Assembly: GCA_022780025.1 (NCBI GenBank) | Contig: JALEXS010000046.1 | Coordinates: 1 to 55,816, forward strand | Direction: 5' to 3' | Origin: Mollicutes bacterium | Lineage (GTDB): Bacteria; Bacillota_I; Bacilli_A; RFN20; CAG-826 | Length of the DNA stretch: 55,816 nt | Shown: positions 1-55,816 of the stretch, in pieces | Numbering within the stretch: the first letter of the stretch is position 1 | Layout of the letters: every line of letters starts with the position of its first letter | Notes under the pieces: generated by a model | Databases searched by the model: none | Told to the model about the DNA's origin: nothing | Seen by the model: the letters and a program-made list of their open reading frames with translations, nothing else | Program-made: the position numbers and the translations under genes

Positions 1-111
1 GAAAATTCTTGTCTTTTGTAATAGAGATCATTTAGAAAATCTGAATTACGATATTTCATAAATCAAATTATATAGGAAAAAATAAAAAACCACGACAATT
101 AAGTCGTGGAC

Positions 112-137
112 GTGAATCATTTTGATTCACTTTTGTT
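112..137 (+). terminator. Rho-independent terminator-like hairpin
   Basis: GTGAATCA (112-119) / TGATTCAC (123-130) forms a perfect 8-bp stem followed by TTTTGTT. A second hairpin, CCACGAC/GTCGTGG (90-109), preceded by an A-run, lies just upstream. Confidence 0.45.
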
Positions 138-211
138 CTAAAATATATAGGTAATCGGAAACCCCCAACAGAATAAATAAAACGAAGATTACTATTGTAA
201 TAGGAGAAAAA

Positions 212-2176
212 ATGAGAAAATCTAAAGTTTTATGGCTTGCTACCGTTTTATTAGGTACAAGTATTGTTGCTACATCTTGTGGTGATGATGTAGTTGCAGA
301 TTCAAATGTTGATTACCTTATTAATTTTGTTTATGAAAATGGGGAAAAATATTTATTTGAAGCTAAAGGTGGCAGCTTAATTGACCTTACTACTTTTGAG
401 TTACCTACTGTTGATTATAAGAAATTAGAAGGTTTTTATACTGATGAAAATCGTTCTACTTTATATGATTATAGTAAAGAAGTTCATTCAAATTTAACAC
501 TTTATGTTAAACATGTTGATAATGTTAGAACTATTAAGTCTTTAAAAGATGAAAATATTAAAGATCAAAAAGTAATTGTTAGCGGTGTTGTTGGTTATAA
601 AAAAAGATTAAAAGGTTTACCAACTGAAAATGATCCAGAAGGAAATAGATATAATAGCCAAATGGATTGTTTCTATTTATTCGATGATACTGCTTCTATT
701 TTAGTTTATGATAGAGCAGTTAATAATGAAGTTAAAGTTGGTAATAAAATTACTTTAAAAGCAACTTATACAACTTATATTTTAGAAGATGAAATTGGTT
801 TTGCTCAAAAAGCAGGATATACAGGTAGTAGACAATTAATAAATTGTAGTATTGTTAGTAATGATAATTCATTAACAAATACTTTTGATAATTCTTTAGT
901 TAGTGATAAGGATGTATATGATATTACAGTTGCACCTACTAATATTAATCTTACAGGTAACGTCTATAATATACGTGCTAAGATTGAAAAGAAACAAGAA
1001 ACAGGATTTATAAATTATTATTTATATGATCAATCTGGTGTTGGTTCACTTTATGTTTATACAAATAATAATGGTAGTGATTATGCTTGGCTTGATGAAT
1101 ATGCAGATAATTCTACATATTATAATGTTATAGTTGCTATATATAACGCTAAATGTGCTTCTAATAATAGTTATTTTAGAGTTATTCCTTTAGAAGTTAA
1201 TGATAAATATGTTAGAACTAAAGAAGATGTTGCTAGAGGTGCTGCTATAACTGCTAGTAGAAGTATTAATAATTTATATTATCAAAATGAAGTAGATGTT
1301 ACTTTAAATAACTTAGTTTCTATTACTGATACTGGTTCTGAATTTAATGGTGCAACCATTAAATTAAGTAGTAGTAATGAAGAATTAATTACTATTAATA
1401 ATGATAATAAAATAGTTATTAAAGCTAATAAAACTGGTAAAGCTACTATTACTTTTGAAGCTACATTAAATGAAGCAAAAGCAACATTTAGTAAAGAAAT
1501 TACAGTAACTGGTATTGATGATGTTAAAGCTACTAATATTCAAGATATTTATTCAAATGTAGATAGTTATAACGGACAAGAAGTAACTGTTAAAGGTGTT
1601 GTTGTTGGATATTCCTGGAAAGCTAAAGCTGGAAATAAAGGTGTTTATTATGTTAATGATGGCACTAATACAATGTTAGTAAGTCCAAATAACGATAGTT
1701 TAGAAACTACTTTAGAAATTGGACAAGAAGTTATTTATACAGGTACATTTAGCACTGGAAAAGAAGGCGATCGTGTATTAAATGATGCTCAAATTAAATA
1801 TTATTCATTAGCTAAAAAAGAATTGATTTATACATTTAAATCTTATACTGTTAGTGAACTTGTTGAAATTTCCGCTAAAGTTAAAGAAGATAAAACATCA
1901 GTTAGTAATATTAGTGGTGAAGTTTTTGAAACTACATTTATTGTAAAAAGAGTAGATACTCCTTACGCAGTTAACTTTGTTATGGTTGATCCTAATGACG
2001 AAAGTAAATCAACTACTATTTATAGTAATGGTGGGGCAATTGATAAAAATACTATTAATTTCTTAGATGAATTTAATGGTAAAAAAGTTAAAGCTAAAAT
2101 TGGTATTAGAGATGAATACTATAAAGCTAAATTAAGAATAGACGTTTTAAATGAAACTATTACTTTAGCTGAATAA
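212..2176 (+). CDS. Surface lipoprotein with repeated OB-fold-like modules and a Big_2-like Ig segment
   Basis: 654-aa ORF with GGAG-like RBS (taggagaaaaa ATG). Signal peptide ends in the lipobox-like VATS-C (Cys23). Repeated modules: QKVIVSGVVGY...FYLFDDTASILVY and QEVTVKGVVVGY...YYVNDGTNTMLV. Ig-like stretch: KATITFEATLNEAKATFSKEITVTG. No catalytic motif recognised. Confidence 0.6.
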   Translation: MRKSKVLWLATVLLGTSIVATSCGDDVVADSNVDYLINFVYENGEKYLFEAKGGSLIDLTTFELPTVDYKKLEGFYTDENRSTLYDYSKEVHSNLTLYVKHVDNVRTIKSLKDENIKDQKVIVSGVVGYKKRLKGLPTENDPEGNRYNSQMDCFYLFDDTASILVYDRAVNNEVKVGNKITLKATYTTYILEDEIGFAQKAGYTGSRQLINCSIVSNDNSLTNTFDNSLVSDKDVYDITVAPTNINLTGNVYNIRAKIEKKQETGFINYYLYDQSGVGSLYVYTNNNGSDYAWLDEYADNSTYYNVIVAIYNAKCASNNSYFRVIPLEVNDKYVRTKEDVARGAAITASRSINNLYYQNEVDVTLNNLVSITDTGSEFNGATIKLSSSNEELITINNDNKIVIKANKTGKATITFEATLNEAKATFSKEITVTGIDDVKATNIQDIYSNVDSYNGQEVTVKGVVVGYSWKAKAGNKGVYYVNDGTNTMLVSPNNDSLETTLEIGQEVIYTGTFSTGKEGDRVLNDAQIKYYSLAKKELIYTFKSYTVSELVEISAKVKEDKTSVSNISGEVFETTFIVKRVDTPYAVNFVMVDPNDESKSTTIYSNGGAIDKNTINFLDEFNGKKVKAKIGIRDEYYKAKLRIDVLNETITLAE

Positions 2177-2201
2177 CTATTAATAATAAATTTCAATAAT
2201 T

Positions 2202-2227
2202 AAAAGGTGCGAGAAATCGCATCTTTT
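2202..2227 (+). terminator. Rho-independent terminator
   Basis: AAAAGGTGCGA-gaaa-TCGCATCTTTT stem-loop with a T-tail, directly after the lipoprotein stop. Confidence 0.6.
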
Positions 2228-2339
2228 ATTATTTAATGGGGGTTTTGCAGGTTTTTTATTTAAAATAAAGACTTTTTATTAGTAATTTATAGATAATTTT
2301 TTTCTATTAAATATAAAAGAAATCTATTAAAATAAAGAT

Positions 2340-3476
2340 ATGAAAAAGATAAAAAGACATGACAATATTATAAATTACGTTAGAGATTATCAATTTAGTT
2401 TTATAGAAAAACCATTTAACGATGTTGATGCTTTAATTTTTAGTGAGTTAGCTTATTATAATTTTTCAATGGTTTCTAATACTTTTAAGAAGATTAAATT
2501 AAAAGATTTAGATATAGATTTACTTACAACTGAAGATGGTCATAAAGTATCTGATTATGAACATAAATATATGTTAATAAAAGATATGATGAACTCAATA
2601 AGATTCAAAGATATCGAAGTAAGTAATTTTTTAAAAATATATGATGAAGATAAAGAAGAACAATATGCATCAGTATTGATTCATTATAAAAAAATATTTT
2701 CTTATGTAAGTTATAGAGGAACTGATTTAACAGTATATGGATGGAAAGAAGATTTTAATTTATCTTTTTCCTTTCCTTTATCATCTCATATTGATGCTTT
2801 AAATTATTTAAATGCTTCATACCATCATTTAAATAAAATTATTTATGTGGGTGGACATTCTAAAGGTGGAAATTTAGCAGTTTATGCTGGAATTATGGCA
2901 AAAAAGCGTTTATATAAATATATTAAAAACATATATTCTTTTGATGGTCCTGGATTTAAAGAACAATTTTTTAAAAATAAGAAATATATCGAAAGAAAAA
3001 ATAAAATTATTAAATATGTTCCTGAATTTTCTATATTTGGAATGATTATGGAAGAAAGTGAAGATTTCATTATTGTAAATGCAACTGGATTTACAATAAT
3101 GGAACATATTGTATTTAATTGGATAATTAAAGAAGACAAATTTGATGTATTATCAGATATTACAAGTGGAGCTAGTGTCTTTGATGATACGATAAATAAA
3201 ATGCTATGTTCTTATAGTGATGAAGATAAAAAGAAATTAATTACTACTTTATATAATTTATTGATTGAAAATGATATTGTTAGAACTAATGATATTAAAA
3301 GTAAATTGGTTGATATTTTTAAAACTTATTCAAAGCTTGATAAAGATTCAAAAGACTTTATTAAGAAAATAACTAAAAAATTCTTAACTTTAACACTTAT
3401 CAATGTTAAAGATGATATAAGTAAAGGAACTTCAAGATTGAAGAATAATATTTTGATTAAGATTAAAAAGAATTAA
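2340..3476 (+). CDS. DUF2974 (Mbeg1-like) alpha/beta-hydrolase family protein
   Basis: 378-aa ORF with nucleophile elbow GGHSKGGNLA (GxSxG) in a lipase-like context (YRGTD...GWKEDF). No SD; a TAAAAT hexamer lies 6 nt before the ATG. Confidence 0.6.
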   Translation: MKKIKRHDNIINYVRDYQFSFIEKPFNDVDALIFSELAYYNFSMVSNTFKKIKLKDLDIDLLTTEDGHKVSDYEHKYMLIKDMMNSIRFKDIEVSNFLKIYDEDKEEQYASVLIHYKKIFSYVSYRGTDLTVYGWKEDFNLSFSFPLSSHIDALNYLNASYHHLNKIIYVGGHSKGGNLAVYAGIMAKKRLYKYIKNIYSFDGPGFKEQFFKNKKYIERKNKIIKYVPEFSIFGMIMEESEDFIIVNATGFTIMEHIVFNWIIKEDKFDVLSDITSGASVFDDTINKMLCSYSDEDKKKLITTLYNLLIENDIVRTNDIKSKLVDIFKTYSKLDKDSKDFIKKITKKFLTLTLINVKDDISKGTSRLKNNILIKIKKN

Positions 3477-4037
3477 CTATTTTAACTTTTTGCCTACATT
3501 AAATGCTTTTGCTACCCTTTTTCCTATTTCCATATAAGAAGAACTAGTTGGGTCATAACATATTAATTTAGCTTTTTCTAAATCAATTTTGCCATTTGAA
3601 TCAATTATTTTTTGATCAACTGAAACATTTACTATTTTTGCAAATAATAATTCTTTTTCTTTATCGTAATTAATTAATTCACATTCCAAAGCTAAAGGTA
3701 ATTCCTCAATTAATGGAGCATTTACTAATTGACTTTTAACAGTGTGAAAAAGAGATTTTTGAAGTTTATTTTTTTCGTCTTTTCCACTAACTATACCAAC
3801 ATAATCGCAACTTGTAACTGTGTCTAATGTACCTGCACTTAAAGTAAAAGCCTTAGTTCTTAATATATTTTCTGTTGTTAAATGGTCTTTACTTAAACAT
3901 ATACAAACTTTATCAAAGTCGGCCATCATTGCCCTAGCAGCATTCATTATATCGATAGACATATCTTTATTATATGTTGCAATAATGCAAACAGGTTCTG
4001 GTACTAAAAATGATTTTATATTGAAATTTTGTCTCAT
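3477..4037 (-). CDS. Flavin reductase-like (FMN-binding split-barrel) protein
   Basis: 186-aa ORF preceded by AAGGAG RBS. N-terminal pattern LVPEPVCIIATYNKD...IMNAA is typical of the flavin reductase-like domain. Confidence 0.6.
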   Translation of the reverse strand: MRQNFNIKSFLVPEPVCIIATYNKDMSIDIMNAARAMMADFDKVCICLSKDHLTTENILRTKAFTLSAGTLDTVTSCDYVGIVSGKDEKNKLQKSLFHTVKSQLVNAPLIEELPLALECELINYDKEKELLFAKIVNVSVDQKIIDSNGKIDLEKAKLICYDPTSSSYMEIGKRVAKAFNVGKKLK

Positions 4038-4107
4038 AAAATTGCTCCTTTATTTATTTTATTATATGTTTTAATTAATGTTTTGTTAATAATTATAATT
4101 TATTTTT

Positions 4108-4127
4108 TTGTCAATTCTTGTCAATCG
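4108..4127. repeat. Tandem 10-bp direct repeat in a divergent promoter region
   Basis: TTGTCAATTC followed by TTGTCAATCG, between the flavin reductase (-) and csp (+) starts. Confidence 0.5.
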
Positions 4128-4245
4128 ATGAACTAAAAAAAGGATTTTCTTTTAATAAATTATTCGATTTAATCAAAATTTCTTTTACTTTTGTTTGAAT
4201 TGTGCTTTAATCTAAATAGTTGTTAATCAACCAAGGAGTTTCTTT

Positions 4246-4446
4246 ATGACAGGTGTAGTAAAGTTTTTCGATGATGCTAAAGGCTATGGTTTTATTGTAA
4301 ATGATGAAAACAAAAAAGATGTTTTTGTTCATTATACAGGCATTGAAGGTAAAGGACACAGATCTTTAAAAGACGGACAAAAAGTCACTTTTGACGTAGT
4401 AATTGATGAAAAAAGTGGCAAAGAAAGAGCAGTTAACGTAAAATAA
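4246..4446 (+). CDS. csp: Cold-shock protein (CspA family)
   Basis: 66 aa with RNP motifs KGYGFI and VFVHY. AAGGAG RBS. Confidence 0.95.
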   Translation: MTGVVKFFDDAKGYGFIVNDENKKDVFVHYTGIEGKGHRSLKDGQKVTFDVVIDEKSGKERAVNVK

Positions 4447-4468
4447 ATTAGATTATAAAATCTAATTT
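4445..4468 (+). terminator. AT-rich perfect hairpin between the csp stop and the ATPase start
   Basis: AAATTAGATT-ataa-AATCTAATTT (10-bp stem with a single G:C pair). It overlaps the csp stop codon and ends 1 nt before ATG 4469. Confidence 0.35.
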
Positions 4469-6937
4469 ATGTTTATTAAGAAAAAGAGTTGTTGTGATAT
4501 TAAATTAAGTTCTTCATTTAAGCCTGATATTGAGGTTGGTTTAAATGATGAAGAAGTTAATTATTATAAAAATTTAAAATTAATAAATAAACGCAAAAAA
4601 TTTAAAGGTAAATCGCATTTCAGAATTATTTTTGAAAGCTTTTTTACTTTTTTTAATATAATCTTATATATTTTAGTTATTATATTTGCGTTATTTCAAA
4701 ATTTATATCCAAACGGAGAAAAAGCTATTACTATTACCAAATATGGTTTTCTTATAGTTATATTTTTTAATGCATTATCAAATATTATTTCTAGTGAAGC
4801 TAGTAAACATGTTATTAAAAAAATGAAAATTATATCTTCTGGTAAGGTTAAGGTTATTAGAAATGGTATTGTTCAAGAAATTAATAATGATGATATTGTT
4901 TATAATGATATAGTTATTTTAAGTGAAGGTGATAATGTCCCTTGCGATATTGAAATAGTTAAAAATAATTGTAGAGTTAATGAATCAATGCTTACTGGAG
5001 AAAGTGTCCCTTTAGATAAAAAAGTAGGCGATAAGGTATTATCTGGTAGTTTTATAGTAGATAATTTGATATATGGTAGGGTTATTGCAGTAGGAAATGG
5101 GACCTTTGTTGCAGGACTAGAAAATAAAATAAACACCATAAAAAAGAAAAAAAGCCTGCTAATCTCAAATATAAATAAAATAATTAAATATTTAGTATTA
5201 TTTTTAATACCAATTGTTTTTCTTGTTGGTTTTAAAATTTACTATGTTGGTAAAGATGGGAATCATTTTGTTTTTACTTTAGATATAGTTACTAAATGTG
5301 GTGCGACTTTAGTTGGAATGATTCCAATTGGGATGATTTTATTATCTTCAATTTCTTTATCTGAATCTATTATTCATTTATATAGGCAAAATACAATGAT
5401 TCAAAATTTGTATGCTGTTGAAAATTTAAGTAGAGTAAATACTCTTTGTTTAGATAAAACAGGTACTTTAACTACACAAAACTATGAAGTTAAAGAATAT
5501 ATAAATTTAACTTCTATTGATATAAGTGAAATAATGAAAATTATTTTAAAATATAATGAATCTAATAATAAAACATATAAAGCTTTAAAAAGTTACTTTG
5601 GAATTATTGATAAAAATATTGATATTAAATCTATCGTTCCTTTTAAAAGTGAATATAAATATAGTATTACTAATGCTATTGATGATTCCTATTATTTAGG
5701 GGCTCCAGATATAATTTTTAAAGATAATAAAGATTTATTAAATAAAATCCACACTTATACTAAACAAGGTTATAGAGTTATTGGATTAAAAAATAATTCT
5801 AATCCATTAGGTTTTATTGTTTTAAAAGATGAATTAAGGAAAGGAATTGTTGATACTTTAAATTATTTTAATTCACTTAATATTAATATCAAAATTATTA
5901 GTGGTGATAATATAGAAACAGTTAAGGAAGTCTCTAGTTTAGCTGGTGTTAAAGAGTTTAATAAGGCTATTTCTTTAGAAAATGTAGAAATTAGTGAAAT
6001 TAAAGATATTTTTGATAAATATACGATATTTGCAAGATCGACACCGGATCAAAAAAATGAAATTATTAAGTGTTTACAATCTAAAGGAGAAATAGTTGGT
6101 TATATTGGTGATGGTGTAAATGATACATTAAGTTTAAAGCAAGCAAATTGTAGTGTTACTTTTAATTCTTCAGTCGATTCTTGTAAAAGCTTAAGTGATG
6201 TTATTTTATTAGATGATGATTTTTCTCATTTACCTAACACTTTTTTAGAAGGAAGAAGAGCAATTGCCAATATTGAAAGATCTATATTATTATTTTTAAC
6301 TAAATCAATGTTTATAGGTTTATTCTCCCTTTTATCAGTTTTTACTAAAAAAGGATTATATATAGAAATTGAATCTATTTATATATATGAGTTTGTTTCA
6401 ATAGCGCTTTGTGGATTTTTATTATCATTACAAAATAATAAAAATAAACCTATTGAAGGCAATTTTGTATTAAAAGTAATAAAACAATCAATATTTTATG
6501 CATTGTTTATGACTATAGGAGCTTTTTCCCCTTTATTTATTAATTTATTTATTCATTCAAACTATATAAGTTGTTTAATAACAATTAATATTACTTTAAC
6601 TGGATTAATTATATTATTTGATATATGTAGACCATTTAAAAAATATACTACGATTGTATTTATTATTGGAGTAAGTTTATCTACTTTATTAATGTTTGCA
6701 TTTAATGATGTATTTTTAGATCCTAATTACTTAAAAGGAATAAGTGGTGGTTTAAATCAAATTAAATTAATATTTGATGATTTCTTTAAAATGCAAGTAT
6801 TTAAGAGCTTTAGTTATCATGAAGTAATTTCTATTATAATCTCATTTATTTTATTAATTTTAATTTATATATTAGCTATATTTATAAAAAAGAAGAATCT
6901 AATCAATAAATTTTTATTATTTATAAAAAAGAAATAA
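4469..6937 (+). CDS. Cation-translocating P-type ATPase
   Basis: 822 aa with motifs LTGESVP, CLDKTGTLT, ISGDN and GDGVNDT, plus multiple TM helices at both ends. Confidence 0.9.
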   Translation: MFIKKKSCCDIKLSSSFKPDIEVGLNDEEVNYYKNLKLINKRKKFKGKSHFRIIFESFFTFFNIILYILVIIFALFQNLYPNGEKAITITKYGFLIVIFFNALSNIISSEASKHVIKKMKIISSGKVKVIRNGIVQEINNDDIVYNDIVILSEGDNVPCDIEIVKNNCRVNESMLTGESVPLDKKVGDKVLSGSFIVDNLIYGRVIAVGNGTFVAGLENKINTIKKKKSLLISNINKIIKYLVLFLIPIVFLVGFKIYYVGKDGNHFVFTLDIVTKCGATLVGMIPIGMILLSSISLSESIIHLYRQNTMIQNLYAVENLSRVNTLCLDKTGTLTTQNYEVKEYINLTSIDISEIMKIILKYNESNNKTYKALKSYFGIIDKNIDIKSIVPFKSEYKYSITNAIDDSYYLGAPDIIFKDNKDLLNKIHTYTKQGYRVIGLKNNSNPLGFIVLKDELRKGIVDTLNYFNSLNINIKIISGDNIETVKEVSSLAGVKEFNKAISLENVEISEIKDIFDKYTIFARSTPDQKNEIIKCLQSKGEIVGYIGDGVNDTLSLKQANCSVTFNSSVDSCKSLSDVILLDDDFSHLPNTFLEGRRAIANIERSILLFLTKSMFIGLFSLLSVFTKKGLYIEIESIYIYEFVSIALCGFLLSLQNNKNKPIEGNFVLKVIKQSIFYALFMTIGAFSPLFINLFIHSNYISCLITINITLTGLIILFDICRPFKKYTTIVFIIGVSLSTLLMFAFNDVFLDPNYLKGISGGLNQIKLIFDDFFKMQVFKSFSYHEVISIIISFILLILIYILAIFIKKKNLINKFLLFIKKK

Positions 6938-6940
6938 TTA

Positions 6941-8449
6941 ATGGTTTATAATAAATTTATGAAAATTGTATTAGATAGTATAGAAGTCAAAAATAGTGAT
7001 CAATATACAATTGATAGTGGAATATCATCGATTGAATTAATGGAAAGAGCTGGTTTTAATATCTTTAATAATATTAAAGAAATTATTAATAAAAGCGATC
7101 GTGTTTTAATTGTGTGTGGTAGTGGCGGTAATGGTGGTGATGGATACGTCATTGGTAGATATTTATATAATGAAGGATATGATGTTTCTATTTATTCTTT
7201 AGGAAGTCATTTTAATAATGAGTGTTTAATTAATAAAAATAGATATCAAGGTAAATATGTAACTGATATTAATGATGATTATGATATTTATATTGATGCT
7301 ATATTTGGTATAGGGTTGAATAAAATTATTGAAGGCAATTATTATGAGATCATTAACAAAATTAATAATTATAAAGGATTAAAAATATCTATTGATATAC
7401 CTAGTGGGATCAATGGAACTACTGGTGAAATTATGGGTATTGCTTTTAAATGTAATTATTTATATACAGTAGAATTTATTAAATTAGGTTTATTATTAAA
7501 TAAAGCATCTAATTATTATGATCAATTAAAAGTTATTCATATTGGTATAAAATCTATAAAAAAAGATGGTTTCTGCAAGGTTTTTGATAAAAAAGACTAT
7601 ATAAATTATCTTCCAAAACGTGAAAAAGTATCTAATAAAGGAAATTATGGAAGGTGTGCTATTATTGGTGGAAGTAAAGAATTACTTGGTGCAATATTAT
7701 TAAGTAATAATGCTTTTGCTACATTAAAAGTAGGTTCAGGATATTCAACAATTTGTATTCCAAATTCTTTATTACCACTATATGCATTAAGACATTTAGA
7801 AAATACTTATATATTATTTAATGATGAAGATGGTCATATAAAATATGATGAAGAAAAATTATCTAAATTACTTAATCAAGATGCAATTGCAATAGGAATG
7901 GGTATTGGAACTAGTCTTGAAGTGTATAAAATAATTTCATATTTATTAAAGAATTTTAAAAATAAATTAATAATTGATGCAGATGGACTCAATTCTTTAT
8001 CAAAATATGGTGTAGATATATTAAAAGATCATCAATGTGAGGTGATTTTAACTCCACATTTAATGGAATTTTCTCGATTAATCAATAAACCATTAGAGAA
8101 AATTTATAAAAATGAGATAAATTTAATTAAAGAATTTGCATCAAAATATAATTTAATTATCAATGTAAAAAGTAATATAAGTATTATTAGTGATGGTAAA
8201 GAAGTGATTTTTAATATAAATGGCAATCCATCTTTAGCAAAAGGTGGAAGCGGAGACATTTTAACTGGAATTACTTTAGGAGTTATTGCTAAAAGCCATA
8301 ATTTAATAAAAAGTGTAGCTTTTGCTTCTTATATTTTAGGTAGAGCTAGTGAATTAACTACTTTAAAACTTAATGAAAATAGCGTAGTTGGAGAAGATAT
8401 AATAAATAACATTTCTAATGTTTTAAATGAATTAGAGGAGTATAATTAG
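6941..8449 (+). CDS. nnr: Bifunctional NAD(P)H-hydrate repair enzyme (epimerase/ADP-dependent dehydratase)
   Basis: 502 aa. YjeF_N-like N-terminal half (VLIVCGSGGNGGDGYV) and carbohydrate-kinase-like C-terminal half (KGGSGDILTG). Confidence 0.85.
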   Translation: MVYNKFMKIVLDSIEVKNSDQYTIDSGISSIELMERAGFNIFNNIKEIINKSDRVLIVCGSGGNGGDGYVIGRYLYNEGYDVSIYSLGSHFNNECLINKNRYQGKYVTDINDDYDIYIDAIFGIGLNKIIEGNYYEIINKINNYKGLKISIDIPSGINGTTGEIMGIAFKCNYLYTVEFIKLGLLLNKASNYYDQLKVIHIGIKSIKKDGFCKVFDKKDYINYLPKREKVSNKGNYGRCAIIGGSKELLGAILLSNNAFATLKVGSGYSTICIPNSLLPLYALRHLENTYILFNDEDGHIKYDEEKLSKLLNQDAIAIGMGIGTSLEVYKIISYLLKNFKNKLIIDADGLNSLSKYGVDILKDHQCEVILTPHLMEFSRLINKPLEKIYKNEINLIKEFASKYNLIINVKSNISIISDGKEVIFNINGNPSLAKGGSGDILTGITLGVIAKSHNLIKSVAFASYILGRASELTTLKLNENSVVGEDIINNISNVLNELEEYN

Positions 8450-8453
8450 TCTT

Positions 8454-9116
8454 ATGAAAAAATTAAATACACGTTTTATTAATATTGATAATTTTTCTAA
8501 ATTAGGAACTATAGTTTCTTATATTTTAGCTACTTTATTATTAGTACAATTATGTTTAACTATAGGAGTTAATTATAGTAATTTAAGTAATAGTTATGAT
8601 TTTTTAATAACTTATACTATTAATACTATATTTTATATCATGATTGCTGGTTATTTTAATAAAGGGAAAAATAACTTTTATTATATATTTTATGCAATCT
8701 TATTATTAATTTTAGGAAATTATATAATTCCTATCATAATGAGTATATTGAGACTAGATTTAACTTCATTTATATTTATTCCTTTATTAATTAGCTCTAT
8801 ATTAGCAATTTTATATTTTATATTTTTAGCTTTAGAAAATAAAAAAAGAGAGAAGAAATATTTTAAAGCATTAATGGTAGTAGGACTTATATTTGGTATT
8901 GCTGCTTTTATTTATGGAATATTTAATATTGTAATTTATTCTATTTCTATGGTTGAACTTATAGGTAATCTAAAGGAAATGGAAATTACAACTAATCAAC
9001 TTTTGGCAATTTTTGGTTATATTGTTTTAATTTTGACTAATTTAGTAGAAACAGTTGCTATTCCAATATTATTTGGTATTTATCCTTTTATATTAAAAAA
9101 AGAAAGACTTTATTAA
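8454..9116 (+). CDS. Integral membrane protein, unknown function
   Basis: 220 aa with about 6 hydrophobic helices and no recognisable motif. Confidence 0.6.
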   Translation: MKKLNTRFINIDNFSKLGTIVSYILATLLLVQLCLTIGVNYSNLSNSYDFLITYTINTIFYIMIAGYFNKGKNNFYYIFYAILLLILGNYIIPIIMSILRLDLTSFIFIPLLISSILAILYFIFLALENKKREKKYFKALMVVGLIFGIAAFIYGIFNIVIYSISMVELIGNLKEMEITTNQLLAIFGYIVLILTNLVETVAIPILFGIYPFILKKERLY

Positions 9117-9120
9117 TAAA

Positions 9121-9152
9121 AAGAGATATTCCTTATTATTGGAATATCTCTT
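9121..9152. terminator. Bidirectional Rho-independent terminator
   Basis: AAGAGATATTCC-ttattatt-GGAATATCTCTT (12-bp stem) flanked by an A-run on the left and T-rich sequence on the right. It lies between convergent genes 8454-9116 (+) and 9158-9292 (-). Confidence 0.8.
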
Positions 9153-9157
9153 TCTAT

Positions 9158-9292
9158 TTAGAAACGTAAATTAGATACATCAAAGTAATTAACATAATCT
9201 TCAACAAATTCGTTTAACCAATTTTTATTAGATTTCGTTTTTGAAGAAGAATTATTAGATGTAGCAAATATTTTCTTAATGATTTTTGCCAT
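9158..9292 (-). CDS. Unannotated small protein (44 aa), unknown function
   Basis: Not in the ORF track. Product: MAKIIKKIFATSNNSSSKTKSNKNWLNEFVEDYVNYFDVSNLRF. GGAGG lies 8 nt upstream of the ATG. A consensus promoter lies upstream and the bidirectional terminator downstream. Confidence 0.6.
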   Translation of the reverse strand: MAKIIKKIFATSNNSSSKTKSNKNWLNEFVEDYVNYFDVSNLRF

Positions 9293-9354
9293 AATATTTC
9301 CTCCTTTTTATTAATACGCCAATATGATTGGTACTAAATTGGCGCAGACTTATA

Positions 9355-9382
9355 ATTATACTCAAATTTGAATTTGTGTCAA
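9355..9382 (-). promoter_or_regulatory. Near-consensus sigma-70 promoter for the 44-aa ORF
   Basis: On the minus strand: TTGACA (9377-9382), 16-nt spacer, TATAAT (9355-9360). The predicted 5' UTR contains the hairpin CGCCAAT...ATTGGCG. Confidence 0.6.
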
Positions 9383-9469
9383 ATATTTTATTTTGAAAAT
9401 ATTTTCATGTAAAAAAAGTGCGATATAGTCGATATTTTTAAAAAGTTATTAATTTCTAATAGTGCTATA

Positions 9470-9478
9470 TGTTATAAT
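9470..9478 (+). promoter_or_regulatory. Extended -10 promoter (TGtTATAAT) 6 nt before the response-regulator ATG
   Basis: TGTTATAAT at 9470-9478, ATG at 9485, no SD in between. Implies a leaderless or near-leaderless mRNA. Confidence 0.45.
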
Positions 9479-9484
9479 AAAAGT

Positions 9485-10168
9485 ATGGAAAAGATTACTA
9501 TATTATTGTTAGCAAATGATAAAGATAGCGGAAAAGACATTAAAAATATTTTATTAGAAGATGGATATAATATTATTTTAGTTACGAGTGCTTTCGATGC
9601 TTTAAATTATTGCATAAAAGATATTATCAATTTATTAATTATCGATATAACTGTAAATAAAAATTTTGGTTTAGAAGTAGTTGGTAAATTTAGAGAATAT
9701 AGTTTAGCATTACCAATTTTAGTTTTAACAAATCGTAATGATATTGAAAGTAAGATTATTGCTTTTAATAGTGGTGCTAATGATTTATTAGTTAAACCTT
9801 TTAATTTATTTGAATTTAAAGCTAGAATTACTAATCAACTTAAAACAAGTACTGAGGAACATCACGAAGTATTTAATAATGGTGAATTATCAATTGATTA
9901 TGATAAACGATTAGTTATGATTAATAATCGTGAGGTTCATTTAACAAATTTAGAATATAAAATTTTAGTTTTATTATCTATGAATTTAGATAAAGTATTG
10001 ACTTATGACTATATAATTGAAAAGATTTGGGGCAAAGGCGGACAAGATAATAATGGCTTAAGAGTCTTTGTTTCTAATATAAGAAATAAATTAAAAATAG
10101 GAAAAAGACCTTATAGATTTATTCGCACACAAGTTAGAACTGGATATCGAATGAAAAAAGCTTCTTAA
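9485..10168 (+). CDS. OmpR/PhoB-family response regulator (orphan)
   Basis: 227 aa. Receiver domain has LLIIDI (phospho-Asp), LVLT and LVKPF. Winged-helix Trans_reg_C region: LTNLEYKILVLL...RTGYRM. No histidine kinase is adjacent. Confidence 0.85.
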   Translation: MEKITILLLANDKDSGKDIKNILLEDGYNIILVTSAFDALNYCIKDIINLLIIDITVNKNFGLEVVGKFREYSLALPILVLTNRNDIESKIIAFNSGANDLLVKPFNLFEFKARITNQLKTSTEEHHEVFNNGELSIDYDKRLVMINNREVHLTNLEYKILVLLSMNLDKVLTYDYIIEKIWGKGGQDNNGLRVFVSNIRNKLKIGKRPYRFIRTQVRTGYRMKKAS

Positions 10169-10326
10169 ATATTTTTAAAAAATAATGCATTTTTGCAGGC
10201 TTTTTTTCTAAAACAAGCTATTAATATGATTATATAAAACATTTTTGAAAAATTTTTAAAATAATGCTTTTATTATTTATAGTTTTTTGGTAAAATCAAC
10301 TCGGTATAAAAATACCGAATAACATT

Positions 10327-10977
10327 ATGGAAAAAACTAAATTTACTGAAAATCAACTAAGAAGAATGCCAGCTTATCTAAGCTATCTAAAAATGATCTC
10401 TAATCAAGGGGTTAATTTTATTTCATGCCAAGAAATAGCTTTAGCATTACATTTAAACCAAGAACAAGTCAGAAAAGATATTGCTTTAATTAGTAGTATA
10501 AACGGAGTTCCTAATAAAGGACGTGATATTTCTTTATTAATTAAAGATATTGAGACTCAACTTGGTATTAATAATGATAATGATGCAATTATCGTTGGTA
10601 TTGGTAGTTTAGGAACTGCTTTATGTAATTATAATGGATTTGTCAGTTATGGATTACGTATTGTAGCTGGTTTTGATAAAAATCCAAATGTTATTGGCAA
10701 AGTAATAAATGGAGTTCCAATTTATGATATTGGTGATATGACGAATGTTATTAATAATCTTAAAACTAGAATTGCAATTGTTACTGTTCCATCTGCTTCA
10801 GCAATTGATATTTGTAAAATGCTAGTTGCTAACGGAATTGAAGCGATATGGAATTTTGCCCCAATTAAGCTTGATTTAGGTGATGATGTCATTATCACAA
10901 ATATGGATATGGCAAGTAGTTTAGCTACATTATCACATAAATTATATATTAAACATCACAAAGAAAAAGGAGAATGA
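10327..10977 (+). CDS. rex: Redox-sensing transcriptional repressor Rex
   Basis: 216 aa. N-terminal wHTH (RRMPAYLSYL...SCQEIA...QVRKDI) plus Rossmann GIGSLGTAL. Stop TGA overlaps the adhE ATG (ATGA). Confidence 0.9.
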   Translation: MEKTKFTENQLRRMPAYLSYLKMISNQGVNFISCQEIALALHLNQEQVRKDIALISSINGVPNKGRDISLLIKDIETQLGINNDNDAIIVGIGSLGTALCNYNGFVSYGLRIVAGFDKNPNVIGKVINGVPIYDIGDMTNVINNLKTRIAIVTVPSASAIDICKMLVANGIEAIWNFAPIKLDLGDDVIITNMDMASSLATLSHKLYIKHHKEKGE

Positions 10978-13604
10978 AGATGAGTGAAATTAACGAAAAT
11001 GTATTAAAAGAAGTCGATGCTCTTGTTAAAAAAGGCTTAGTAGCTCTTGATGAATTTAGAGAATTGGATCAAGAACAAGTAGATTACATTGTTGCTAAAG
11101 TAAGTGTATCAGTTTTAGATCATCATGAATATTTAGCTCGCCTTGCAGTTGAAGAAACTGGAAGAGGCGTTTTTGAAGATAAATGTACAAAAAATTTATT
11201 TGCTTGTGAATATGTCACAAATGCAATGAGACATTTAAAAACTTGTGGAATTATTAGCGATGATCCTGTTACTGGAATTACTGAAATTGCAGATCCTTTA
11301 GGTGTTATTTGTGGAATTACTCCTGTTACTAACCCTACAAGTACTGTCATATTTAAATCATTAATTTCTTTAAAGACTAGAAATCCTATTGTATTTGCTT
11401 TCCATCCAAATGCACAAAAATGCTGTGTAAAAACTGCAGAAATTATTAAAGAAGCAGCTGTTAAAGCTGGTGCTCCTAAAGATTGTATTCAATGGATTGA
11501 AAAACCTTCAATGGATGCAACAACTGCTTTAATGCAAAATCCTGGTATTGCTACAATTTTAGCTACTGGTGGTAACGCAATGGTTAGAGCTGCTTATAGT
11601 TGTGGTAAACCTGCTTTAGGTGTTGGAGCTGGAAATGTTCCTGCTTACGTTGAAAAGACTTGTAATGTTGCTCAAGCTGCAAATGATATTTTAATGTCTA
11701 AAGCTTTTGATAATGGTATGGTTTGTGCTAGTGAACAAGCTGCTATTATTGATAATGAAATTTATGATGAATTTGTAAAAGATATCAAGAGATATGGTGC
11801 TTATTTATGTAATAAAGAAGAAAAAGCATTACTTGAAAAATATATGTTTAGACCTACAGCTGATGGAAAAAATACTGCATTATTCCCAGGATTAGTTGGT
11901 CATACTGCATGGGATATTGCTCATAATGCTGGTTTTGAAGTCCCAGAAAATACACCTATATTATTAGTAGAATGTAAAGAAGTTAGTCCAAAAGAATGCT
12001 TAACTCGTGAAAAATTATCACCAGTATTAGCTTTAGTTAAAGCAAAAGATACTGCTGATGGATTTAATAAAGCAGAAGCTATGGTTGAAGAAGGCGGTTT
12101 AGGACATAGTGCATGTATCCATACAGCTAGAAAGGACTTAGCTGATGAATTTGGAAAGCGTCTTGAAGCTTGTAGAATTATTTGGAACTCTCCAACTACT
12201 TTTGGTGGTATTGGTAATGTTTATAACTCGTTTTTACCATCTATGACATTAGGTTGTGGTAGTTATGGCCATAACTCAGTTAGTGGTAACGTAAGTGCTA
12301 TTAATTTAATTAATATTAAAAGAATTGGTAAGAGGAGAAATAATATGCAATGGTTTAAAGTTCCTTCAAAGATTTATTTTGAAAGAAATAGTATTCAATA
12401 TTTAAAAGATGCAAAAAATGTTAATAAAGTATTTATTGTTACTGATAGTTCCATGGTTAAACTTGGTTTCTTACAAAAAGTAATTGATGAATTAAAAGGT
12501 AGAAGAAACGATGTAACTATTCAATTATTTACAGATGTTGAACCAGATCCAGATATTACAACAGTTAAAAAAGGCTGTGAATTAATGAGAAGTTTTGAAC
12601 CTGATACAATTGTTGCTTTAGGTGGCGGTTCTGCTATGGATGCTGCTAAAGGTATGTGGTTATTCTATGAAAATCCAAATGTTAATTTTGATGATTTAAA
12701 ACAAAAATTCATGGATATTCGTAAAAGAGCATTCAGATATCCTGAACTTGGTAAAAAATCTAAATTAATTTGTATTCCTACAACTAGTGGTACTGGTTCT
12801 GAAGTTACTCCATTTGCAGTTATTTCAAATAGAGCTGAAAATAAGAAATATCCTTTAACAGATTATTCTTTAACTCCAACTATCGCTATTATTGACCCAG
12901 AATTTACAACAAATTTACCTGCTCAAGTTACAGCAGATACTGGATTAGATGTTTTAACTCACGCTTTAGAAGCTTATGCAAGCGTTTTAGCTAGCGATTA
13001 TACAGATGCTTTAGCACTTCAAGCTGTTCAAATGGTCTTTGAATATTTACCAAGATGTGTAAAAAATGGTAAAAATGATTTAGAAGCACGTGAAAAGATG
13101 CATAATGCTTCAACAATGGCTGGTATGGCTTTCGCTAATGCATTCTTAGGTATGTGTCACTCAATGGCTCATAAAGTTGGTGGTATGTTCCATGTTCCAC
13201 ATGGTAGAGCTAATGCTATTTTATTACCATATGTTATTAGATATAATGGCCAAATTCCTCAAAAGTTATCAACTTGGCCAAAATATAATGTATATGATGC
13301 AGATAAGAGATATGCAAAAATCGCAAGATTATTAGGATTAAAAGCAAGTACAGATTCTGAAGGTGTTGAATCATTAGCTGAAGCTATTTATAATTTAGGT
13401 ATTGAATGTGGTGAAAAGATGAATTTCAAAGATCAAGGAATTGATGAAAAAGAATGGTTAAGTAAAGTCGAAGAACTTTCTTACTTAGCTTATGAAGATC
13501 AATGTACACCAGCTAACCCAAGAATTCCTTTAGTTAAAGATATGCAACAAATCTTAATTGATGCATACTATGATAATTTCTTTAAAAAAGAACAAAAGAA
13601 ATAA
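10974..13604 (+). CDS. adhE: Bifunctional acetaldehyde-CoA/alcohol dehydrogenase
   Basis: 876 aa. N-terminal aldehyde dehydrogenase half (catalytic region NGMVCASEQ) and C-terminal iron-ADH half (GGGSAMDAAK, HSMAHKVGG). GGAG RBS. Confidence 0.95.
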   Translation: MKMSEINENVLKEVDALVKKGLVALDEFRELDQEQVDYIVAKVSVSVLDHHEYLARLAVEETGRGVFEDKCTKNLFACEYVTNAMRHLKTCGIISDDPVTGITEIADPLGVICGITPVTNPTSTVIFKSLISLKTRNPIVFAFHPNAQKCCVKTAEIIKEAAVKAGAPKDCIQWIEKPSMDATTALMQNPGIATILATGGNAMVRAAYSCGKPALGVGAGNVPAYVEKTCNVAQAANDILMSKAFDNGMVCASEQAAIIDNEIYDEFVKDIKRYGAYLCNKEEKALLEKYMFRPTADGKNTALFPGLVGHTAWDIAHNAGFEVPENTPILLVECKEVSPKECLTREKLSPVLALVKAKDTADGFNKAEAMVEEGGLGHSACIHTARKDLADEFGKRLEACRIIWNSPTTFGGIGNVYNSFLPSMTLGCGSYGHNSVSGNVSAINLINIKRIGKRRNNMQWFKVPSKIYFERNSIQYLKDAKNVNKVFIVTDSSMVKLGFLQKVIDELKGRRNDVTIQLFTDVEPDPDITTVKKGCELMRSFEPDTIVALGGGSAMDAAKGMWLFYENPNVNFDDLKQKFMDIRKRAFRYPELGKKSKLICIPTTSGTGSEVTPFAVISNRAENKKYPLTDYSLTPTIAIIDPEFTTNLPAQVTADTGLDVLTHALEAYASVLASDYTDALALQAVQMVFEYLPRCVKNGKNDLEAREKMHNASTMAGMAFANAFLGMCHSMAHKVGGMFHVPHGRANAILLPYVIRYNGQIPQKLSTWPKYNVYDADKRYAKIARLLGLKASTDSEGVESLAEAIYNLGIECGEKMNFKDQGIDEKEWLSKVEELSYLAYEDQCTPANPRIPLVKDMQQILIDAYYDNFFKKEQKK

Positions 13605-13622
13605 GATTTAATTAAAATTTAA

Positions 13623-13669
13623 AAAAGGCTTCCAATAGATAATTTATTAAATTATCTTTGGAACCTTTT
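13623..13669 (+). terminator. Rho-independent terminator after adhE
   Basis: Long interrupted stem AAAAGG-c-TTCCAA-t-AGATAAT / ATTATCT-TTGGAA-CCTTTT with a 7-nt loop. Confidence 0.65.
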
Positions 13670-13845
13670 CTATTTGTAAATATTTTATAAAATAGTTAAG
13701 ATTTGCAGCGTTTTTTAAAAAATAAGGCAATTATTAACAGTTCAATATAGAAACTAAAATATTAAAATATCTATTTATACACTTATAATTAAGTAGAACT
13801 ATTATATTAATTAATATAATATATATAAAGTTAAAAGAGGTAGTT

Positions 13846-15288
13846 ATGGCAAAATTTGATACACGTGTTCAAGAATTAAGATATGAGGTAGTTAAATCAG
13901 TAGCAAAACATCTTTTTGATGGTGATTTTGAAGAAAAAGTTTTAGATATACCAAAAGAAATTATTCCTGGACCTAAACCAACAATGCGTTGTTGTATATA
14001 TAAAGAAAGAGCAATTGTTGAAGAAAGAATTAAATTAACTCTTCACAATTCTTTTGATAATACAAATGTAATAAATGTTATTCCAATTGCATGTGATGAA
14101 TGTCCTTTAGGAGGTTATACTGTCACTGATCAATGTCGTGGTTGTATTGCTCACCGTTGCTATAATGCATGTCCAAAGAAATGTATTAGTTTTGATGATA
14201 ATTTAAGAGCACACATTGATAAAAGTTCATGTGTTAATTGTGGAATGTGTGCAAAAAGTTGTCCTTATGAAGCTATTGAAAATAAAGTTAGACCTTGTGA
14301 AAAAGCTTGTAAAATGAAGGCAATTTCACCTAGTAGTATTGATAATAGTGCTTCTATTAATTATGACAATTGTATTCAATGTGGCGCTTGTGTTTATACA
14401 TGTCCTTTTGGAGCTATTGTTGATGAATCATATATTAGACAAGTCATTAATTTATTAAAAGGTAGTGAAAATAATAAAAAATATCAAGTTTATGCAGTTG
14501 TTGCTCCATCAATTGGTGCTAACTTCTATGGATATAAAACAGGCCAAATCATCAGTGCTATTAAAAAATTAGGTTTTTATAGAGTTGCTGAAGCTGCTTT
14601 AGGTGCTGATATGGTTGCTTTAAAAGAAGCTCATGAATTAGAAGAAAAGCAAATTTTAACATCTTCATGTTGTCCAGCTTTTGTTACTTATATTAAAAAT
14701 AATTATCCTACTTTAGTTGATAAAATTAGTTCAACTTTATCACCTATGGCAATGATTTCTAAAACATTAAAAGAGCATAAACCAGGTTGTAAAGTTGTAT
14801 TTATTGGGCCTTGCACAGCTAAAAAACAAGAAATTAGATGGGATAGTGTTAGACCTTATGTCGATAGCTGTTTAACTTTTGAAGAATTACAAGCATTAAT
14901 TGATGCTAAAGAAATAGATGTTAAATCTTTACCTGAATCTCATTATGAATATGGTAGTGGATTTGGTAGAGGATTTGCTAAATGTGGTGGTCTTACTATT
15001 GCAGTTAATCAAGCACTTAAAGAAAGTAACTCAGATTTTGTTGCTAAAGGTGTTGTCTGTGATGGTATTGATAATATTAAATTAACTTTAAATAAATTAA
15101 AGTCTGAAAATAGTGATTTTAATTTTGTAGAAGGTATGGCTTGTGTTGGAGGATGTATTGGAGGTCCATGTAATTTAACTCATGAAGTTAGAGATAAGAT
15201 CATGGTTGATAAATTCTCAACAAGTGCAGAAAGTAAAACAATTAGTGAAGCTATTAAAGCTGCAGGTGTAATAGATAAAGATGAATAA
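13846..15288 (+). CDS. hydA: [FeFe]-hydrogenase-like protein with N-terminal Fe-S cluster domains
   Basis: 480 aa. Two ferredoxin-type CxxCxxCxxxCP motifs (CVNCGMCAKSCP, CIQCGACVYTCP). H-cluster motifs TSSCCPAF (L1), GPCTAKKQE (L2) and EGMACVGGCIGGP (L3). Confidence 0.8.
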   Translation: MAKFDTRVQELRYEVVKSVAKHLFDGDFEEKVLDIPKEIIPGPKPTMRCCIYKERAIVEERIKLTLHNSFDNTNVINVIPIACDECPLGGYTVTDQCRGCIAHRCYNACPKKCISFDDNLRAHIDKSSCVNCGMCAKSCPYEAIENKVRPCEKACKMKAISPSSIDNSASINYDNCIQCGACVYTCPFGAIVDESYIRQVINLLKGSENNKKYQVYAVVAPSIGANFYGYKTGQIISAIKKLGFYRVAEAALGADMVALKEAHELEEKQILTSSCCPAFVTYIKNNYPTLVDKISSTLSPMAMISKTLKEHKPGCKVVFIGPCTAKKQEIRWDSVRPYVDSCLTFEELQALIDAKEIDVKSLPESHYEYGSGFGRGFAKCGGLTIAVNQALKESNSDFVAKGVVCDGIDNIKLTLNKLKSENSDFNFVEGMACVGGCIGGPCNLTHEVRDKIMVDKFSTSAESKTISEAIKAAGVIDKDE

Positions 15289-16162
15289 AGAATTTAGAGA
15301 TTTAATTACATTAAATAAAGAAGAAGCTGATGTAATATTAGTTGGCGTTCCTTTTGATAAGAATGCTAGTGTTGGTAAAGGTGCAAGTTTTGCCCCTAAG
15401 GTTTTAAGAGAATTATCTTATGAATTACCAGCCTTAGATCGTAGTGGTAATGATTTAAGAAGTCTTAAAGTATTTGATAATGGTGATATTACTACTGAAG
15501 ATTTCGATGAAATGAAATTAGAATTTAGTAATAGATTATTTGCTAATAAAGGATTTCATTTAATTTTTGGTGGCGATCATTCTATTGCTATAGCAAGTTG
15601 TAGAGCATTTTATGATTACGCTATTAGTTTAAATAAGATACCTGTTATCATACATATTGACGCTCATCCAGATATTTGTGATGAATATGATGGTAGTAAA
15701 TTTTCACATGCTTGCCCAATATTTAGATCTTTAGAATATGGTTTTAAAGATGAAAATGTTGTTCTTGTTGGGGTTAGAGGATTTGAAGCTCAAGAAATCG
15801 AAACCTTTAAAAAGAAGCCAGATCTAAAGGTTTTTAAAGCAAAAGACGTAGATAATGAAGGTATTGATAGTGTAATTTCTTACATTACAAATAAATATAA
15901 TTCAGATAAATATTTAGTTTATATTAGTTATGATATTGATGCTAATGATCCAAGTTATGCACCAGGTACTGGTACTCCTGAAGCTTTTGGATTGACATCT
16001 AAAGAGACTATGAAATTAATTACTTCATTAGTTGGAAATCTTAATGTAGATGCTCTTGATATAGTTGAAGTTGCTCCACCATTAGATGTAAATAATATTA
16101 CAAGTTGGTTAGCAGTTAAAACTTTATATGAAGTATTTAATGAATTAATCATTAAAAAGTAA
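15281..16162 (+). CDS. speB: Arginase/agmatinase (ureohydrolase) family protein, probably agmatinase
   Basis: 293 aa with Mn-binding motifs GGDHSI, DAHPD and SYDIDANDP. Start overlaps the hydrogenase stop by 8 nt. Confidence 0.65.
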   Translation: MNKEFRDLITLNKEEADVILVGVPFDKNASVGKGASFAPKVLRELSYELPALDRSGNDLRSLKVFDNGDITTEDFDEMKLEFSNRLFANKGFHLIFGGDHSIAIASCRAFYDYAISLNKIPVIIHIDAHPDICDEYDGSKFSHACPIFRSLEYGFKDENVVLVGVRGFEAQEIETFKKKPDLKVFKAKDVDNEGIDSVISYITNKYNSDKYLVYISYDIDANDPSYAPGTGTPEAFGLTSKETMKLITSLVGNLNVDALDIVEVAPPLDVNNITSWLAVKTLYEVFNELIIKK

Positions 16163-16821
16163 TGAAAAATTGGAGTGAAATTTTTGATTATATAAATAAA
16201 AAAGATTATGCAATTAAGTTGCATGATTTTTTAATTTCAGAAAGAAATAAATACGTTATTTATCCTTCTAAAGAAGATATGTTTAATGCCTTTAAATTAA
16301 CTCCATATGAAAATATTAAAGTAGTCATATTTGGACAAGATCCTTATCATAATAAAGGTCAAGCAATGGGATTAGCTTTTTCTGTTCCACCTAATATACC
16401 CTTACCACCTTCTTTAAGAAATATTTATAAAGAAATTGAAATCGAATTTAATAATAAATTTAAAAATACTGATGGAGACTTATCTTATTTAGCTATACAA
16501 GGGGTATTACTTTTAAATCCTATATTAACCGTAAGAGAATCCACGCCTTTATCTCATGATAATGAATTATATAAACAATTTACTTTAGATATCATAAAAG
16601 CAATTGAAGAAAATAATAATCCAATAGTTTATTTATTATGGGGTAATAAAGCTAAAATATACGAAAAATATATAACTAATAAAAATCATTTAGTTATAAA
16701 AACAAATCATCCATCTCCGTTAAGTGCTAATAGAGGTGGTTGGTTTAATAGTAATTGTTTTATAAATGCTAATAAATTTCTAATTGAACATAATGTTACG
16801 CCAATAAATTGGCTGAAATAA
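16162..16821 (+). CDS. ung: Uracil-DNA glycosylase
   Basis: 219 aa with GQDPYH water-activating loop and HPSPLSA motif. TAATG overlap with the upstream gene. Confidence 0.92.
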   Translation: MKNWSEIFDYINKKDYAIKLHDFLISERNKYVIYPSKEDMFNAFKLTPYENIKVVIFGQDPYHNKGQAMGLAFSVPPNIPLPPSLRNIYKEIEIEFNNKFKNTDGDLSYLAIQGVLLLNPILTVRESTPLSHDNELYKQFTLDIIKAIEENNNPIVYLLWGNKAKIYEKYITNKNHLVIKTNHPSPLSANRGGWFNSNCFINANKFLIEHNVTPINWLK

Positions 16822-16861
16822 CTTAATTATATTGAATATTCTATATAAAAAATTATAATTA

Positions 16862-16946
16862 ATAACGGGTGCTCAAGAATGGGCTGAGATAAGTGTGATA
16901 CTCACTTGACCATACCTGATCTAGGTAATGCTAGCGTAGGAACTTA
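16862..16946 (+). promoter_or_regulatory. TPP (THI-box) riboswitch
   Basis: CGGGUGC...GGCUGAGA...ACCUGAUCUAGGUAAUGCUAGCGUAGGAAC closely matches the thiM-type aptamer consensus (GGGGUGC / CUGAGA / ACCUGAUCUGGAUAAUGCCAGCGUAGGGAA). Confidence 0.9.
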
Positions 16947-16966
16947 ATGTTTTCTTAAATGTTTTT

Positions 16967-16988
16967 CTACCCTAGCGGTAGTTTTTTT
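16967..16988 (+). terminator. Riboswitch expression-platform terminator
   Basis: CTACC-ctagc-GGTAG followed by a T7 run, 19 nt before the thiT-like ATG. The stem sequence resembles the aptamer 3' strand CTAGCGTAGG, which permits alternative pairing. Confidence 0.6.
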
Positions 16989-17006
16989 AATTTTTAAGGA
17001 GGAATT

Positions 17007-18080
17007 ATGGAAAAATTAAAAGAATTTCTTAAGAAATGTGGTAGCGAATTATTTTCTTTAATATTTGCTATTATTTTCTTAGGTTGTGGTGTTTTGCCTT
17101 TTTTTCATTACGACATTTCTTATAATGGCGTAGAAACAAGTGCAAATGTAAGTTTTTATAACATAGTTACAGGCGGTAATTTTGGAAATCATCAATTTAG
17201 TAGTGATCCATTTTTTACAATGTGTTTTATTTTCTTTTTAGTAGCTATTATTTTAGTTAGTTTAATTTTTATTTTAGAAATTACTAAAAAATTTGAAAAT
17301 ATTATACCTAAACTTAATGGAGCAATATTATTAATTCTTGTTTCTTTAGTTATTGGATTAGCTATTGGTAAACCAACTTATGAATTTGTTGATAGCGATT
17401 GGAATAGTATTGGTGGTGTTGATATCGATATTGTACCTTTAGGCTTTACAATTGAATTAATTTGTTTATTCTTTATGACAATATGTTCAATTAGAAGAAC
17501 TTTTGAAAATATTACTTTCAATGTTAAAGATTTAGTAGAAATTTCAATGCTTGTTGGCTTAGCTTTAGTTTTAGATCAAGTTAAATTATTTAAAATGCCT
17601 ACAGGTGGAAGTGTTAATTTAGCAGGTATTCCTTTATTAATAATTGCTTTAAGACATGGTCCAGTTAAAGGATTTATTGCTTCTTCATTAATTTTTGGTT
17701 TACTTTCTTGTTTAATTGATGGTTATGGATTCCAATTCTTCCCATTTGATTATTTTATTGCTTTTAGTGGATATGCTTTTGCTGGTATTGCATTTAGTTT
17801 ATTTAAAAAATATTTAATTAAAGATAATCCAGTTAAATCAAATATATATTTAGTAAGTTTAATTTGTAGTTTATTAATCGGTGGTATTTTTGTAATCATT
17901 ACTAGAGTAATTGGTTCTTCACTATCTTCAATGATTTTCTATGGATATGATTTAAAAGGTGCTTTTATCTATAATATTGGTTATGTAGGTGTTAGTGCTG
18001 CTATTTCATGTGTTTGTGATTTAGCTTTAAGTAAGCCAATTCAAATGATTAATAGCTTATATCCTGTTAATAGTAAATAA
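17007..18080 (+). CDS. thiT: ThiT-like thiamine ECF S-component with an extra N-terminal membrane domain
   Basis: 357 aa with AAGGAGG RBS. The C-terminal ~185 aa resemble ThiT (MPTGGSVNLAGIPLLIIALRHGPVKGF). The N-terminal ~170 aa add further TM helices. The gene follows a TPP riboswitch. Confidence 0.7.
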   Translation: MEKLKEFLKKCGSELFSLIFAIIFLGCGVLPFFHYDISYNGVETSANVSFYNIVTGGNFGNHQFSSDPFFTMCFIFFLVAIILVSLIFILEITKKFENIIPKLNGAILLILVSLVIGLAIGKPTYEFVDSDWNSIGGVDIDIVPLGFTIELICLFFMTICSIRRTFENITFNVKDLVEISMLVGLALVLDQVKLFKMPTGGSVNLAGIPLLIIALRHGPVKGFIASSLIFGLLSCLIDGYGFQFFPFDYFIAFSGYAFAGIAFSLFKKYLIKDNPVKSNIYLVSLICSLLIGGIFVIITRVIGSSLSSMIFYGYDLKGAFIYNIGYVGVSAAISCVCDLALSKPIQMINSLYPVNSK

Positions 18081-18114
18081 AAATATATAAATATATAATA
18101 TTTATAAAGAAAAA

Positions 18115-18163
18115 AATACTCCTTTTGTCTATAATATAGACAAGTATACAAGGAGTATTTTTA
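18115..18163 (+). terminator. Terminator hairpin whose 3' arm contains the SD of the next gene
   Basis: AATACTCCTT (18115-18124) pairs with AAGGAGTATT (18150-18159). Inner stem TGTCTA/TAGACA, T-run after. AAGGAG also serves as the RBS for ATG 18167. Confidence 0.6.
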
Positions 18164-18166
18164 TTT

Positions 18167-19249
18167 ATGGGATTAAAAAAGTATGATCAAGAAGCTTATA
18201 AAGCTCAAGAAGAAGCACTAGAAGCTTCATTAAAAAAACTTGAAGAAGAGAAAAATAGAGCTAAAGAATTAGATGAAGAAGTTAGAATTGATGATGAAGT
18301 AATCATTCCTGATGAAATTCCTGAGATTAATGAAGGAAATTTATTAGATGATGAAAAAGAATTAACTAATGCAGTCAATGCTTATCGTGAAGATTATAAG
18401 AAGTATTATAAGAAGCAAAAAATTGTAAGAACTTTAATAACTGTTGGTACTTTAGTTTTCTTATCAATAGGTTTAGTAATTTTCTTATTACAAAAGAAGA
18501 TTGGAAATATGGCAAGTTATATTGGTATAGCTGTCATTATGGTTGGATTAGTTGCTAGTTTTATTTGCTCAACTATTTTTAAGAAGAAGCTAGAAAATAA
18601 AGCTAGAGAATATATGAAAAATTATTCGATTGCTACAAATAAATATTTATTTAATAATCCAGATTTTAAAGATATTAATATTGAAGCAAATAGACAAATG
18701 GATCCTAATTTATTCATCGATGCTCATTTTTATAAAAATATTAAAAATACAAGAAGTAGAAATCATGTTACTTTAACTTATAAAGATAAACCAATGGTTA
18801 GTTGTGATTTAGCTGGAAATATTGTTATAAAAAATAGAACTTCTCCAATGTTTTTAGGTAAATATTATGATTATGAATGTAACTATGGTAAAGAAAATGG
18901 AATTATTTTATTTCAACTTAAGGGTAAAGAATTATCAAAACCTATCGATAATATCGATGATTTAGTTGCTAAAGAAAATAATTCTAGATATGTAATTTAT
19001 TCAAATGATGAAGAATATCGTAAGGTTTTAAATAATAAAGTTTTAACTGAATTATTAAAGTTTAAAATTGATGATACTTTAATTGATGTTATTTTCTCTA
19101 TTCGTAATGGGAAAGTCGATTTAGGTATTGATTATTCTGATGAATTTATTAATATTCCAGTTGAATCTGAATTTAAGATTAATAATATAAAAAGAGCTAA
19201 ACTTGATTTAGAACGTGTTCTTAAGATTTTTGACTTATTAAATAAGTAA
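18167..19249 (+). CDS. Membrane protein, unknown function (acidic coiled-coil N-terminus, two TM helices)
   Basis: 360 aa. E/K-rich N-terminus, hydrophobic helices at about aa 88-108 and 113-137, then a ~220-aa soluble domain with no motif I recognise. Confidence 0.55.
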   Translation: MGLKKYDQEAYKAQEEALEASLKKLEEEKNRAKELDEEVRIDDEVIIPDEIPEINEGNLLDDEKELTNAVNAYREDYKKYYKKQKIVRTLITVGTLVFLSIGLVIFLLQKKIGNMASYIGIAVIMVGLVASFICSTIFKKKLENKAREYMKNYSIATNKYLFNNPDFKDINIEANRQMDPNLFIDAHFYKNIKNTRSRNHVTLTYKDKPMVSCDLAGNIVIKNRTSPMFLGKYYDYECNYGKENGIILFQLKGKELSKPIDNIDDLVAKENNSRYVIYSNDEEYRKVLNNKVLTELLKFKIDDTLIDVIFSIRNGKVDLGIDYSDEFINIPVESEFKINNIKRAKLDLERVLKIFDLLNK

Positions 19250-19273
19250 TTTCACTTTAAGGAGCAATTTTTT

Positions 19274-19807
19274 ATGAGCCTTAAAGGGAGATGGATAGAA
19301 ATACAAGGATATAAGCATGATGGAAGAATGCACCGTATTCGGGATAGTGTTTATGTCATTGAAGATAATGAAGATTTTATAGTTGTTGGTTCTACTAAAA
19401 CTAAAGTTGTAGAGCATGATTTTCGTATTTGGTATACAAAAGAACCTGCTATTATGATTTTTTTCAAGAATTATTGGTGGAATGTTATTGTTATGATTAA
19501 AAAAATAGGAATTACATACTATGTTAATTTAGCTTCGCCGTATGTTATTGATAAGGATAAAGTTAAATATATTGATTATGATTTGGATATAAAATTATAT
19601 CCAAATAATGATATAAAAGTAATGGATGTTAAAGAATATGGTTTCCATCGAAAGAAATATGGTTATAGTAGTGATATTGATCAAATATTAAGATATAACT
19701 TAAAAAGTATTCGTAAAAAGATGGAAAATAAAGAGTATCCTTTTAATGTCGAGGATATTAAAAAATATTATGAAACGTTTTTAAAAGAAACTAATAAAGG
19801 TAAATGA
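19274..19807 (+). CDS. DUF402 family protein (Ntdp-like nucleoside tri/diphosphatase)
   Basis: 177 aa. The N-terminus (RWIEIQGYKHDGRMHR...) and YVNLASPY...DYDLD pattern are typical of the YgaC/UPF0374 DUF402 family. Confidence 0.65.
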   Translation: MSLKGRWIEIQGYKHDGRMHRIRDSVYVIEDNEDFIVVGSTKTKVVEHDFRIWYTKEPAIMIFFKNYWWNVIVMIKKIGITYYVNLASPYVIDKDKVKYIDYDLDIKLYPNNDIKVMDVKEYGFHRKKYGYSSDIDQILRYNLKSIRKKMENKEYPFNVEDIKKYYETFLKETNKGK

Positions 19808-19808
19808 T

Positions 19809-20276
19809 ATGGAAAAAATTATTTATACTAATAGTAAAAATGAAACAATTGAATTAGGTAAAAAGATATCTAATTATTTATTTAAAGGAGCTACTATTTT
19901 ACTTTATGGTGATTTAGGAGCAGGAAAAACTACTTTTACAAAAGGTATTGGTATTGGACTTGGAATTGAAGATGATATAAATTCTCCAACTTTTAATATT
20001 GCTAAATGTTATTTTAATAAAGGAAATCTTAATTTATATCATATTGATGCATATAGATTAGAAGATGTACCTAAAGAAAATAAAGATATAGGTTTAGAAG
20101 AACTTATTGAAGGGGATGGAGTTTGTATTATTGAATGGCCTATTTTTATTAAAGAAATGATTAATGAAGATGATTCTTTAATTATTACTATTAATATTAC
20201 TAGTGATAATAGAAGAAAATTTGATATTAAATCTAATTCTAGTAAATATGATAAACTCATTGAGGAGATTAAATAA
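19809..20276 (+). CDS. tsaE: tRNA t6A37 biosynthesis ATPase TsaE
   Basis: 155 aa with P-loop GDLGAGKTTFTKG and SPTF motif. Sits in the conserved tsaE-tsaB-rimI-tsaD order. Confidence 0.9.
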   Translation: MEKIIYTNSKNETIELGKKISNYLFKGATILLYGDLGAGKTTFTKGIGIGLGIEDDINSPTFNIAKCYFNKGNLNLYHIDAYRLEDVPKENKDIGLEELIEGDGVCIIEWPIFIKEMINEDDSLIITINITSDNRRKFDIKSNSSKYDKLIEEIK

Positions 20277-20278
20277 TT

Positions 20279-20863
20279 ATGTATAGTTTAATTCTTGATT
20301 CTACTAACACTTATTTAAATGTAGGTTTAGGAAAAGATGGTAATTTAATTGATGAAATTAGTTATGAATGTTGGCAAAAACAATCAGAGATGATGATTCC
20401 TGAAATTAATAAAATATTATCTAATAACAATATTTCACCTAAAGAAATTGGTGAAATATTAGTAACTTTAGGTCCAGGAAGTTATACTGGTGTTAGAATT
20501 GCTTTAACAATTGCTAAAGTTTATGCTTATTGTTTAAATATTCCATGTTTTGCTTTTAGTAGTTTATTAGTATTAGAAAATTATGATAAAAAATCAATTT
20601 GCTTAATAAATGCTCGTAGTAATCGTAGCTATTTTGCTGTTTATGATAAAAATGAAGCTATTATTTTTGATACTATTAAGACAAATGACGAAATAAAAGA
20701 ATATATTAAAGAACATCCAGATTATGTAATTTGTGGGGATACTAATTATTTAAATATTGAAGGTGAAAATAATAGTGTATGTAAAAATATGCTTTTATTA
20801 AAAAATGAAAAATATTTAGTAAAAGATATTATGACTTTAAAAGCCATTTATTTAAAGGATTAA
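20279..20863 (+). CDS. tsaB: tRNA t6A37 biosynthesis protein TsaB
   Basis: 194 aa with GPGSYTGVRIALTIAK motif and conserved operon position. Confidence 0.85.
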   Translation: MYSLILDSTNTYLNVGLGKDGNLIDEISYECWQKQSEMMIPEINKILSNNNISPKEIGEILVTLGPGSYTGVRIALTIAKVYAYCLNIPCFAFSSLLVLENYDKKSICLINARSNRSYFAVYDKNEAIIFDTIKTNDEIKEYIKEHPDYVICGDTNYLNIEGENNSVCKNMLLLKNEKYLVKDIMTLKAIYLKD

Positions 20864-20864
20864 T

Positions 20865-21299
20865 ATGGAAATAGTAAAAGTTACTGAAAAAGATATTCCT
20901 AGTATTTTAGAAATTGAAAACGAATGTTTTAAACATCCTTATCAAGAAAAAGATTTTCTTTATGAATTAAATGAAAATCTTTTTTCAAACTTTTATTGCT
21001 TAAAAGAAGATGATGAAATTATTAGTTATATAATTTATTGGGTTACTTTTGATAGTGCTACAATTTGTAAGATTGCAACTAAAAAATCAAAAAGAAAGTT
21101 GGGTTTTGCAGGGTTTTTATTAGAAAATGCTTTAAATTTATTAAAAAAACAAGATGTATTATTTGTTACTTTAGAGGTAAGAGTTTCTAATATTAACGCT
21201 ATAGAATTATATAAAAAATATGGATTTAATAAAGTAAACATTAAAGAAAAATATTATGAAGATAAAGAAGATGCTTTATATATGATGAGAGGTTTATAG
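20865..21299 (+). CDS. rimI: Ribosomal-protein-alanine N-acetyltransferase (GNAT)
   Basis: 144 aa GNAT fold (RKLGFAGFLLENAL, ELYKKYGF) at the conserved position between tsaB and tsaD. Confidence 0.8.
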   Translation: MEIVKVTEKDIPSILEIENECFKHPYQEKDFLYELNENLFSNFYCLKEDDEIISYIIYWVTFDSATICKIATKKSKRKLGFAGFLLENALNLLKKQDVLFVTLEVRVSNINAIELYKKYGFNKVNIKEKYYEDKEDALYMMRGL

Positions 21300-21301
21300 A
21301 T

Positions 21302-22315
21302 ATGGATAAGATTATTTTAGCTTTAGAATCAAGTTGTGATGAAACAGCTTGTGCTATTATTAAAAATGATGAATTATTAGCAAATGTAATTTCAACTCAA
21401 ATAGAAGTACATCAAAAATATGGTGGTGTTATGCCTGAAATCGCTTCTAGATTACATTTAGAAAATGTTTTATGTGTTATTGATGACGCTATTAAAAAAG
21501 CAAATATTAAATTAGAAGATATTTCTGCTATTGCAGTAACTAGAGGCCCAGGCTTAATAGGCGCTCTTCATGTTGGACTTCAAGCTGCAAAAACAATTTC
21601 TTTAATTTATAATAAACCACTTATTCCAGTTCACCATTTAGCAGGACACATCTATGCTAATGAATTTGTTAAACCATTAAAGTTTCCTTTATTAGCAGTA
21701 GTTGTTAGTGGTGGAAATACTGAATTAGTTTATATGAAAGAACATTTATCTTTTGAAATTATTGGTGAAACTAAAGATGATGCAATTGGAGAAAGTTTTG
21801 ATAAAGTAGCTAGAGTATTAGGTCTTCCTTACCCTGGTGGTGTAGCTATTGATAAATTATCTAAAGAAGGAAAACATACATATAAATTACCTGAGCCTTT
21901 AAAAGATAAGAGTTTAGATGTTTCTTATAGTGGACTTAAAACTGCTGTTATTAATTTAGTCCACAAAGAAGAACAAAACGGACATGAAATAATTGTTAAA
22001 GATATGGCTAAATCATTCCAAGATGTTGCTATCAAAGAATTACTTGATCGTGTTGAAAGAGCAACAGAAGAATATGATGTTAAACAAGTTGTTTTAGCTG
22101 GTGGAGTTAGTGCAAATTCTTATTTAAGAGAAGAAATACAAAAGATGTATAAAGATACAAATATTGAAGTAATTATTCCTCCAATTTGGTGTACAACTGA
22201 TAATGCTGCAATGATTGCTAAAGTTGGCAGTTATTTATACGATAGAAAAGTTTTCTGTGATTTATCAGTATCTGTAGATCCTTCTTGGAAAATTGAAAAT
22301 TATTTAAAATTTTAG
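21302..22315 (+). CDS. tsaD: tRNA N6-adenosine threonylcarbamoyltransferase TsaD
   Basis: 337 aa with ALESSCDETA, HHLAGH metal site and GGVSAN motifs. Confidence 0.95.
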   Translation: MDKIILALESSCDETACAIIKNDELLANVISTQIEVHQKYGGVMPEIASRLHLENVLCVIDDAIKKANIKLEDISAIAVTRGPGLIGALHVGLQAAKTISLIYNKPLIPVHHLAGHIYANEFVKPLKFPLLAVVVSGGNTELVYMKEHLSFEIIGETKDDAIGESFDKVARVLGLPYPGGVAIDKLSKEGKHTYKLPEPLKDKSLDVSYSGLKTAVINLVHKEEQNGHEIIVKDMAKSFQDVAIKELLDRVERATEEYDVKQVVLAGGVSANSYLREEIQKMYKDTNIEVIIPPIWCTTDNAAMIAKVGSYLYDRKVFCDLSVSVDPSWKIENYLKF

Positions 22316-22444
22316 TAGAAATTATTTAATTAAAAAAATAAATATTTTATATGTATCAAATGTGTCAGTGAACGTTTAGATATAAAATATTTGATATATT
22401 ATTAGTAATTTATATTTGTTAAAATAAGTAAGGAGTAAAAACAT

Positions 22445-23434
22445 ATGAATATTAAAATATCAGATTTTAAAAACAATATTAAATGGATTGATGTTGAAAA
22501 TAATAAAGGTTTAAAAGCTAGATTTTGTACTTTTGGTGCTAGTGTTTATTCTTTATCTATTGATGAAACGCCTTTAATTCTTACTTTAAAAGATCCTGAC
22601 TTTTTCTTAAATTGTAGTCAATATTATGGAAAAACCTTAGGTAGAGTAGCTGGAAGAATTCCTCTTAGTGGTGAATTAGATGGTGAAGAATATAATCTTT
22701 TAAGAACTAAAAATTTTGATTATACATTACATGGTGGCGATGATAAATCATTATCTTATAAAAATTGGAATGTTAAAGTTAAAGAATTAAAAAATAGAAT
22801 TGATGTTAAATTTGATATTGTTAGTAAGGATAAAGAGAATGGATTCCCAGGAAAATGTCATATTTATGTAATTTATTCTATTTATAAAGACGAAAATAAT
22901 TTTAAAATTAGTTTTAAAGCAAGTTCTACTAAAACTACTTTGTTAAATTTATCTAATCATATTTATTGGAATTTCAATAATTTAAATTTAACTAATTATT
23001 CGATGAAAATGAATGCTAGTAAATATGGCGTTGTTGATAAAGATGTTTTTATTACTGATATTGAAGAAGTTCCTAGTTATTTAGATTTTAATAGAATGTC
23101 TAAATTAGGTTCTAAATTAGATCTTATTGAAAAAACTCCTTTAGGCACTATTGATAATACATTTATATATAATGAAATAGAAACCAAAAAGCCACAAGTT
23201 ATATTGAAAAATGATGAATATAAATTATCTTTATATACAGATTATCCTGCAATGAATATTTATGTTGATAATTCATTAACTGATGTTGATTTTATTAATA
23301 ATGATCACTTTACTACAAGAAGAGGAATTGCTTTAGAACCTCAACTAAACGTTCATGATTCTGATTCAATAATTCTTAAAAAAGGTGATAAATATAATTA
23401 CTTTATTTTATACAAAATCAGAAAAATAAGTTAA
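22445..23434 (+). CDS. galM: Aldose 1-epimerase (galactose mutarotase)
   Basis: 329 aa with GRVAGRI, HGG and NLSNHIYWN motifs. Lies upstream of galK. AAGGAG RBS. Confidence 0.8.
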   Translation: MNIKISDFKNNIKWIDVENNKGLKARFCTFGASVYSLSIDETPLILTLKDPDFFLNCSQYYGKTLGRVAGRIPLSGELDGEEYNLLRTKNFDYTLHGGDDKSLSYKNWNVKVKELKNRIDVKFDIVSKDKENGFPGKCHIYVIYSIYKDENNFKISFKASSTKTTLLNLSNHIYWNFNNLNLTNYSMKMNASKYGVVDKDVFITDIEEVPSYLDFNRMSKLGSKLDLIEKTPLGTIDNTFIYNEIETKKPQVILKNDEYKLSLYTDYPAMNIYVDNSLTDVDFINNDHFTTRRGIALEPQLNVHDSDSIILKKGDKYNYFILYKIRKIS

Positions 23435-23450
23435 CTTTGAGGGGGTTTTT

Positions 23451-24617
23451 ATGATAAACGAAGAGATTTTAATTAAAAATTATAAAGACATATTTAAGTC
23501 TAATCCTACCAATATGATTGATACTGGTGGACGTTTTGAAATATGTGGAAACCATACTGATCATAATCATGGATACTGTATTGTTGCAAATAGTTCACTA
23601 AGAGTTTATGCAGCTTTAGGTAAAAATAATGATAAAGTTTGTATTCAATCTAAAGGATATCCATATTTTGAATTTGATGTTAATAAATTAGAAAAATTAA
23701 CTGAAGATGAACATAAACCTATTGCTTTAGTTAAAGGTGTTTTATTTAAATTAAAAGAATTAGGTTATAAAGTTGGTGGATTTAATGCTTATATAGAAAG
23801 TGAAATTCCTGATGGTAGTGGAGTTAGTTCTAGTGCTGCTATGGAATCATTATTTGGTTATATTATTTCTTATTTATATAATGATGGAATAATTGAACCT
23901 TTAATAATTGCAAAAACTGGACAATTTAGTGAAAATGTTTATTTTAATAAACCATGTGGATTATTAGATCAAGTTGGTACATCTTTTGATAGTAGTAATT
24001 TTATTGATTTTAAAAATATTGATAATCCAGAAATTATTAATTTACCATTTAAATTACCTTTGACATTATTTTTAGTTAAGTCAATAGGCGATCATTCTAA
24101 TTTAACTCCTTTATATGCTGCAATTCCTAATAGTATGTATGAAGTTGCTAATCTTTTAGAAGGAAAAAAATATCTTAGAGATGTTAGTGATGCAAATATA
24201 TTCGATAGAATTGATAAATTAAATGTTAGTGATGAAGTTAAAAGAAAAGCTAAACATTTCTTTATTGAAAATGATAATGTCTTATTAGCTAAAAAAGCTA
24301 TTTTAAATAATGATGTTGGTACTTTCTTTGATGCAATAAGAAAGAGCCAATTAAGTAGTAAAAATGATATTGAAAATACATTTGTAAAAGGAGAATATAC
24401 AGGTTCACCTCAAGAAATTATAGATAAAGCTGAACAATTCTTGAAAGATAACGGAGTTACTAGAATTCATGGTGGTGGATTTAAGGGTACTGTATTAGCT
24501 TTTGTTAAAAATGAATTTGCTAATTCCTTTGAGGATTATTTAAAAGCAAATTATGAGAAAGACCGTTATTTTAGAGTAAATATTTCTAATAAAGCTATAC
24601 ACTATAAGAACATTTAG
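23451..24617 (+). CDS. galK: Galactokinase
   Basis: 388 aa. Galactokinase signature GRFEICGNHTDHNHG and GHMP motif PDGSGVSSSAA. Confidence 0.92.
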   Translation: MINEEILIKNYKDIFKSNPTNMIDTGGRFEICGNHTDHNHGYCIVANSSLRVYAALGKNNDKVCIQSKGYPYFEFDVNKLEKLTEDEHKPIALVKGVLFKLKELGYKVGGFNAYIESEIPDGSGVSSSAAMESLFGYIISYLYNDGIIEPLIIAKTGQFSENVYFNKPCGLLDQVGTSFDSSNFIDFKNIDNPEIINLPFKLPLTLFLVKSIGDHSNLTPLYAAIPNSMYEVANLLEGKKYLRDVSDANIFDRIDKLNVSDEVKRKAKHFFIENDNVLLAKKAILNNDVGTFFDAIRKSQLSSKNDIENTFVKGEYTGSPQEIIDKAEQFLKDNGVTRIHGGGFKGTVLAFVKNEFANSFEDYLKANYEKDRYFRVNISNKAIHYKNI

Positions 24618-26062
24618 TGATGGTTAAGGAAATAAATTTATTTTTTAAAAGAAAGTTTGAAAAATTTAATTATAAGAATATATCCTATGTTCTTATATGT
24701 TTTTTATTCCTTGCATTATCAATGTTTTTTGGTGAGGTAAATAATTCACATAATTCTGGAGCTTTTGGTACTAGTTTTTCTTTAGCTGGAACTATAATAT
24801 TTTATTTATTAATCGTTTTAAATTTTGCTTTAATTCTTTATATAGGGAAAATTAATAACATTTTAAAATTTAATAAAGGAGTCATTATCTTTATTTTTAT
24901 TGGGGTTCTGACGACTTTTTATATGATTGGGGTAGATTTTGGAACTGATTATAATAGATTATTTAATAATAATTCAATTACAATATTAGATAAATTTAAA
25001 TCAATTATGGATGTTTCTTTATCTATAATGATGTGTTTTGTTTTAATTTATTTAATACCTCCTTTTAAAGAAAAAGATTTAGCAATAAGAATATTCTGTT
25101 TTATTTTTGTTGGATTTTCTTTAGTAATGATAATTTATTCATTAATTACTGAGATGGATATTTATATAGCTTTTATTAAAAATCCAACATTTTTTACAAA
25201 GTATGATAGTGGTAATGTTAATGCTATTTGGTGTGTAAGCTTCTTTAAATATGGTAATGTTTATGGACATGTTTTATTTTTATTATGTTTAGTAATCTTA
25301 TTATTATCTGTTAGTTATAATCGAAGATTTATTTTCTTATTTAGTTTTTTAGTTGGTATATTTATTTTATTTAGTGGATCTCGAACTGCTTTCTTTGGAT
25401 TTTTTACTTTAATGATAAGTTATGGAATTACGTTTCTTATTAGCTTATATAAATCAAATAAATTGTATTTTTCTATTTTGTTATTTTTCTTTATATTCTT
25501 AATAATATTTGGAATTTTTGAAATATTTGTTTTTAAATTATTTACTATTAGAGAAGTTATTACTAAAAGTGATGGTAGTAAAGAAGTAATTAATTATACT
25601 TTACTTGATTTACTTAAGAAATATTTCAGTTATGTAGATAGTAGAATTGATATTTATCGAAGTGCAAGAACTAGATTTATTTGGTCTGATTTTATTTTTG
25701 GTATTGGTTATAATATGAATGATTTATTATCTAGAACATTTAATGGGTCATATTTTAATTATCATAATGGATTTTTAGAAGTTTATACTACTGGTGGTAT
25801 TTATTTATCCGCTTTATATATCTTCTTAATAGTTTATATTTTTCATATAAATAATAAATTATTTGTTAGAACTGATCGATATAAATATTATTTATATGTT
25901 ATTACACTACCTTATTTAATCTATCAATTAGGTGAAGCTTTTCCTATTTTATATAATGTTTTTGGAGGTGGCGTAACTGCTATAATATTTATTATGGTTC
26001 CTTTTAATAAAGTTAGAGAAGCTAATGAGATATGTAATATCAATAAACTCTTTATTAAATAG
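24617..26062 (+). CDS. O-antigen ligase/polymerase (Wzy_C)-like polytopic membrane protein
   Basis: 481 aa with at least 10 TM helices. A loop with SGSRTAFFGF and a later HNGFLEVYTTGG resemble the Wzy_C/O-antigen-ligase family. GTG at 24617 or ATG at 24620. Confidence 0.6.
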   Translation: MMVKEINLFFKRKFEKFNYKNISYVLICFLFLALSMFFGEVNNSHNSGAFGTSFSLAGTIIFYLLIVLNFALILYIGKINNILKFNKGVIIFIFIGVLTTFYMIGVDFGTDYNRLFNNNSITILDKFKSIMDVSLSIMMCFVLIYLIPPFKEKDLAIRIFCFIFVGFSLVMIIYSLITEMDIYIAFIKNPTFFTKYDSGNVNAIWCVSFFKYGNVYGHVLFLLCLVILLLSVSYNRRFIFLFSFLVGIFILFSGSRTAFFGFFTLMISYGITFLISLYKSNKLYFSILLFFFIFLIIFGIFEIFVFKLFTIREVITKSDGSKEVINYTLLDLLKKYFSYVDSRIDIYRSARTRFIWSDFIFGIGYNMNDLLSRTFNGSYFNYHNGFLEVYTTGGIYLSALYIFLIVYIFHINNKLFVRTDRYKYYLYVITLPYLIYQLGEAFPILYNVFGGGVTAIIFIMVPFNKVREANEICNINKLFIK

Positions 26063-26086
26063 TAAAGGATAGGTAAAATATAAGTC

Positions 26087-26320
26087 ATGTGGTTTGATAA
26101 AAAAAGTAAAAAAGTTAAAGCAATATTAGTATTTCAAATTTGGGGATTTATAGTTTCTAGTATTTATAGAATTGTATTTTATAAGAATTCTACAAATAAA
26201 GATAAAACTACATTAATTTGTGGTATTTGTTCTTTTATACCCTTTATAGGATTTTTAATTTCGATTTGTGATTTTATAAGTATTTTAGTAAGTAATAAAA
26301 TAATTGTAATGTGTGAATAA
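26087..26320 (+). CDS. Small membrane protein (77 aa)
   Basis: Two hydrophobic helices. TAAAAT lies 7 nt before the ATG. The stop codon lies 2 nt before the tRNA-Arg gene. Confidence 0.45.
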   Translation: MWFDKKSKKVKAILVFQIWGFIVSSIYRIVFYKNSTNKDKTTLICGICSFIPFIGFLISICDFISILVSNKIIVMCE

Positions 26321-26322
26321 AT

Positions 26323-26396
26323 AGGGTGTTAGTTTAGTGGTAAAACGATAGTTTCCGAAGCTATTGACAAGTGTTCGATTCACTTACGCCCTGCCA
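26323..26396 (+). tRNA. tRNA-Arg (anticodon CCG), CCA encoded
   Basis: Hand-folded cloverleaf: acceptor AGGGTGT/ACGCCCT, D arm GTTT-AGTGGTA-AAAC, anticodon arm ATAGT-TTCCGAA-GCTAT, T arm AAGTG-TTCGATT-CACTT, discriminator G, then CCA. Confidence 0.85.
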
Positions 26397-26584
26397 TAAG
26401 AAAATAAAGATTTAATTATATTAATTTAAAGTATAATCGTACATTCTCACTTTAAAATTAATAAATGTTTTATAAAATTGCTTAAAACCGAAAAAATATA
26501 AAGTGGAAAGAGATAAGTCAATATTTATCTATAATTTATTAGATATTATTAAAAATTGGATCTTATTTATGATAAAATATATTG

Positions 26585-27976
26585 ATGGATTCGATATTAA
26601 ATTATATAAATTTTAAGATGTTTAATGTTCTTACTGCTAAAGACAAAGAACTTAATTTAGATATATTAATTAAATTATATGACTATTTTTGTGGTGAATT
26701 TGGTGTTGATACTGCTTTAAGAAGTGATTTGATTACTTATTTAGAGCATAATATCAAATTTGACATGTATAAAGAAATTGATGATGAAGAAGAAAATGAT
26801 ATTAGTAATAAAAGTAAAAGAGAAATTATTACTACTAAATTAAATATATTCAAAAAAAGAGGATGGATTGAAGAAGAATATAATAATGATTTAGATATTA
26901 TTTATATGCTTAATAGTGATGCGATTACTATTTTAGAAGCATTATATTCTTTAATGCATGTTGATCGTAGTAATGAATTCAGTGGTTATGTAATTTCAAC
27001 ATATAATAATTTAAAAAATATTGATTACGATAAAAATTCTACTCAAGCAATAGAACAAGCTTTTGAAAGTTCTAAGAAATTTTCTAACAATCTTAATAGT
27101 ATGAATTCTAATATTAGAAGATATACTAATGAGATTTTACAAAAAGAAAATTATAACGCTAATAATATAGCAACAAATTTATTTAAAGAATATCAAAATA
27201 AAGTTGGAGTTAAATTATTCAATAACTTAAAGATTAACGAAAATCCAAGAATGTACGCTAGAAATATTATTGAATTAGTTGATATGTTTTTAGAAGATTC
27301 TAACTTTAGACGTATCATGTCAAATTATCAAGAAGTTAAGAAAATAAAGAAATTAGTTAATGAAGATTTCCAATACATGAAGTCTAGATTAAACTTTATT
27401 AAAGCAACTTTTAGTAATGTAGATTCTCGAATGAGAAATATTGATTCAAAAAATAATACTTATTTAAGAGTATGTGAAGATAAGATTAAATTTATTATTA
27501 ATGAGTCAAAAGATATTGAACAAGGAATTAATGATTTATTAAAAACAATGGGTTTCTGCAGGGATTTTTCTGATTTCGAGGACTTTTTTGAAATAGATAA
27601 TATAGAAAATATTGATCAATATTCAATATTTAAAGCTCGTGTAAATTCAAAAAGAACTAATAAAGTTGAGCTTGAAAGTAAAGATAATATTGAGATAGAT
27701 GATTTTAAGAATTTAGTAAATAAAATTAAAAAAGATAATCAATATTCTTTTGAAGGAATTAATAATTTTGCTAAATCTATATTAAAAGATAAAGAGATAA
27801 TAAAAGTAAGTGATCTAGATATTAAGGATGAAAATTTATATATTAAAGTCTTTTTATTAACTGCTTATCAAAATAATGAAAGAGCATCTTATAAGATTAA
27901 ATATTTAAACGATGAAACTATTGTTAACGATTATGTAATGAATAATTTTGAAATTATGAGGAGTAATAAATTATGA
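26585..27976 (+). CDS. jetA: JetA-like (kleisin/MksF-like) subunit of a Wadjet-like system
   Basis: About 463 aa. First gene of a tightly overlapped four-gene operon, with the size and position expected for JetA. Assignment is by context only; I recognise no sequence motif. TGaTAAAAT lies 6 nt upstream of ATG 26585 (the ORF track starts at TTG 26582). Confidence 0.55.
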   Translation: MDSILNYINFKMFNVLTAKDKELNLDILIKLYDYFCGEFGVDTALRSDLITYLEHNIKFDMYKEIDDEEENDISNKSKREIITTKLNIFKKRGWIEEEYNNDLDIIYMLNSDAITILEALYSLMHVDRSNEFSGYVISTYNNLKNIDYDKNSTQAIEQAFESSKKFSNNLNSMNSNIRRYTNEILQKENYNANNIATNLFKEYQNKVGVKLFNNLKINENPRMYARNIIELVDMFLEDSNFRRIMSNYQEVKKIKKLVNEDFQYMKSRLNFIKATFSNVDSRMRNIDSKNNTYLRVCEDKIKFIINESKDIEQGINDLLKTMGFCRDFSDFEDFFEIDNIENIDQYSIFKARVNSKRTNKVELESKDNIEIDDFKNLVNKIKKDNQYSFEGINNFAKSILKDKEIIKVSDLDIKDENLYIKVFLLTAYQNNERASYKIKYLNDETIVNDYVMNNFEIMRSNKL

Positions 27977-28608
27977 GTCAAGTTGAAAACTTTGAATTTT
28001 TAGCGAAGAGATTTAAAAATTTAAACGAAACAAAACAAAATCAATTTACTAAAATTGCTTTAAGATTATTAAATGAAACATTTTTAATTAAAGCAAAAGA
28101 GAGTGACCGTAATGATTATTATGAAGCTAGTGAATTAAAAGAAGAATTAGAAAACTTTTTTGCTATTTTAAATTATAGTTTTCATGAAGATAAGATATTA
28201 CAAATAGTTTATATAAAGACTGAAGATAATAAAAATAGAATGCATCTTACTAAATTTGAAACTGTAATTTTATTATCTTTAAGAGTTGCTTATTTTAATA
28301 GTAGTAAAAAGTCTAGTTTAATTGATGTTGCTTCTATAAGTTATGAAGAATTAAAACAAAGTGTTTTGAAAACTAATATTTTTAAAGATGATAAATCTAC
28401 TAATGAATATCAAGAAGCTTTAAAGAAACTTAGAAGATTTAAAGTTATTGATTATAAAGGTGGTAGAAATTTTGTTAATGATAGTCGTATATTTATTTAT
28501 CCATCAATTGCTTATGTTGTAAAAGTTGATGATATTGTAAATCTAGACAATTTAATTAAAGCTTATAATAAGGAAGAAAATAAAGATGAAGAAATTAACG
28601 AAGATTAA
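27973..28608 (+). CDS. jetB: JetB-like (MksE-like) subunit
   Basis: 211 aa. ATGA overlap with the upstream gene and a 23-nt overlap with the SMC-like gene. Size and position fit JetB (DUF4194-like). Acidic C-terminal tail. Confidence 0.55.
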   Translation: MSQVENFEFLAKRFKNLNETKQNQFTKIALRLLNETFLIKAKESDRNDYYEASELKEELENFFAILNYSFHEDKILQIVYIKTEDNKNRMHLTKFETVILLSLRVAYFNSSKKSSLIDVASISYEELKQSVLKTNIFKDDKSTNEYQEALKKLRRFKVIDYKGGRNFVNDSRIFIYPSIAYVVKVDDIVNLDNLIKAYNKEENKDEEINED

Positions 28609-31600
28609 ACTTATAAATTGGCATGTTTATACAGATAAAGAGATTTCACTTTTTGGTAATACTTTAATAAGCGGTGAAAATGGTGCTGGTAAATCCACCT
28701 TAATTGATGCGATTTTATTTGTAATATCTGGTGGCACATGTAAATTTAATACTGCTGCTAATGAAAAAAATGATCGTAATTTAGAATCTTATGTTAGAGG
28801 TAAACTTGGATTTGAAAATAAGGAATATTTACGTAATGGCGATACAATTTCTCATATTGCGTTAGAATTTTTCGATGATTATAACAATACTTATTCTGTA
28901 ATTGGAGCCGTAATAACCGCTAACGTTGGTTCTAAAATTGAAAAAATGTTTTATCATGTTTTAGATACAACTATTAAAAGTGATTTTTATTATTCTTATA
29001 AAGATAATAAAAAATATCCTGCAAGTTATGATGAATTAAAACGTAATTATAATAAAAAATATAATTTTGAACTTTTAGATGGCACTTTAGAAGCTATTAA
29101 AAAGAAGATTTTATTAGCTTTAAGTATTGAAGATAATAAATATTTAGAATTATTACCAAAAGCATTAGCTTTTAAACCAATAGGAGAAATTGATAAATTT
29201 GTTTTTGATTATTTACTTCCTAGAAAAGACTTAGATCTTGTCAATATGAAAGATAGTGTTAGACGATATCGCCATCTTCAAGAAATTATAAACTGTGAAA
29301 ATGATAAACTAACTTATTTAAGACCAATTAAAGATGAAGGTCTTACTTTTGATAATTTATCTACTGAAGTAAGATGTTTAAATATTATCTTAAAAGAGAA
29401 AGATATTGATAAAACTAATAGTGCTATAAATGAGACAAATAATAAATTATTAACTATTCATAACCAAATAAAAACATGTGATAAAGAAATAGAAGATATT
29501 GAAAAAAATATAGAAATACAGCAGAATAGCAAGGTTAAATTAGAAAATAGCGATGTTTTTAATGCTGTGAGAAAATTAAATGATGAAAAAAGTAGAATGC
29601 TCGAAAGAAAACTTTTTATCGAAAAAGAGTTTGAAAAGAAAGGTAATTTTATCGAAGAAATTAACATTGATTTAAATATTTTAGATATTAGAAGTAATAT
29701 CAAAGAATCATTTTATAGTAATAATTTTGAAGGCTATCAATCAGAGATTAATCGAATTAAAGAGTATACAAAAAGGCTTTTAAAAGATTATACTGATGAA
29801 CAATATAAACTTAATGATAATAATAAAAAAGTCAATGAAAAATATAATAATGCTGCAAGCGAACTTTCTAATTTAGAAAAAGGATTCGTATTACAAGATC
29901 AAAAAGTTGAATTATTAAAGGGATATTTAAAAGATTATTTCTTTGAAAAATATAACAAAGATATCGAAGTAAAAGCTTTTTATGAATTAGTAGAAGTAAA
30001 TGACGAATCTTATCGAAATGCTTTAGAAGGATATTTAAATACTAGAAAAGCTTATTTATTTATTGAAAATAAAAAATATTACGATGAAGCTTTAAGAGTT
30101 TATGAAGAACACTCAAAAACTGATCCTAATTTATATGGAGTTGGCTTAGTTAATATAGAAGCTTTAAAAGATATAGAAATAAATCCAAAATCTTTAGCTA
30201 GTAAATTAACTTATTTAACAGAAGATGCTAAAAAATATGGTGCTTATGTATTAGGAAATATTATCTGTGTAGATAATGTTGATGAATTGAAATTACACGA
30301 AGCAGCTATTACTAAAACTTGTATGTTATATCAAGGTAAAGTTGCTAGTAAAATTAATCCTAGATTTTATAAAAAATATTATTTAGGTAATAGTTCAATT
30401 CAAATTAATATTGAACGTTTATTAGAAGAAATTAATAAATATAAAATAGATATAGCTGATTATGATGTAAAAATCAAAAATGTTAATAATAAATTAGATG
30501 CTATTAATCGTATAAATGATAATTTACATTATGTTTCATTAGAAGAAAACTTATTTAGTGAATTTAATAGCTTAACAAGTAATATAAATGATATTGATAG
30601 ACAAATTATCGCTTTAAATTCTACAGATTTAATCAAACTAAATGAACAAATTAATGAAATTGATAAAAATATTATTAGTTATAAGAAAAATAAAGAAAAT
30701 ATTAAAAATTCTAGAGATTTGTTACTTCAAGATGAAGGCAATTTAAATAATAAAATTATTAATTTAAAAGAAAGAATTGCTTCTTATAATACCGATATTA
30801 AAGATGTAAGTAACACTACAATTTATCGTGATTTAAAGAAGGCTTATTCATCAACAAGTACTGATAATATTAATTACGCAATTAATGAAAAAGAGAAATT
30901 ATTAGATAATAAAAGGCGTATTATTTTAAAGAATATGTCGGATTACCGTTCTAATATTGAATTTCATTGCGATTTAAATCCAGAAATATCAAATTTAAAT
31001 GAATTTATAAAATTATATAATCAAATTGAAAATCGTAATCTTATTAAATATAAAGATGATGCTAGAAAAGCTAAAGAAGAATGCGAAAAAGCATTTAAAA
31101 ACGATTATATAATGAAAATTAGAGATAATATTAATGAAGAATTAGGTAATATTAAGAAATTAAATGATTCTTTATCTAAAAAACCATTTGGTAATGAACA
31201 AGAAATATATAAATTTATTGCTAAAGGTACTAAAAAACCTGAATTTGAAGCATATTATAATATCTTTATTTCAAATGAAAGTTATACTCAAAACAATTTA
31301 TTTGAGACTGAAATGAGTGAAAAGAATTTAATTTTGATGGATCAATTATTTGAAAAATTAAATAGCACTAATAATTTGAATAATGAAAAAGAACTTGCTA
31401 AATTCACAGATTATCGCAATTTTATGACTTACGATATTCAAATTACTGATAAAAATGGTAATAAAACATATTATTCTACTGCAGGAAAAGGAAAAAGCGG
31501 TGGTGAAACACAAACTCCATTCTATGTATTTATTGCTGCATCATTTGAACAAATTGTATCAAAGTCGCGCAATTTTAAATCACCAGCATGTTTAGCATTT

Positions 31601-31816
31601 TTAGATGAAGCATTTAATAATATGGATGATTCTCGAATTCAAACGATGATGGATTTTTACCGTGATCTTAATATTCAATTAATTATAAGTGTTCCAACGT
31701 CAAGAACTGCTTCAATTTTAAAATATTGTGATACTGGATTATCGATATGTAAAAAAGATAATGAAGCATATATATTTGAATTAAGAAAAAAAGATATTTA
31801 TGAAGGAAACATTTGA
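28586..31816 (+). CDS. jetC: JetC-like SMC/MksB-family ATPase
   Basis: 1076 aa. N-terminal Walker A (GENGAGKST, aa 30-38). Roughly 800 aa of K/E/N-rich predicted coiled coil. C-terminal signature-like GKSGGETQ and Walker B LAFLDEAF. Confidence 0.85.
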   Translation: MKKLTKIKLINWHVYTDKEISLFGNTLISGENGAGKSTLIDAILFVISGGTCKFNTAANEKNDRNLESYVRGKLGFENKEYLRNGDTISHIALEFFDDYNNTYSVIGAVITANVGSKIEKMFYHVLDTTIKSDFYYSYKDNKKYPASYDELKRNYNKKYNFELLDGTLEAIKKKILLALSIEDNKYLELLPKALAFKPIGEIDKFVFDYLLPRKDLDLVNMKDSVRRYRHLQEIINCENDKLTYLRPIKDEGLTFDNLSTEVRCLNIILKEKDIDKTNSAINETNNKLLTIHNQIKTCDKEIEDIEKNIEIQQNSKVKLENSDVFNAVRKLNDEKSRMLERKLFIEKEFEKKGNFIEEINIDLNILDIRSNIKESFYSNNFEGYQSEINRIKEYTKRLLKDYTDEQYKLNDNNKKVNEKYNNAASELSNLEKGFVLQDQKVELLKGYLKDYFFEKYNKDIEVKAFYELVEVNDESYRNALEGYLNTRKAYLFIENKKYYDEALRVYEEHSKTDPNLYGVGLVNIEALKDIEINPKSLASKLTYLTEDAKKYGAYVLGNIICVDNVDELKLHEAAITKTCMLYQGKVASKINPRFYKKYYLGNSSIQINIERLLEEINKYKIDIADYDVKIKNVNNKLDAINRINDNLHYVSLEENLFSEFNSLTSNINDIDRQIIALNSTDLIKLNEQINEIDKNIISYKKNKENIKNSRDLLLQDEGNLNNKIINLKERIASYNTDIKDVSNTTIYRDLKKAYSSTSTDNINYAINEKEKLLDNKRRIILKNMSDYRSNIEFHCDLNPEISNLNEFIKLYNQIENRNLIKYKDDARKAKEECEKAFKNDYIMKIRDNINEELGNIKKLNDSLSKKPFGNEQEIYKFIAKGTKKPEFEAYYNIFISNESYTQNNLFETEMSEKNLILMDQLFEKLNSTNNLNNEKELAKFTDYRNFMTYDIQITDKNGNKTYYSTAGKGKSGGETQTPFYVFIAASFEQIVSKSRNFKSPACLAFLDEAFNNMDDSRIQTMMDFYRDLNIQLIISVPTSRTASILKYCDTGLSICKKDNEAYIFELRKKDIYEGNI

Positions 31817-32999
31817 TTATAAATTAATAAACAAATTACTAGATAAATACGAAAATAGTTCTTTATTTAAAAATACAAATATTCATCAAATTATTATTAA
31901 ATTAAATATGAGTGATGAATTATTTAAAGATTATTATTCTAATAAAGCATATAAATATCGTGATGAAATTGATTCTTATTTAAATAATTTATCTTCTTTA
32001 AATCTAATTAAAATTAATAAAGATTCTCAGATAATTAATTCAATTGAATTAAATTTAAATAACTTAGAAAAGGCATATAACTACATTAATCGAGTAAGTA
32101 AACTTACACTTTATAATGAATATTTATCATTATTAAATACATTTAAAAACAAAGAAAATAGTGGGGTTTTGCAAGGTTTTATATTTAAAATCGAAGATTT
32201 ATTGAATAAAAAAGAGTCTATTAAAAAGTATTTTAATAGTTATGACGAGTTATCTATTTTGTTAAATGGCATTAAAAATATTGAAGAAAATAAAGAAGAA
32301 ATTTTACTAAGAAATTTTTCTAATAAAGTCTTTAAAGATTCAAAATATTTAGCAAAACATATACAAAGATTTATATCTATATTTAACGAATTTGGTAATT
32401 TTGATTTTATTGATGATAACGAATTTTTAAATTATTTTAATATTTATAAAAACCCAACTTTTACGTACATAAAAGGTGATATTATTTTTAAAATTAATGA
32501 TCAGATTATAGATTTATCTAAATTAAAAGATTCTATTTCATTAACTGAAGAAGAAATTAATAACTTAACTATACTAGAAATTAATACAAATAAAATTTTA
32601 ACAATTGAGAATCTTACAACTTTTTATTATTTTGATGATAACGAATTTATAAGTATTTATTTGGCTGGATTTAATAACTCTATAAAAGCTAAATTACTTA
32701 AAAAAATATATGATTTTAATAAAAATAATATTTTTTATCATTTTGGAGATATTGACTGTAATGGATTTACAATCTTAATTCACTTAATGAAAGAAACACA
32801 GATAGATATAAAACCATATCTTATGAGTGAAGAAATTTTATTAAAATATATAAAATATTCTGATCCACTTACTAATAATGATGAAAATAAACTTAAATTA
32901 TTTTTAAAAAGAAAAGAATACGAACCATTTCACGAAGTTATAAAAGCTATGCTTTTACATAAATGTAAATTAGAACAGGAAGCAATAGAAATATACTAA
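31800..32999 (+). CDS. jetD: JetD-like Toprim nuclease subunit (MksG-like)
   Basis: 399 aa. The C-terminal region has the Toprim acidic residues in JetD-typical context: ILTIENLTTF (Glu) and FYHFGDIDCNGFTILIHL (DxD), followed by YLMSEE. 17-nt overlap with jetC. Confidence 0.8.
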   Translation: MKETFDYKLINKLLDKYENSSLFKNTNIHQIIIKLNMSDELFKDYYSNKAYKYRDEIDSYLNNLSSLNLIKINKDSQIINSIELNLNNLEKAYNYINRVSKLTLYNEYLSLLNTFKNKENSGVLQGFIFKIEDLLNKKESIKKYFNSYDELSILLNGIKNIEENKEEILLRNFSNKVFKDSKYLAKHIQRFISIFNEFGNFDFIDDNEFLNYFNIYKNPTFTYIKGDIIFKINDQIIDLSKLKDSISLTEEEINNLTILEINTNKILTIENLTTFYYFDDNEFISIYLAGFNNSIKAKLLKKIYDFNKNNIFYHFGDIDCNGFTILIHLMKETQIDIKPYLMSEEILLKYIKYSDPLTNNDENKLKLFLKRKEYEPFHEVIKAMLLHKCKLEQEAIEIY

Positions 33000-33032
33000 A
33001 AAATAATTTTAAATGTGTTATAATTTCTCTGT

Positions 33033-33743
33033 ATGGGACAAGCGTTAGAGAATATTGAAAATTACATAAAAAAATTAGAAGAGTTTGAACTTCCTGAGTT
33101 TAATGACTTACCTAATATTCCTCTTTATATGGAACAAGTAGTCGGTTATGTTTCAGAAGTTTTAGATGCATTAGAAAGAGAAAAAGATTTAAATATTACC
33201 CCTTTTATGGTCAATAATTATGTTAAAGCCAAGATTATTGAACCACCAAAAGAGAAAAAATATAATCGTCGTCAAATCAGTTACTTAATTGCGATTTCTT
33301 TAATGAAATCTGTTGTTAGTATGCGTGATTTAGCAACTTTTATAGATTTAGATGAAATAAATGTTAGTGATAAAGATAGTCTTTATGCTTTTTTTAAAAA
33401 AATGGAAGATGAATCAATCCATAATGTTGTTCATAAAGTAAAAGTAAGAAATGAAGTATTAAAAAAATCTAATAAAAAGAGCAAAAAAGATAGTCCAGAA
33501 AGTGAAGAACAAAATGAACAAAGCAATTTCGCTTATATCGCTTTAAAATTATATATAGATAGTGCAGCAAATAAAATGATTGCTGATTATATAATGCGTA
33601 ATTTATCTTCTGAAGTTTTATCCAAAAAAGTTTACGAAGAAAGTGAAGTTACGAAATATAACTATAAGAAAAATAAAGTTGAAGCAAAAATATTACGTGA
33701 AAGACAAAGAAAAGTTAAGGATACTAAGGAGGAAAAACGTTAA
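33033..33743 (+). CDS. DUF1836 domain protein
   Basis: 236 aa. The N-terminal pattern (LPNIPLYMEQVVGYV...ITPFMVNNYVKAKII.PP..KKYNRRQISYLI) is typical of DUF1836. TGtTATAAT lies 8 nt before the ATG. Confidence 0.65.
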   Translation: MGQALENIENYIKKLEEFELPEFNDLPNIPLYMEQVVGYVSEVLDALEREKDLNITPFMVNNYVKAKIIEPPKEKKYNRRQISYLIAISLMKSVVSMRDLATFIDLDEINVSDKDSLYAFFKKMEDESIHNVVHKVKVRNEVLKKSNKKSKKDSPESEEQNEQSNFAYIALKLYIDSAANKMIADYIMRNLSSEVLSKKVYEESEVTKYNYKKNKVEAKILRERQRKVKDTKEEKR

Positions 33744-34756
33744 TGAAGGTTTTAGTAACTGGTGGTCTTGGATTCATTGGAAGTCATACTGTTTGCGAAT
33801 TAATTGAGAGTGGTTATGACGTTGTAATAGCTGATAATTTATATAATTCTAAAATCGATGTTTTAGATAGAATTGAAAAAATTACAGGGGTAAGACCTCA
33901 TTTTTATAATATTAATGTTCAAGATAAAGAAGCTTTAGATAAATTATTTGCTAAAGAAGAACCAGAGGGAATAATTCATTTTGCTGCTTATAAAGCAGTC
34001 GGGGAAAGCGTTTATAAACCTCTTGAATACTATGAAAATAACTTTGATACTACATTTGCTTTACTTTGGATGATGAGAAAATATCCAAAATGTAAGAATT
34101 TTGTATTTAGTAGTAGCGCTACAATTTATGGTGTTCCTGATCATGTACCTTTAAAAGAAACTGATCCTAGAAAAGATGCTACATCCCCTTATGGCGAAAC
34201 AAAAGTTGTTATTGAAAGAATATTAGAAGATATTGCTAAAGTTAATAAAGAATATAACATCGCAATTTTAAGATACTTTAATCCAATTGGTGCTCATAAA
34301 TCAGGATTATTAGGTGAAGATCCAAATGGTATTCCAAATAACTTATTACCTTATATAAACAAAGTTGCTACAGGCGTTTTACCTTGCGTAAATGTTTTTG
34401 GCGATGATTATCCAACTCCTGATGGAACAGGCGTTAGAGATTATATCCATGTATTAGATTTAGCACGTGGACACGTTTTAGCTTTAAAGAAATTAGAAAC
34501 AAATCCTGGACTTGTTACTTATAATTTAGGTACTGGTAAAGGCACCAGTGTTTTAGAGATTATTAAAGATTATGAAAAAGCTACTGGTATAAAAATTAAT
34601 TATGTAATTAAGCCTAGAAGAGCAGGTGATGTTGCAGAAAATTATGCTGATTGCAGTAAAGCAAAAAATGAATTAGGATTCACATGTAAATATAATGTTT
34701 TTGATGCATGCTTAGATGGATACAATTTCCAAAAAAAAGAAAATCAAAATAAATAG
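33743..34756 (+). CDS. galE: UDP-glucose 4-epimerase
   Basis: 337 aa with GGLGFIGSHT Rossmann motif and catalytic SPYGETK (YxxxK). TAATG overlap with the upstream gene. Confidence 0.92.
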   Translation: MKVLVTGGLGFIGSHTVCELIESGYDVVIADNLYNSKIDVLDRIEKITGVRPHFYNINVQDKEALDKLFAKEEPEGIIHFAAYKAVGESVYKPLEYYENNFDTTFALLWMMRKYPKCKNFVFSSSATIYGVPDHVPLKETDPRKDATSPYGETKVVIERILEDIAKVNKEYNIAILRYFNPIGAHKSGLLGEDPNGIPNNLLPYINKVATGVLPCVNVFGDDYPTPDGTGVRDYIHVLDLARGHVLALKKLETNPGLVTYNLGTGKGTSVLEIIKDYEKATGIKINYVIKPRRAGDVAENYADCSKAKNELGFTCKYNVFDACLDGYNFQKKENQNK

Positions 34757-34785
34757 TTTAGTTTTGCAGGCTTTTTAGGATTTTT

Positions 34786-35253
34786 ATGAGGATTTGTTAT
34801 ATATTATCAAGCATTCCAGGTAGTGGAAAAACTACATGGGCAAAAAATTTTAAGGCCTGTAATCTTAATACTTTTATCGTTTCTAGCGATGAAATAAGAA
34901 AAGAACTTGGCGGTACTTACCAGTATTTTAAAGAAGAAGAAAGGGTATGGAAAATATTTTTTTCTCGTGCTAATAAGATTGCAAAAGAACATAAAGATTG
35001 TAATGTTATATTAGATTCAACGTGCATTAATGATTATTATAGACATTTATATTTTATGAAAACAAATGCTTTTGATAAACACGTCTTAGTTCTTTTTGAC
35101 GTTCCTTTTTCTGAATGTCGAAAAAGAAATAAAAATAGAATAATTGAAAAGCAAGTTCCTGATTTTGCTTTTGATGATTTATTAAAAAGATTTAAAAAGC
35201 CTTCAAAAGAAATTATAGAAGAATTTGATGATTATTTAATTATTAGTAATTAA
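34786..35253 (+). CDS. P-loop kinase-like protein (AAA_33-type)
   Basis: 155 aa with Walker A SIPGSGKTTWA. Small single-domain kinase architecture. The stop codon lies 1 nt before tRNA-Gln. Confidence 0.55.
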   Translation: MRICYILSSIPGSGKTTWAKNFKACNLNTFIVSSDEIRKELGGTYQYFKEEERVWKIFFSRANKIAKEHKDCNVILDSTCINDYYRHLYFMKTNAFDKHVLVLFDVPFSECRKRNKNRIIEKQVPDFAFDDLLKRFKKPSKEIIEEFDDYLIISN

Positions 35254-35254
35254 T

Positions 35255-35331
35255 TGCGGCGTGGACAAATGGTAAAGTCACTTGTCTCTGAAACAAGGTT
35301 TGTATTGGTTCGAGTCCAATCGCCGCAGCCA
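35255..35331 (+). tRNA. tRNA-Gln (anticodon CUG), CCA encoded
   Basis: Acceptor TGCGGCG/CGCCGCA with the bacterial Gln-type U1:A72 pair and G73. Anticodon arm CTTGT-CTCTGAA-ACAAG, T arm ATTGG-TTCGAGT-CCAAT. By my fold the variable region has 6 nt. Confidence 0.8.
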
Positions 35332-35343
35332 TTTGTGTAAATT

Positions 35344-35376
35344 AAAGTATTGATCGATAACATCAATACTTTTTTA
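35344..35376. terminator. Rho-independent terminator
   Basis: AAAGTATTGAT-cgataac-ATCAATACTTT followed by TTTTATTTT. Lies between tRNA-Gln (+) and the convergent acyltransferase gene (-). Confidence 0.8.
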
Positions 35377-35454
35377 TTTTGAAATGAGTATTATTTCGAA
35401 ATTTTTAAATGTTTAGATCAAATAAGTTATAAAGCAAAATAAAAACTATTCTAA

Positions 35455-36726
35455 TTATTTTAAAGATTCTTTTTTAATTTTATATATTTCTTCAGCAGCC
35501 ATACGTGCTTTTGCTACAACATCTTTAGCATTTTTAGGAACACAGTAATAATGATAATGTTTATCACAAATGCAAATAATGTCATTGATTTCATACCAAT
35601 AAAAGTCAGAATATAAACTATAACTTTCTAATGGGCCTTGTTTTACATGTAACTTATTATCGCAACCAACTAAATCGAATCCATCTATAGTATGAGTTAA
35701 ATGACCATCTCCAATTTTGTAAATTGCTTTATAATTTGCTAGAACATATATATCAACATCTAAATCTAATTTATAAGTATTATTTTTAATATCTTTAATA
35801 ATTTCTTGACGTTCATAATTATACCATTCAGGGACAGTTTTAAATTTAGTATCTCCATTAATACATTTTAAATATCCTTCAGGTGTTAATTCGTGTTTTT
35901 CTCCACAATTTTCACATTCTAAATAAATACCTTTTCCAATGGTTTTTCCTTCGCATCCACAATTAGGACACTTATATAAAACTCTATTAAGTCCATCAGC
36001 TCTAGATAAATTATTTATTAAAATATTATTTTTAAATTGATACTCCCAATTGTTAAAAGTAAATTCCTTTTTAACTATTGAAGTAATTTCACTTTCTGAT
36101 AATTTAGAAATATCTTCTTTCGAAAGTACATATTTAACATTTGCAGAAACATTTATTTTTCTTTGTTGTAGATTATTATATAAAGGATCGTGTAAATAAG
36201 CTCCTTCAGTTTTTATTATTACTAAAGGTACTTTTAATAATTTAATTAATTTTCCGATATTATCAGGAATAGCACCACCTGTACCATCAAAAGAATATGA
36301 AGCTTCTGGAAACATCAAAACTGAATCACGAAGTTTTTTAATACAAAAAATCATATCTTTTACAAGTTGAGGATCACTTTGAAATTTTACAGTTGGAACA
36401 CATCCTAAATGTCTCATCAACCAATATTTTCCAACAAACCCATCATCAGTACATATAATATTAAAAGGAAGAGGAGACCATATTTTAAAGAATATTTTTA
36501 AATCTACGAAAGCTGAATGATTCATTAAAATTAAGCATGGTTCGAACTTTTTTAATTTATCCATATCAGTTTTTGTATATGAAAAATTTATATCTTTTAA
36601 TTCTTTTTTACTTAATAAATTAACCAAAAATCTTAATATAAATAATGGTCTAATTGGTCTATGATATTTTTTTAGTTTTATCTTCTGTAACTGCTCAAAA
36701 GATATCTTTTTAATTTTGATTTTCAT
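35455..36726 (-). CDS. Lysophospholipid (PlsC-type) acyltransferase family protein with internal zinc ribbon
   Basis: 423 aa with HX4D motif NHSAFVD and PEASYS block. CPNCGC...CENCG zinc-ribbon-like insertion. TATGAT lies 6 nt before the ATG. Confidence 0.65.
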   Translation of the reverse strand: MKIKIKKISFEQLQKIKLKKYHRPIRPLFILRFLVNLLSKKELKDINFSYTKTDMDKLKKFEPCLILMNHSAFVDLKIFFKIWSPLPFNIICTDDGFVGKYWLMRHLGCVPTVKFQSDPQLVKDMIFCIKKLRDSVLMFPEASYSFDGTGGAIPDNIGKLIKLLKVPLVIIKTEGAYLHDPLYNNLQQRKINVSANVKYVLSKEDISKLSESEITSIVKKEFTFNNWEYQFKNNILINNLSRADGLNRVLYKCPNCGCEGKTIGKGIYLECENCGEKHELTPEGYLKCINGDTKFKTVPEWYNYERQEIIKDIKNNTYKLDLDVDIYVLANYKAIYKIGDGHLTHTIDGFDLVGCDNKLHVKQGPLESYSLYSDFYWYEINDIICICDKHYHYYCVPKNAKDVVAKARMAAEEIYKIKKESLK

Positions 36727-36769
36727 ATGAATATCATAGCATAAAGATATAATGTTGTTAACTTAGCAA

Positions 36770-37066
36770 CTATTTTTTAATCTTATAAGTATCGATGTAT
36801 TCTTCTAAATATTTATCAATAGAGAACTTTAAATATTCTTCTATAATATTTTTCTTACTTTGAATAGATTCTTTATTTTGGTGATAAAAAAGTTCATCTA
36901 AACTCACGTCAAAATAATCAGCTAAAATAATAGCATCTTTAATACTAATTTCAGTTAAACCACTTTCCCAATTTAAAACTGATTGAATTGATTTATTAAC
37001 TAATTTAGCAAGCTCTTTTTGAGTAACGCCTTTATTTAATCTTAATTCTTTAATTTTATTTTTCAT
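36770..37066 (-). CDS. XRE-family HTH transcriptional regulator
   Basis: 98 aa with HTH_3 pattern LRLNKGVTQKELAKLVNKSIQSVLNWESG. AGAGGA RBS. Confidence 0.85.
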   Translation of the reverse strand: MKNKIKELRLNKGVTQKELAKLVNKSIQSVLNWESGLTEISIKDAIILADYFDVSLDELFYHQNKESIQSKKNIIEEYLKFSIDKYLEEYIDTYKIKK

Positions 37067-37110
37067 AATCTTCCTCTTTATGTTTGAATAAAAAAGAATA
37101 AAATGAAATA

Positions 37111-37162
37111 AAATTCAAGTTTAACTATAATTTAATGATAGAAATTCAAGTTTTACTATAAT
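37111..37162. repeat. Two copies of a 21-bp box AAATTCAAGTTT(A/T)ACTATAAT in a divergent promoter region
   Basis: Copies at 37111-37131 and 37142-37162 (20 of 21 identical, 31-bp period). Each ends in TATAAT. They lie between the XRE gene (-) and ORF 37192 (+). Confidence 0.7.
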
Positions 37163-37191
37163 AATGAAAGTATATTTATTAAAATAGAAAT

Positions 37192-37533
37192 ATGATTAAT
37201 GAATTAGATAAAAATACTGTATATAAAATTATTTTCTCGTATTTTAAAGATAAAAATAAAACTGAATTTATTGTAGATAATTTATTTATTAAGCATCGTA
37301 ATTTTAATATAAAACAAGGACTAATTGATAGTTATTTAGAGATTCCAATTATAATTAAAAATAAAGAAATTGGCTATAAATATCAAACTGTGTTTGATTT
37401 ATCTAATGATGAATATCTATTAATTTCAAAAGAAGACTATTTGAAAGAATTGAAGAAGAACAATTTAACTTATAAAAAAATTAATTATCGATATATTCCT
37501 TATTTAAAAATTAAAATTAAAGATATTTTTTAG
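37192..37533 (+). CDS. Hypothetical protein (113 aa)
   Basis: ORF divergent from the XRE regulator. TAAAAT lies 6 nt before the ATG. The 3' end overlaps the convergent glf by 17 nt. No motif recognised. Confidence 0.45.
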   Translation: MINELDKNTVYKIIFSYFKDKNKTEFIVDNLFIKHRNFNIKQGLIDSYLEIPIIIKNKEIGYKYQTVFDLSNDEYLLISKEDYLKELKKNNLTYKKINYRYIPYLKIKIKDIF

Positions 37534-38617
37534 CATCATTAAGAGCTTTTTCAATAGTGTCGTCCATATCGTAATATTTGTAATTAGCTAAACGGCCACC
37601 GAATATTACTTTCTTTTCTTTTTTTGCTAATTTTAAATATTTTTCTAATAATGAGTTATTTTTTTCATCATTTATAGGATAGAATCTTTCTTTTCCTTTT
37701 GAATATGTATCAGGATATTCTTTAGTAATTACGGTTTTAGGAGTTATAGCATTTTCAAAATATTTATGTTCTATGATTCTAGTATATGGAATAGATATAT
37801 CAGTAAAATTGATTACACAATTTTTTTGATAATAATCTTGATCTAATTCTAAAATTTCAAATTTTAAAGAACGATAATCAAGTTCACCAAGTTTATAATC
37901 AAAATATTCATCAATAGCACCAGTATAAACAATTCTTTTTGCTAATTTAGCGTATTCTTTTCTATTTAAATTAAAATCTTCATTTAATCTAATATCCGCA
38001 CCATCAATTAATTTATTAATTAAATCAGTATATCCACCGATAGGAATACCTTGATATTTATCATTAAAATAATTGTTATTAAATTCAAATCTTAAAGGAA
38101 TTCTTTTTATAATAAAACTTGGTAATTCATTACATTTTTTGCCCCATTGTTTTTCTGTATAGCCTTTAATTAATATCTCATATATTGTTCTACCGACTAA
38201 AGATAATGCTTGGTCTTCTAAATTATTAATAGTAGTGATATTTTCTTTTTTTATCTCGCTATCTATTTTTTCTTTAGCTTTAACTGGATCAATAATTCCC
38301 CAAATATCTTGGAAAGTATACATATTAAAAGGCAAGTGATAGTATTTATCTTTATAGAAAGCTATAGGAGAGTTTATAAAATTATTAAAAGGAACTAAAT
38401 CATTAACATAATTCCAAACTTCTTCATTTGATGTATGAAAAATATGAGCTCCATATTTATGGACATTAATTCCATTTATATTTTCAGTAAAAACATTTCC
38501 ACCTATATGATCTCTTTTTTCAATTATTAAAACAGATTTATTTTTCTTTAATGCTTCATGAGCAAAAACTGCTCCATATAATCCAGATCCTACTATAAGA
38601 TAATCGTACTTTTTCAT
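37517..38617 (-). CDS. glf: UDP-galactopyranose mutase
   Basis: 366 aa. N-terminal FAD motif YDYLIVGSGLYGAVFA, plus HKYGAHIFHT and GRLANYKYYDMD, all typical of Glf. Confidence 0.9.
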   Translation of the reverse strand: MKKYDYLIVGSGLYGAVFAHEALKKNKSVLIIEKRDHIGGNVFTENINGINVHKYGAHIFHTSNEEVWNYVNDLVPFNNFINSPIAFYKDKYYHLPFNMYTFQDIWGIIDPVKAKEKIDSEIKKENITTINNLEDQALSLVGRTIYEILIKGYTEKQWGKKCNELPSFIIKRIPLRFEFNNNYFNDKYQGIPIGGYTDLINKLIDGADIRLNEDFNLNRKEYAKLAKRIVYTGAIDEYFDYKLGELDYRSLKFEILELDQDYYQKNCVINFTDISIPYTRIIEHKYFENAITPKTVITKEYPDTYSKGKERFYPINDEKNNSLLEKYLKLAKKEKKVIFGGRLANYKYYDMDDTIEKALNDAKKYL

Positions 38618-38685
38618 AACCTATTTTTTCCTTTAAAATAATTATATCAAATATATATTTTTAAATAAATTTAAAAATAAGAAAT

Positions 38686-38733
38686 AAAAAAATCCATTTT
38701 TACAAGAAAAACCCTGCAGAAATGGACTTTTTT
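38686..38733. terminator. Hairpin with flanking A- and T-runs (possible bidirectional terminator)
   Basis: TCCATTT (38693-38699) pairs with AAATGGA (38720-38726). The 20-nt loop carries the CCCTGCAGAAA motif. A-run to the left, T-run to the right. Confidence 0.45.
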
Positions 38734-38747
38734 AATAATTTAGATTT

Positions 38748-39260
38748 TTATTTCTTTTTTAATGATACTAAAGTCATTACTAAAGAGAATATACCATAGA
38801 CCATTAATAATACACCAAAGATAATCCAGATGTAATCTCTCCAGAATAAGAATACAATACCAAATGTTAAAGCGATAAGACCAATAACTAATTCAAAAGT
38901 ACCAAGTGTAGTAGCTTTATTTACAAATCTAATTATAGAATCTATAACAAATAATGTACCAACAGCAATTAAGATAATTGCAATTGAGTTCATTATAAAA
39001 GCTGTTATATTGAGATAATTTGCTAAAATAGCAATACCTAAAGCAACTAAACAACCTCCTAAAATAGAAGCTGGTAAAACAACACTCTTTTTAGACGAAT
39101 CTACGATACCTTTAACAAAAAGTAAAACACCAACAATAACGACAATAGCACCAATTATATAATTGATAAAGCTTTCATTTAAAATAGATAAAGTAAATAA
39201 AAGACCAATAACAAATATAATAATGCTCTCAATTATTTTATAAGCTTTATTTTTACTCAT
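38748..39260 (-). CDS. Small polytopic membrane protein
   Basis: About 170 aa with 5-6 TM helices. I place the start at ATG 39260 (GGAGG 9 nt upstream) rather than the ORF-track TTG at 39266. Confidence 0.6.
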   Translation of the reverse strand: MSKNKAYKIIESIIIFVIGLLFTLSILNESFINYIIGAIVVIVGVLLFVKGIVDSSKKSVVLPASILGGCLVALGIAILANYLNITAFIMNSIAIILIAVGTLFVIDSIIRFVNKATTLGTFELVIGLIALTFGIVFLFWRDYIWIIFGVLLMVYGIFSLVMTLVSLKKK

Positions 39261-39349
39261 AATCAATTTCCTCCCCGTATAATTATATTTATTTTATAAA
39301 ATTTTTTACAATAGGAAATTAATAATTTATAAGAATGATTAAAAATAAA

Positions 39350-39376
39350 TTAGCACTCTCACTTGACAAGTGCTAA
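39350..39376 (+). promoter_or_regulatory. CIRCE operator (HrcA binding site) overlapping the clpB promoter
   Basis: TTAGCACTC-N9-AAGTGCTAA matches 17 of 18 positions of the consensus TTAGCACTC-N9-GAGTGCTAA. TTGACA (39363-39368) lies within the spacer, with TATAAT 16 nt downstream. Confidence 0.85.
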
Positions 39377-39416
39377 TTTTGTTATATAATCGTATTGTAA
39401 GTAAGGAGGGAAACTT

Positions 39417-41534
39417 ATGAACGAAGGAATGGAAGATTATAGTAAAGAAGAAGATATTCTTCAAAAATTTGGTAGATTAATTACAGAAGATGTAAGGAAA
39501 AATAAAATTGATCCTGTTATTGGAAGAGATGAGGAAATAAGAAAAATCATCACTGTTTTAGCAAGAAAAACTAAGAACAACGTAATTTTATTGGGTGAAC
39601 CTGGTGTTGGTAAAACAGCTATTATTGAAGGTTTAGCACAAAGAATAGTAAATAACGATGTTCCACAAACATTAAAAGATAAACAAATCTTTGAACTTGA
39701 TATGGGTGCTTTAATTGCTGGTGCTAAATATCAAGGTGAATTTGAGGAACGTTTAAAGGCTGTTTTAAATAAAGTACGTGATAGTGATCACAAAATTATC
39801 ATGTTTATTGATGAAATTCACTTAATTGTTGGTGCTGGTAGAAGCCAAGGTGCAATGGATGCTTCTAATATGTTAAAACCAATGTTAGCTAGAGGAGATA
39901 TTGATTGTATCGGTGCTACTACTTTAAGTGAATATCAACAATATATTGAAAAAGATAGAGCTCTTGAAAGAAGATTCCAACCTATTATGGTTCAAGAACC
40001 TACTAAAGAAGATACCTTATCTATTTTAAGAGGTCTTAAATCAAGATTTGAATCTCATCATGGTGTAAAAATTACTGATAACGCACTTGTTGCTGCAGTT
40101 AATTATAGTGTACGTTATATAACTAATAGATTTTTACCTGATAAAGCAATCGATTTGATTGATGAAGCTTGTGCTGAAACAAGAGTTGAAATTGAATCAA
40201 TGCCTCAAGAACTTGATGATATTTCAAGAAAGATTAGACAACTTGAAATTGAAAAATTAGCTCTTGAACAAGAAAAAGATGAACAATCCAAATTGAGATT
40301 AGATAAACTTGTTACAGAACTAAATAATCTTAAAAAAGAAAGTGATAAGCTTGTTGATCAATGGAAAAAAGAAAAAGAAGAGATCTTACACCTTAAAGAA
40401 CTTAAAAATAAACTTGATAGTTTAAATTTCAATTTAGGTCAATCTTATAATGCGGGTGATTTCAAAAAAGCTAGTGAAATTCAATATAAAGAAATTCCAC
40501 AAGTCCAAACAGAAATTGATGCTATTGAAAAAGATGAAAAGAGTGGCAAAAAGTTATTAAGTGATGAAATTACAGAAGAAAATATTGCTGAAATCGTCGC
40601 TAAAATGACTAATATACCTGTTTCAAGAATTTCAAAAGGTGATAAAGAAAGAGTTATGAATCTTGCAGATACTCTTAAAAAGAGAGTAATTGGACAAGAT
40701 AGTGCAATTGACCTTGTAAGTGACGCAATTTTAAGACAAAGAGCTGGTATTAAAGATCAAAATAGACCAATTGGTAGTTTCTTATTCTTAGGACCTACTG
40801 GTGTTGGTAAAACTGAAGTTGCTAAAGCACTTGCTGAAGCTTTATTTGATAGTGAAAACCATATTATAAGAATTGATATGAGTGAGTATATGGAAAAATA
40901 TAGTGTTAGTAGACTATTAGGTGCTGCTCCAGGATATGTTGGTTATGAAGAAGGTGGACAATTAACTGAACCTGTAAGACATAATCCATACTCAATTGTC
41001 TTATTTGATGAAATTGAGAAAGCTAATCCTGAGGTTTATAACGTTTTATTACAAATTATGGATGATGGACGTTTAACTGATTCTCAAGGTAGAGTTGTTG
41101 ATTTTAAAAATACTATTATCATTATGACTAGTAATTTAGGTAGCCAAGAAATACTTGAAGGCCACCAAGAATTAGTAGATAAATTATTAAGAGTTCACTT
41201 TAAACCAGAATTCTTAAATAGAATTGATGAAATTGTTTACTTCAATAGTTTATCTAAAGATGTTCAATATAAAGTTACTAATAAGATGCTTAATGACTTA
41301 TCAAGAAGACTTGCATTAGAATATTATCAAGTAGTATTTACAAAAAATGTTACAGATTATGTTCTTGAAAATTCTTATTCATTAGACTTTGGTGCACGTC
41401 CAATTAGAAGATTTATTCAACATAATATCGAAACTATATTAGCTCGTATGATTATAAGTGAGACACTTAAAGTTAATACACCTTATAAAGTAGATTATGT
41501 TAATAATCAAATAGTCGTAAACGAAATTAAGTAA
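39417..41534 (+). CDS. clpB: ClpB-type AAA+ disaggregase lacking the N-terminal Clp_N domain
   Basis: 705 aa with two Walker A motifs ([19 protein letters not shown]) and a coiled-coil middle domain between them. The protein starts just before the conserved [21 protein letters not shown]. Confidence 0.9.
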
Positions 41535-41542
41535 CACATTAT

Positions 41543-41572
41543 AGAGGTAAGCAATGTCTTACCTCTTTTTTG
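41543..41572 (+). terminator. Rho-independent terminator after clpB
   Basis: AGAGGTAAG-caatgt-CTTACCTCT followed by T6. Confidence 0.85.
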
Positions 41573-41726
41573 TAATAAAATTGTAATAATTTTAAAAGTT
41601 ATTATCTCTTTAAAATTAGTAAAAACCCTTCAAAACTCAACTTATTTTTCTAATTTTGAAAATAATAATTTGTTATAGTAAAAATATGATTTAAAATTCT
41701 AAATTTATTGTGATAGTATATTTTAC

Positions 41727-42830
41727 ATGAGTTTTTATGACTTTTTTAGTTTATTAGGTGAATTTCCAATTCTCATATTATGCTTAATTTTAATAGTCTC
41801 CGTAGTTTTTGTTAACGGATGGACTGATGCACCTAATGCTATTGCAACTTGTATATCTACAAAATCTATAAAACCAAAATATGCTTTATTAATGGCAGCT
41901 ATTTGTAACCTTATCGGTGTTATGGCTGCTTTTTTCTTTATGAACGAAGTAAGCACAACTATTTCTAATATTGTCGACTTTTCAAGCGTTTCTCCAGTTT
42001 CAGCTTTAACTGCATTAAGTGCATCAATGCTTGGAGTTACTATTTGGGGCATTTTTTCTTGGTTTTTTGGTATACCTTCAAGTGAGTCTCATAGTTTAAT
42101 CGGAGGCTTAACAGGTGCAGGACTTGCCTGTATGACTTTAAGAATGAATGTTACAATTCCTTTTGGACCATCAAGTAGTTGGGCAATGGTATTATATGGA
42201 TTATTTGGATCTATTCTTTTTGGCTTTTTTGTTGGATTATTCTTTACAAAATTTATTGAGTTTTTATTCAGAAAAGCTAATAGAAATCATACAAGAAAGT
42301 TTTTCAAATGGTGTCAAATATGTTCCGGTGGGTGCTTAGCTTTTGCTCATGGTGCTCAAGACGGTCTTAAATTTGTAGGAATATTCCTTATGGCAATTCA
42401 ATTTGCTGTAAAAGCACACAATTTAAATGGTTCAAATATAATTGAACATACTGAAACTATGACTGATTTATGGTGGGTCGCTATAATTGTTGCTATAGTT
42501 ATGGCAATTGGTACTTGTGTAGGTGGTTATCGTATTATTAAAAAAATCGGTCAAGGCTTATCAAAAATGGAACCTTATCAAGGATTTTGTAGTGATTTAA
42601 CAAGTGGAGTTGGAATTTTATTAGCAACTTATGCTGGACTTCCAATTTCAACAGGACAAGTTGCAACTAGTTCTATATTAGGAGTTGGAGCAACTAAAGG
42701 TATTAGAAAAGTTAAATGGAATGTATTTTTAGAGATGGTTATTACTTGGATATGTTGTTTCCCAAGTACAATATTAATTGGTTACATATTTACATTACTA
42801 TTTTTAAAAATTCCAGGACTAGGAGGATAA
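41727..42830 (+). CDS. pit: Inorganic phosphate transporter, PiT (PHO4) family
   Basis: 367 aa polytopic protein with the duplicated PiT signature: GWTDAPNAIAT near the N-terminus and HGAQDG in the second half. Confidence 0.85.
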   Translation: MSFYDFFSLLGEFPILILCLILIVSVVFVNGWTDAPNAIATCISTKSIKPKYALLMAAICNLIGVMAAFFFMNEVSTTISNIVDFSSVSPVSALTALSASMLGVTIWGIFSWFFGIPSSESHSLIGGLTGAGLACMTLRMNVTIPFGPSSSWAMVLYGLFGSILFGFFVGLFFTKFIEFLFRKANRNHTRKFFKWCQICSGGCLAFAHGAQDGLKFVGIFLMAIQFAVKAHNLNGSNIIEHTETMTDLWWVAIIVAIVMAIGTCVGGYRIIKKIGQGLSKMEPYQGFCSDLTSGVGILLATYAGLPISTGQVATSSILGVGATKGIRKVKWNVFLEMVITWICCFPSTILIGYIFTLLFLKIPGLGG

Positions 42831-42834
42831 TTTT

Positions 42835-43455
42835 ATGAAGAAGAAAAATAATTATTTCTATGATTCTTTTACAAATTTAATGGACTATGCACTTGAAGCT
42901 ATGAGTATTCTTACAAAAGGCTTAGAAGATTTTCGAAATATTAATTTATTAGAATTTAAAAATAACGTTCATAAAGTAGAACATGAAGCTGATGTTTTAA
43001 AACATGAGTATGAAGAAAAATTAGCTAAAGAATTTATTACTCCTATTGATCGTGAAGATATTTTTGTTCTTTATGATAATATAGATGACTTAATTGATTC
43101 AATTGATGAAGTTAGTTATAAATTGTATTTAAGAAATTACGCCTTATTACCTAACAATTTAAATATTATGATTGAAAAATCATTTGAAGCAATTAAATCT
43201 TTAAAAGAAATTTTCGTTAATTTTAGAAATATCGATAAAAAATCTATCATGGATCCTTTAATTAATAAAGTTATTGTTATCGAAGAAGAAATGGATAAAA
43301 TTTATGAAGAAAATGTCCATGATTTATATGTAGAAAGTAATGATTACGATAAAAATAGAACTTTTGAAAAAGTTTATAGTTATTTTGAATATATTACTGA
43401 TAAGTGTAGAGATGTTTGTAAAACTATTTTAATAATAATGTATAAAAACTTATAA
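42835..43455 (+). CDS. DUF47 (PhoU-like) phosphate-transport regulator family protein
   Basis: 206 aa helical protein adjacent to pit with HxxExxAD-type motif (VEHEADVLKHE). Confidence 0.7.
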   Translation: MKKKNNYFYDSFTNLMDYALEAMSILTKGLEDFRNINLLEFKNNVHKVEHEADVLKHEYEEKLAKEFITPIDREDIFVLYDNIDDLIDSIDEVSYKLYLRNYALLPNNLNIMIEKSFEAIKSLKEIFVNFRNIDKKSIMDPLINKVIVIEEEMDKIYEENVHDLYVESNDYDKNRTFEKVYSYFEYITDKCRDVCKTILIIMYKNL

Positions 43456-43566
43456 CTAGGTATTAATTTACTGAATTTAGCTTTTTTCTAGGTAAAAATA
43501 CTTTAAATGCCTTTCTTTTTTATATATAATATAAACGTTAAATTTCTTAAGGAGGAAAAAAGAAAT

Positions 43567-44589
43567 ATGGCAATTAAAGTTGCAATTAACGGATTTGGAA
43601 GAATTGGAAGATTAGCATTTAGACAAATGTTCCAAGCAGAAGGATATGAAATTGTTGCTATCAACGATTTAACTGATCCAAAGATGTTAGCTCATTTATT
43701 AAAATATGATTCAGCTCAAAAAAGATATGCATTAGCTGATAAGGTTAGTGCTACTGATCACTCAATCATCGTTGATGGTCATGAAATTGAAATCTATAAA
43801 GAACCAAAAGCTGAAAATTTACCTTGGGGTAAATTAGGTGTTGATGTTGTTTTAGAATGTACAGGTTTCTATACATCAAAAGAAAAAGCAATGGCGCACA
43901 TCACTGCAGGTGCTAAAAAAGTAGTTATTAGTGCTCCAGCAGGAAAAGATTTACCTACAATCGTTTACGGTGTTAACGAACATACATTAACTAAAGATGA
44001 TAAAATTATTAGTGCAGCTAGCTGTACAACAAATTGTTTAGCACCTATGGCAAATGCTTTAAATAAATTCACTCCAATCGTCAGTGGTATTATGACAACT
44101 GTTCACGCATATACTGGTGACCAAATGGTACTTGATGGACCACACAGAAAAGGTGATTTAAGAAGAGCAAGAGCTGCTGCTGTTAATATCGTTCCTAACT
44201 CAACTGGTGCTGCTAAAGCTATTGGTTTAGTTATCCCAGAATTAAACGGCAAATTAATCGGAAGTGCTCAAAGAGTTCCAGTCCCAACCGGTTCAACAAC
44301 TCTTTTAGTTGCTGTAGTTAAAGCAAACGGCAAAGAAGTTACTCCAGAAACAATCAATGCATTCATGAAGACTCAAGCAACTGAATCTTATGGATATAAT
44401 GAAGATTTAATCGTTTCAAGTGATATCGTTGGTATTACTCAAGGTTCATTATTTGATGCTACACAAACCATGGTTACTAAAGTAAATGATGATATGTATC
44501 AAGTTCAAGTAGTTGCTTGGTATGATAATGAAAATTCATATACTAGTCAAATGGTTAGAACAATTAAATATTTTGCTGAATTAGCTTAA
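43567..44589 (+). CDS. gap: Glyceraldehyde-3-phosphate dehydrogenase
   Basis: [16 protein letters not shown]-terminus and active site [16 protein letters not shown] lies 9-10 nt upstream of ATG 43567. The ORF-track start at 43507 adds 20 non-homologous residues. Confidence 0.95.
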
Positions 44590-44603
44590 TTAAATTTCTA
44601 TTT

Positions 44604-44631
44604 AGGTCTAGGGTGAACTCTAGACCTTTTT
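44604..44631 (+). terminator. Intra-operon hairpin between gap and pgk (partial terminator or processing site)
   Basis: AGGTCTAG-ggtgaact-CTAGACCT followed by TTTTATT. Confidence 0.55.
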
Positions 44632-44651
44632 ATTAAAATAAGGAGTATTAT

Positions 44652-45863
44652 ATGTTAACAATTGAAAATTTACACGATTTAGCCGGTAAAAAAGTAATGG
44701 TTAGAGTTGATTTCAACGTACCATTAAACGGAACAGCTATTAGAGATGATAATCGTATTGTTAGTGCTTTACCAACAATTAAAGCATTAATTAAAATGAA
44801 CGCTAAAGTTGTTTTATTTTCACATTTAGGAAAAATTAAATGGGGAAAAGTAGACGATGCTGAAATTGCTAAAGAAAAAGAAAAAAATAATATGGCATAT
44901 GTCTATCCAAGATTAAAAGAATTATTAGATGGGACAAATGTTTATTTTACTGAAGCTACTAGCGGTGAAGCATTAAAAGAAGCTATTGATAAATTAAATG
45001 ATGGCGAAGTTTTATTAGTTCAAAATACACGTTATGAAAAAGGCGAAAGTAAAAATGATGCTAATTTAAGTAAAGATTGGGCAAGTAATTTTGATGCATT
45101 TGTTATGGATGCTTTCGGAAGTGCTCATAGAGCTCATGCTTCTACTTATGGTGTTCCAGAAATTCTTAAAAAAGAAGGAAAACAATGTGCATTAGGTTTC
45201 TTAATGGAAAAAGAAGTTAAGAATTTATCAAAATGTGTTTATCCAGATGCTCATCCATATATTGCAATTCTTGGTGGTTTCAAAGTTAGTGATAAAATTA
45301 AAGTTATCGATAGTTTATTAAAGAAATGCGATAAGATTTTAATCGGTGGTGCTATGGCTTATACATTCTTAAAAGCTTTAGGCAAAAATGTTGGAAAAAG
45401 CCCAGTTGAAACTGATCAATTAGATTACGCTTTAAAATGCTATGAATCTGGAAAGATTGTTTTGCCTTTCGATACTGTTTGTGCTGATGATTTCGAAAAT
45501 TATACAGTAGTTGAAACTGTACCTAGTGGACAAATTCCTGAAGGATTTGAAGGTTTAGATGTTGGTCCAAATACTGTTAAAGAATTTGGAAAAATTATAA
45601 GTGAAGCTAAAATTATTTTCTGGAATGGCCCAGTTGGTGTTTTCGAAAATAAAGATTTTGCTAATGGTACAATTGGTATTTGTAAAGCAATTACTGAAAA
45701 TAAAAAAGCATTTAGTGTAATTGGTGGTGGTGATAGTGCTGCTGCTGCAAAACAATTTGGTTATGCTGATAAGTTCTCACACGTTTCTACTGGTGGTGGT
45801 GCTAGCTTAGAAATGATTGAAAATGATGGTCACCTTCCAGGAATCGACGTTATTGGAGAATAG
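44652..45863 (+). CDS. pgk: Phosphoglycerate kinase
   Basis: 403 aa with RVDFNVP N-terminus and the C-terminal block GGGDSAAA...STGGGASLE. Confidence 0.95.
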   Translation: MLTIENLHDLAGKKVMVRVDFNVPLNGTAIRDDNRIVSALPTIKALIKMNAKVVLFSHLGKIKWGKVDDAEIAKEKEKNNMAYVYPRLKELLDGTNVYFTEATSGEALKEAIDKLNDGEVLLVQNTRYEKGESKNDANLSKDWASNFDAFVMDAFGSAHRAHASTYGVPEILKKEGKQCALGFLMEKEVKNLSKCVYPDAHPYIAILGGFKVSDKIKVIDSLLKKCDKILIGGAMAYTFLKALGKNVGKSPVETDQLDYALKCYESGKIVLPFDTVCADDFENYTVVETVPSGQIPEGFEGLDVGPNTVKEFGKIISEAKIIFWNGPVGVFENKDFANGTIGICKAITENKKAFSVIGGGDSAAAAKQFGYADKFSHVSTGGGASLEMIENDGHLPGIDVIGE

Positions 45864-45868
45864 TTATA

Positions 45869-46627
45869 ATGCGTAGAAAATTACTTCTCGGTAACTGGAA
45901 AATGAATAAAACAGTTACTGAGGCTAAATTATTTGCTACTGATGCAAAAGAACTCGGTAAAACTGCAAAAGCTAATAAAATCGATATGGGTGTCTGTGTT
46001 CCTTATATTGATTTAGCTCCTGTTAAAAAGATTTTAAAAAATAGTTTAATTGTTGGTGCTGAAAATTGTAATGAATTAGATCATGGTGCTTATACTGGTG
46101 AAATTTCAATTCCTATGTTAAAAGATATTGATATTTCATGGTGTATTATTGGCCATAGTGAAAGAAGAACTTATTATAATGAAACTAGTGAAGCTTGTAA
46201 TAAAAAAATATTAGCTTTATTAAAGAATAATATGGTTCCAGTTTATTGCTGTGGTGAATCTGAAGCTATTTTTGAAGAAGGTAAAACTAAAGAATTTGTC
46301 AAAGAACAAATCGTTACTGGTTTCAGAGATGTTAGTGCTGAAGATGCTACTAAAGTAGTTATAGCTTATGAACCTATTTGGTCTATAGGCACTGGCAAAA
46401 ATGCTTCTACTGAAATTGCTGAAGATATTTGCTTATTTATTAGAAATATAATTAAAGATCTTTATGGCCGTAAAGTTGCTAATAAAGTTAGAATCTTATA
46501 TGGCGGAAGTGTTAAGCCAAATAATATTAAAGCTTATTTATCACAAGAAGATGTTGATGGTGCATTAGTTGGTGGCGCTAGTTTAGACCCTAAATCTTAT
46601 AGTGAATTATTGACAAATCTTTTATAA
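45869..46627 (+). CDS. tpiA: Triosephosphate isomerase
   Basis: 252 aa with GNWKMN, IIGHSERR and AYEPIWSIGTG motifs. Confidence 0.95.
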   Translation: MRRKLLLGNWKMNKTVTEAKLFATDAKELGKTAKANKIDMGVCVPYIDLAPVKKILKNSLIVGAENCNELDHGAYTGEISIPMLKDIDISWCIIGHSERRTYYNETSEACNKKILALLKNNMVPVYCCGESEAIFEEGKTKEFVKEQIVTGFRDVSAEDATKVVIAYEPIWSIGTGKNASTEIAEDICLFIRNIIKDLYGRKVANKVRILYGGSVKPNNIKAYLSQEDVDGALVGGASLDPKSYSELLTNLL

Positions 46628-46644
46628 AAATAACTAAAAAATTC

Positions 46645-46682
46645 AAAAAGCCTGCAAAAGTTAACTATTTTGCAGGCTTTTT
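46645..46682 (+). terminator. Strong Rho-independent terminator built from an inverted pair of the TGCAGG motif
   Basis: AAAAAGCCTGCAAAA (46645-46659), 8-nt loop, TTTTGCAGGCTTTTT (46668-46682). Confidence 0.9.
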
Positions 46683-46852
46683 CATTTCATATAATAATTA
46701 AATATAAAATCGATAAAATGTAGACTAATTATGTCGCTAAGACAATTTAGTTTTATTAACAACTTTATCTAGTATTGAAAAACCAAGGTCAATTTGACTT
46801 TTTTAGTTGACTATTGTATGATATTAATGTTCAAGTTCTGAACGTATTTACT

Positions 46853-47953
46853 ATGGAAACAAATGATATTAAAACTAAAGAAAAAAAGCCTAAAACTCCT
46901 ATGAGTTCAAAAAAATATACTATCCTTATGTCTATATTCGGAGTTTTGTCTTGCTTAGCTGGTGGTGTTGGTGGCTACTTTTTATATAATATATTTAAAC
47001 CTGAAACGAAATATGAAACAGGTTTTGTTGATTATACAAGTCTTGAAAAAAGAGCAGCTAGTAAAAAGAATGCAAACCTTGATGTAGAATTTAAAGCTGA
47101 TCCATATAATTTAGCTAATTTAGCTTTTTATAATTTTGGTAATTCTAAATATAGTTTAACTCTAAGTAATGGATTAGTTCGTAATATTTCTGGTGATCAA
47201 AATGTTAAAGCAGTAACTTTTGGTGATAATGGAGATTTCTTTAACCAAAATATTTCTGCTACTACCGGTGGTGGACCTATTCAAATTAATACCGCTTATC
47301 GTTTTTATGATTTAAATAAAGATGATAATAAAGATTATCAAATGATTGCATATGAAAATAAATTAGAAAGTGATTGGAAAAAAGATTTAAAACCTTCAAG
47401 AACTTATACATATGATCAATATATTGAGGATTATGGCAAATTATTAAAAGGCAATTATATAGTAGATAATAGTGATAAATATATTTCTAATAATTTATCA
47501 CAATATAAAAATGGTTCTAATAATCTTGTTAGCGGTGCTTTTATATATCAAATGTTTGATGAAGCAGTCAATAGTTCAAAATTAGAAAAAATTGATAATG
47601 GTTATAAGATATTAATTTCTTTAGATGCTCAAAAAGCTTGCTCTTATTATATAAGACAAATTAAAAAGAATGGTGGCATGTCTAAAAATCCTACTTTTAC
47701 TACTGATATTTCTATAGAAGTAATTTTAGATAAAGAATATAAATTAGTTTCTACCCATTCTGAAGAAGCTTATAACGTTATTTTAGGTGCTCAAGTTTCT
47801 TGTAATGCAACTATGGATATTAACTATTATGCAAGTGAAAATCCTATTAAATTAAATAATAATGGGGTTGATGTAGAAATGAAGATACCTTCAATCGAAG
47901 AAAAATTCCCTGTCTATTTAGATAGAGATTTAACATTAAAATTTGTGGAGTAA
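46853..47953 (+). CDS. Membrane-anchored protein, unknown function
   Basis: About 366 aa from ATG 46853. K-rich N-terminus, one TM helix (YTILMSIFGVLSCLAGGVGGYFLY), then an N/K/Y-rich extracytoplasmic domain. The ORF-track TTG at 46814 lies inside a predicted promoter (TTGACT-N17-TATGAT, 46794-46822). Confidence 0.55.
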   Translation: METNDIKTKEKKPKTPMSSKKYTILMSIFGVLSCLAGGVGGYFLYNIFKPETKYETGFVDYTSLEKRAASKKNANLDVEFKADPYNLANLAFYNFGNSKYSLTLSNGLVRNISGDQNVKAVTFGDNGDFFNQNISATTGGGPIQINTAYRFYDLNKDDNKDYQMIAYENKLESDWKKDLKPSRTYTYDQYIEDYGKLLKGNYIVDNSDKYISNNLSQYKNGSNNLVSGAFIYQMFDEAVNSSKLEKIDNGYKILISLDAQKACSYYIRQIKKNGGMSKNPTFTTDISIEVILDKEYKLVSTHSEEAYNVILGAQVSCNATMDINYYASENPIKLNNNGVDVEMKIPSIEEKFPVYLDRDLTLKFVE

Positions 47954-47958
47954 TAATT

Positions 47959-50900
47959 ATGATACGTAAATTATTTTCAATATTAGTTTGTACAGTTAGT
48001 ACAGCAATTGGTGGTTTATCATCATTTGCTTATTTTAAATATCAAGATGATAAAATTAGACAAAATATGTCTAATAAGAAGCCAAGCGAAGAATATGAAT
48101 TAACTCCTGGTGAGAAATTTTTAACAAATTTATTAAAATCTTCAATTAAATGTGATTCTTTAAATTTAAATATTAAAGGAATTGAAGAAAATAAAAATTT
48201 AGGAATTAATTTTAAAGGTGTAGTTGAATATGATAGTGCTTCTTTAATGGCTGGTGATTTTAATGGATTAAAAGCTAACGGTGCATTAAAAGTTAATTAT
48301 GGCACATTAAACGAGAGTGCTACTTTTATTTTTGATAAAAAATTATATTTAGGATATGCAGATAATTATTATTCATTTGATACATCTATTTTCAATAATG
48401 TCTTAGATTTAATTAATTTATTTAAAGATCAAAACGATAATAAAGAAGAAACTGAATCAAGCTTAAATTTGAATGATTTATTAGGAAATGTTACTAATTA
48501 TTTAAGTGATTTAAAGGAAACTAAATTAGAAGATGAATCTGGTTATTTATTTACTTTAAGTCTACCTGATTTAGGTGATATCGTATTTACATCTAATAAT
48601 GATTTTTTAATGACTGGAATTAATGGAAAATTATCTATTAATAATATAGATGTTTCTTTATTAGCTGAAGGTGTCTCACAAAGCGTAAATGATAGTTATT
48701 TTAATGGAGTAACTGATGAAAATAAATATACATCTACTAATAATTTAAATAATATTATTACTACATTAACTAAATATATAAATTCTAAAAAAGGTAGTGC
48801 TAGATTTAATGCTAACTTGAATTTAAAAGATGGTAATAAATTAGATTTAGATGGAAATATTTTAATTGATTATTCTAATGCTAGTAAATTAGAAGAAGGA
48901 ATTTATGAATTAAGTTTAAATTCTAATGTATTTTCAACTGATAGAAATACATTGAAAGCTCATTATCAAGATAAAACTACTTATTTTGCTTTAAATAATT
49001 TAATTAAAGGTTATGTTAGCAATACTTCAATTGAAGAAATTATTGATACTTTAAAAAATAAGACTAATTTAATTACTGAACTTAATTTGATGGATAAAGT
49101 AAATCAATTATTAGCTAATAGTGATTTGTTAGAACTTATTACTAATAAAGATTATTCTAAGATTCATAGTATTATTAAAAATATTGAATTTGATAATTTT
49201 AATAATGAAATTACTATATCCTTATATAATAAAGCATTTAATTTAGGTGATGAAAATTCAATTTTAGATATAGTATTTGGTTTTAATGAAAAAGAAGTCA
49301 GTTATATTAAAATTAAAAACTTATGTTATGAAGGTAATAGTGCTAATTTTGATTTATATTTTGATAAAGAAATAACTTATGATAATAATTTTACTTCCTT
49401 AGAAGGATTTAAAGATTATTCTAATGTAAGTAATATATTTAATAATGTTATTAATTTAGTAAATGATAAGAAATTTAATGTTGATTATGCTATTAATATT
49501 GTAAATAAAGATAAAAATGACAATAGTTATAATTTAACTGGTAATATTGGTGGTGATATTTCTAATTTAGATTTTACTAAAGAGTTTAATATTAATGATT
49601 TAGCTAATGGTGCTTATACATTTAGTATTAATAATTTAGCTGGAATAAATCAAGATATCAGCGCTTATTATTTAGATAATAATTTATATTTAAAATATAA
49701 CGAATTAATTAAAAATAGTGTCAATAAAGACTCATTTATTCACTTATTCGATTTCATTAATAAGAAGTTTAATAATGGTAATAATGCTATTGATATTAAC
49801 CAAATATTTAGTAAATATACTGAAGAATTTAATAATAAATATAAAGCTGAAATCGATGAGATTTTAAAAGGAAACCTTGCAAAACTCGAAGATTATTTTG
49901 TAATTGATAGAGATAATTCAGATCCAAATAAGATTAAAGTTGAGATTTATCCTAATGGTGTAAATAATAACGATGTCTTATATGAAGTAGTAATTTCTAC
50001 TAATGATAAAGCAATCGATTCATTGTCAATCAAAGGTATTAATTTATCAAATTATATTGTTGATATTAATCTTAATTTAAAAGAATTTAACGACTTTAGA
50101 TTATTAGAAGAAGAAAGAGCAACATATTATCCTTTAGATAATTTTGAACAAACATTAGTTTCATTTATTGATAAAGATGTAATGCAATATGGACTTGGTA
50201 TTGAAGGTGCTATTTATAGTGGCAATAAATTATACTTTGATGGAAATTTAAATGCAGATTTTACTAATGGTAATTATTTTGGTGAATTAACTTTAGATGG
50301 ACAATTAGAAGGCGTTGATAAAGAACGTTATATTCACAATTTTAAATTAGATAAATTTACTAATGAAGATACTTCACTAAAAGATTTTTATATTATTTAT
50401 AACGATACTATGAAAATTAATATGCATAGCAAAACTATTATTGATTTAATTAATGAATTTAAAACAATTCCTGAAAAGAATGTATTAAATTATTTATTTA
50501 AATTATCTTCAATGCTTTCTGGAGAACTTCCTATTCAAACTATTATTAAAAATAAAGAATATTTATCTTTAATTAATAATAATTATATAAAAACATTTAC
50601 TACATCTAACGGATTAGTTTCTATAACTTTAGATGGAACTTTACCTGGTGCTACTAAAGATATTAAATTAGATATAAATTATAATGAAGAAACTAAAACT
50701 TTATTATCATTAAATTTATATTTAATTAGTCAAAAAGATGATCCAACATTAGAAAATAATCTTTATGCATCATTTAAAGTAACTTTTAAAAATTATGATA
50801 AAGTAGCTGAAGAAAATAGAATTCATTTAACTAAAACTGATAGTGATGTTTTCTTTGATTTTGATAATTTAAAATTATTATTTACTTGTGGTATTAATAC

Positions 50901-51771
50901 TACTAATATTCCGGAAGGACAAGATACTGTTACTTATTATTTAAAAGGTATATTTGATTTAGATATTCCTGGACTTGGAACTTTAGTTCAATCTAGTATT
51001 TATCAAGATCTTACTTTTAAAATTCAAGTTTTAAAAACTGGTAAAGTTAATGGCTACATTAATTTAACTGCTACTGATAAAAATCATAATGTACAAGAAG
51101 GAAAAAATACTAAAACACGTAAAACAGAATTCTTTATTAATGATGATGGAAGTGCTTATATTCATCAAACAACTGTAAGTAGAAAATATATCGCTTCTCA
51201 AATTAAATATAGATATACTCAAAATGATGAATATTTCAAAGTTACTGCTGAAGAAATGAGTAAAAATTTAGTATATTATCTTATGAAATATACATTAAAT
51301 TTTGCAGATATGATCTATAATCCTATTGAAGAAGCTATTAATAATAGTGGAGCAAGTTCTGAACCAAATGCCGTTTTAAATTTACATTATGAAAGTGTAT
51401 TTAAAAAATTAGAATATAATGAAACTGAAAAATGCTTTAGTTCAACTATTGATTTAAATAATATTTGTAATTTAAAAAATGTTACTAGTGGATTTGTAAC
51501 TCAACAAGAATTAAATATTGATATATATCATGACGCAAATAATGTTTTATCTAGATTCCATTTATATGGTGGTGCTCTTTATGTTTCATTATGTGGAGTC
51601 ATAAATGTTAATATAGACGTAACAAATTATTATAATAATAACGATGTTAATAATATGAATGAATATAATAAATTTGTTGAATATTGGAATAGTAATGAAA
51701 CTTTATCTAATTTAGATTATTATCAATATCGTGTTAATAATAATAAGACATCTTTTCAAACAACTTTATAA
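47959..51771 (+). CDS. Large (1270 aa) N-terminally anchored repeat protein, unknown function
   Basis: Single N-terminal TM helix (LFSILVCTVSTAIGGLSSFAYF). Four internal repeat units of about 215-240 aa (aa ~66-945) plus a distinct ~320-aa C-terminal domain. Starts 5 nt after the upstream gene. Confidence 0.6.
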   Translation: MIRKLFSILVCTVSTAIGGLSSFAYFKYQDDKIRQNMSNKKPSEEYELTPGEKFLTNLLKSSIKCDSLNLNIKGIEENKNLGINFKGVVEYDSASLMAGDFNGLKANGALKVNYGTLNESATFIFDKKLYLGYADNYYSFDTSIFNNVLDLINLFKDQNDNKEETESSLNLNDLLGNVTNYLSDLKETKLEDESGYLFTLSLPDLGDIVFTSNNDFLMTGINGKLSINNIDVSLLAEGVSQSVNDSYFNGVTDENKYTSTNNLNNIITTLTKYINSKKGSARFNANLNLKDGNKLDLDGNILIDYSNASKLEEGIYELSLNSNVFSTDRNTLKAHYQDKTTYFALNNLIKGYVSNTSIEEIIDTLKNKTNLITELNLMDKVNQLLANSDLLELITNKDYSKIHSIIKNIEFDNFNNEITISLYNKAFNLGDENSILDIVFGFNEKEVSYIKIKNLCYEGNSANFDLYFDKEITYDNNFTSLEGFKDYSNVSNIFNNVINLVNDKKFNVDYAINIVNKDKNDNSYNLTGNIGGDISNLDFTKEFNINDLANGAYTFSINNLAGINQDISAYYLDNNLYLKYNELIKNSVNKDSFIHLFDFINKKFNNGNNAIDINQIFSKYTEEFNNKYKAEIDEILKGNLAKLEDYFVIDRDNSDPNKIKVEIYPNGVNNNDVLYEVVISTNDKAIDSLSIKGINLSNYIVDINLNLKEFNDFRLLEEERATYYPLDNFEQTLVSFIDKDVMQYGLGIEGAIYSGNKLYFDGNLNADFTNGNYFGELTLDGQLEGVDKERYIHNFKLDKFTNEDTSLKDFYIIYNDTMKINMHSKTIIDLINEFKTIPEKNVLNYLFKLSSMLSGELPIQTIIKNKEYLSLINNNYIKTFTTSNGLVSITLDGTLPGATKDIKLDINYNEETKTLLSLNLYLISQKDDPTLENNLYASFKVTFKNYDKVAEENRIHLTKTDSDVFFDFDNLKLLFTCGINTTNIPEGQDTVTYYLKGIFDLDIPGLGTLVQSSIYQDLTFKIQVLKTGKVNGYINLTATDKNHNVQEGKNTKTRKTEFFINDDGSAYIHQTTVSRKYIASQIKYRYTQNDEYFKVTAEEMSKNLVYYLMKYTLNFADMIYNPIEEAINNSGASSEPNAVLNLHYESVFKKLEYNETEKCFSSTIDLNNICNLKNVTSGFVTQQELNIDIYHDANNVLSRFHLYGGALYVSLCGVINVNIDVTNYYNNNDVNNMNEYNKFVEYWNSNETLSNLDYYQYRVNNNKTSFQTTL

Positions 51772-51848
51772 ATAATTTTGATATTAAATAATGAAAGTCA
51801 ATTACTGTAGTGATAAAATAACTTTGTTTTTAATGAGGAGAAAAACGT

Positions 51849-52754
51849 ATGAAAATAAATCCTGAAGTTTTTGATGCTATAAAAAATAATAAACCTGTTG
51901 TTGCTCTTGAAAGTACAATTATATCTCATGGGATGCCTTATCCTAAAAATGTAGCTTGTGCTTTAGAAGTTGAAAAAGTTATTAGAGAAAATGGTGCTAT
52001 CCCAGCTACTATTGGTATTATTAATGGTGAACCAATTATTGGTATGACTAATGATGAAATAGAAGAATTTGGTAAAAGAAAAGGCATTATTAAATGTTCT
52101 AGAAGAGATTTACCAATTATTATTTCTGAAAAAGAATGGGGTGCTACTACAGTTAGTGCAACAATGATATTAGCTAATTTAGCAGGAATTGAATTTTTTG
52201 TTACTGGTGGTATTGGTGGTGTTCATAGAGGTGCTCAAGAAACTTTTGATATAAGTGCCGATTTAGATGAACTTGGAAGAACTAATGTTACTGTTATTTG
52301 TGCTGGTCCTAAAGCTATATTAGATTTAAATTTAACTATGGAATATTTAGAAACAAAAGGTGTTCCAGTTTTAGCTTATAATAGTGATAAATTACCTGCA
52401 TTCTTTACAAGAACTAGTGACTTAAATGTTGATTATAATGTAAAAAACCCTGCAGAAATCGCCTCAATTGTTAAAAATAAAAGAGATTATAAATTAGATG
52501 GTGGAGTTTTAGTATGTAATCCAATTCCTGAAGATTATTCAATGGATCCTAATTATATTAATAAAGAAATTGATAAAGCTATTGATGAAATGAATAAATT
52601 AGGTATTAAAGGAAAAGAAGAAACTCCTTTCTTATTAAGTAAGATTGTTGAATTAACTAATGGTAAGAGCTTAGAAGCTAACATTAAACTTATTTTAAAT
52701 AATGCTGCTTTAGGTGCTAAAGCTGCTATTGAATATTGCAAATTAAGAGGTTAA
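51849..52754 (+). CDS. psuG: Pseudouridine-5'-phosphate glycosidase
   Basis: 301 aa with VALESTIISHGMPYP and GGIGGVHRG motifs. GAGGAG RBS. Confidence 0.9.
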   Translation: MKINPEVFDAIKNNKPVVALESTIISHGMPYPKNVACALEVEKVIRENGAIPATIGIINGEPIIGMTNDEIEEFGKRKGIIKCSRRDLPIIISEKEWGATTVSATMILANLAGIEFFVTGGIGGVHRGAQETFDISADLDELGRTNVTVICAGPKAILDLNLTMEYLETKGVPVLAYNSDKLPAFFTRTSDLNVDYNVKNPAEIASIVKNKRDYKLDGGVLVCNPIPEDYSMDPNYINKEIDKAIDEMNKLGIKGKEETPFLLSKIVELTNGKSLEANIKLILNNAALGAKAAIEYCKLRG

Positions 52755-52758
52755 TTTA

Positions 52759-53643
52759 ATGAATGAATCTTTACTTATAATTGGTGGTAGTAATATCGAT
52801 TATATTGCTACAAGTAAAGATAAAATTCAAAGTGGTGTTTCTAATATTGGCACTATATCTATTTCATTTGGTGGTGTTGCTAGAAATATATGCGAAAATT
52901 TAGCTAGACTTGGTGCTAAAATAGATTTCATAACGACAATTGGTAATGATCTATATGGTGAAAATATTAAAAAAGATTTAATTAATTTAGGTGTTAATGT
53001 TATTTATCCTAAAGTAGAGTTACCAACAAGTTCATATTTAGCAATTAATGATAGTAATCATGATTTAGCTTTATCTATTTGTGATAATCGTATTATTGAT
53101 GAAATTAATTCGAATTTTTTAAGTGATTACTATAAATTTATTTTAGAACATAACTATGTTATTTTAGATGCGAATTTGAATGAAGATGCTATTAAATATA
53201 TATTTTTAAATTTTAGTAATAAAAAAATAATAGTTGATGCTATTTCCCCAACTAAAGTTTTAAAATTTAGAAATTATTTAGATAAAATTTATTTATTAAA
53301 ATGTAATAAATTTGAAGCTAAAGCATTAATTAAAGACTATAAAAATGAAGAAGATCTTGTTTCAAAAATTTTAGAACTTGGAGTTAAAAATATTGTTGTT
53401 TCTTTTGGAGCAAGTGATATTTATTATGGTAATAAATCTGAAATTGGATTTGTTAAAAATGATTTGATTAAAAATTTTGTTAATACATCTGGCTGCGGAG
53501 ATGCTTTAACTAGTGGAATAATTAATAAATATATAAGAGATAATAAAAGTTTAAAAGATAGTATAATTTTTGGTAATAAATTATCTAAAGTAACATTAAT
53601 GACTTCTTCAGCAACGTCTAAAGAAATATCAAAATATCGCTAA
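52759..53643 (+). CDS. psuK: PfkB-family carbohydrate kinase, probably pseudouridine kinase
   Basis: 294 aa with GGSNID N-terminus, GGVARN and C-terminal TSGCGDA anion-hole motif. Lies immediately downstream of psuG. Confidence 0.75.
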   Translation: MNESLLIIGGSNIDYIATSKDKIQSGVSNIGTISISFGGVARNICENLARLGAKIDFITTIGNDLYGENIKKDLINLGVNVIYPKVELPTSSYLAINDSNHDLALSICDNRIIDEINSNFLSDYYKFILEHNYVILDANLNEDAIKYIFLNFSNKKIIVDAISPTKVLKFRNYLDKIYLLKCNKFEAKALIKDYKNEEDLVSKILELGVKNIVVSFGASDIYYGNKSEIGFVKNDLIKNFVNTSGCGDALTSGIINKYIRDNKSLKDSIIFGNKLSKVTLMTSSATSKEISKYR

Positions 53644-53753
53644 AAATTTTAAAAAAGCTGCAGAAATCAATTATTTTTTATGATTTTAAAGGTTTATCTT
53701 TATAATGAAATTTTGTAAATAAATTATTATAATATTAAAAAAGAGGTTTAAAT

Positions 53754-54710
53754 ATGGAAGTAGTACACATAGGTTTTGACATTGGTGGGATGAGTATAAA
53801 AGCTGGATTAGTTGATAAAGAAGGAAATATTTTATATAAATCAACTAGACCTACACCATCTGGAGATAAAGGAATTAGTTTTATTAAATATATGCGTGAA
53901 TTAATAGATGAATTAATCGCATATAGTCAAGATAATAACTTAAAGATAACAGCAATTGGTGTTGCTATTCCTGGAATTGTTGATAATAAAGAAGGATCAT
54001 TAACCTATGCTAATAATTTAGATTTAGAATATCCTTTTCAAATTAAAGAAAAATTAAAGGATTATGGATTTGATTTTTATATGTCTAATGATGCTAATGT
54101 TGCATGTTTAGCAGAACAAAAATTTGGTGCTGCAAAGGGCAAAAAAGATGCTATTTTACTAACTTTAGGAACTGGTGTTGGCGGCGGAATCGTTATTGAT
54201 AATAAATTATATGAAGGTAATGAAGGAAAAGGCGCTGAACTTGGACACTTTGTATTGGTAGTTGATGGATTACCATGTACTTGTGGTAGAAAAGGATGTT
54301 TTGAAGCTTATGCAAGTGCTACTGCTTTATTAAGATTAACTAAAGAAATAATGATGGAAAATAAAGATTCTTTAATGTGGGAATATTGTGATAATGACAT
54401 TAATAAAGTAACTGGTTTAACTTCTTTTGAATGTTCAAAAAAAGGCGATAAAGCTGCTAATTTAGTTGTTGATACATATGTTAAATATTTAGGAGAAGGA
54501 ATTTTAAATATTTGTAATGTATTTAGACCTGAAACTGTTATTATTGGTGGCGGTATTTCTAATCAAAAAGATTATTTTATTAATAAAATAGTTAATTATT
54601 GCGAGAAATATCATTATGGATATAAAAATACACCAAAAGTTGAAATTGTTGCTGCTAAATTAACTAATGATGCAGGAATTATTGGTGCTGCTCATTTATT
54701 AGATTTCTAA
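53754..54710 (+). CDS. glcK: ROK-family glucokinase
   Basis: 318 aa with DIGGMSIKAGL ATP-binding N-terminus and ROK zinc motif CTCGRKGCFEAY. Confidence 0.8.
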   Translation: MEVVHIGFDIGGMSIKAGLVDKEGNILYKSTRPTPSGDKGISFIKYMRELIDELIAYSQDNNLKITAIGVAIPGIVDNKEGSLTYANNLDLEYPFQIKEKLKDYGFDFYMSNDANVACLAEQKFGAAKGKKDAILLTLGTGVGGGIVIDNKLYEGNEGKGAELGHFVLVVDGLPCTCGRKGCFEAYASATALLRLTKEIMMENKDSLMWEYCDNDINKVTGLTSFECSKKGDKAANLVVDTYVKYLGEGILNICNVFRPETVIIGGGISNQKDYFINKIVNYCEKYHYGYKNTPKVEIVAAKLTNDAGIIGAAHLLDF

Positions 54711-54752
54711 ACACTTTATATAGAATATATAATATAGGTAATATTTAATGCA

Positions 54753-54772
54753 ATGTCCCGTTTTAAGGACAT
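54753..54772. promoter_or_regulatory. Inverted repeat ATGTCC-N8-GGACAT upstream of the small-ORF/WYL operon (candidate operator)
   Basis: Perfect 6-bp arms located between a TATAAT (54728-54733) and the RBS GAGGAG (54796-54801). It shares the GGACA core with the repeats at 55694-55816. Confidence 0.4.
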
Positions 54773-54808
54773 CAATTTACATAGAATTATCCATGAGGAG
54801 AGTTACTT

Positions 54809-54985
54809 ATGGAAATTGAAATTAAATATTATTTGGATGAAGATTCTTTTAATAACAATGTGGATTATTTTAGAGAAACAATTTATGGTACGATAGATTA
54901 CGCTAATCAAGTTGCTAAAAATAGAATGAGACATACAATATTTAATTATTTCAATGTTGAAGTGAGGGCGCAAAATAGAAGATGA
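54809..54985 (+). CDS. Unannotated small protein (58 aa), unknown function
   Basis: Not in the ORF track. Product: MEIEIKYYLDEDSFNNNVDYFRETIYGTIDYANQVAKNRMRHTIFNYFNVEVRAQNRR. GAGGAG lies 7 nt upstream. Stop TGA overlaps the ATG of the WYL gene (ATGA). Confidence 0.55.
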   Translation: MEIEIKYYLDEDSFNNNVDYFRETIYGTIDYANQVAKNRMRHTIFNYFNVEVRAQNRR

Positions 54986-55749
54986 TTGATAATAAAAAAA
55001 GTTCAATTATATTAGTTTTAAAAGTTTTATCAGAATATTCTGATGAAGAACATTTTTTAACGCATCAAGACATAATCGATAAAATATATTCTATTTATGG
55101 ACTAGAATTTGAAAGAAAAAGTATCGCTTATTCGATTGATTTATTAATTGAACTTGGTTATGACATCATAAAAACAAGAAATGGGGTTAGTTTATATTCT
55201 AGATTATTTGATTTAACCGAAGCAAAGTTTTTAAATGATGCTATTTATTCTAGTCAAGCAATTACTTCTAAACAAGCTTCTACTTTAATTAAAAAAATTA
55301 ACTCAACATTTAGCGTTTATAATAGAAAAGATTATGATTATCTTTATAAAACTGATGAAATAACTAGAACTAATAATAACTCTATTTTTTATAACATAAA
55401 TATTATTGAAGAAGGCATTAAAACTAAAAAAAGAATCTCATTTCAATATTTAACTTATGATGATAATGGAAAACCTATTTGTCGAAATGGTGGTTTTAGA
55501 TACATAGTTTCGCCTTATTATTTAGTTAATAATTCTGGAAGATATTATTTAATTTGTAATTATAGAGAAAAATATGCTGCAATTAGTGTTTATCGTGTAG
55601 ATTATATGATTAATATTAATATCGAAGAAAATCGGGTTTATAAAGACATTAAGCAAGTAACTAACGATGATAATTTTAAACTATACCCTGTAAAATGGAC
55701 AAAACAAATTGTGTCGAACCTTAAAAATGGACAGTTAAATTGTGTATAA
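54982..55749 (+). CDS. wHTH + WYL-domain transcriptional regulator
   Basis: 255 aa. N-terminal wHTH pattern (ILVLKVLSEYSDEEHFLTHQDIIDKI). WYL-domain pattern (RISFQY...RYIVSPYYLVNNSGRYYLICNY...VYRVDYMINI). Confidence 0.75.
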   Translation: MIDNKKSSIILVLKVLSEYSDEEHFLTHQDIIDKIYSIYGLEFERKSIAYSIDLLIELGYDIIKTRNGVSLYSRLFDLTEAKFLNDAIYSSQAITSKQASTLIKKINSTFSVYNRKDYDYLYKTDEITRTNNNSIFYNINIIEEGIKTKKRISFQYLTYDDNGKPICRNGGFRYIVSPYYLVNNSGRYYLICNYREKYAAISVYRVDYMININIEENRVYKDIKQVTNDDNFKLYPVKWTKQIVSNLKNGQLNCV

Positions 55750-55816
55750 TCAAGTTAATGGACATTCGAAATGTGTAAAACCATTAATCTAAACACACAT
55801 AATGTTTGATTCCATT
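55694..55816. repeat. Phased repeat array AATGGACA-N3-4-AAAT(T)GTGT: three direct copies plus one inverted partial copy
   Basis: Direct copies start at 55694, 55726 and 55757 (32- and 31-bp spacing). An inverted, degenerate copy lies at 55791-55816 (reverse complement AATGGAATCAAACATTATGTGTG). Copy 3 is embedded in hairpin TTAATGG-N19-CCATTAA (55755-55787). TATAAT at 55745-55750 overlaps the WYL stop. Confidence 0.7.

What the first reader, a model, noticed from the sequence alone, without database searches (positions are those of the whole stretch)
26585..32999. Four-gene SMC/Toprim operon: a divergent Wadjet (JetABCD)-like anti-plasmid system
Seen in sequence:
- Four co-directional genes of about 463, 211, 1076 and 399 aa, with overlapping or coupled junctions (ATGA, 23-nt and 17-nt overlaps).
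- Gene 3 is an SMC/Mks-type ATPase: Walker A GENGAGKST at the N-terminus, a very long K/E/N-rich coiled-coil region, and C-terminal GKSGGETQ plus Walker B LAFLDEAF.
- Gene 4 carries Toprim acidic residues in the context I associate with JetD/MksG: IENLTTF, then HFGDIDCNGFTIL.

Established knowledge: Wadjet operons are jetA (kleisin-like, ~450-500 aa), jetB (~200-250 aa), jetC (~1100 aa SMC-like) and jetD (~400 aa Toprim nuclease). They restrict circular plasmid DNA by loop extrusion and cleavage.

Inference: this is a Wadjet-like defence locus. Genes 1 and 2 are assigned by size and order only, so they could be very divergent or novel partners. The subtype (I/II/III) cannot be called by eye.

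The operon starts about 190 nt after a tRNA gene, has no SD at gene 1, and has an extended -10 element 6 nt before the ATG.
Basis: partly seen in the sequence, partly recalled or inferred. Interest (0 to 1): 0.8.

Follow-up and report, generated by a model that had tools for sequence, protein, structure and literature searches.

The report
Ordinary type I Wadjet anti-plasmid operon
This is an intact but ordinary four-gene type I Wadjet (JetABCD) system, a known bacterial defence that finds and cuts small circular plasmids, sitting in the chromosome of an uncultured low-GC gut bacterium.

Summary
All four proteins match type I Wadjet models end to end: PADLOC JetA1 1.9e-57, JetB1 6.4e-38, JetC1 1.2e-237, JetD1 1e-99; Pfam JetA, DUF4194, AAA_29 plus SbcC_Walker_B, and JetD_C. 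A confident AlphaFold model of JetD (pLDDT 90.8) matches MksG, P. aeruginosa JetD, topoisomerase VI-A and Spo11, and the Toprim acidic residues are invariant across 64 homologs. The genes are under strong purifying selection (dN/dS 0.01-0.10). They co-diverge with housekeeping flanks in two related uncultured Bacilli MAGs, so the system is functional and vertically inherited there. More distant relatives keep the same architecture in other genomic contexts. The only mildly unusual feature is a probably leaderless jetA mRNA, and that arrangement recurs at other genes of this organism. Verdict: a new member of a well-known kind, of low interest.

The parts
26549..26578 (+). Promoter-like site: -35-like TTAAAA, an 18-nt spacer, and the extended -10 TGATAAAAT (26570-26578). 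The -10 ends 6 nt before the jetA ATG, which implies a leaderless or near-leaderless transcript.
   Evidence: The TGATAAAAT + 6 nt + ATG arrangement is conserved in L001 and L002 although the rest of the intergenic region differs. The function is inferred and was not measured.
26585..27976 (+). jetA, the kleisin-like subunit (463 aa; an in-frame TTG lies one codon upstream at 26582).
   Evidence: Pfam PF18982 JetA, 3.6e-61, profile positions 15-433 of 434. PADLOC JetA1, 1.9e-57, residues 6-461. dN/dS 0.03 against L001.
27973..28608 (+). jetB, the KITE/MukE-like subunit (211 aa).
   Evidence: Pfam DUF4194, 8.1e-17, full profile. PADLOC JetB1, 6.4e-38. dN/dS 0.01.
28586..31816 (+). jetC, the SMC/MukB-like ATPase (1076 aa). 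It has Walker A K36, the signature-like motif SGGE at 971-974 (within GKSGGETQ 969-976), and Walker B D1007-E1008.
   Evidence: PADLOC JetC1, 1.2e-237, residues 1-1072. Pfam AAA_29 7.3e-18 at the N-terminus and SbcC_Walker_B 6.4e-24 at the C-terminus. Weak head-domain matches to solved JetC (8dk1, 8as8) and MukB. Motif positions. dN/dS 0.05.
31800..32999 (+). jetD, the CAP + Toprim nuclease (399 aa). The acidic residues E270, D317 and D319, and E392-Q393-E394, are invariant.
   Evidence: PADLOC JetD1, 1e-99, residues 4-397. Pfam JetD_C, 5.9e-26. Invariant columns in 64 homologs. AlphaFold model with pLDDT 90.8. Foldseek matches to MksG 8b7f (5.7e-9), Topo VI-A, PaJetD 7til (7.7e-7) and Spo11. 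dN/dS 0.10.

Best explanation
The locus is a functional, chromosomally encoded type I Wadjet (JetABCD) system. By homology with the characterised systems, JetC dimers are bridged by the kleisin JetA and bound by JetB, forming an SMC motor that loads on DNA and extrudes loops using ATP. On a small circular molecule the motor consumes the whole circle and stalls. JetD, a dimeric CAP+Toprim nuclease, then cleaves the trapped DNA, so plasmids are destroyed while the large chromosome is spared. Shown here: the identity, completeness and type of all four subunits; the conserved catalytic motifs; the JetD fold; purifying selection; and vertical co-divergence with the flanks. Inferred from the literature on homologs: loop extrusion, sensing of circular DNA and of its size, and cleavage. 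The four genes are probably transcribed from an extended -10 promoter as a leaderless mRNA and translated by coupling through the overlapping junctions; this is also inferred.
For: All four proteins match type I Wadjet models over their full length: PADLOC JetA1 1.9e-57, JetB1 6.4e-38, JetC1 1.2e-237, JetD1 1e-99, and Pfam JetA, DUF4194, AAA_29 + SbcC_Walker_B and JetD_C, all above the curated cut-offs. Walker A, the signature-like motif and Walker B are intact in JetC. In JetD, E270, D317, D319 and E392/Q393/E394 are invariant across 64 homologs. The JetD model (pLDDT 90.8) matches MksG, PaJetD, Topo VI-A and Spo11 with Foldseek probability 1.0. dN/dS is 0.01-0.10 for all four genes, and their dS (0.21-0.50) is comparable to that of the flanking housekeeping genes. 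The operon is intact and syntenic in two related MAGs. The same 463-466 / 213-215 / 1071-1073 / 400-401 aa architecture is found in more distant relatives. For mechanism and definitions: review PMC10586767, and native-host plasmid restriction in Clostridium cellulovorans, PMC12287153.
Against: There are no functional data for this locus or this organism. Sequence similarity to the structurally and biochemically studied systems is low. phmmer finds no PDB hit for JetA, JetB or JetD, and even a 64-sequence JetD profile does not reach the solved JetD chains. Structural alignments of JetD to those chains show only 12-14% identity. The locus lies among housekeeping sugar-metabolism genes and not in a defence island, which is not typical for a defence system, though it is not contradictory either.
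Confidence: 0.9

Rival explanations
1. The complex has been co-opted in this small, AT-rich genome as a housekeeping chromosome-organising condensin (MksBEF/MukBEF-like), and plasmid defence is secondary or lost.
For: The locus is vertically inherited, embedded among housekeeping genes (TsaD, GalM, GalK, GalE, Glf, Clp), and under selection as strong as its neighbours. No other defence genes or mobile-element genes lie nearby.
Against: The nuclease subunit JetD is retained with invariant Toprim catalytic residues and is under purifying selection (dN/dS 0.10). That would not be expected for a pure condensin role. The closest family models are defence-type JetC1 models, not MukB or SMC: the NCBIfam SMC models score far below their cut-offs. 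The same operon occurs in other genomic contexts in relatives, in one case next to defence-like genes.
Confidence: 0.05
2. The operon is an inactive remnant: present and recognisable, but no longer working.
For: None specific. The only points are the lack of experimental data and the somewhat faster evolution of JetD (89% identity to L001, against 96-100% for JetA, JetB and JetC).
Against: All four ORFs are intact in three genomes. dN/dS is 0.01-0.10. All catalytic motifs are conserved.
Confidence: 0.03
3. It is a different SMC-like defence system (Lamassu, type II/III Wadjet or another ABC-ATPase system) that only resembles Wadjet type I.
For: JetC gives weak partial hits to LmuB, JetC2, PtuA, DndD and MADS3 models and to TIGR02680.
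Against: Those hits are partial (P-loop or head regions only) with E-values of 1e-9 or weaker, against 1.2e-237 over the full length for JetC1. TIGR02680 scores 31.8 bits against a cut-off of 462.85. DUF2399 scores 17.6 bits, below its cut-off of 23.4. JetA, JetB and JetD match only type I models.
Confidence: 0.01

Closest known systems
Type I Wadjet JetABCD of Bacillota, e.g. Bacillus cereus Q1 (Doron et al. 2018, from my own knowledge and as cited in PMC12287153) and Clostridium cellulovorans 743B Clocel_0831-0834 (PMC12287153)
   Same: The jetA-jetB-jetC-jetD order, the subunit sizes, the Pfam and PADLOC families, the conserved JetD catalytic residues, and a chromosomal location in a low-GC Gram-positive lineage. 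Homologs at 33-45% JetD identity are annotated as Wadjet JetD in Clostridium and Robertmurraya.
   Different: The host is different (an uncultured gut Bacilli MAG at about 24% GC). jetA probably has a leaderless start. The locus lies within a galactose-metabolism and housekeeping neighbourhood. I made no direct sequence comparison with the B. cereus Q1 or C. cellulovorans proteins.
Structurally characterised type I systems: E. coli GF4-3 JetABCD (8as8, 8bfn, 8q72), P. aeruginosa PA14 JetABC and JetD (8dk1-3, 7til), and C. glutamicum MksBEFG, of which the MksG structure 8b7f was matched here
   Same: The JetD fold (CAP + Toprim; Foldseek probability 1.0 to 8b7f and 7til). JetC head-domain similarity. 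The same four-subunit composition.
   Different: Very low sequence identity: 12-14% for JetD in the structural alignments, and no phmmer hit for JetA, JetB or JetD. The structural TM-scores are only 0.33-0.45 over the whole chain. I infer this comes from a different relative orientation of the two domains.
MukBEF / MksBEF condensins
   Same: An SMC-kleisin-KITE core. JetC matches the MukB head (9gm6, 7nyw), and JetB is MukE-like.
   Different: This locus carries the fourth, nuclease subunit and matches the defence-type models far better. MukBEF has no JetD.
Topoisomerase VI-A / Spo11
   Same: The JetD model matches their CAP + Toprim architecture (1d3y, 2zbk, 9o0g, 8urq).
   Different: According to the literature, the JetD CAP domain lacks the catalytic tyrosine, so JetD acts as a nuclease and not a topoisomerase (PMC10586767). 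I did not check the tyrosine position here.

Membership tests
Wadjet type I (JetABCD) | Four co-directional genes in the order jetA-jetB-jetC-jetD forming one operon | tested here: met
   four + strand ORFs with 4-, 23- and 17-nt overlaps. The next gene has its own extended -10 promoter.
Wadjet type I (JetABCD) | JetA: a kleisin-like subunit of the JetA family (PF18982 / PADLOC JetA1) | tested here: met
   207.5 bits against a cut-off of 26.2, profile positions 15-433 of 434. JetA1, 1.9e-57, end to end.
Wadjet type I (JetABCD) | JetB: a KITE/MukE-like subunit with DUF4194 (PF13835) | tested here: met
   61.9 bits against a cut-off of 32.7, full profile. JetB1, 6.4e-38.
Wadjet type I (JetABCD) | JetC: an SMC-like ABC ATPase with N-terminal Walker A and C-terminal signature and Walker B motifs separated by a long coiled coil | tested here: met
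   AAA_29 at residues 4-60, SbcC_Walker_B at 939-1026, JetC1 1.2e-237 over 1-1072, K36, SGGE at 971-974, D1007-E1008. The coiled coil and hinge are covered by the full-length JetC1 alignment. The Pfam SMC_hinge hit itself is insignificant (E = 0.074).
Wadjet type I (JetABCD) | JetD: an N-terminal CAP domain plus a C-terminal Toprim domain with conserved metal-binding acidic residues | tested here: met
   JetD_C, 91.3 bits against a cut-off of 22. JetD1, 1e-99. E270, D317 and D319 invariant in 64 homologs; the model (pLDDT 90.8) matches MksG, PaJetD and Topo VI-A.
Wadjet type I (JetABCD) | Type I and not type II or III (best match to type I subunit models; the type II/III markers DUF2399 and TIGR02680 absent) | tested here: met
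   only JetA1, JetB1 and JetD1 models hit, and JetC2 hits are partial at 2e-9 or weaker. DUF2399 is below its cut-off. TIGR02680 scores 31.8 bits against a cut-off of 462.85.
Wadjet type I (JetABCD) | ATP-dependent restriction or cleavage of small circular DNA | not testable with these tools
   This needs a transformation or conjugation assay, or biochemistry with purified complex. It is inferred from homologs (PMC10586767, PMC12287153).
Wadjet type I (JetABCD) | Dimer-of-dimers JetABC assembly through the kleisin N-terminus, and binding of JetD to JetABC | not tested
   No complex prediction was run. This feature is known from the cryo-EM work summarised in PMC10586767.
MukBEF/MksBEF condensin (no nuclease) | A three-subunit SMC-kleisin-KITE complex without a Toprim nuclease partner | tested here: not met
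   A conserved JetD gene overlaps jetC by 17 nt.
Lamassu (LmuB-based) | An LmuB SMC-like protein with an LmuA effector and no kleisin/KITE pair | tested here: not met
   the LmuB hits are weak and partial (2.7e-7), and JetA and JetB are present.

The most novel reading that the evidence does not exclude
In this lineage of uncultured, very AT-rich gut Bacilli, Wadjet has become a fixed part of the core chromosome. It is leaderless, probably constitutively expressed, vertically inherited and as constrained as housekeeping genes. It might therefore contribute to chromosome organisation or to keeping the lineage plasmid-free, and not behave as a transient, horizontally shuffled defence module.
Probability: 0.06. 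Interest if true: 0.45.

Novelty: new member of a known kind. Interest (0 to 1): 0.12.

Why it matters
It matters little beyond annotation. It records an intact type I Wadjet system in an uncultured human-gut Bacilli lineage, which may be relevant if anyone tries to introduce plasmids into these organisms. It adds a sequence-distant JetD/JetABC example that is nonetheless canonical in fold. The probable leaderless expression is a small point about gene expression in this organism and not about Wadjet.

Tried and rejected
1. Sequence-only searches of the PDB found nothing relevant. I tried phmmer with JetA, JetB and JetD, and JetD profiles built from 3 sequences and from 64 sequences. The two hits they returned (CovR, a designed protein) are chance-level matches. 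Only the fold search connected JetD to the solved JetD and MksG structures.
2. NCBIfam has no models that hit JetA, JetB or JetD.
3. The tRNA-Arg as an integration site or island boundary is rejected. L002 has the operon at the same place without the tRNA. There is no integrase or transposase nearby, and GC content across the operon (0.20-0.23) is close to that of the adjacent flanks (0.21-0.29).
4. A recombination or allele-swap explanation for the higher JetD divergence is rejected. Nucleotide identity to L001 is fairly uniform (about 0.93-0.95) and dips only mildly in jetD (0.88-0.91), with no sharp breakpoint. dN/dS for jetD is 0.10.
5. The leaderless arrangement as a Wadjet-family feature is rejected. 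L003 and L004 have normal SD sequences before jetA.
6. The terminator scan found none in 26000-33800, so the operon's 3' end is defined only by the next gene's promoter-like site.
7. The large protein without Pfam hits at 47959-51771 is unrelated to the large protein near the L003 Wadjet operon. None of the window's unannotated proteins hits a PADLOC model.
Full report
**Observation**

The region 26585-32999 holds four co-directional ORFs on the + strand:
- 26582/26585-27976, which is 464 aa from a TTG or 463 aa from the adjacent ATG
- 27973-28608, 211 aa
- 28586-31816, 1076 aa
- 31800-32999, 399 aa

The junctions overlap by 4 nt (ATGA), 23 nt and 17 nt. The quoted motifs are present. In gene 3, GENGAGKST is at residues 30-38 (Walker A lysine K36), GKSGGETQ at 969-976 and LAFLDEAF at 1003-1010. 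In gene 4, IENLTTF is at 269-275 and HFGDIDCNGFTIL at 314-326. ARAGORN finds tRNA-Arg(CCG) at 26323-26396, 189 nt upstream of the ATG, and tRNA-Gln(CTG) at 35255-35331. TGATAAAAT lies at 26570-26578, six nucleotides before the ATG at 26585, and there is no GGAG-like sequence in between.

**Identity of the four proteins**

- Gene 1 matches Pfam JetA (PF18982) at 3.6e-61 over almost the whole profile.
- Gene 2 matches DUF4194 at 8.1e-17.
- Gene 3 matches AAA_29 at its N-terminus and SbcC_Walker_B at its C-terminus.
- Gene 4 matches JetD_C (PF09983) at 5.9e-26.

All of these are above Pfam's curated cut-offs. Against PADLOC, each protein aligns end to end with type I models: JetA1 1.9e-57, JetB1 6.4e-38, JetC1 1.2e-237 (residues 1-1072) and JetD1 1e-99 (residues 4-397).

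Type II markers are absent or insignificant:
- JetC2 models give only partial hits, at 2e-9 or weaker.
- DUF2399 scores below its cut-off.
- TIGR02680 scores 31.8 bits against a cut-off of 462.85.

This is therefore a canonical type I Wadjet operon.

**JetD fold**

Sequence searches of the PDB did not reach the solved JetD structures, with the single protein or with profiles of 3 and 64 sequences. I therefore collected homologs. There were 266 hits, all of the listed ones full length and carrying PF09983. Some are named Wadjet JetD by NCBI in Clostridium and Robertmurraya.

In a 64-sequence alignment, E270, N271, T273, G290, H314, D317, D319, G322 and E392-Q393-E394 are invariant. An AlphaFold2 model built from that alignment has mean pLDDT 90.8. 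Its best Foldseek matches in the PDB all have probability 1.0:
- C. glutamicum MksG, 8b7f, 5.7e-9
- topoisomerase VI-A, 9o0g, 1d3y and 2zbk
- P. aeruginosa JetD, 7til, 7.7e-7
- Spo11, 8urq

Whole-chain TM-scores are modest (0.33-0.45). I infer this comes from the relative orientation of the two domains, which the literature describes as flexible (PMC10586767). JetC gives weak head-domain matches to solved JetC (8dk1, 8as8) and MukB.

**Source organism and context**

The window has about 25% GC. It uses TGA as a stop codon, for example in jetA and jetC, so the genetic code is the standard bacterial one.

A scan of species-representative genomes found two relatives. One is an uncultured Bacilli MAG from a Hadza gut sample (L001, JetC 96% identical). 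The other is Bacillales bacterium UBA6380 (L002, 67% identical). Both carry the operon in the same chromosomal position, with the same neighbours on both sides. Upstream are TsaD, GalM, GalK and a Wzy-like membrane protein. Downstream are DUF1836, GalE, an AAA_33 kinase, tRNA-Gln, an acyltransferase, Glf and a Clp ATPase.

The rest of the window encodes ordinary fermentative metabolism, and nothing else in it hits a defence model. L002 lacks the upstream tRNA-Arg, so the tRNA is not an insertion site for the operon.

**Selection and inheritance**

Between the window and L001, dN/dS is 0.03 for JetA, 0.01 for JetB, 0.05 for JetC and 0.10 for JetD. Their dS values (0.21-0.50) are in the range of the flanking housekeeping genes. 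Nucleotide identity is about 0.93-0.95 across the region. It dips mildly in jetD (0.88-0.91) and shows no sharp breakpoint.

The system is therefore maintained by selection and has diverged together with the chromosome in this lineage. JetD evolves fastest (89% and 53% identity to L001 and L002, against 96-100% and 67-71% for JetA, JetB and JetC) but is still clearly constrained.

Relatives at about 40-43% JetD identity (L003, L004) keep the same four-gene architecture and subunit sizes in unrelated contexts. In L004 the operon lies next to a Schlafen-like helicase, an AAA_13 ATPase and a DpnD/PcfM gene. This fits a mobile defence module that happens to be fixed in the window's lineage.

**Expression**

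The extended -10 followed by 6 nt and the ATG is conserved in L001 and L002, although the rest of the L002 intergenic region has diverged. Transcription would then start at or next to the A of the ATG, giving a leaderless mRNA. This is an inference.

The same pattern, no SD and TGnTAnnnT ending 6-8 nt before the ATG, occurs at 5 of the 45 ORF starts in the window. About 0.3 would be expected from the motif's frequency. The downstream DUF1836 gene is one of the five, which marks the 3' boundary of the jet operon. L003 and L004 have normal SD sequences before jetA. Leaderless initiation is therefore a habit of this organism and not a property of Wadjet. jetB and jetC have SD-like sequences inside the preceding genes, and jetD has none. 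I infer translational coupling through the overlaps.

**Mechanism**

By homology (PMC10586767; PMC12287153; abstracts listed), JetABC is an SMC motor that extrudes DNA. On small circular DNA it runs out of track and stalls, and JetD then cleaves the trapped DNA. All four subunits are needed for plasmid restriction. Nothing in this locus departs from that picture.

What is shown here is membership, completeness, the catalytic residues, the JetD fold and selective constraint. The activity itself is inferred.

**Verdict**

The locus is an ordinary type I Wadjet operon that standard defence-system annotation would call automatically. It is a new member of a known kind, of low interest.

The most novel reading left open is that it has become a fixed, housekeeping-like component of this small-genome lineage, possibly with a role in chromosome organisation. 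The retained and conserved nuclease argues against that, and I put its probability at about 6%.

Noticed in passing
window 9476-9484 (before the ATG at 9485), 26570-26578, 33016-33024, minus-strand start at 36726, and upstream of 41727: Five of the 45 ORF starts have no Shine-Dalgarno sequence and carry an extended -10 (TGnTAnnnT) ending 6-8 nt before the ATG. About 0.3 would be expected by chance. This suggests that leaderless mRNAs are a regular feature of this uncultured low-GC Bacilli lineage.
   Followed up: partly
window 46814-47953 and 47959-51771: Two adjacent ORFs of 379 aa and 1270 aa have no Pfam or PADLOC match. The large one is unrelated to the 1281-aa unannotated protein near the L003 Wadjet operon. 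Function unknown.
   Followed up: partly
window 212-2176 and 8454-9116: ORFs of 654 aa and 220 aa have no Pfam or PADLOC hits.
   Followed up: no
window about 26088-26321: A small ORF of about 77 codons, hydrophobic-looking by eye, lies between the Wzy-like gene and tRNA-Arg. The corresponding L002 stretch looks coding and aligns partly with it. L002 has no tRNA-Arg there, so the tRNA was gained or lost within the lineage.
   Followed up: no
window 22445-24617 and 33743-34756: The Wadjet operon, together with a Wzy-like gene and a DUF1836 gene, sits between the galactose-utilisation genes GalM and GalK upstream and GalE downstream. The arrangement is conserved in L001 and L002. This is an unusual, non-island setting for a defence system.
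   Followed up: partly
L004 1-4697: In a more distant relative, the Wadjet operon is preceded by a Schlafen-group-3-like helicase, a MazG-like protein, a DpnD/PcfM protein and an AAA_13 ATPase. This looks like a defence island or mobile-element context.
   Followed up: no
window 31800-32999 compared with L001 and P0002-P0009: JetD is the fastest-evolving subunit. Several alleles about 90% identical to it exist in public data, while JetA and JetB are 99-100% identical between the window and L001. dN/dS is still 0.10.
   Followed up: yes
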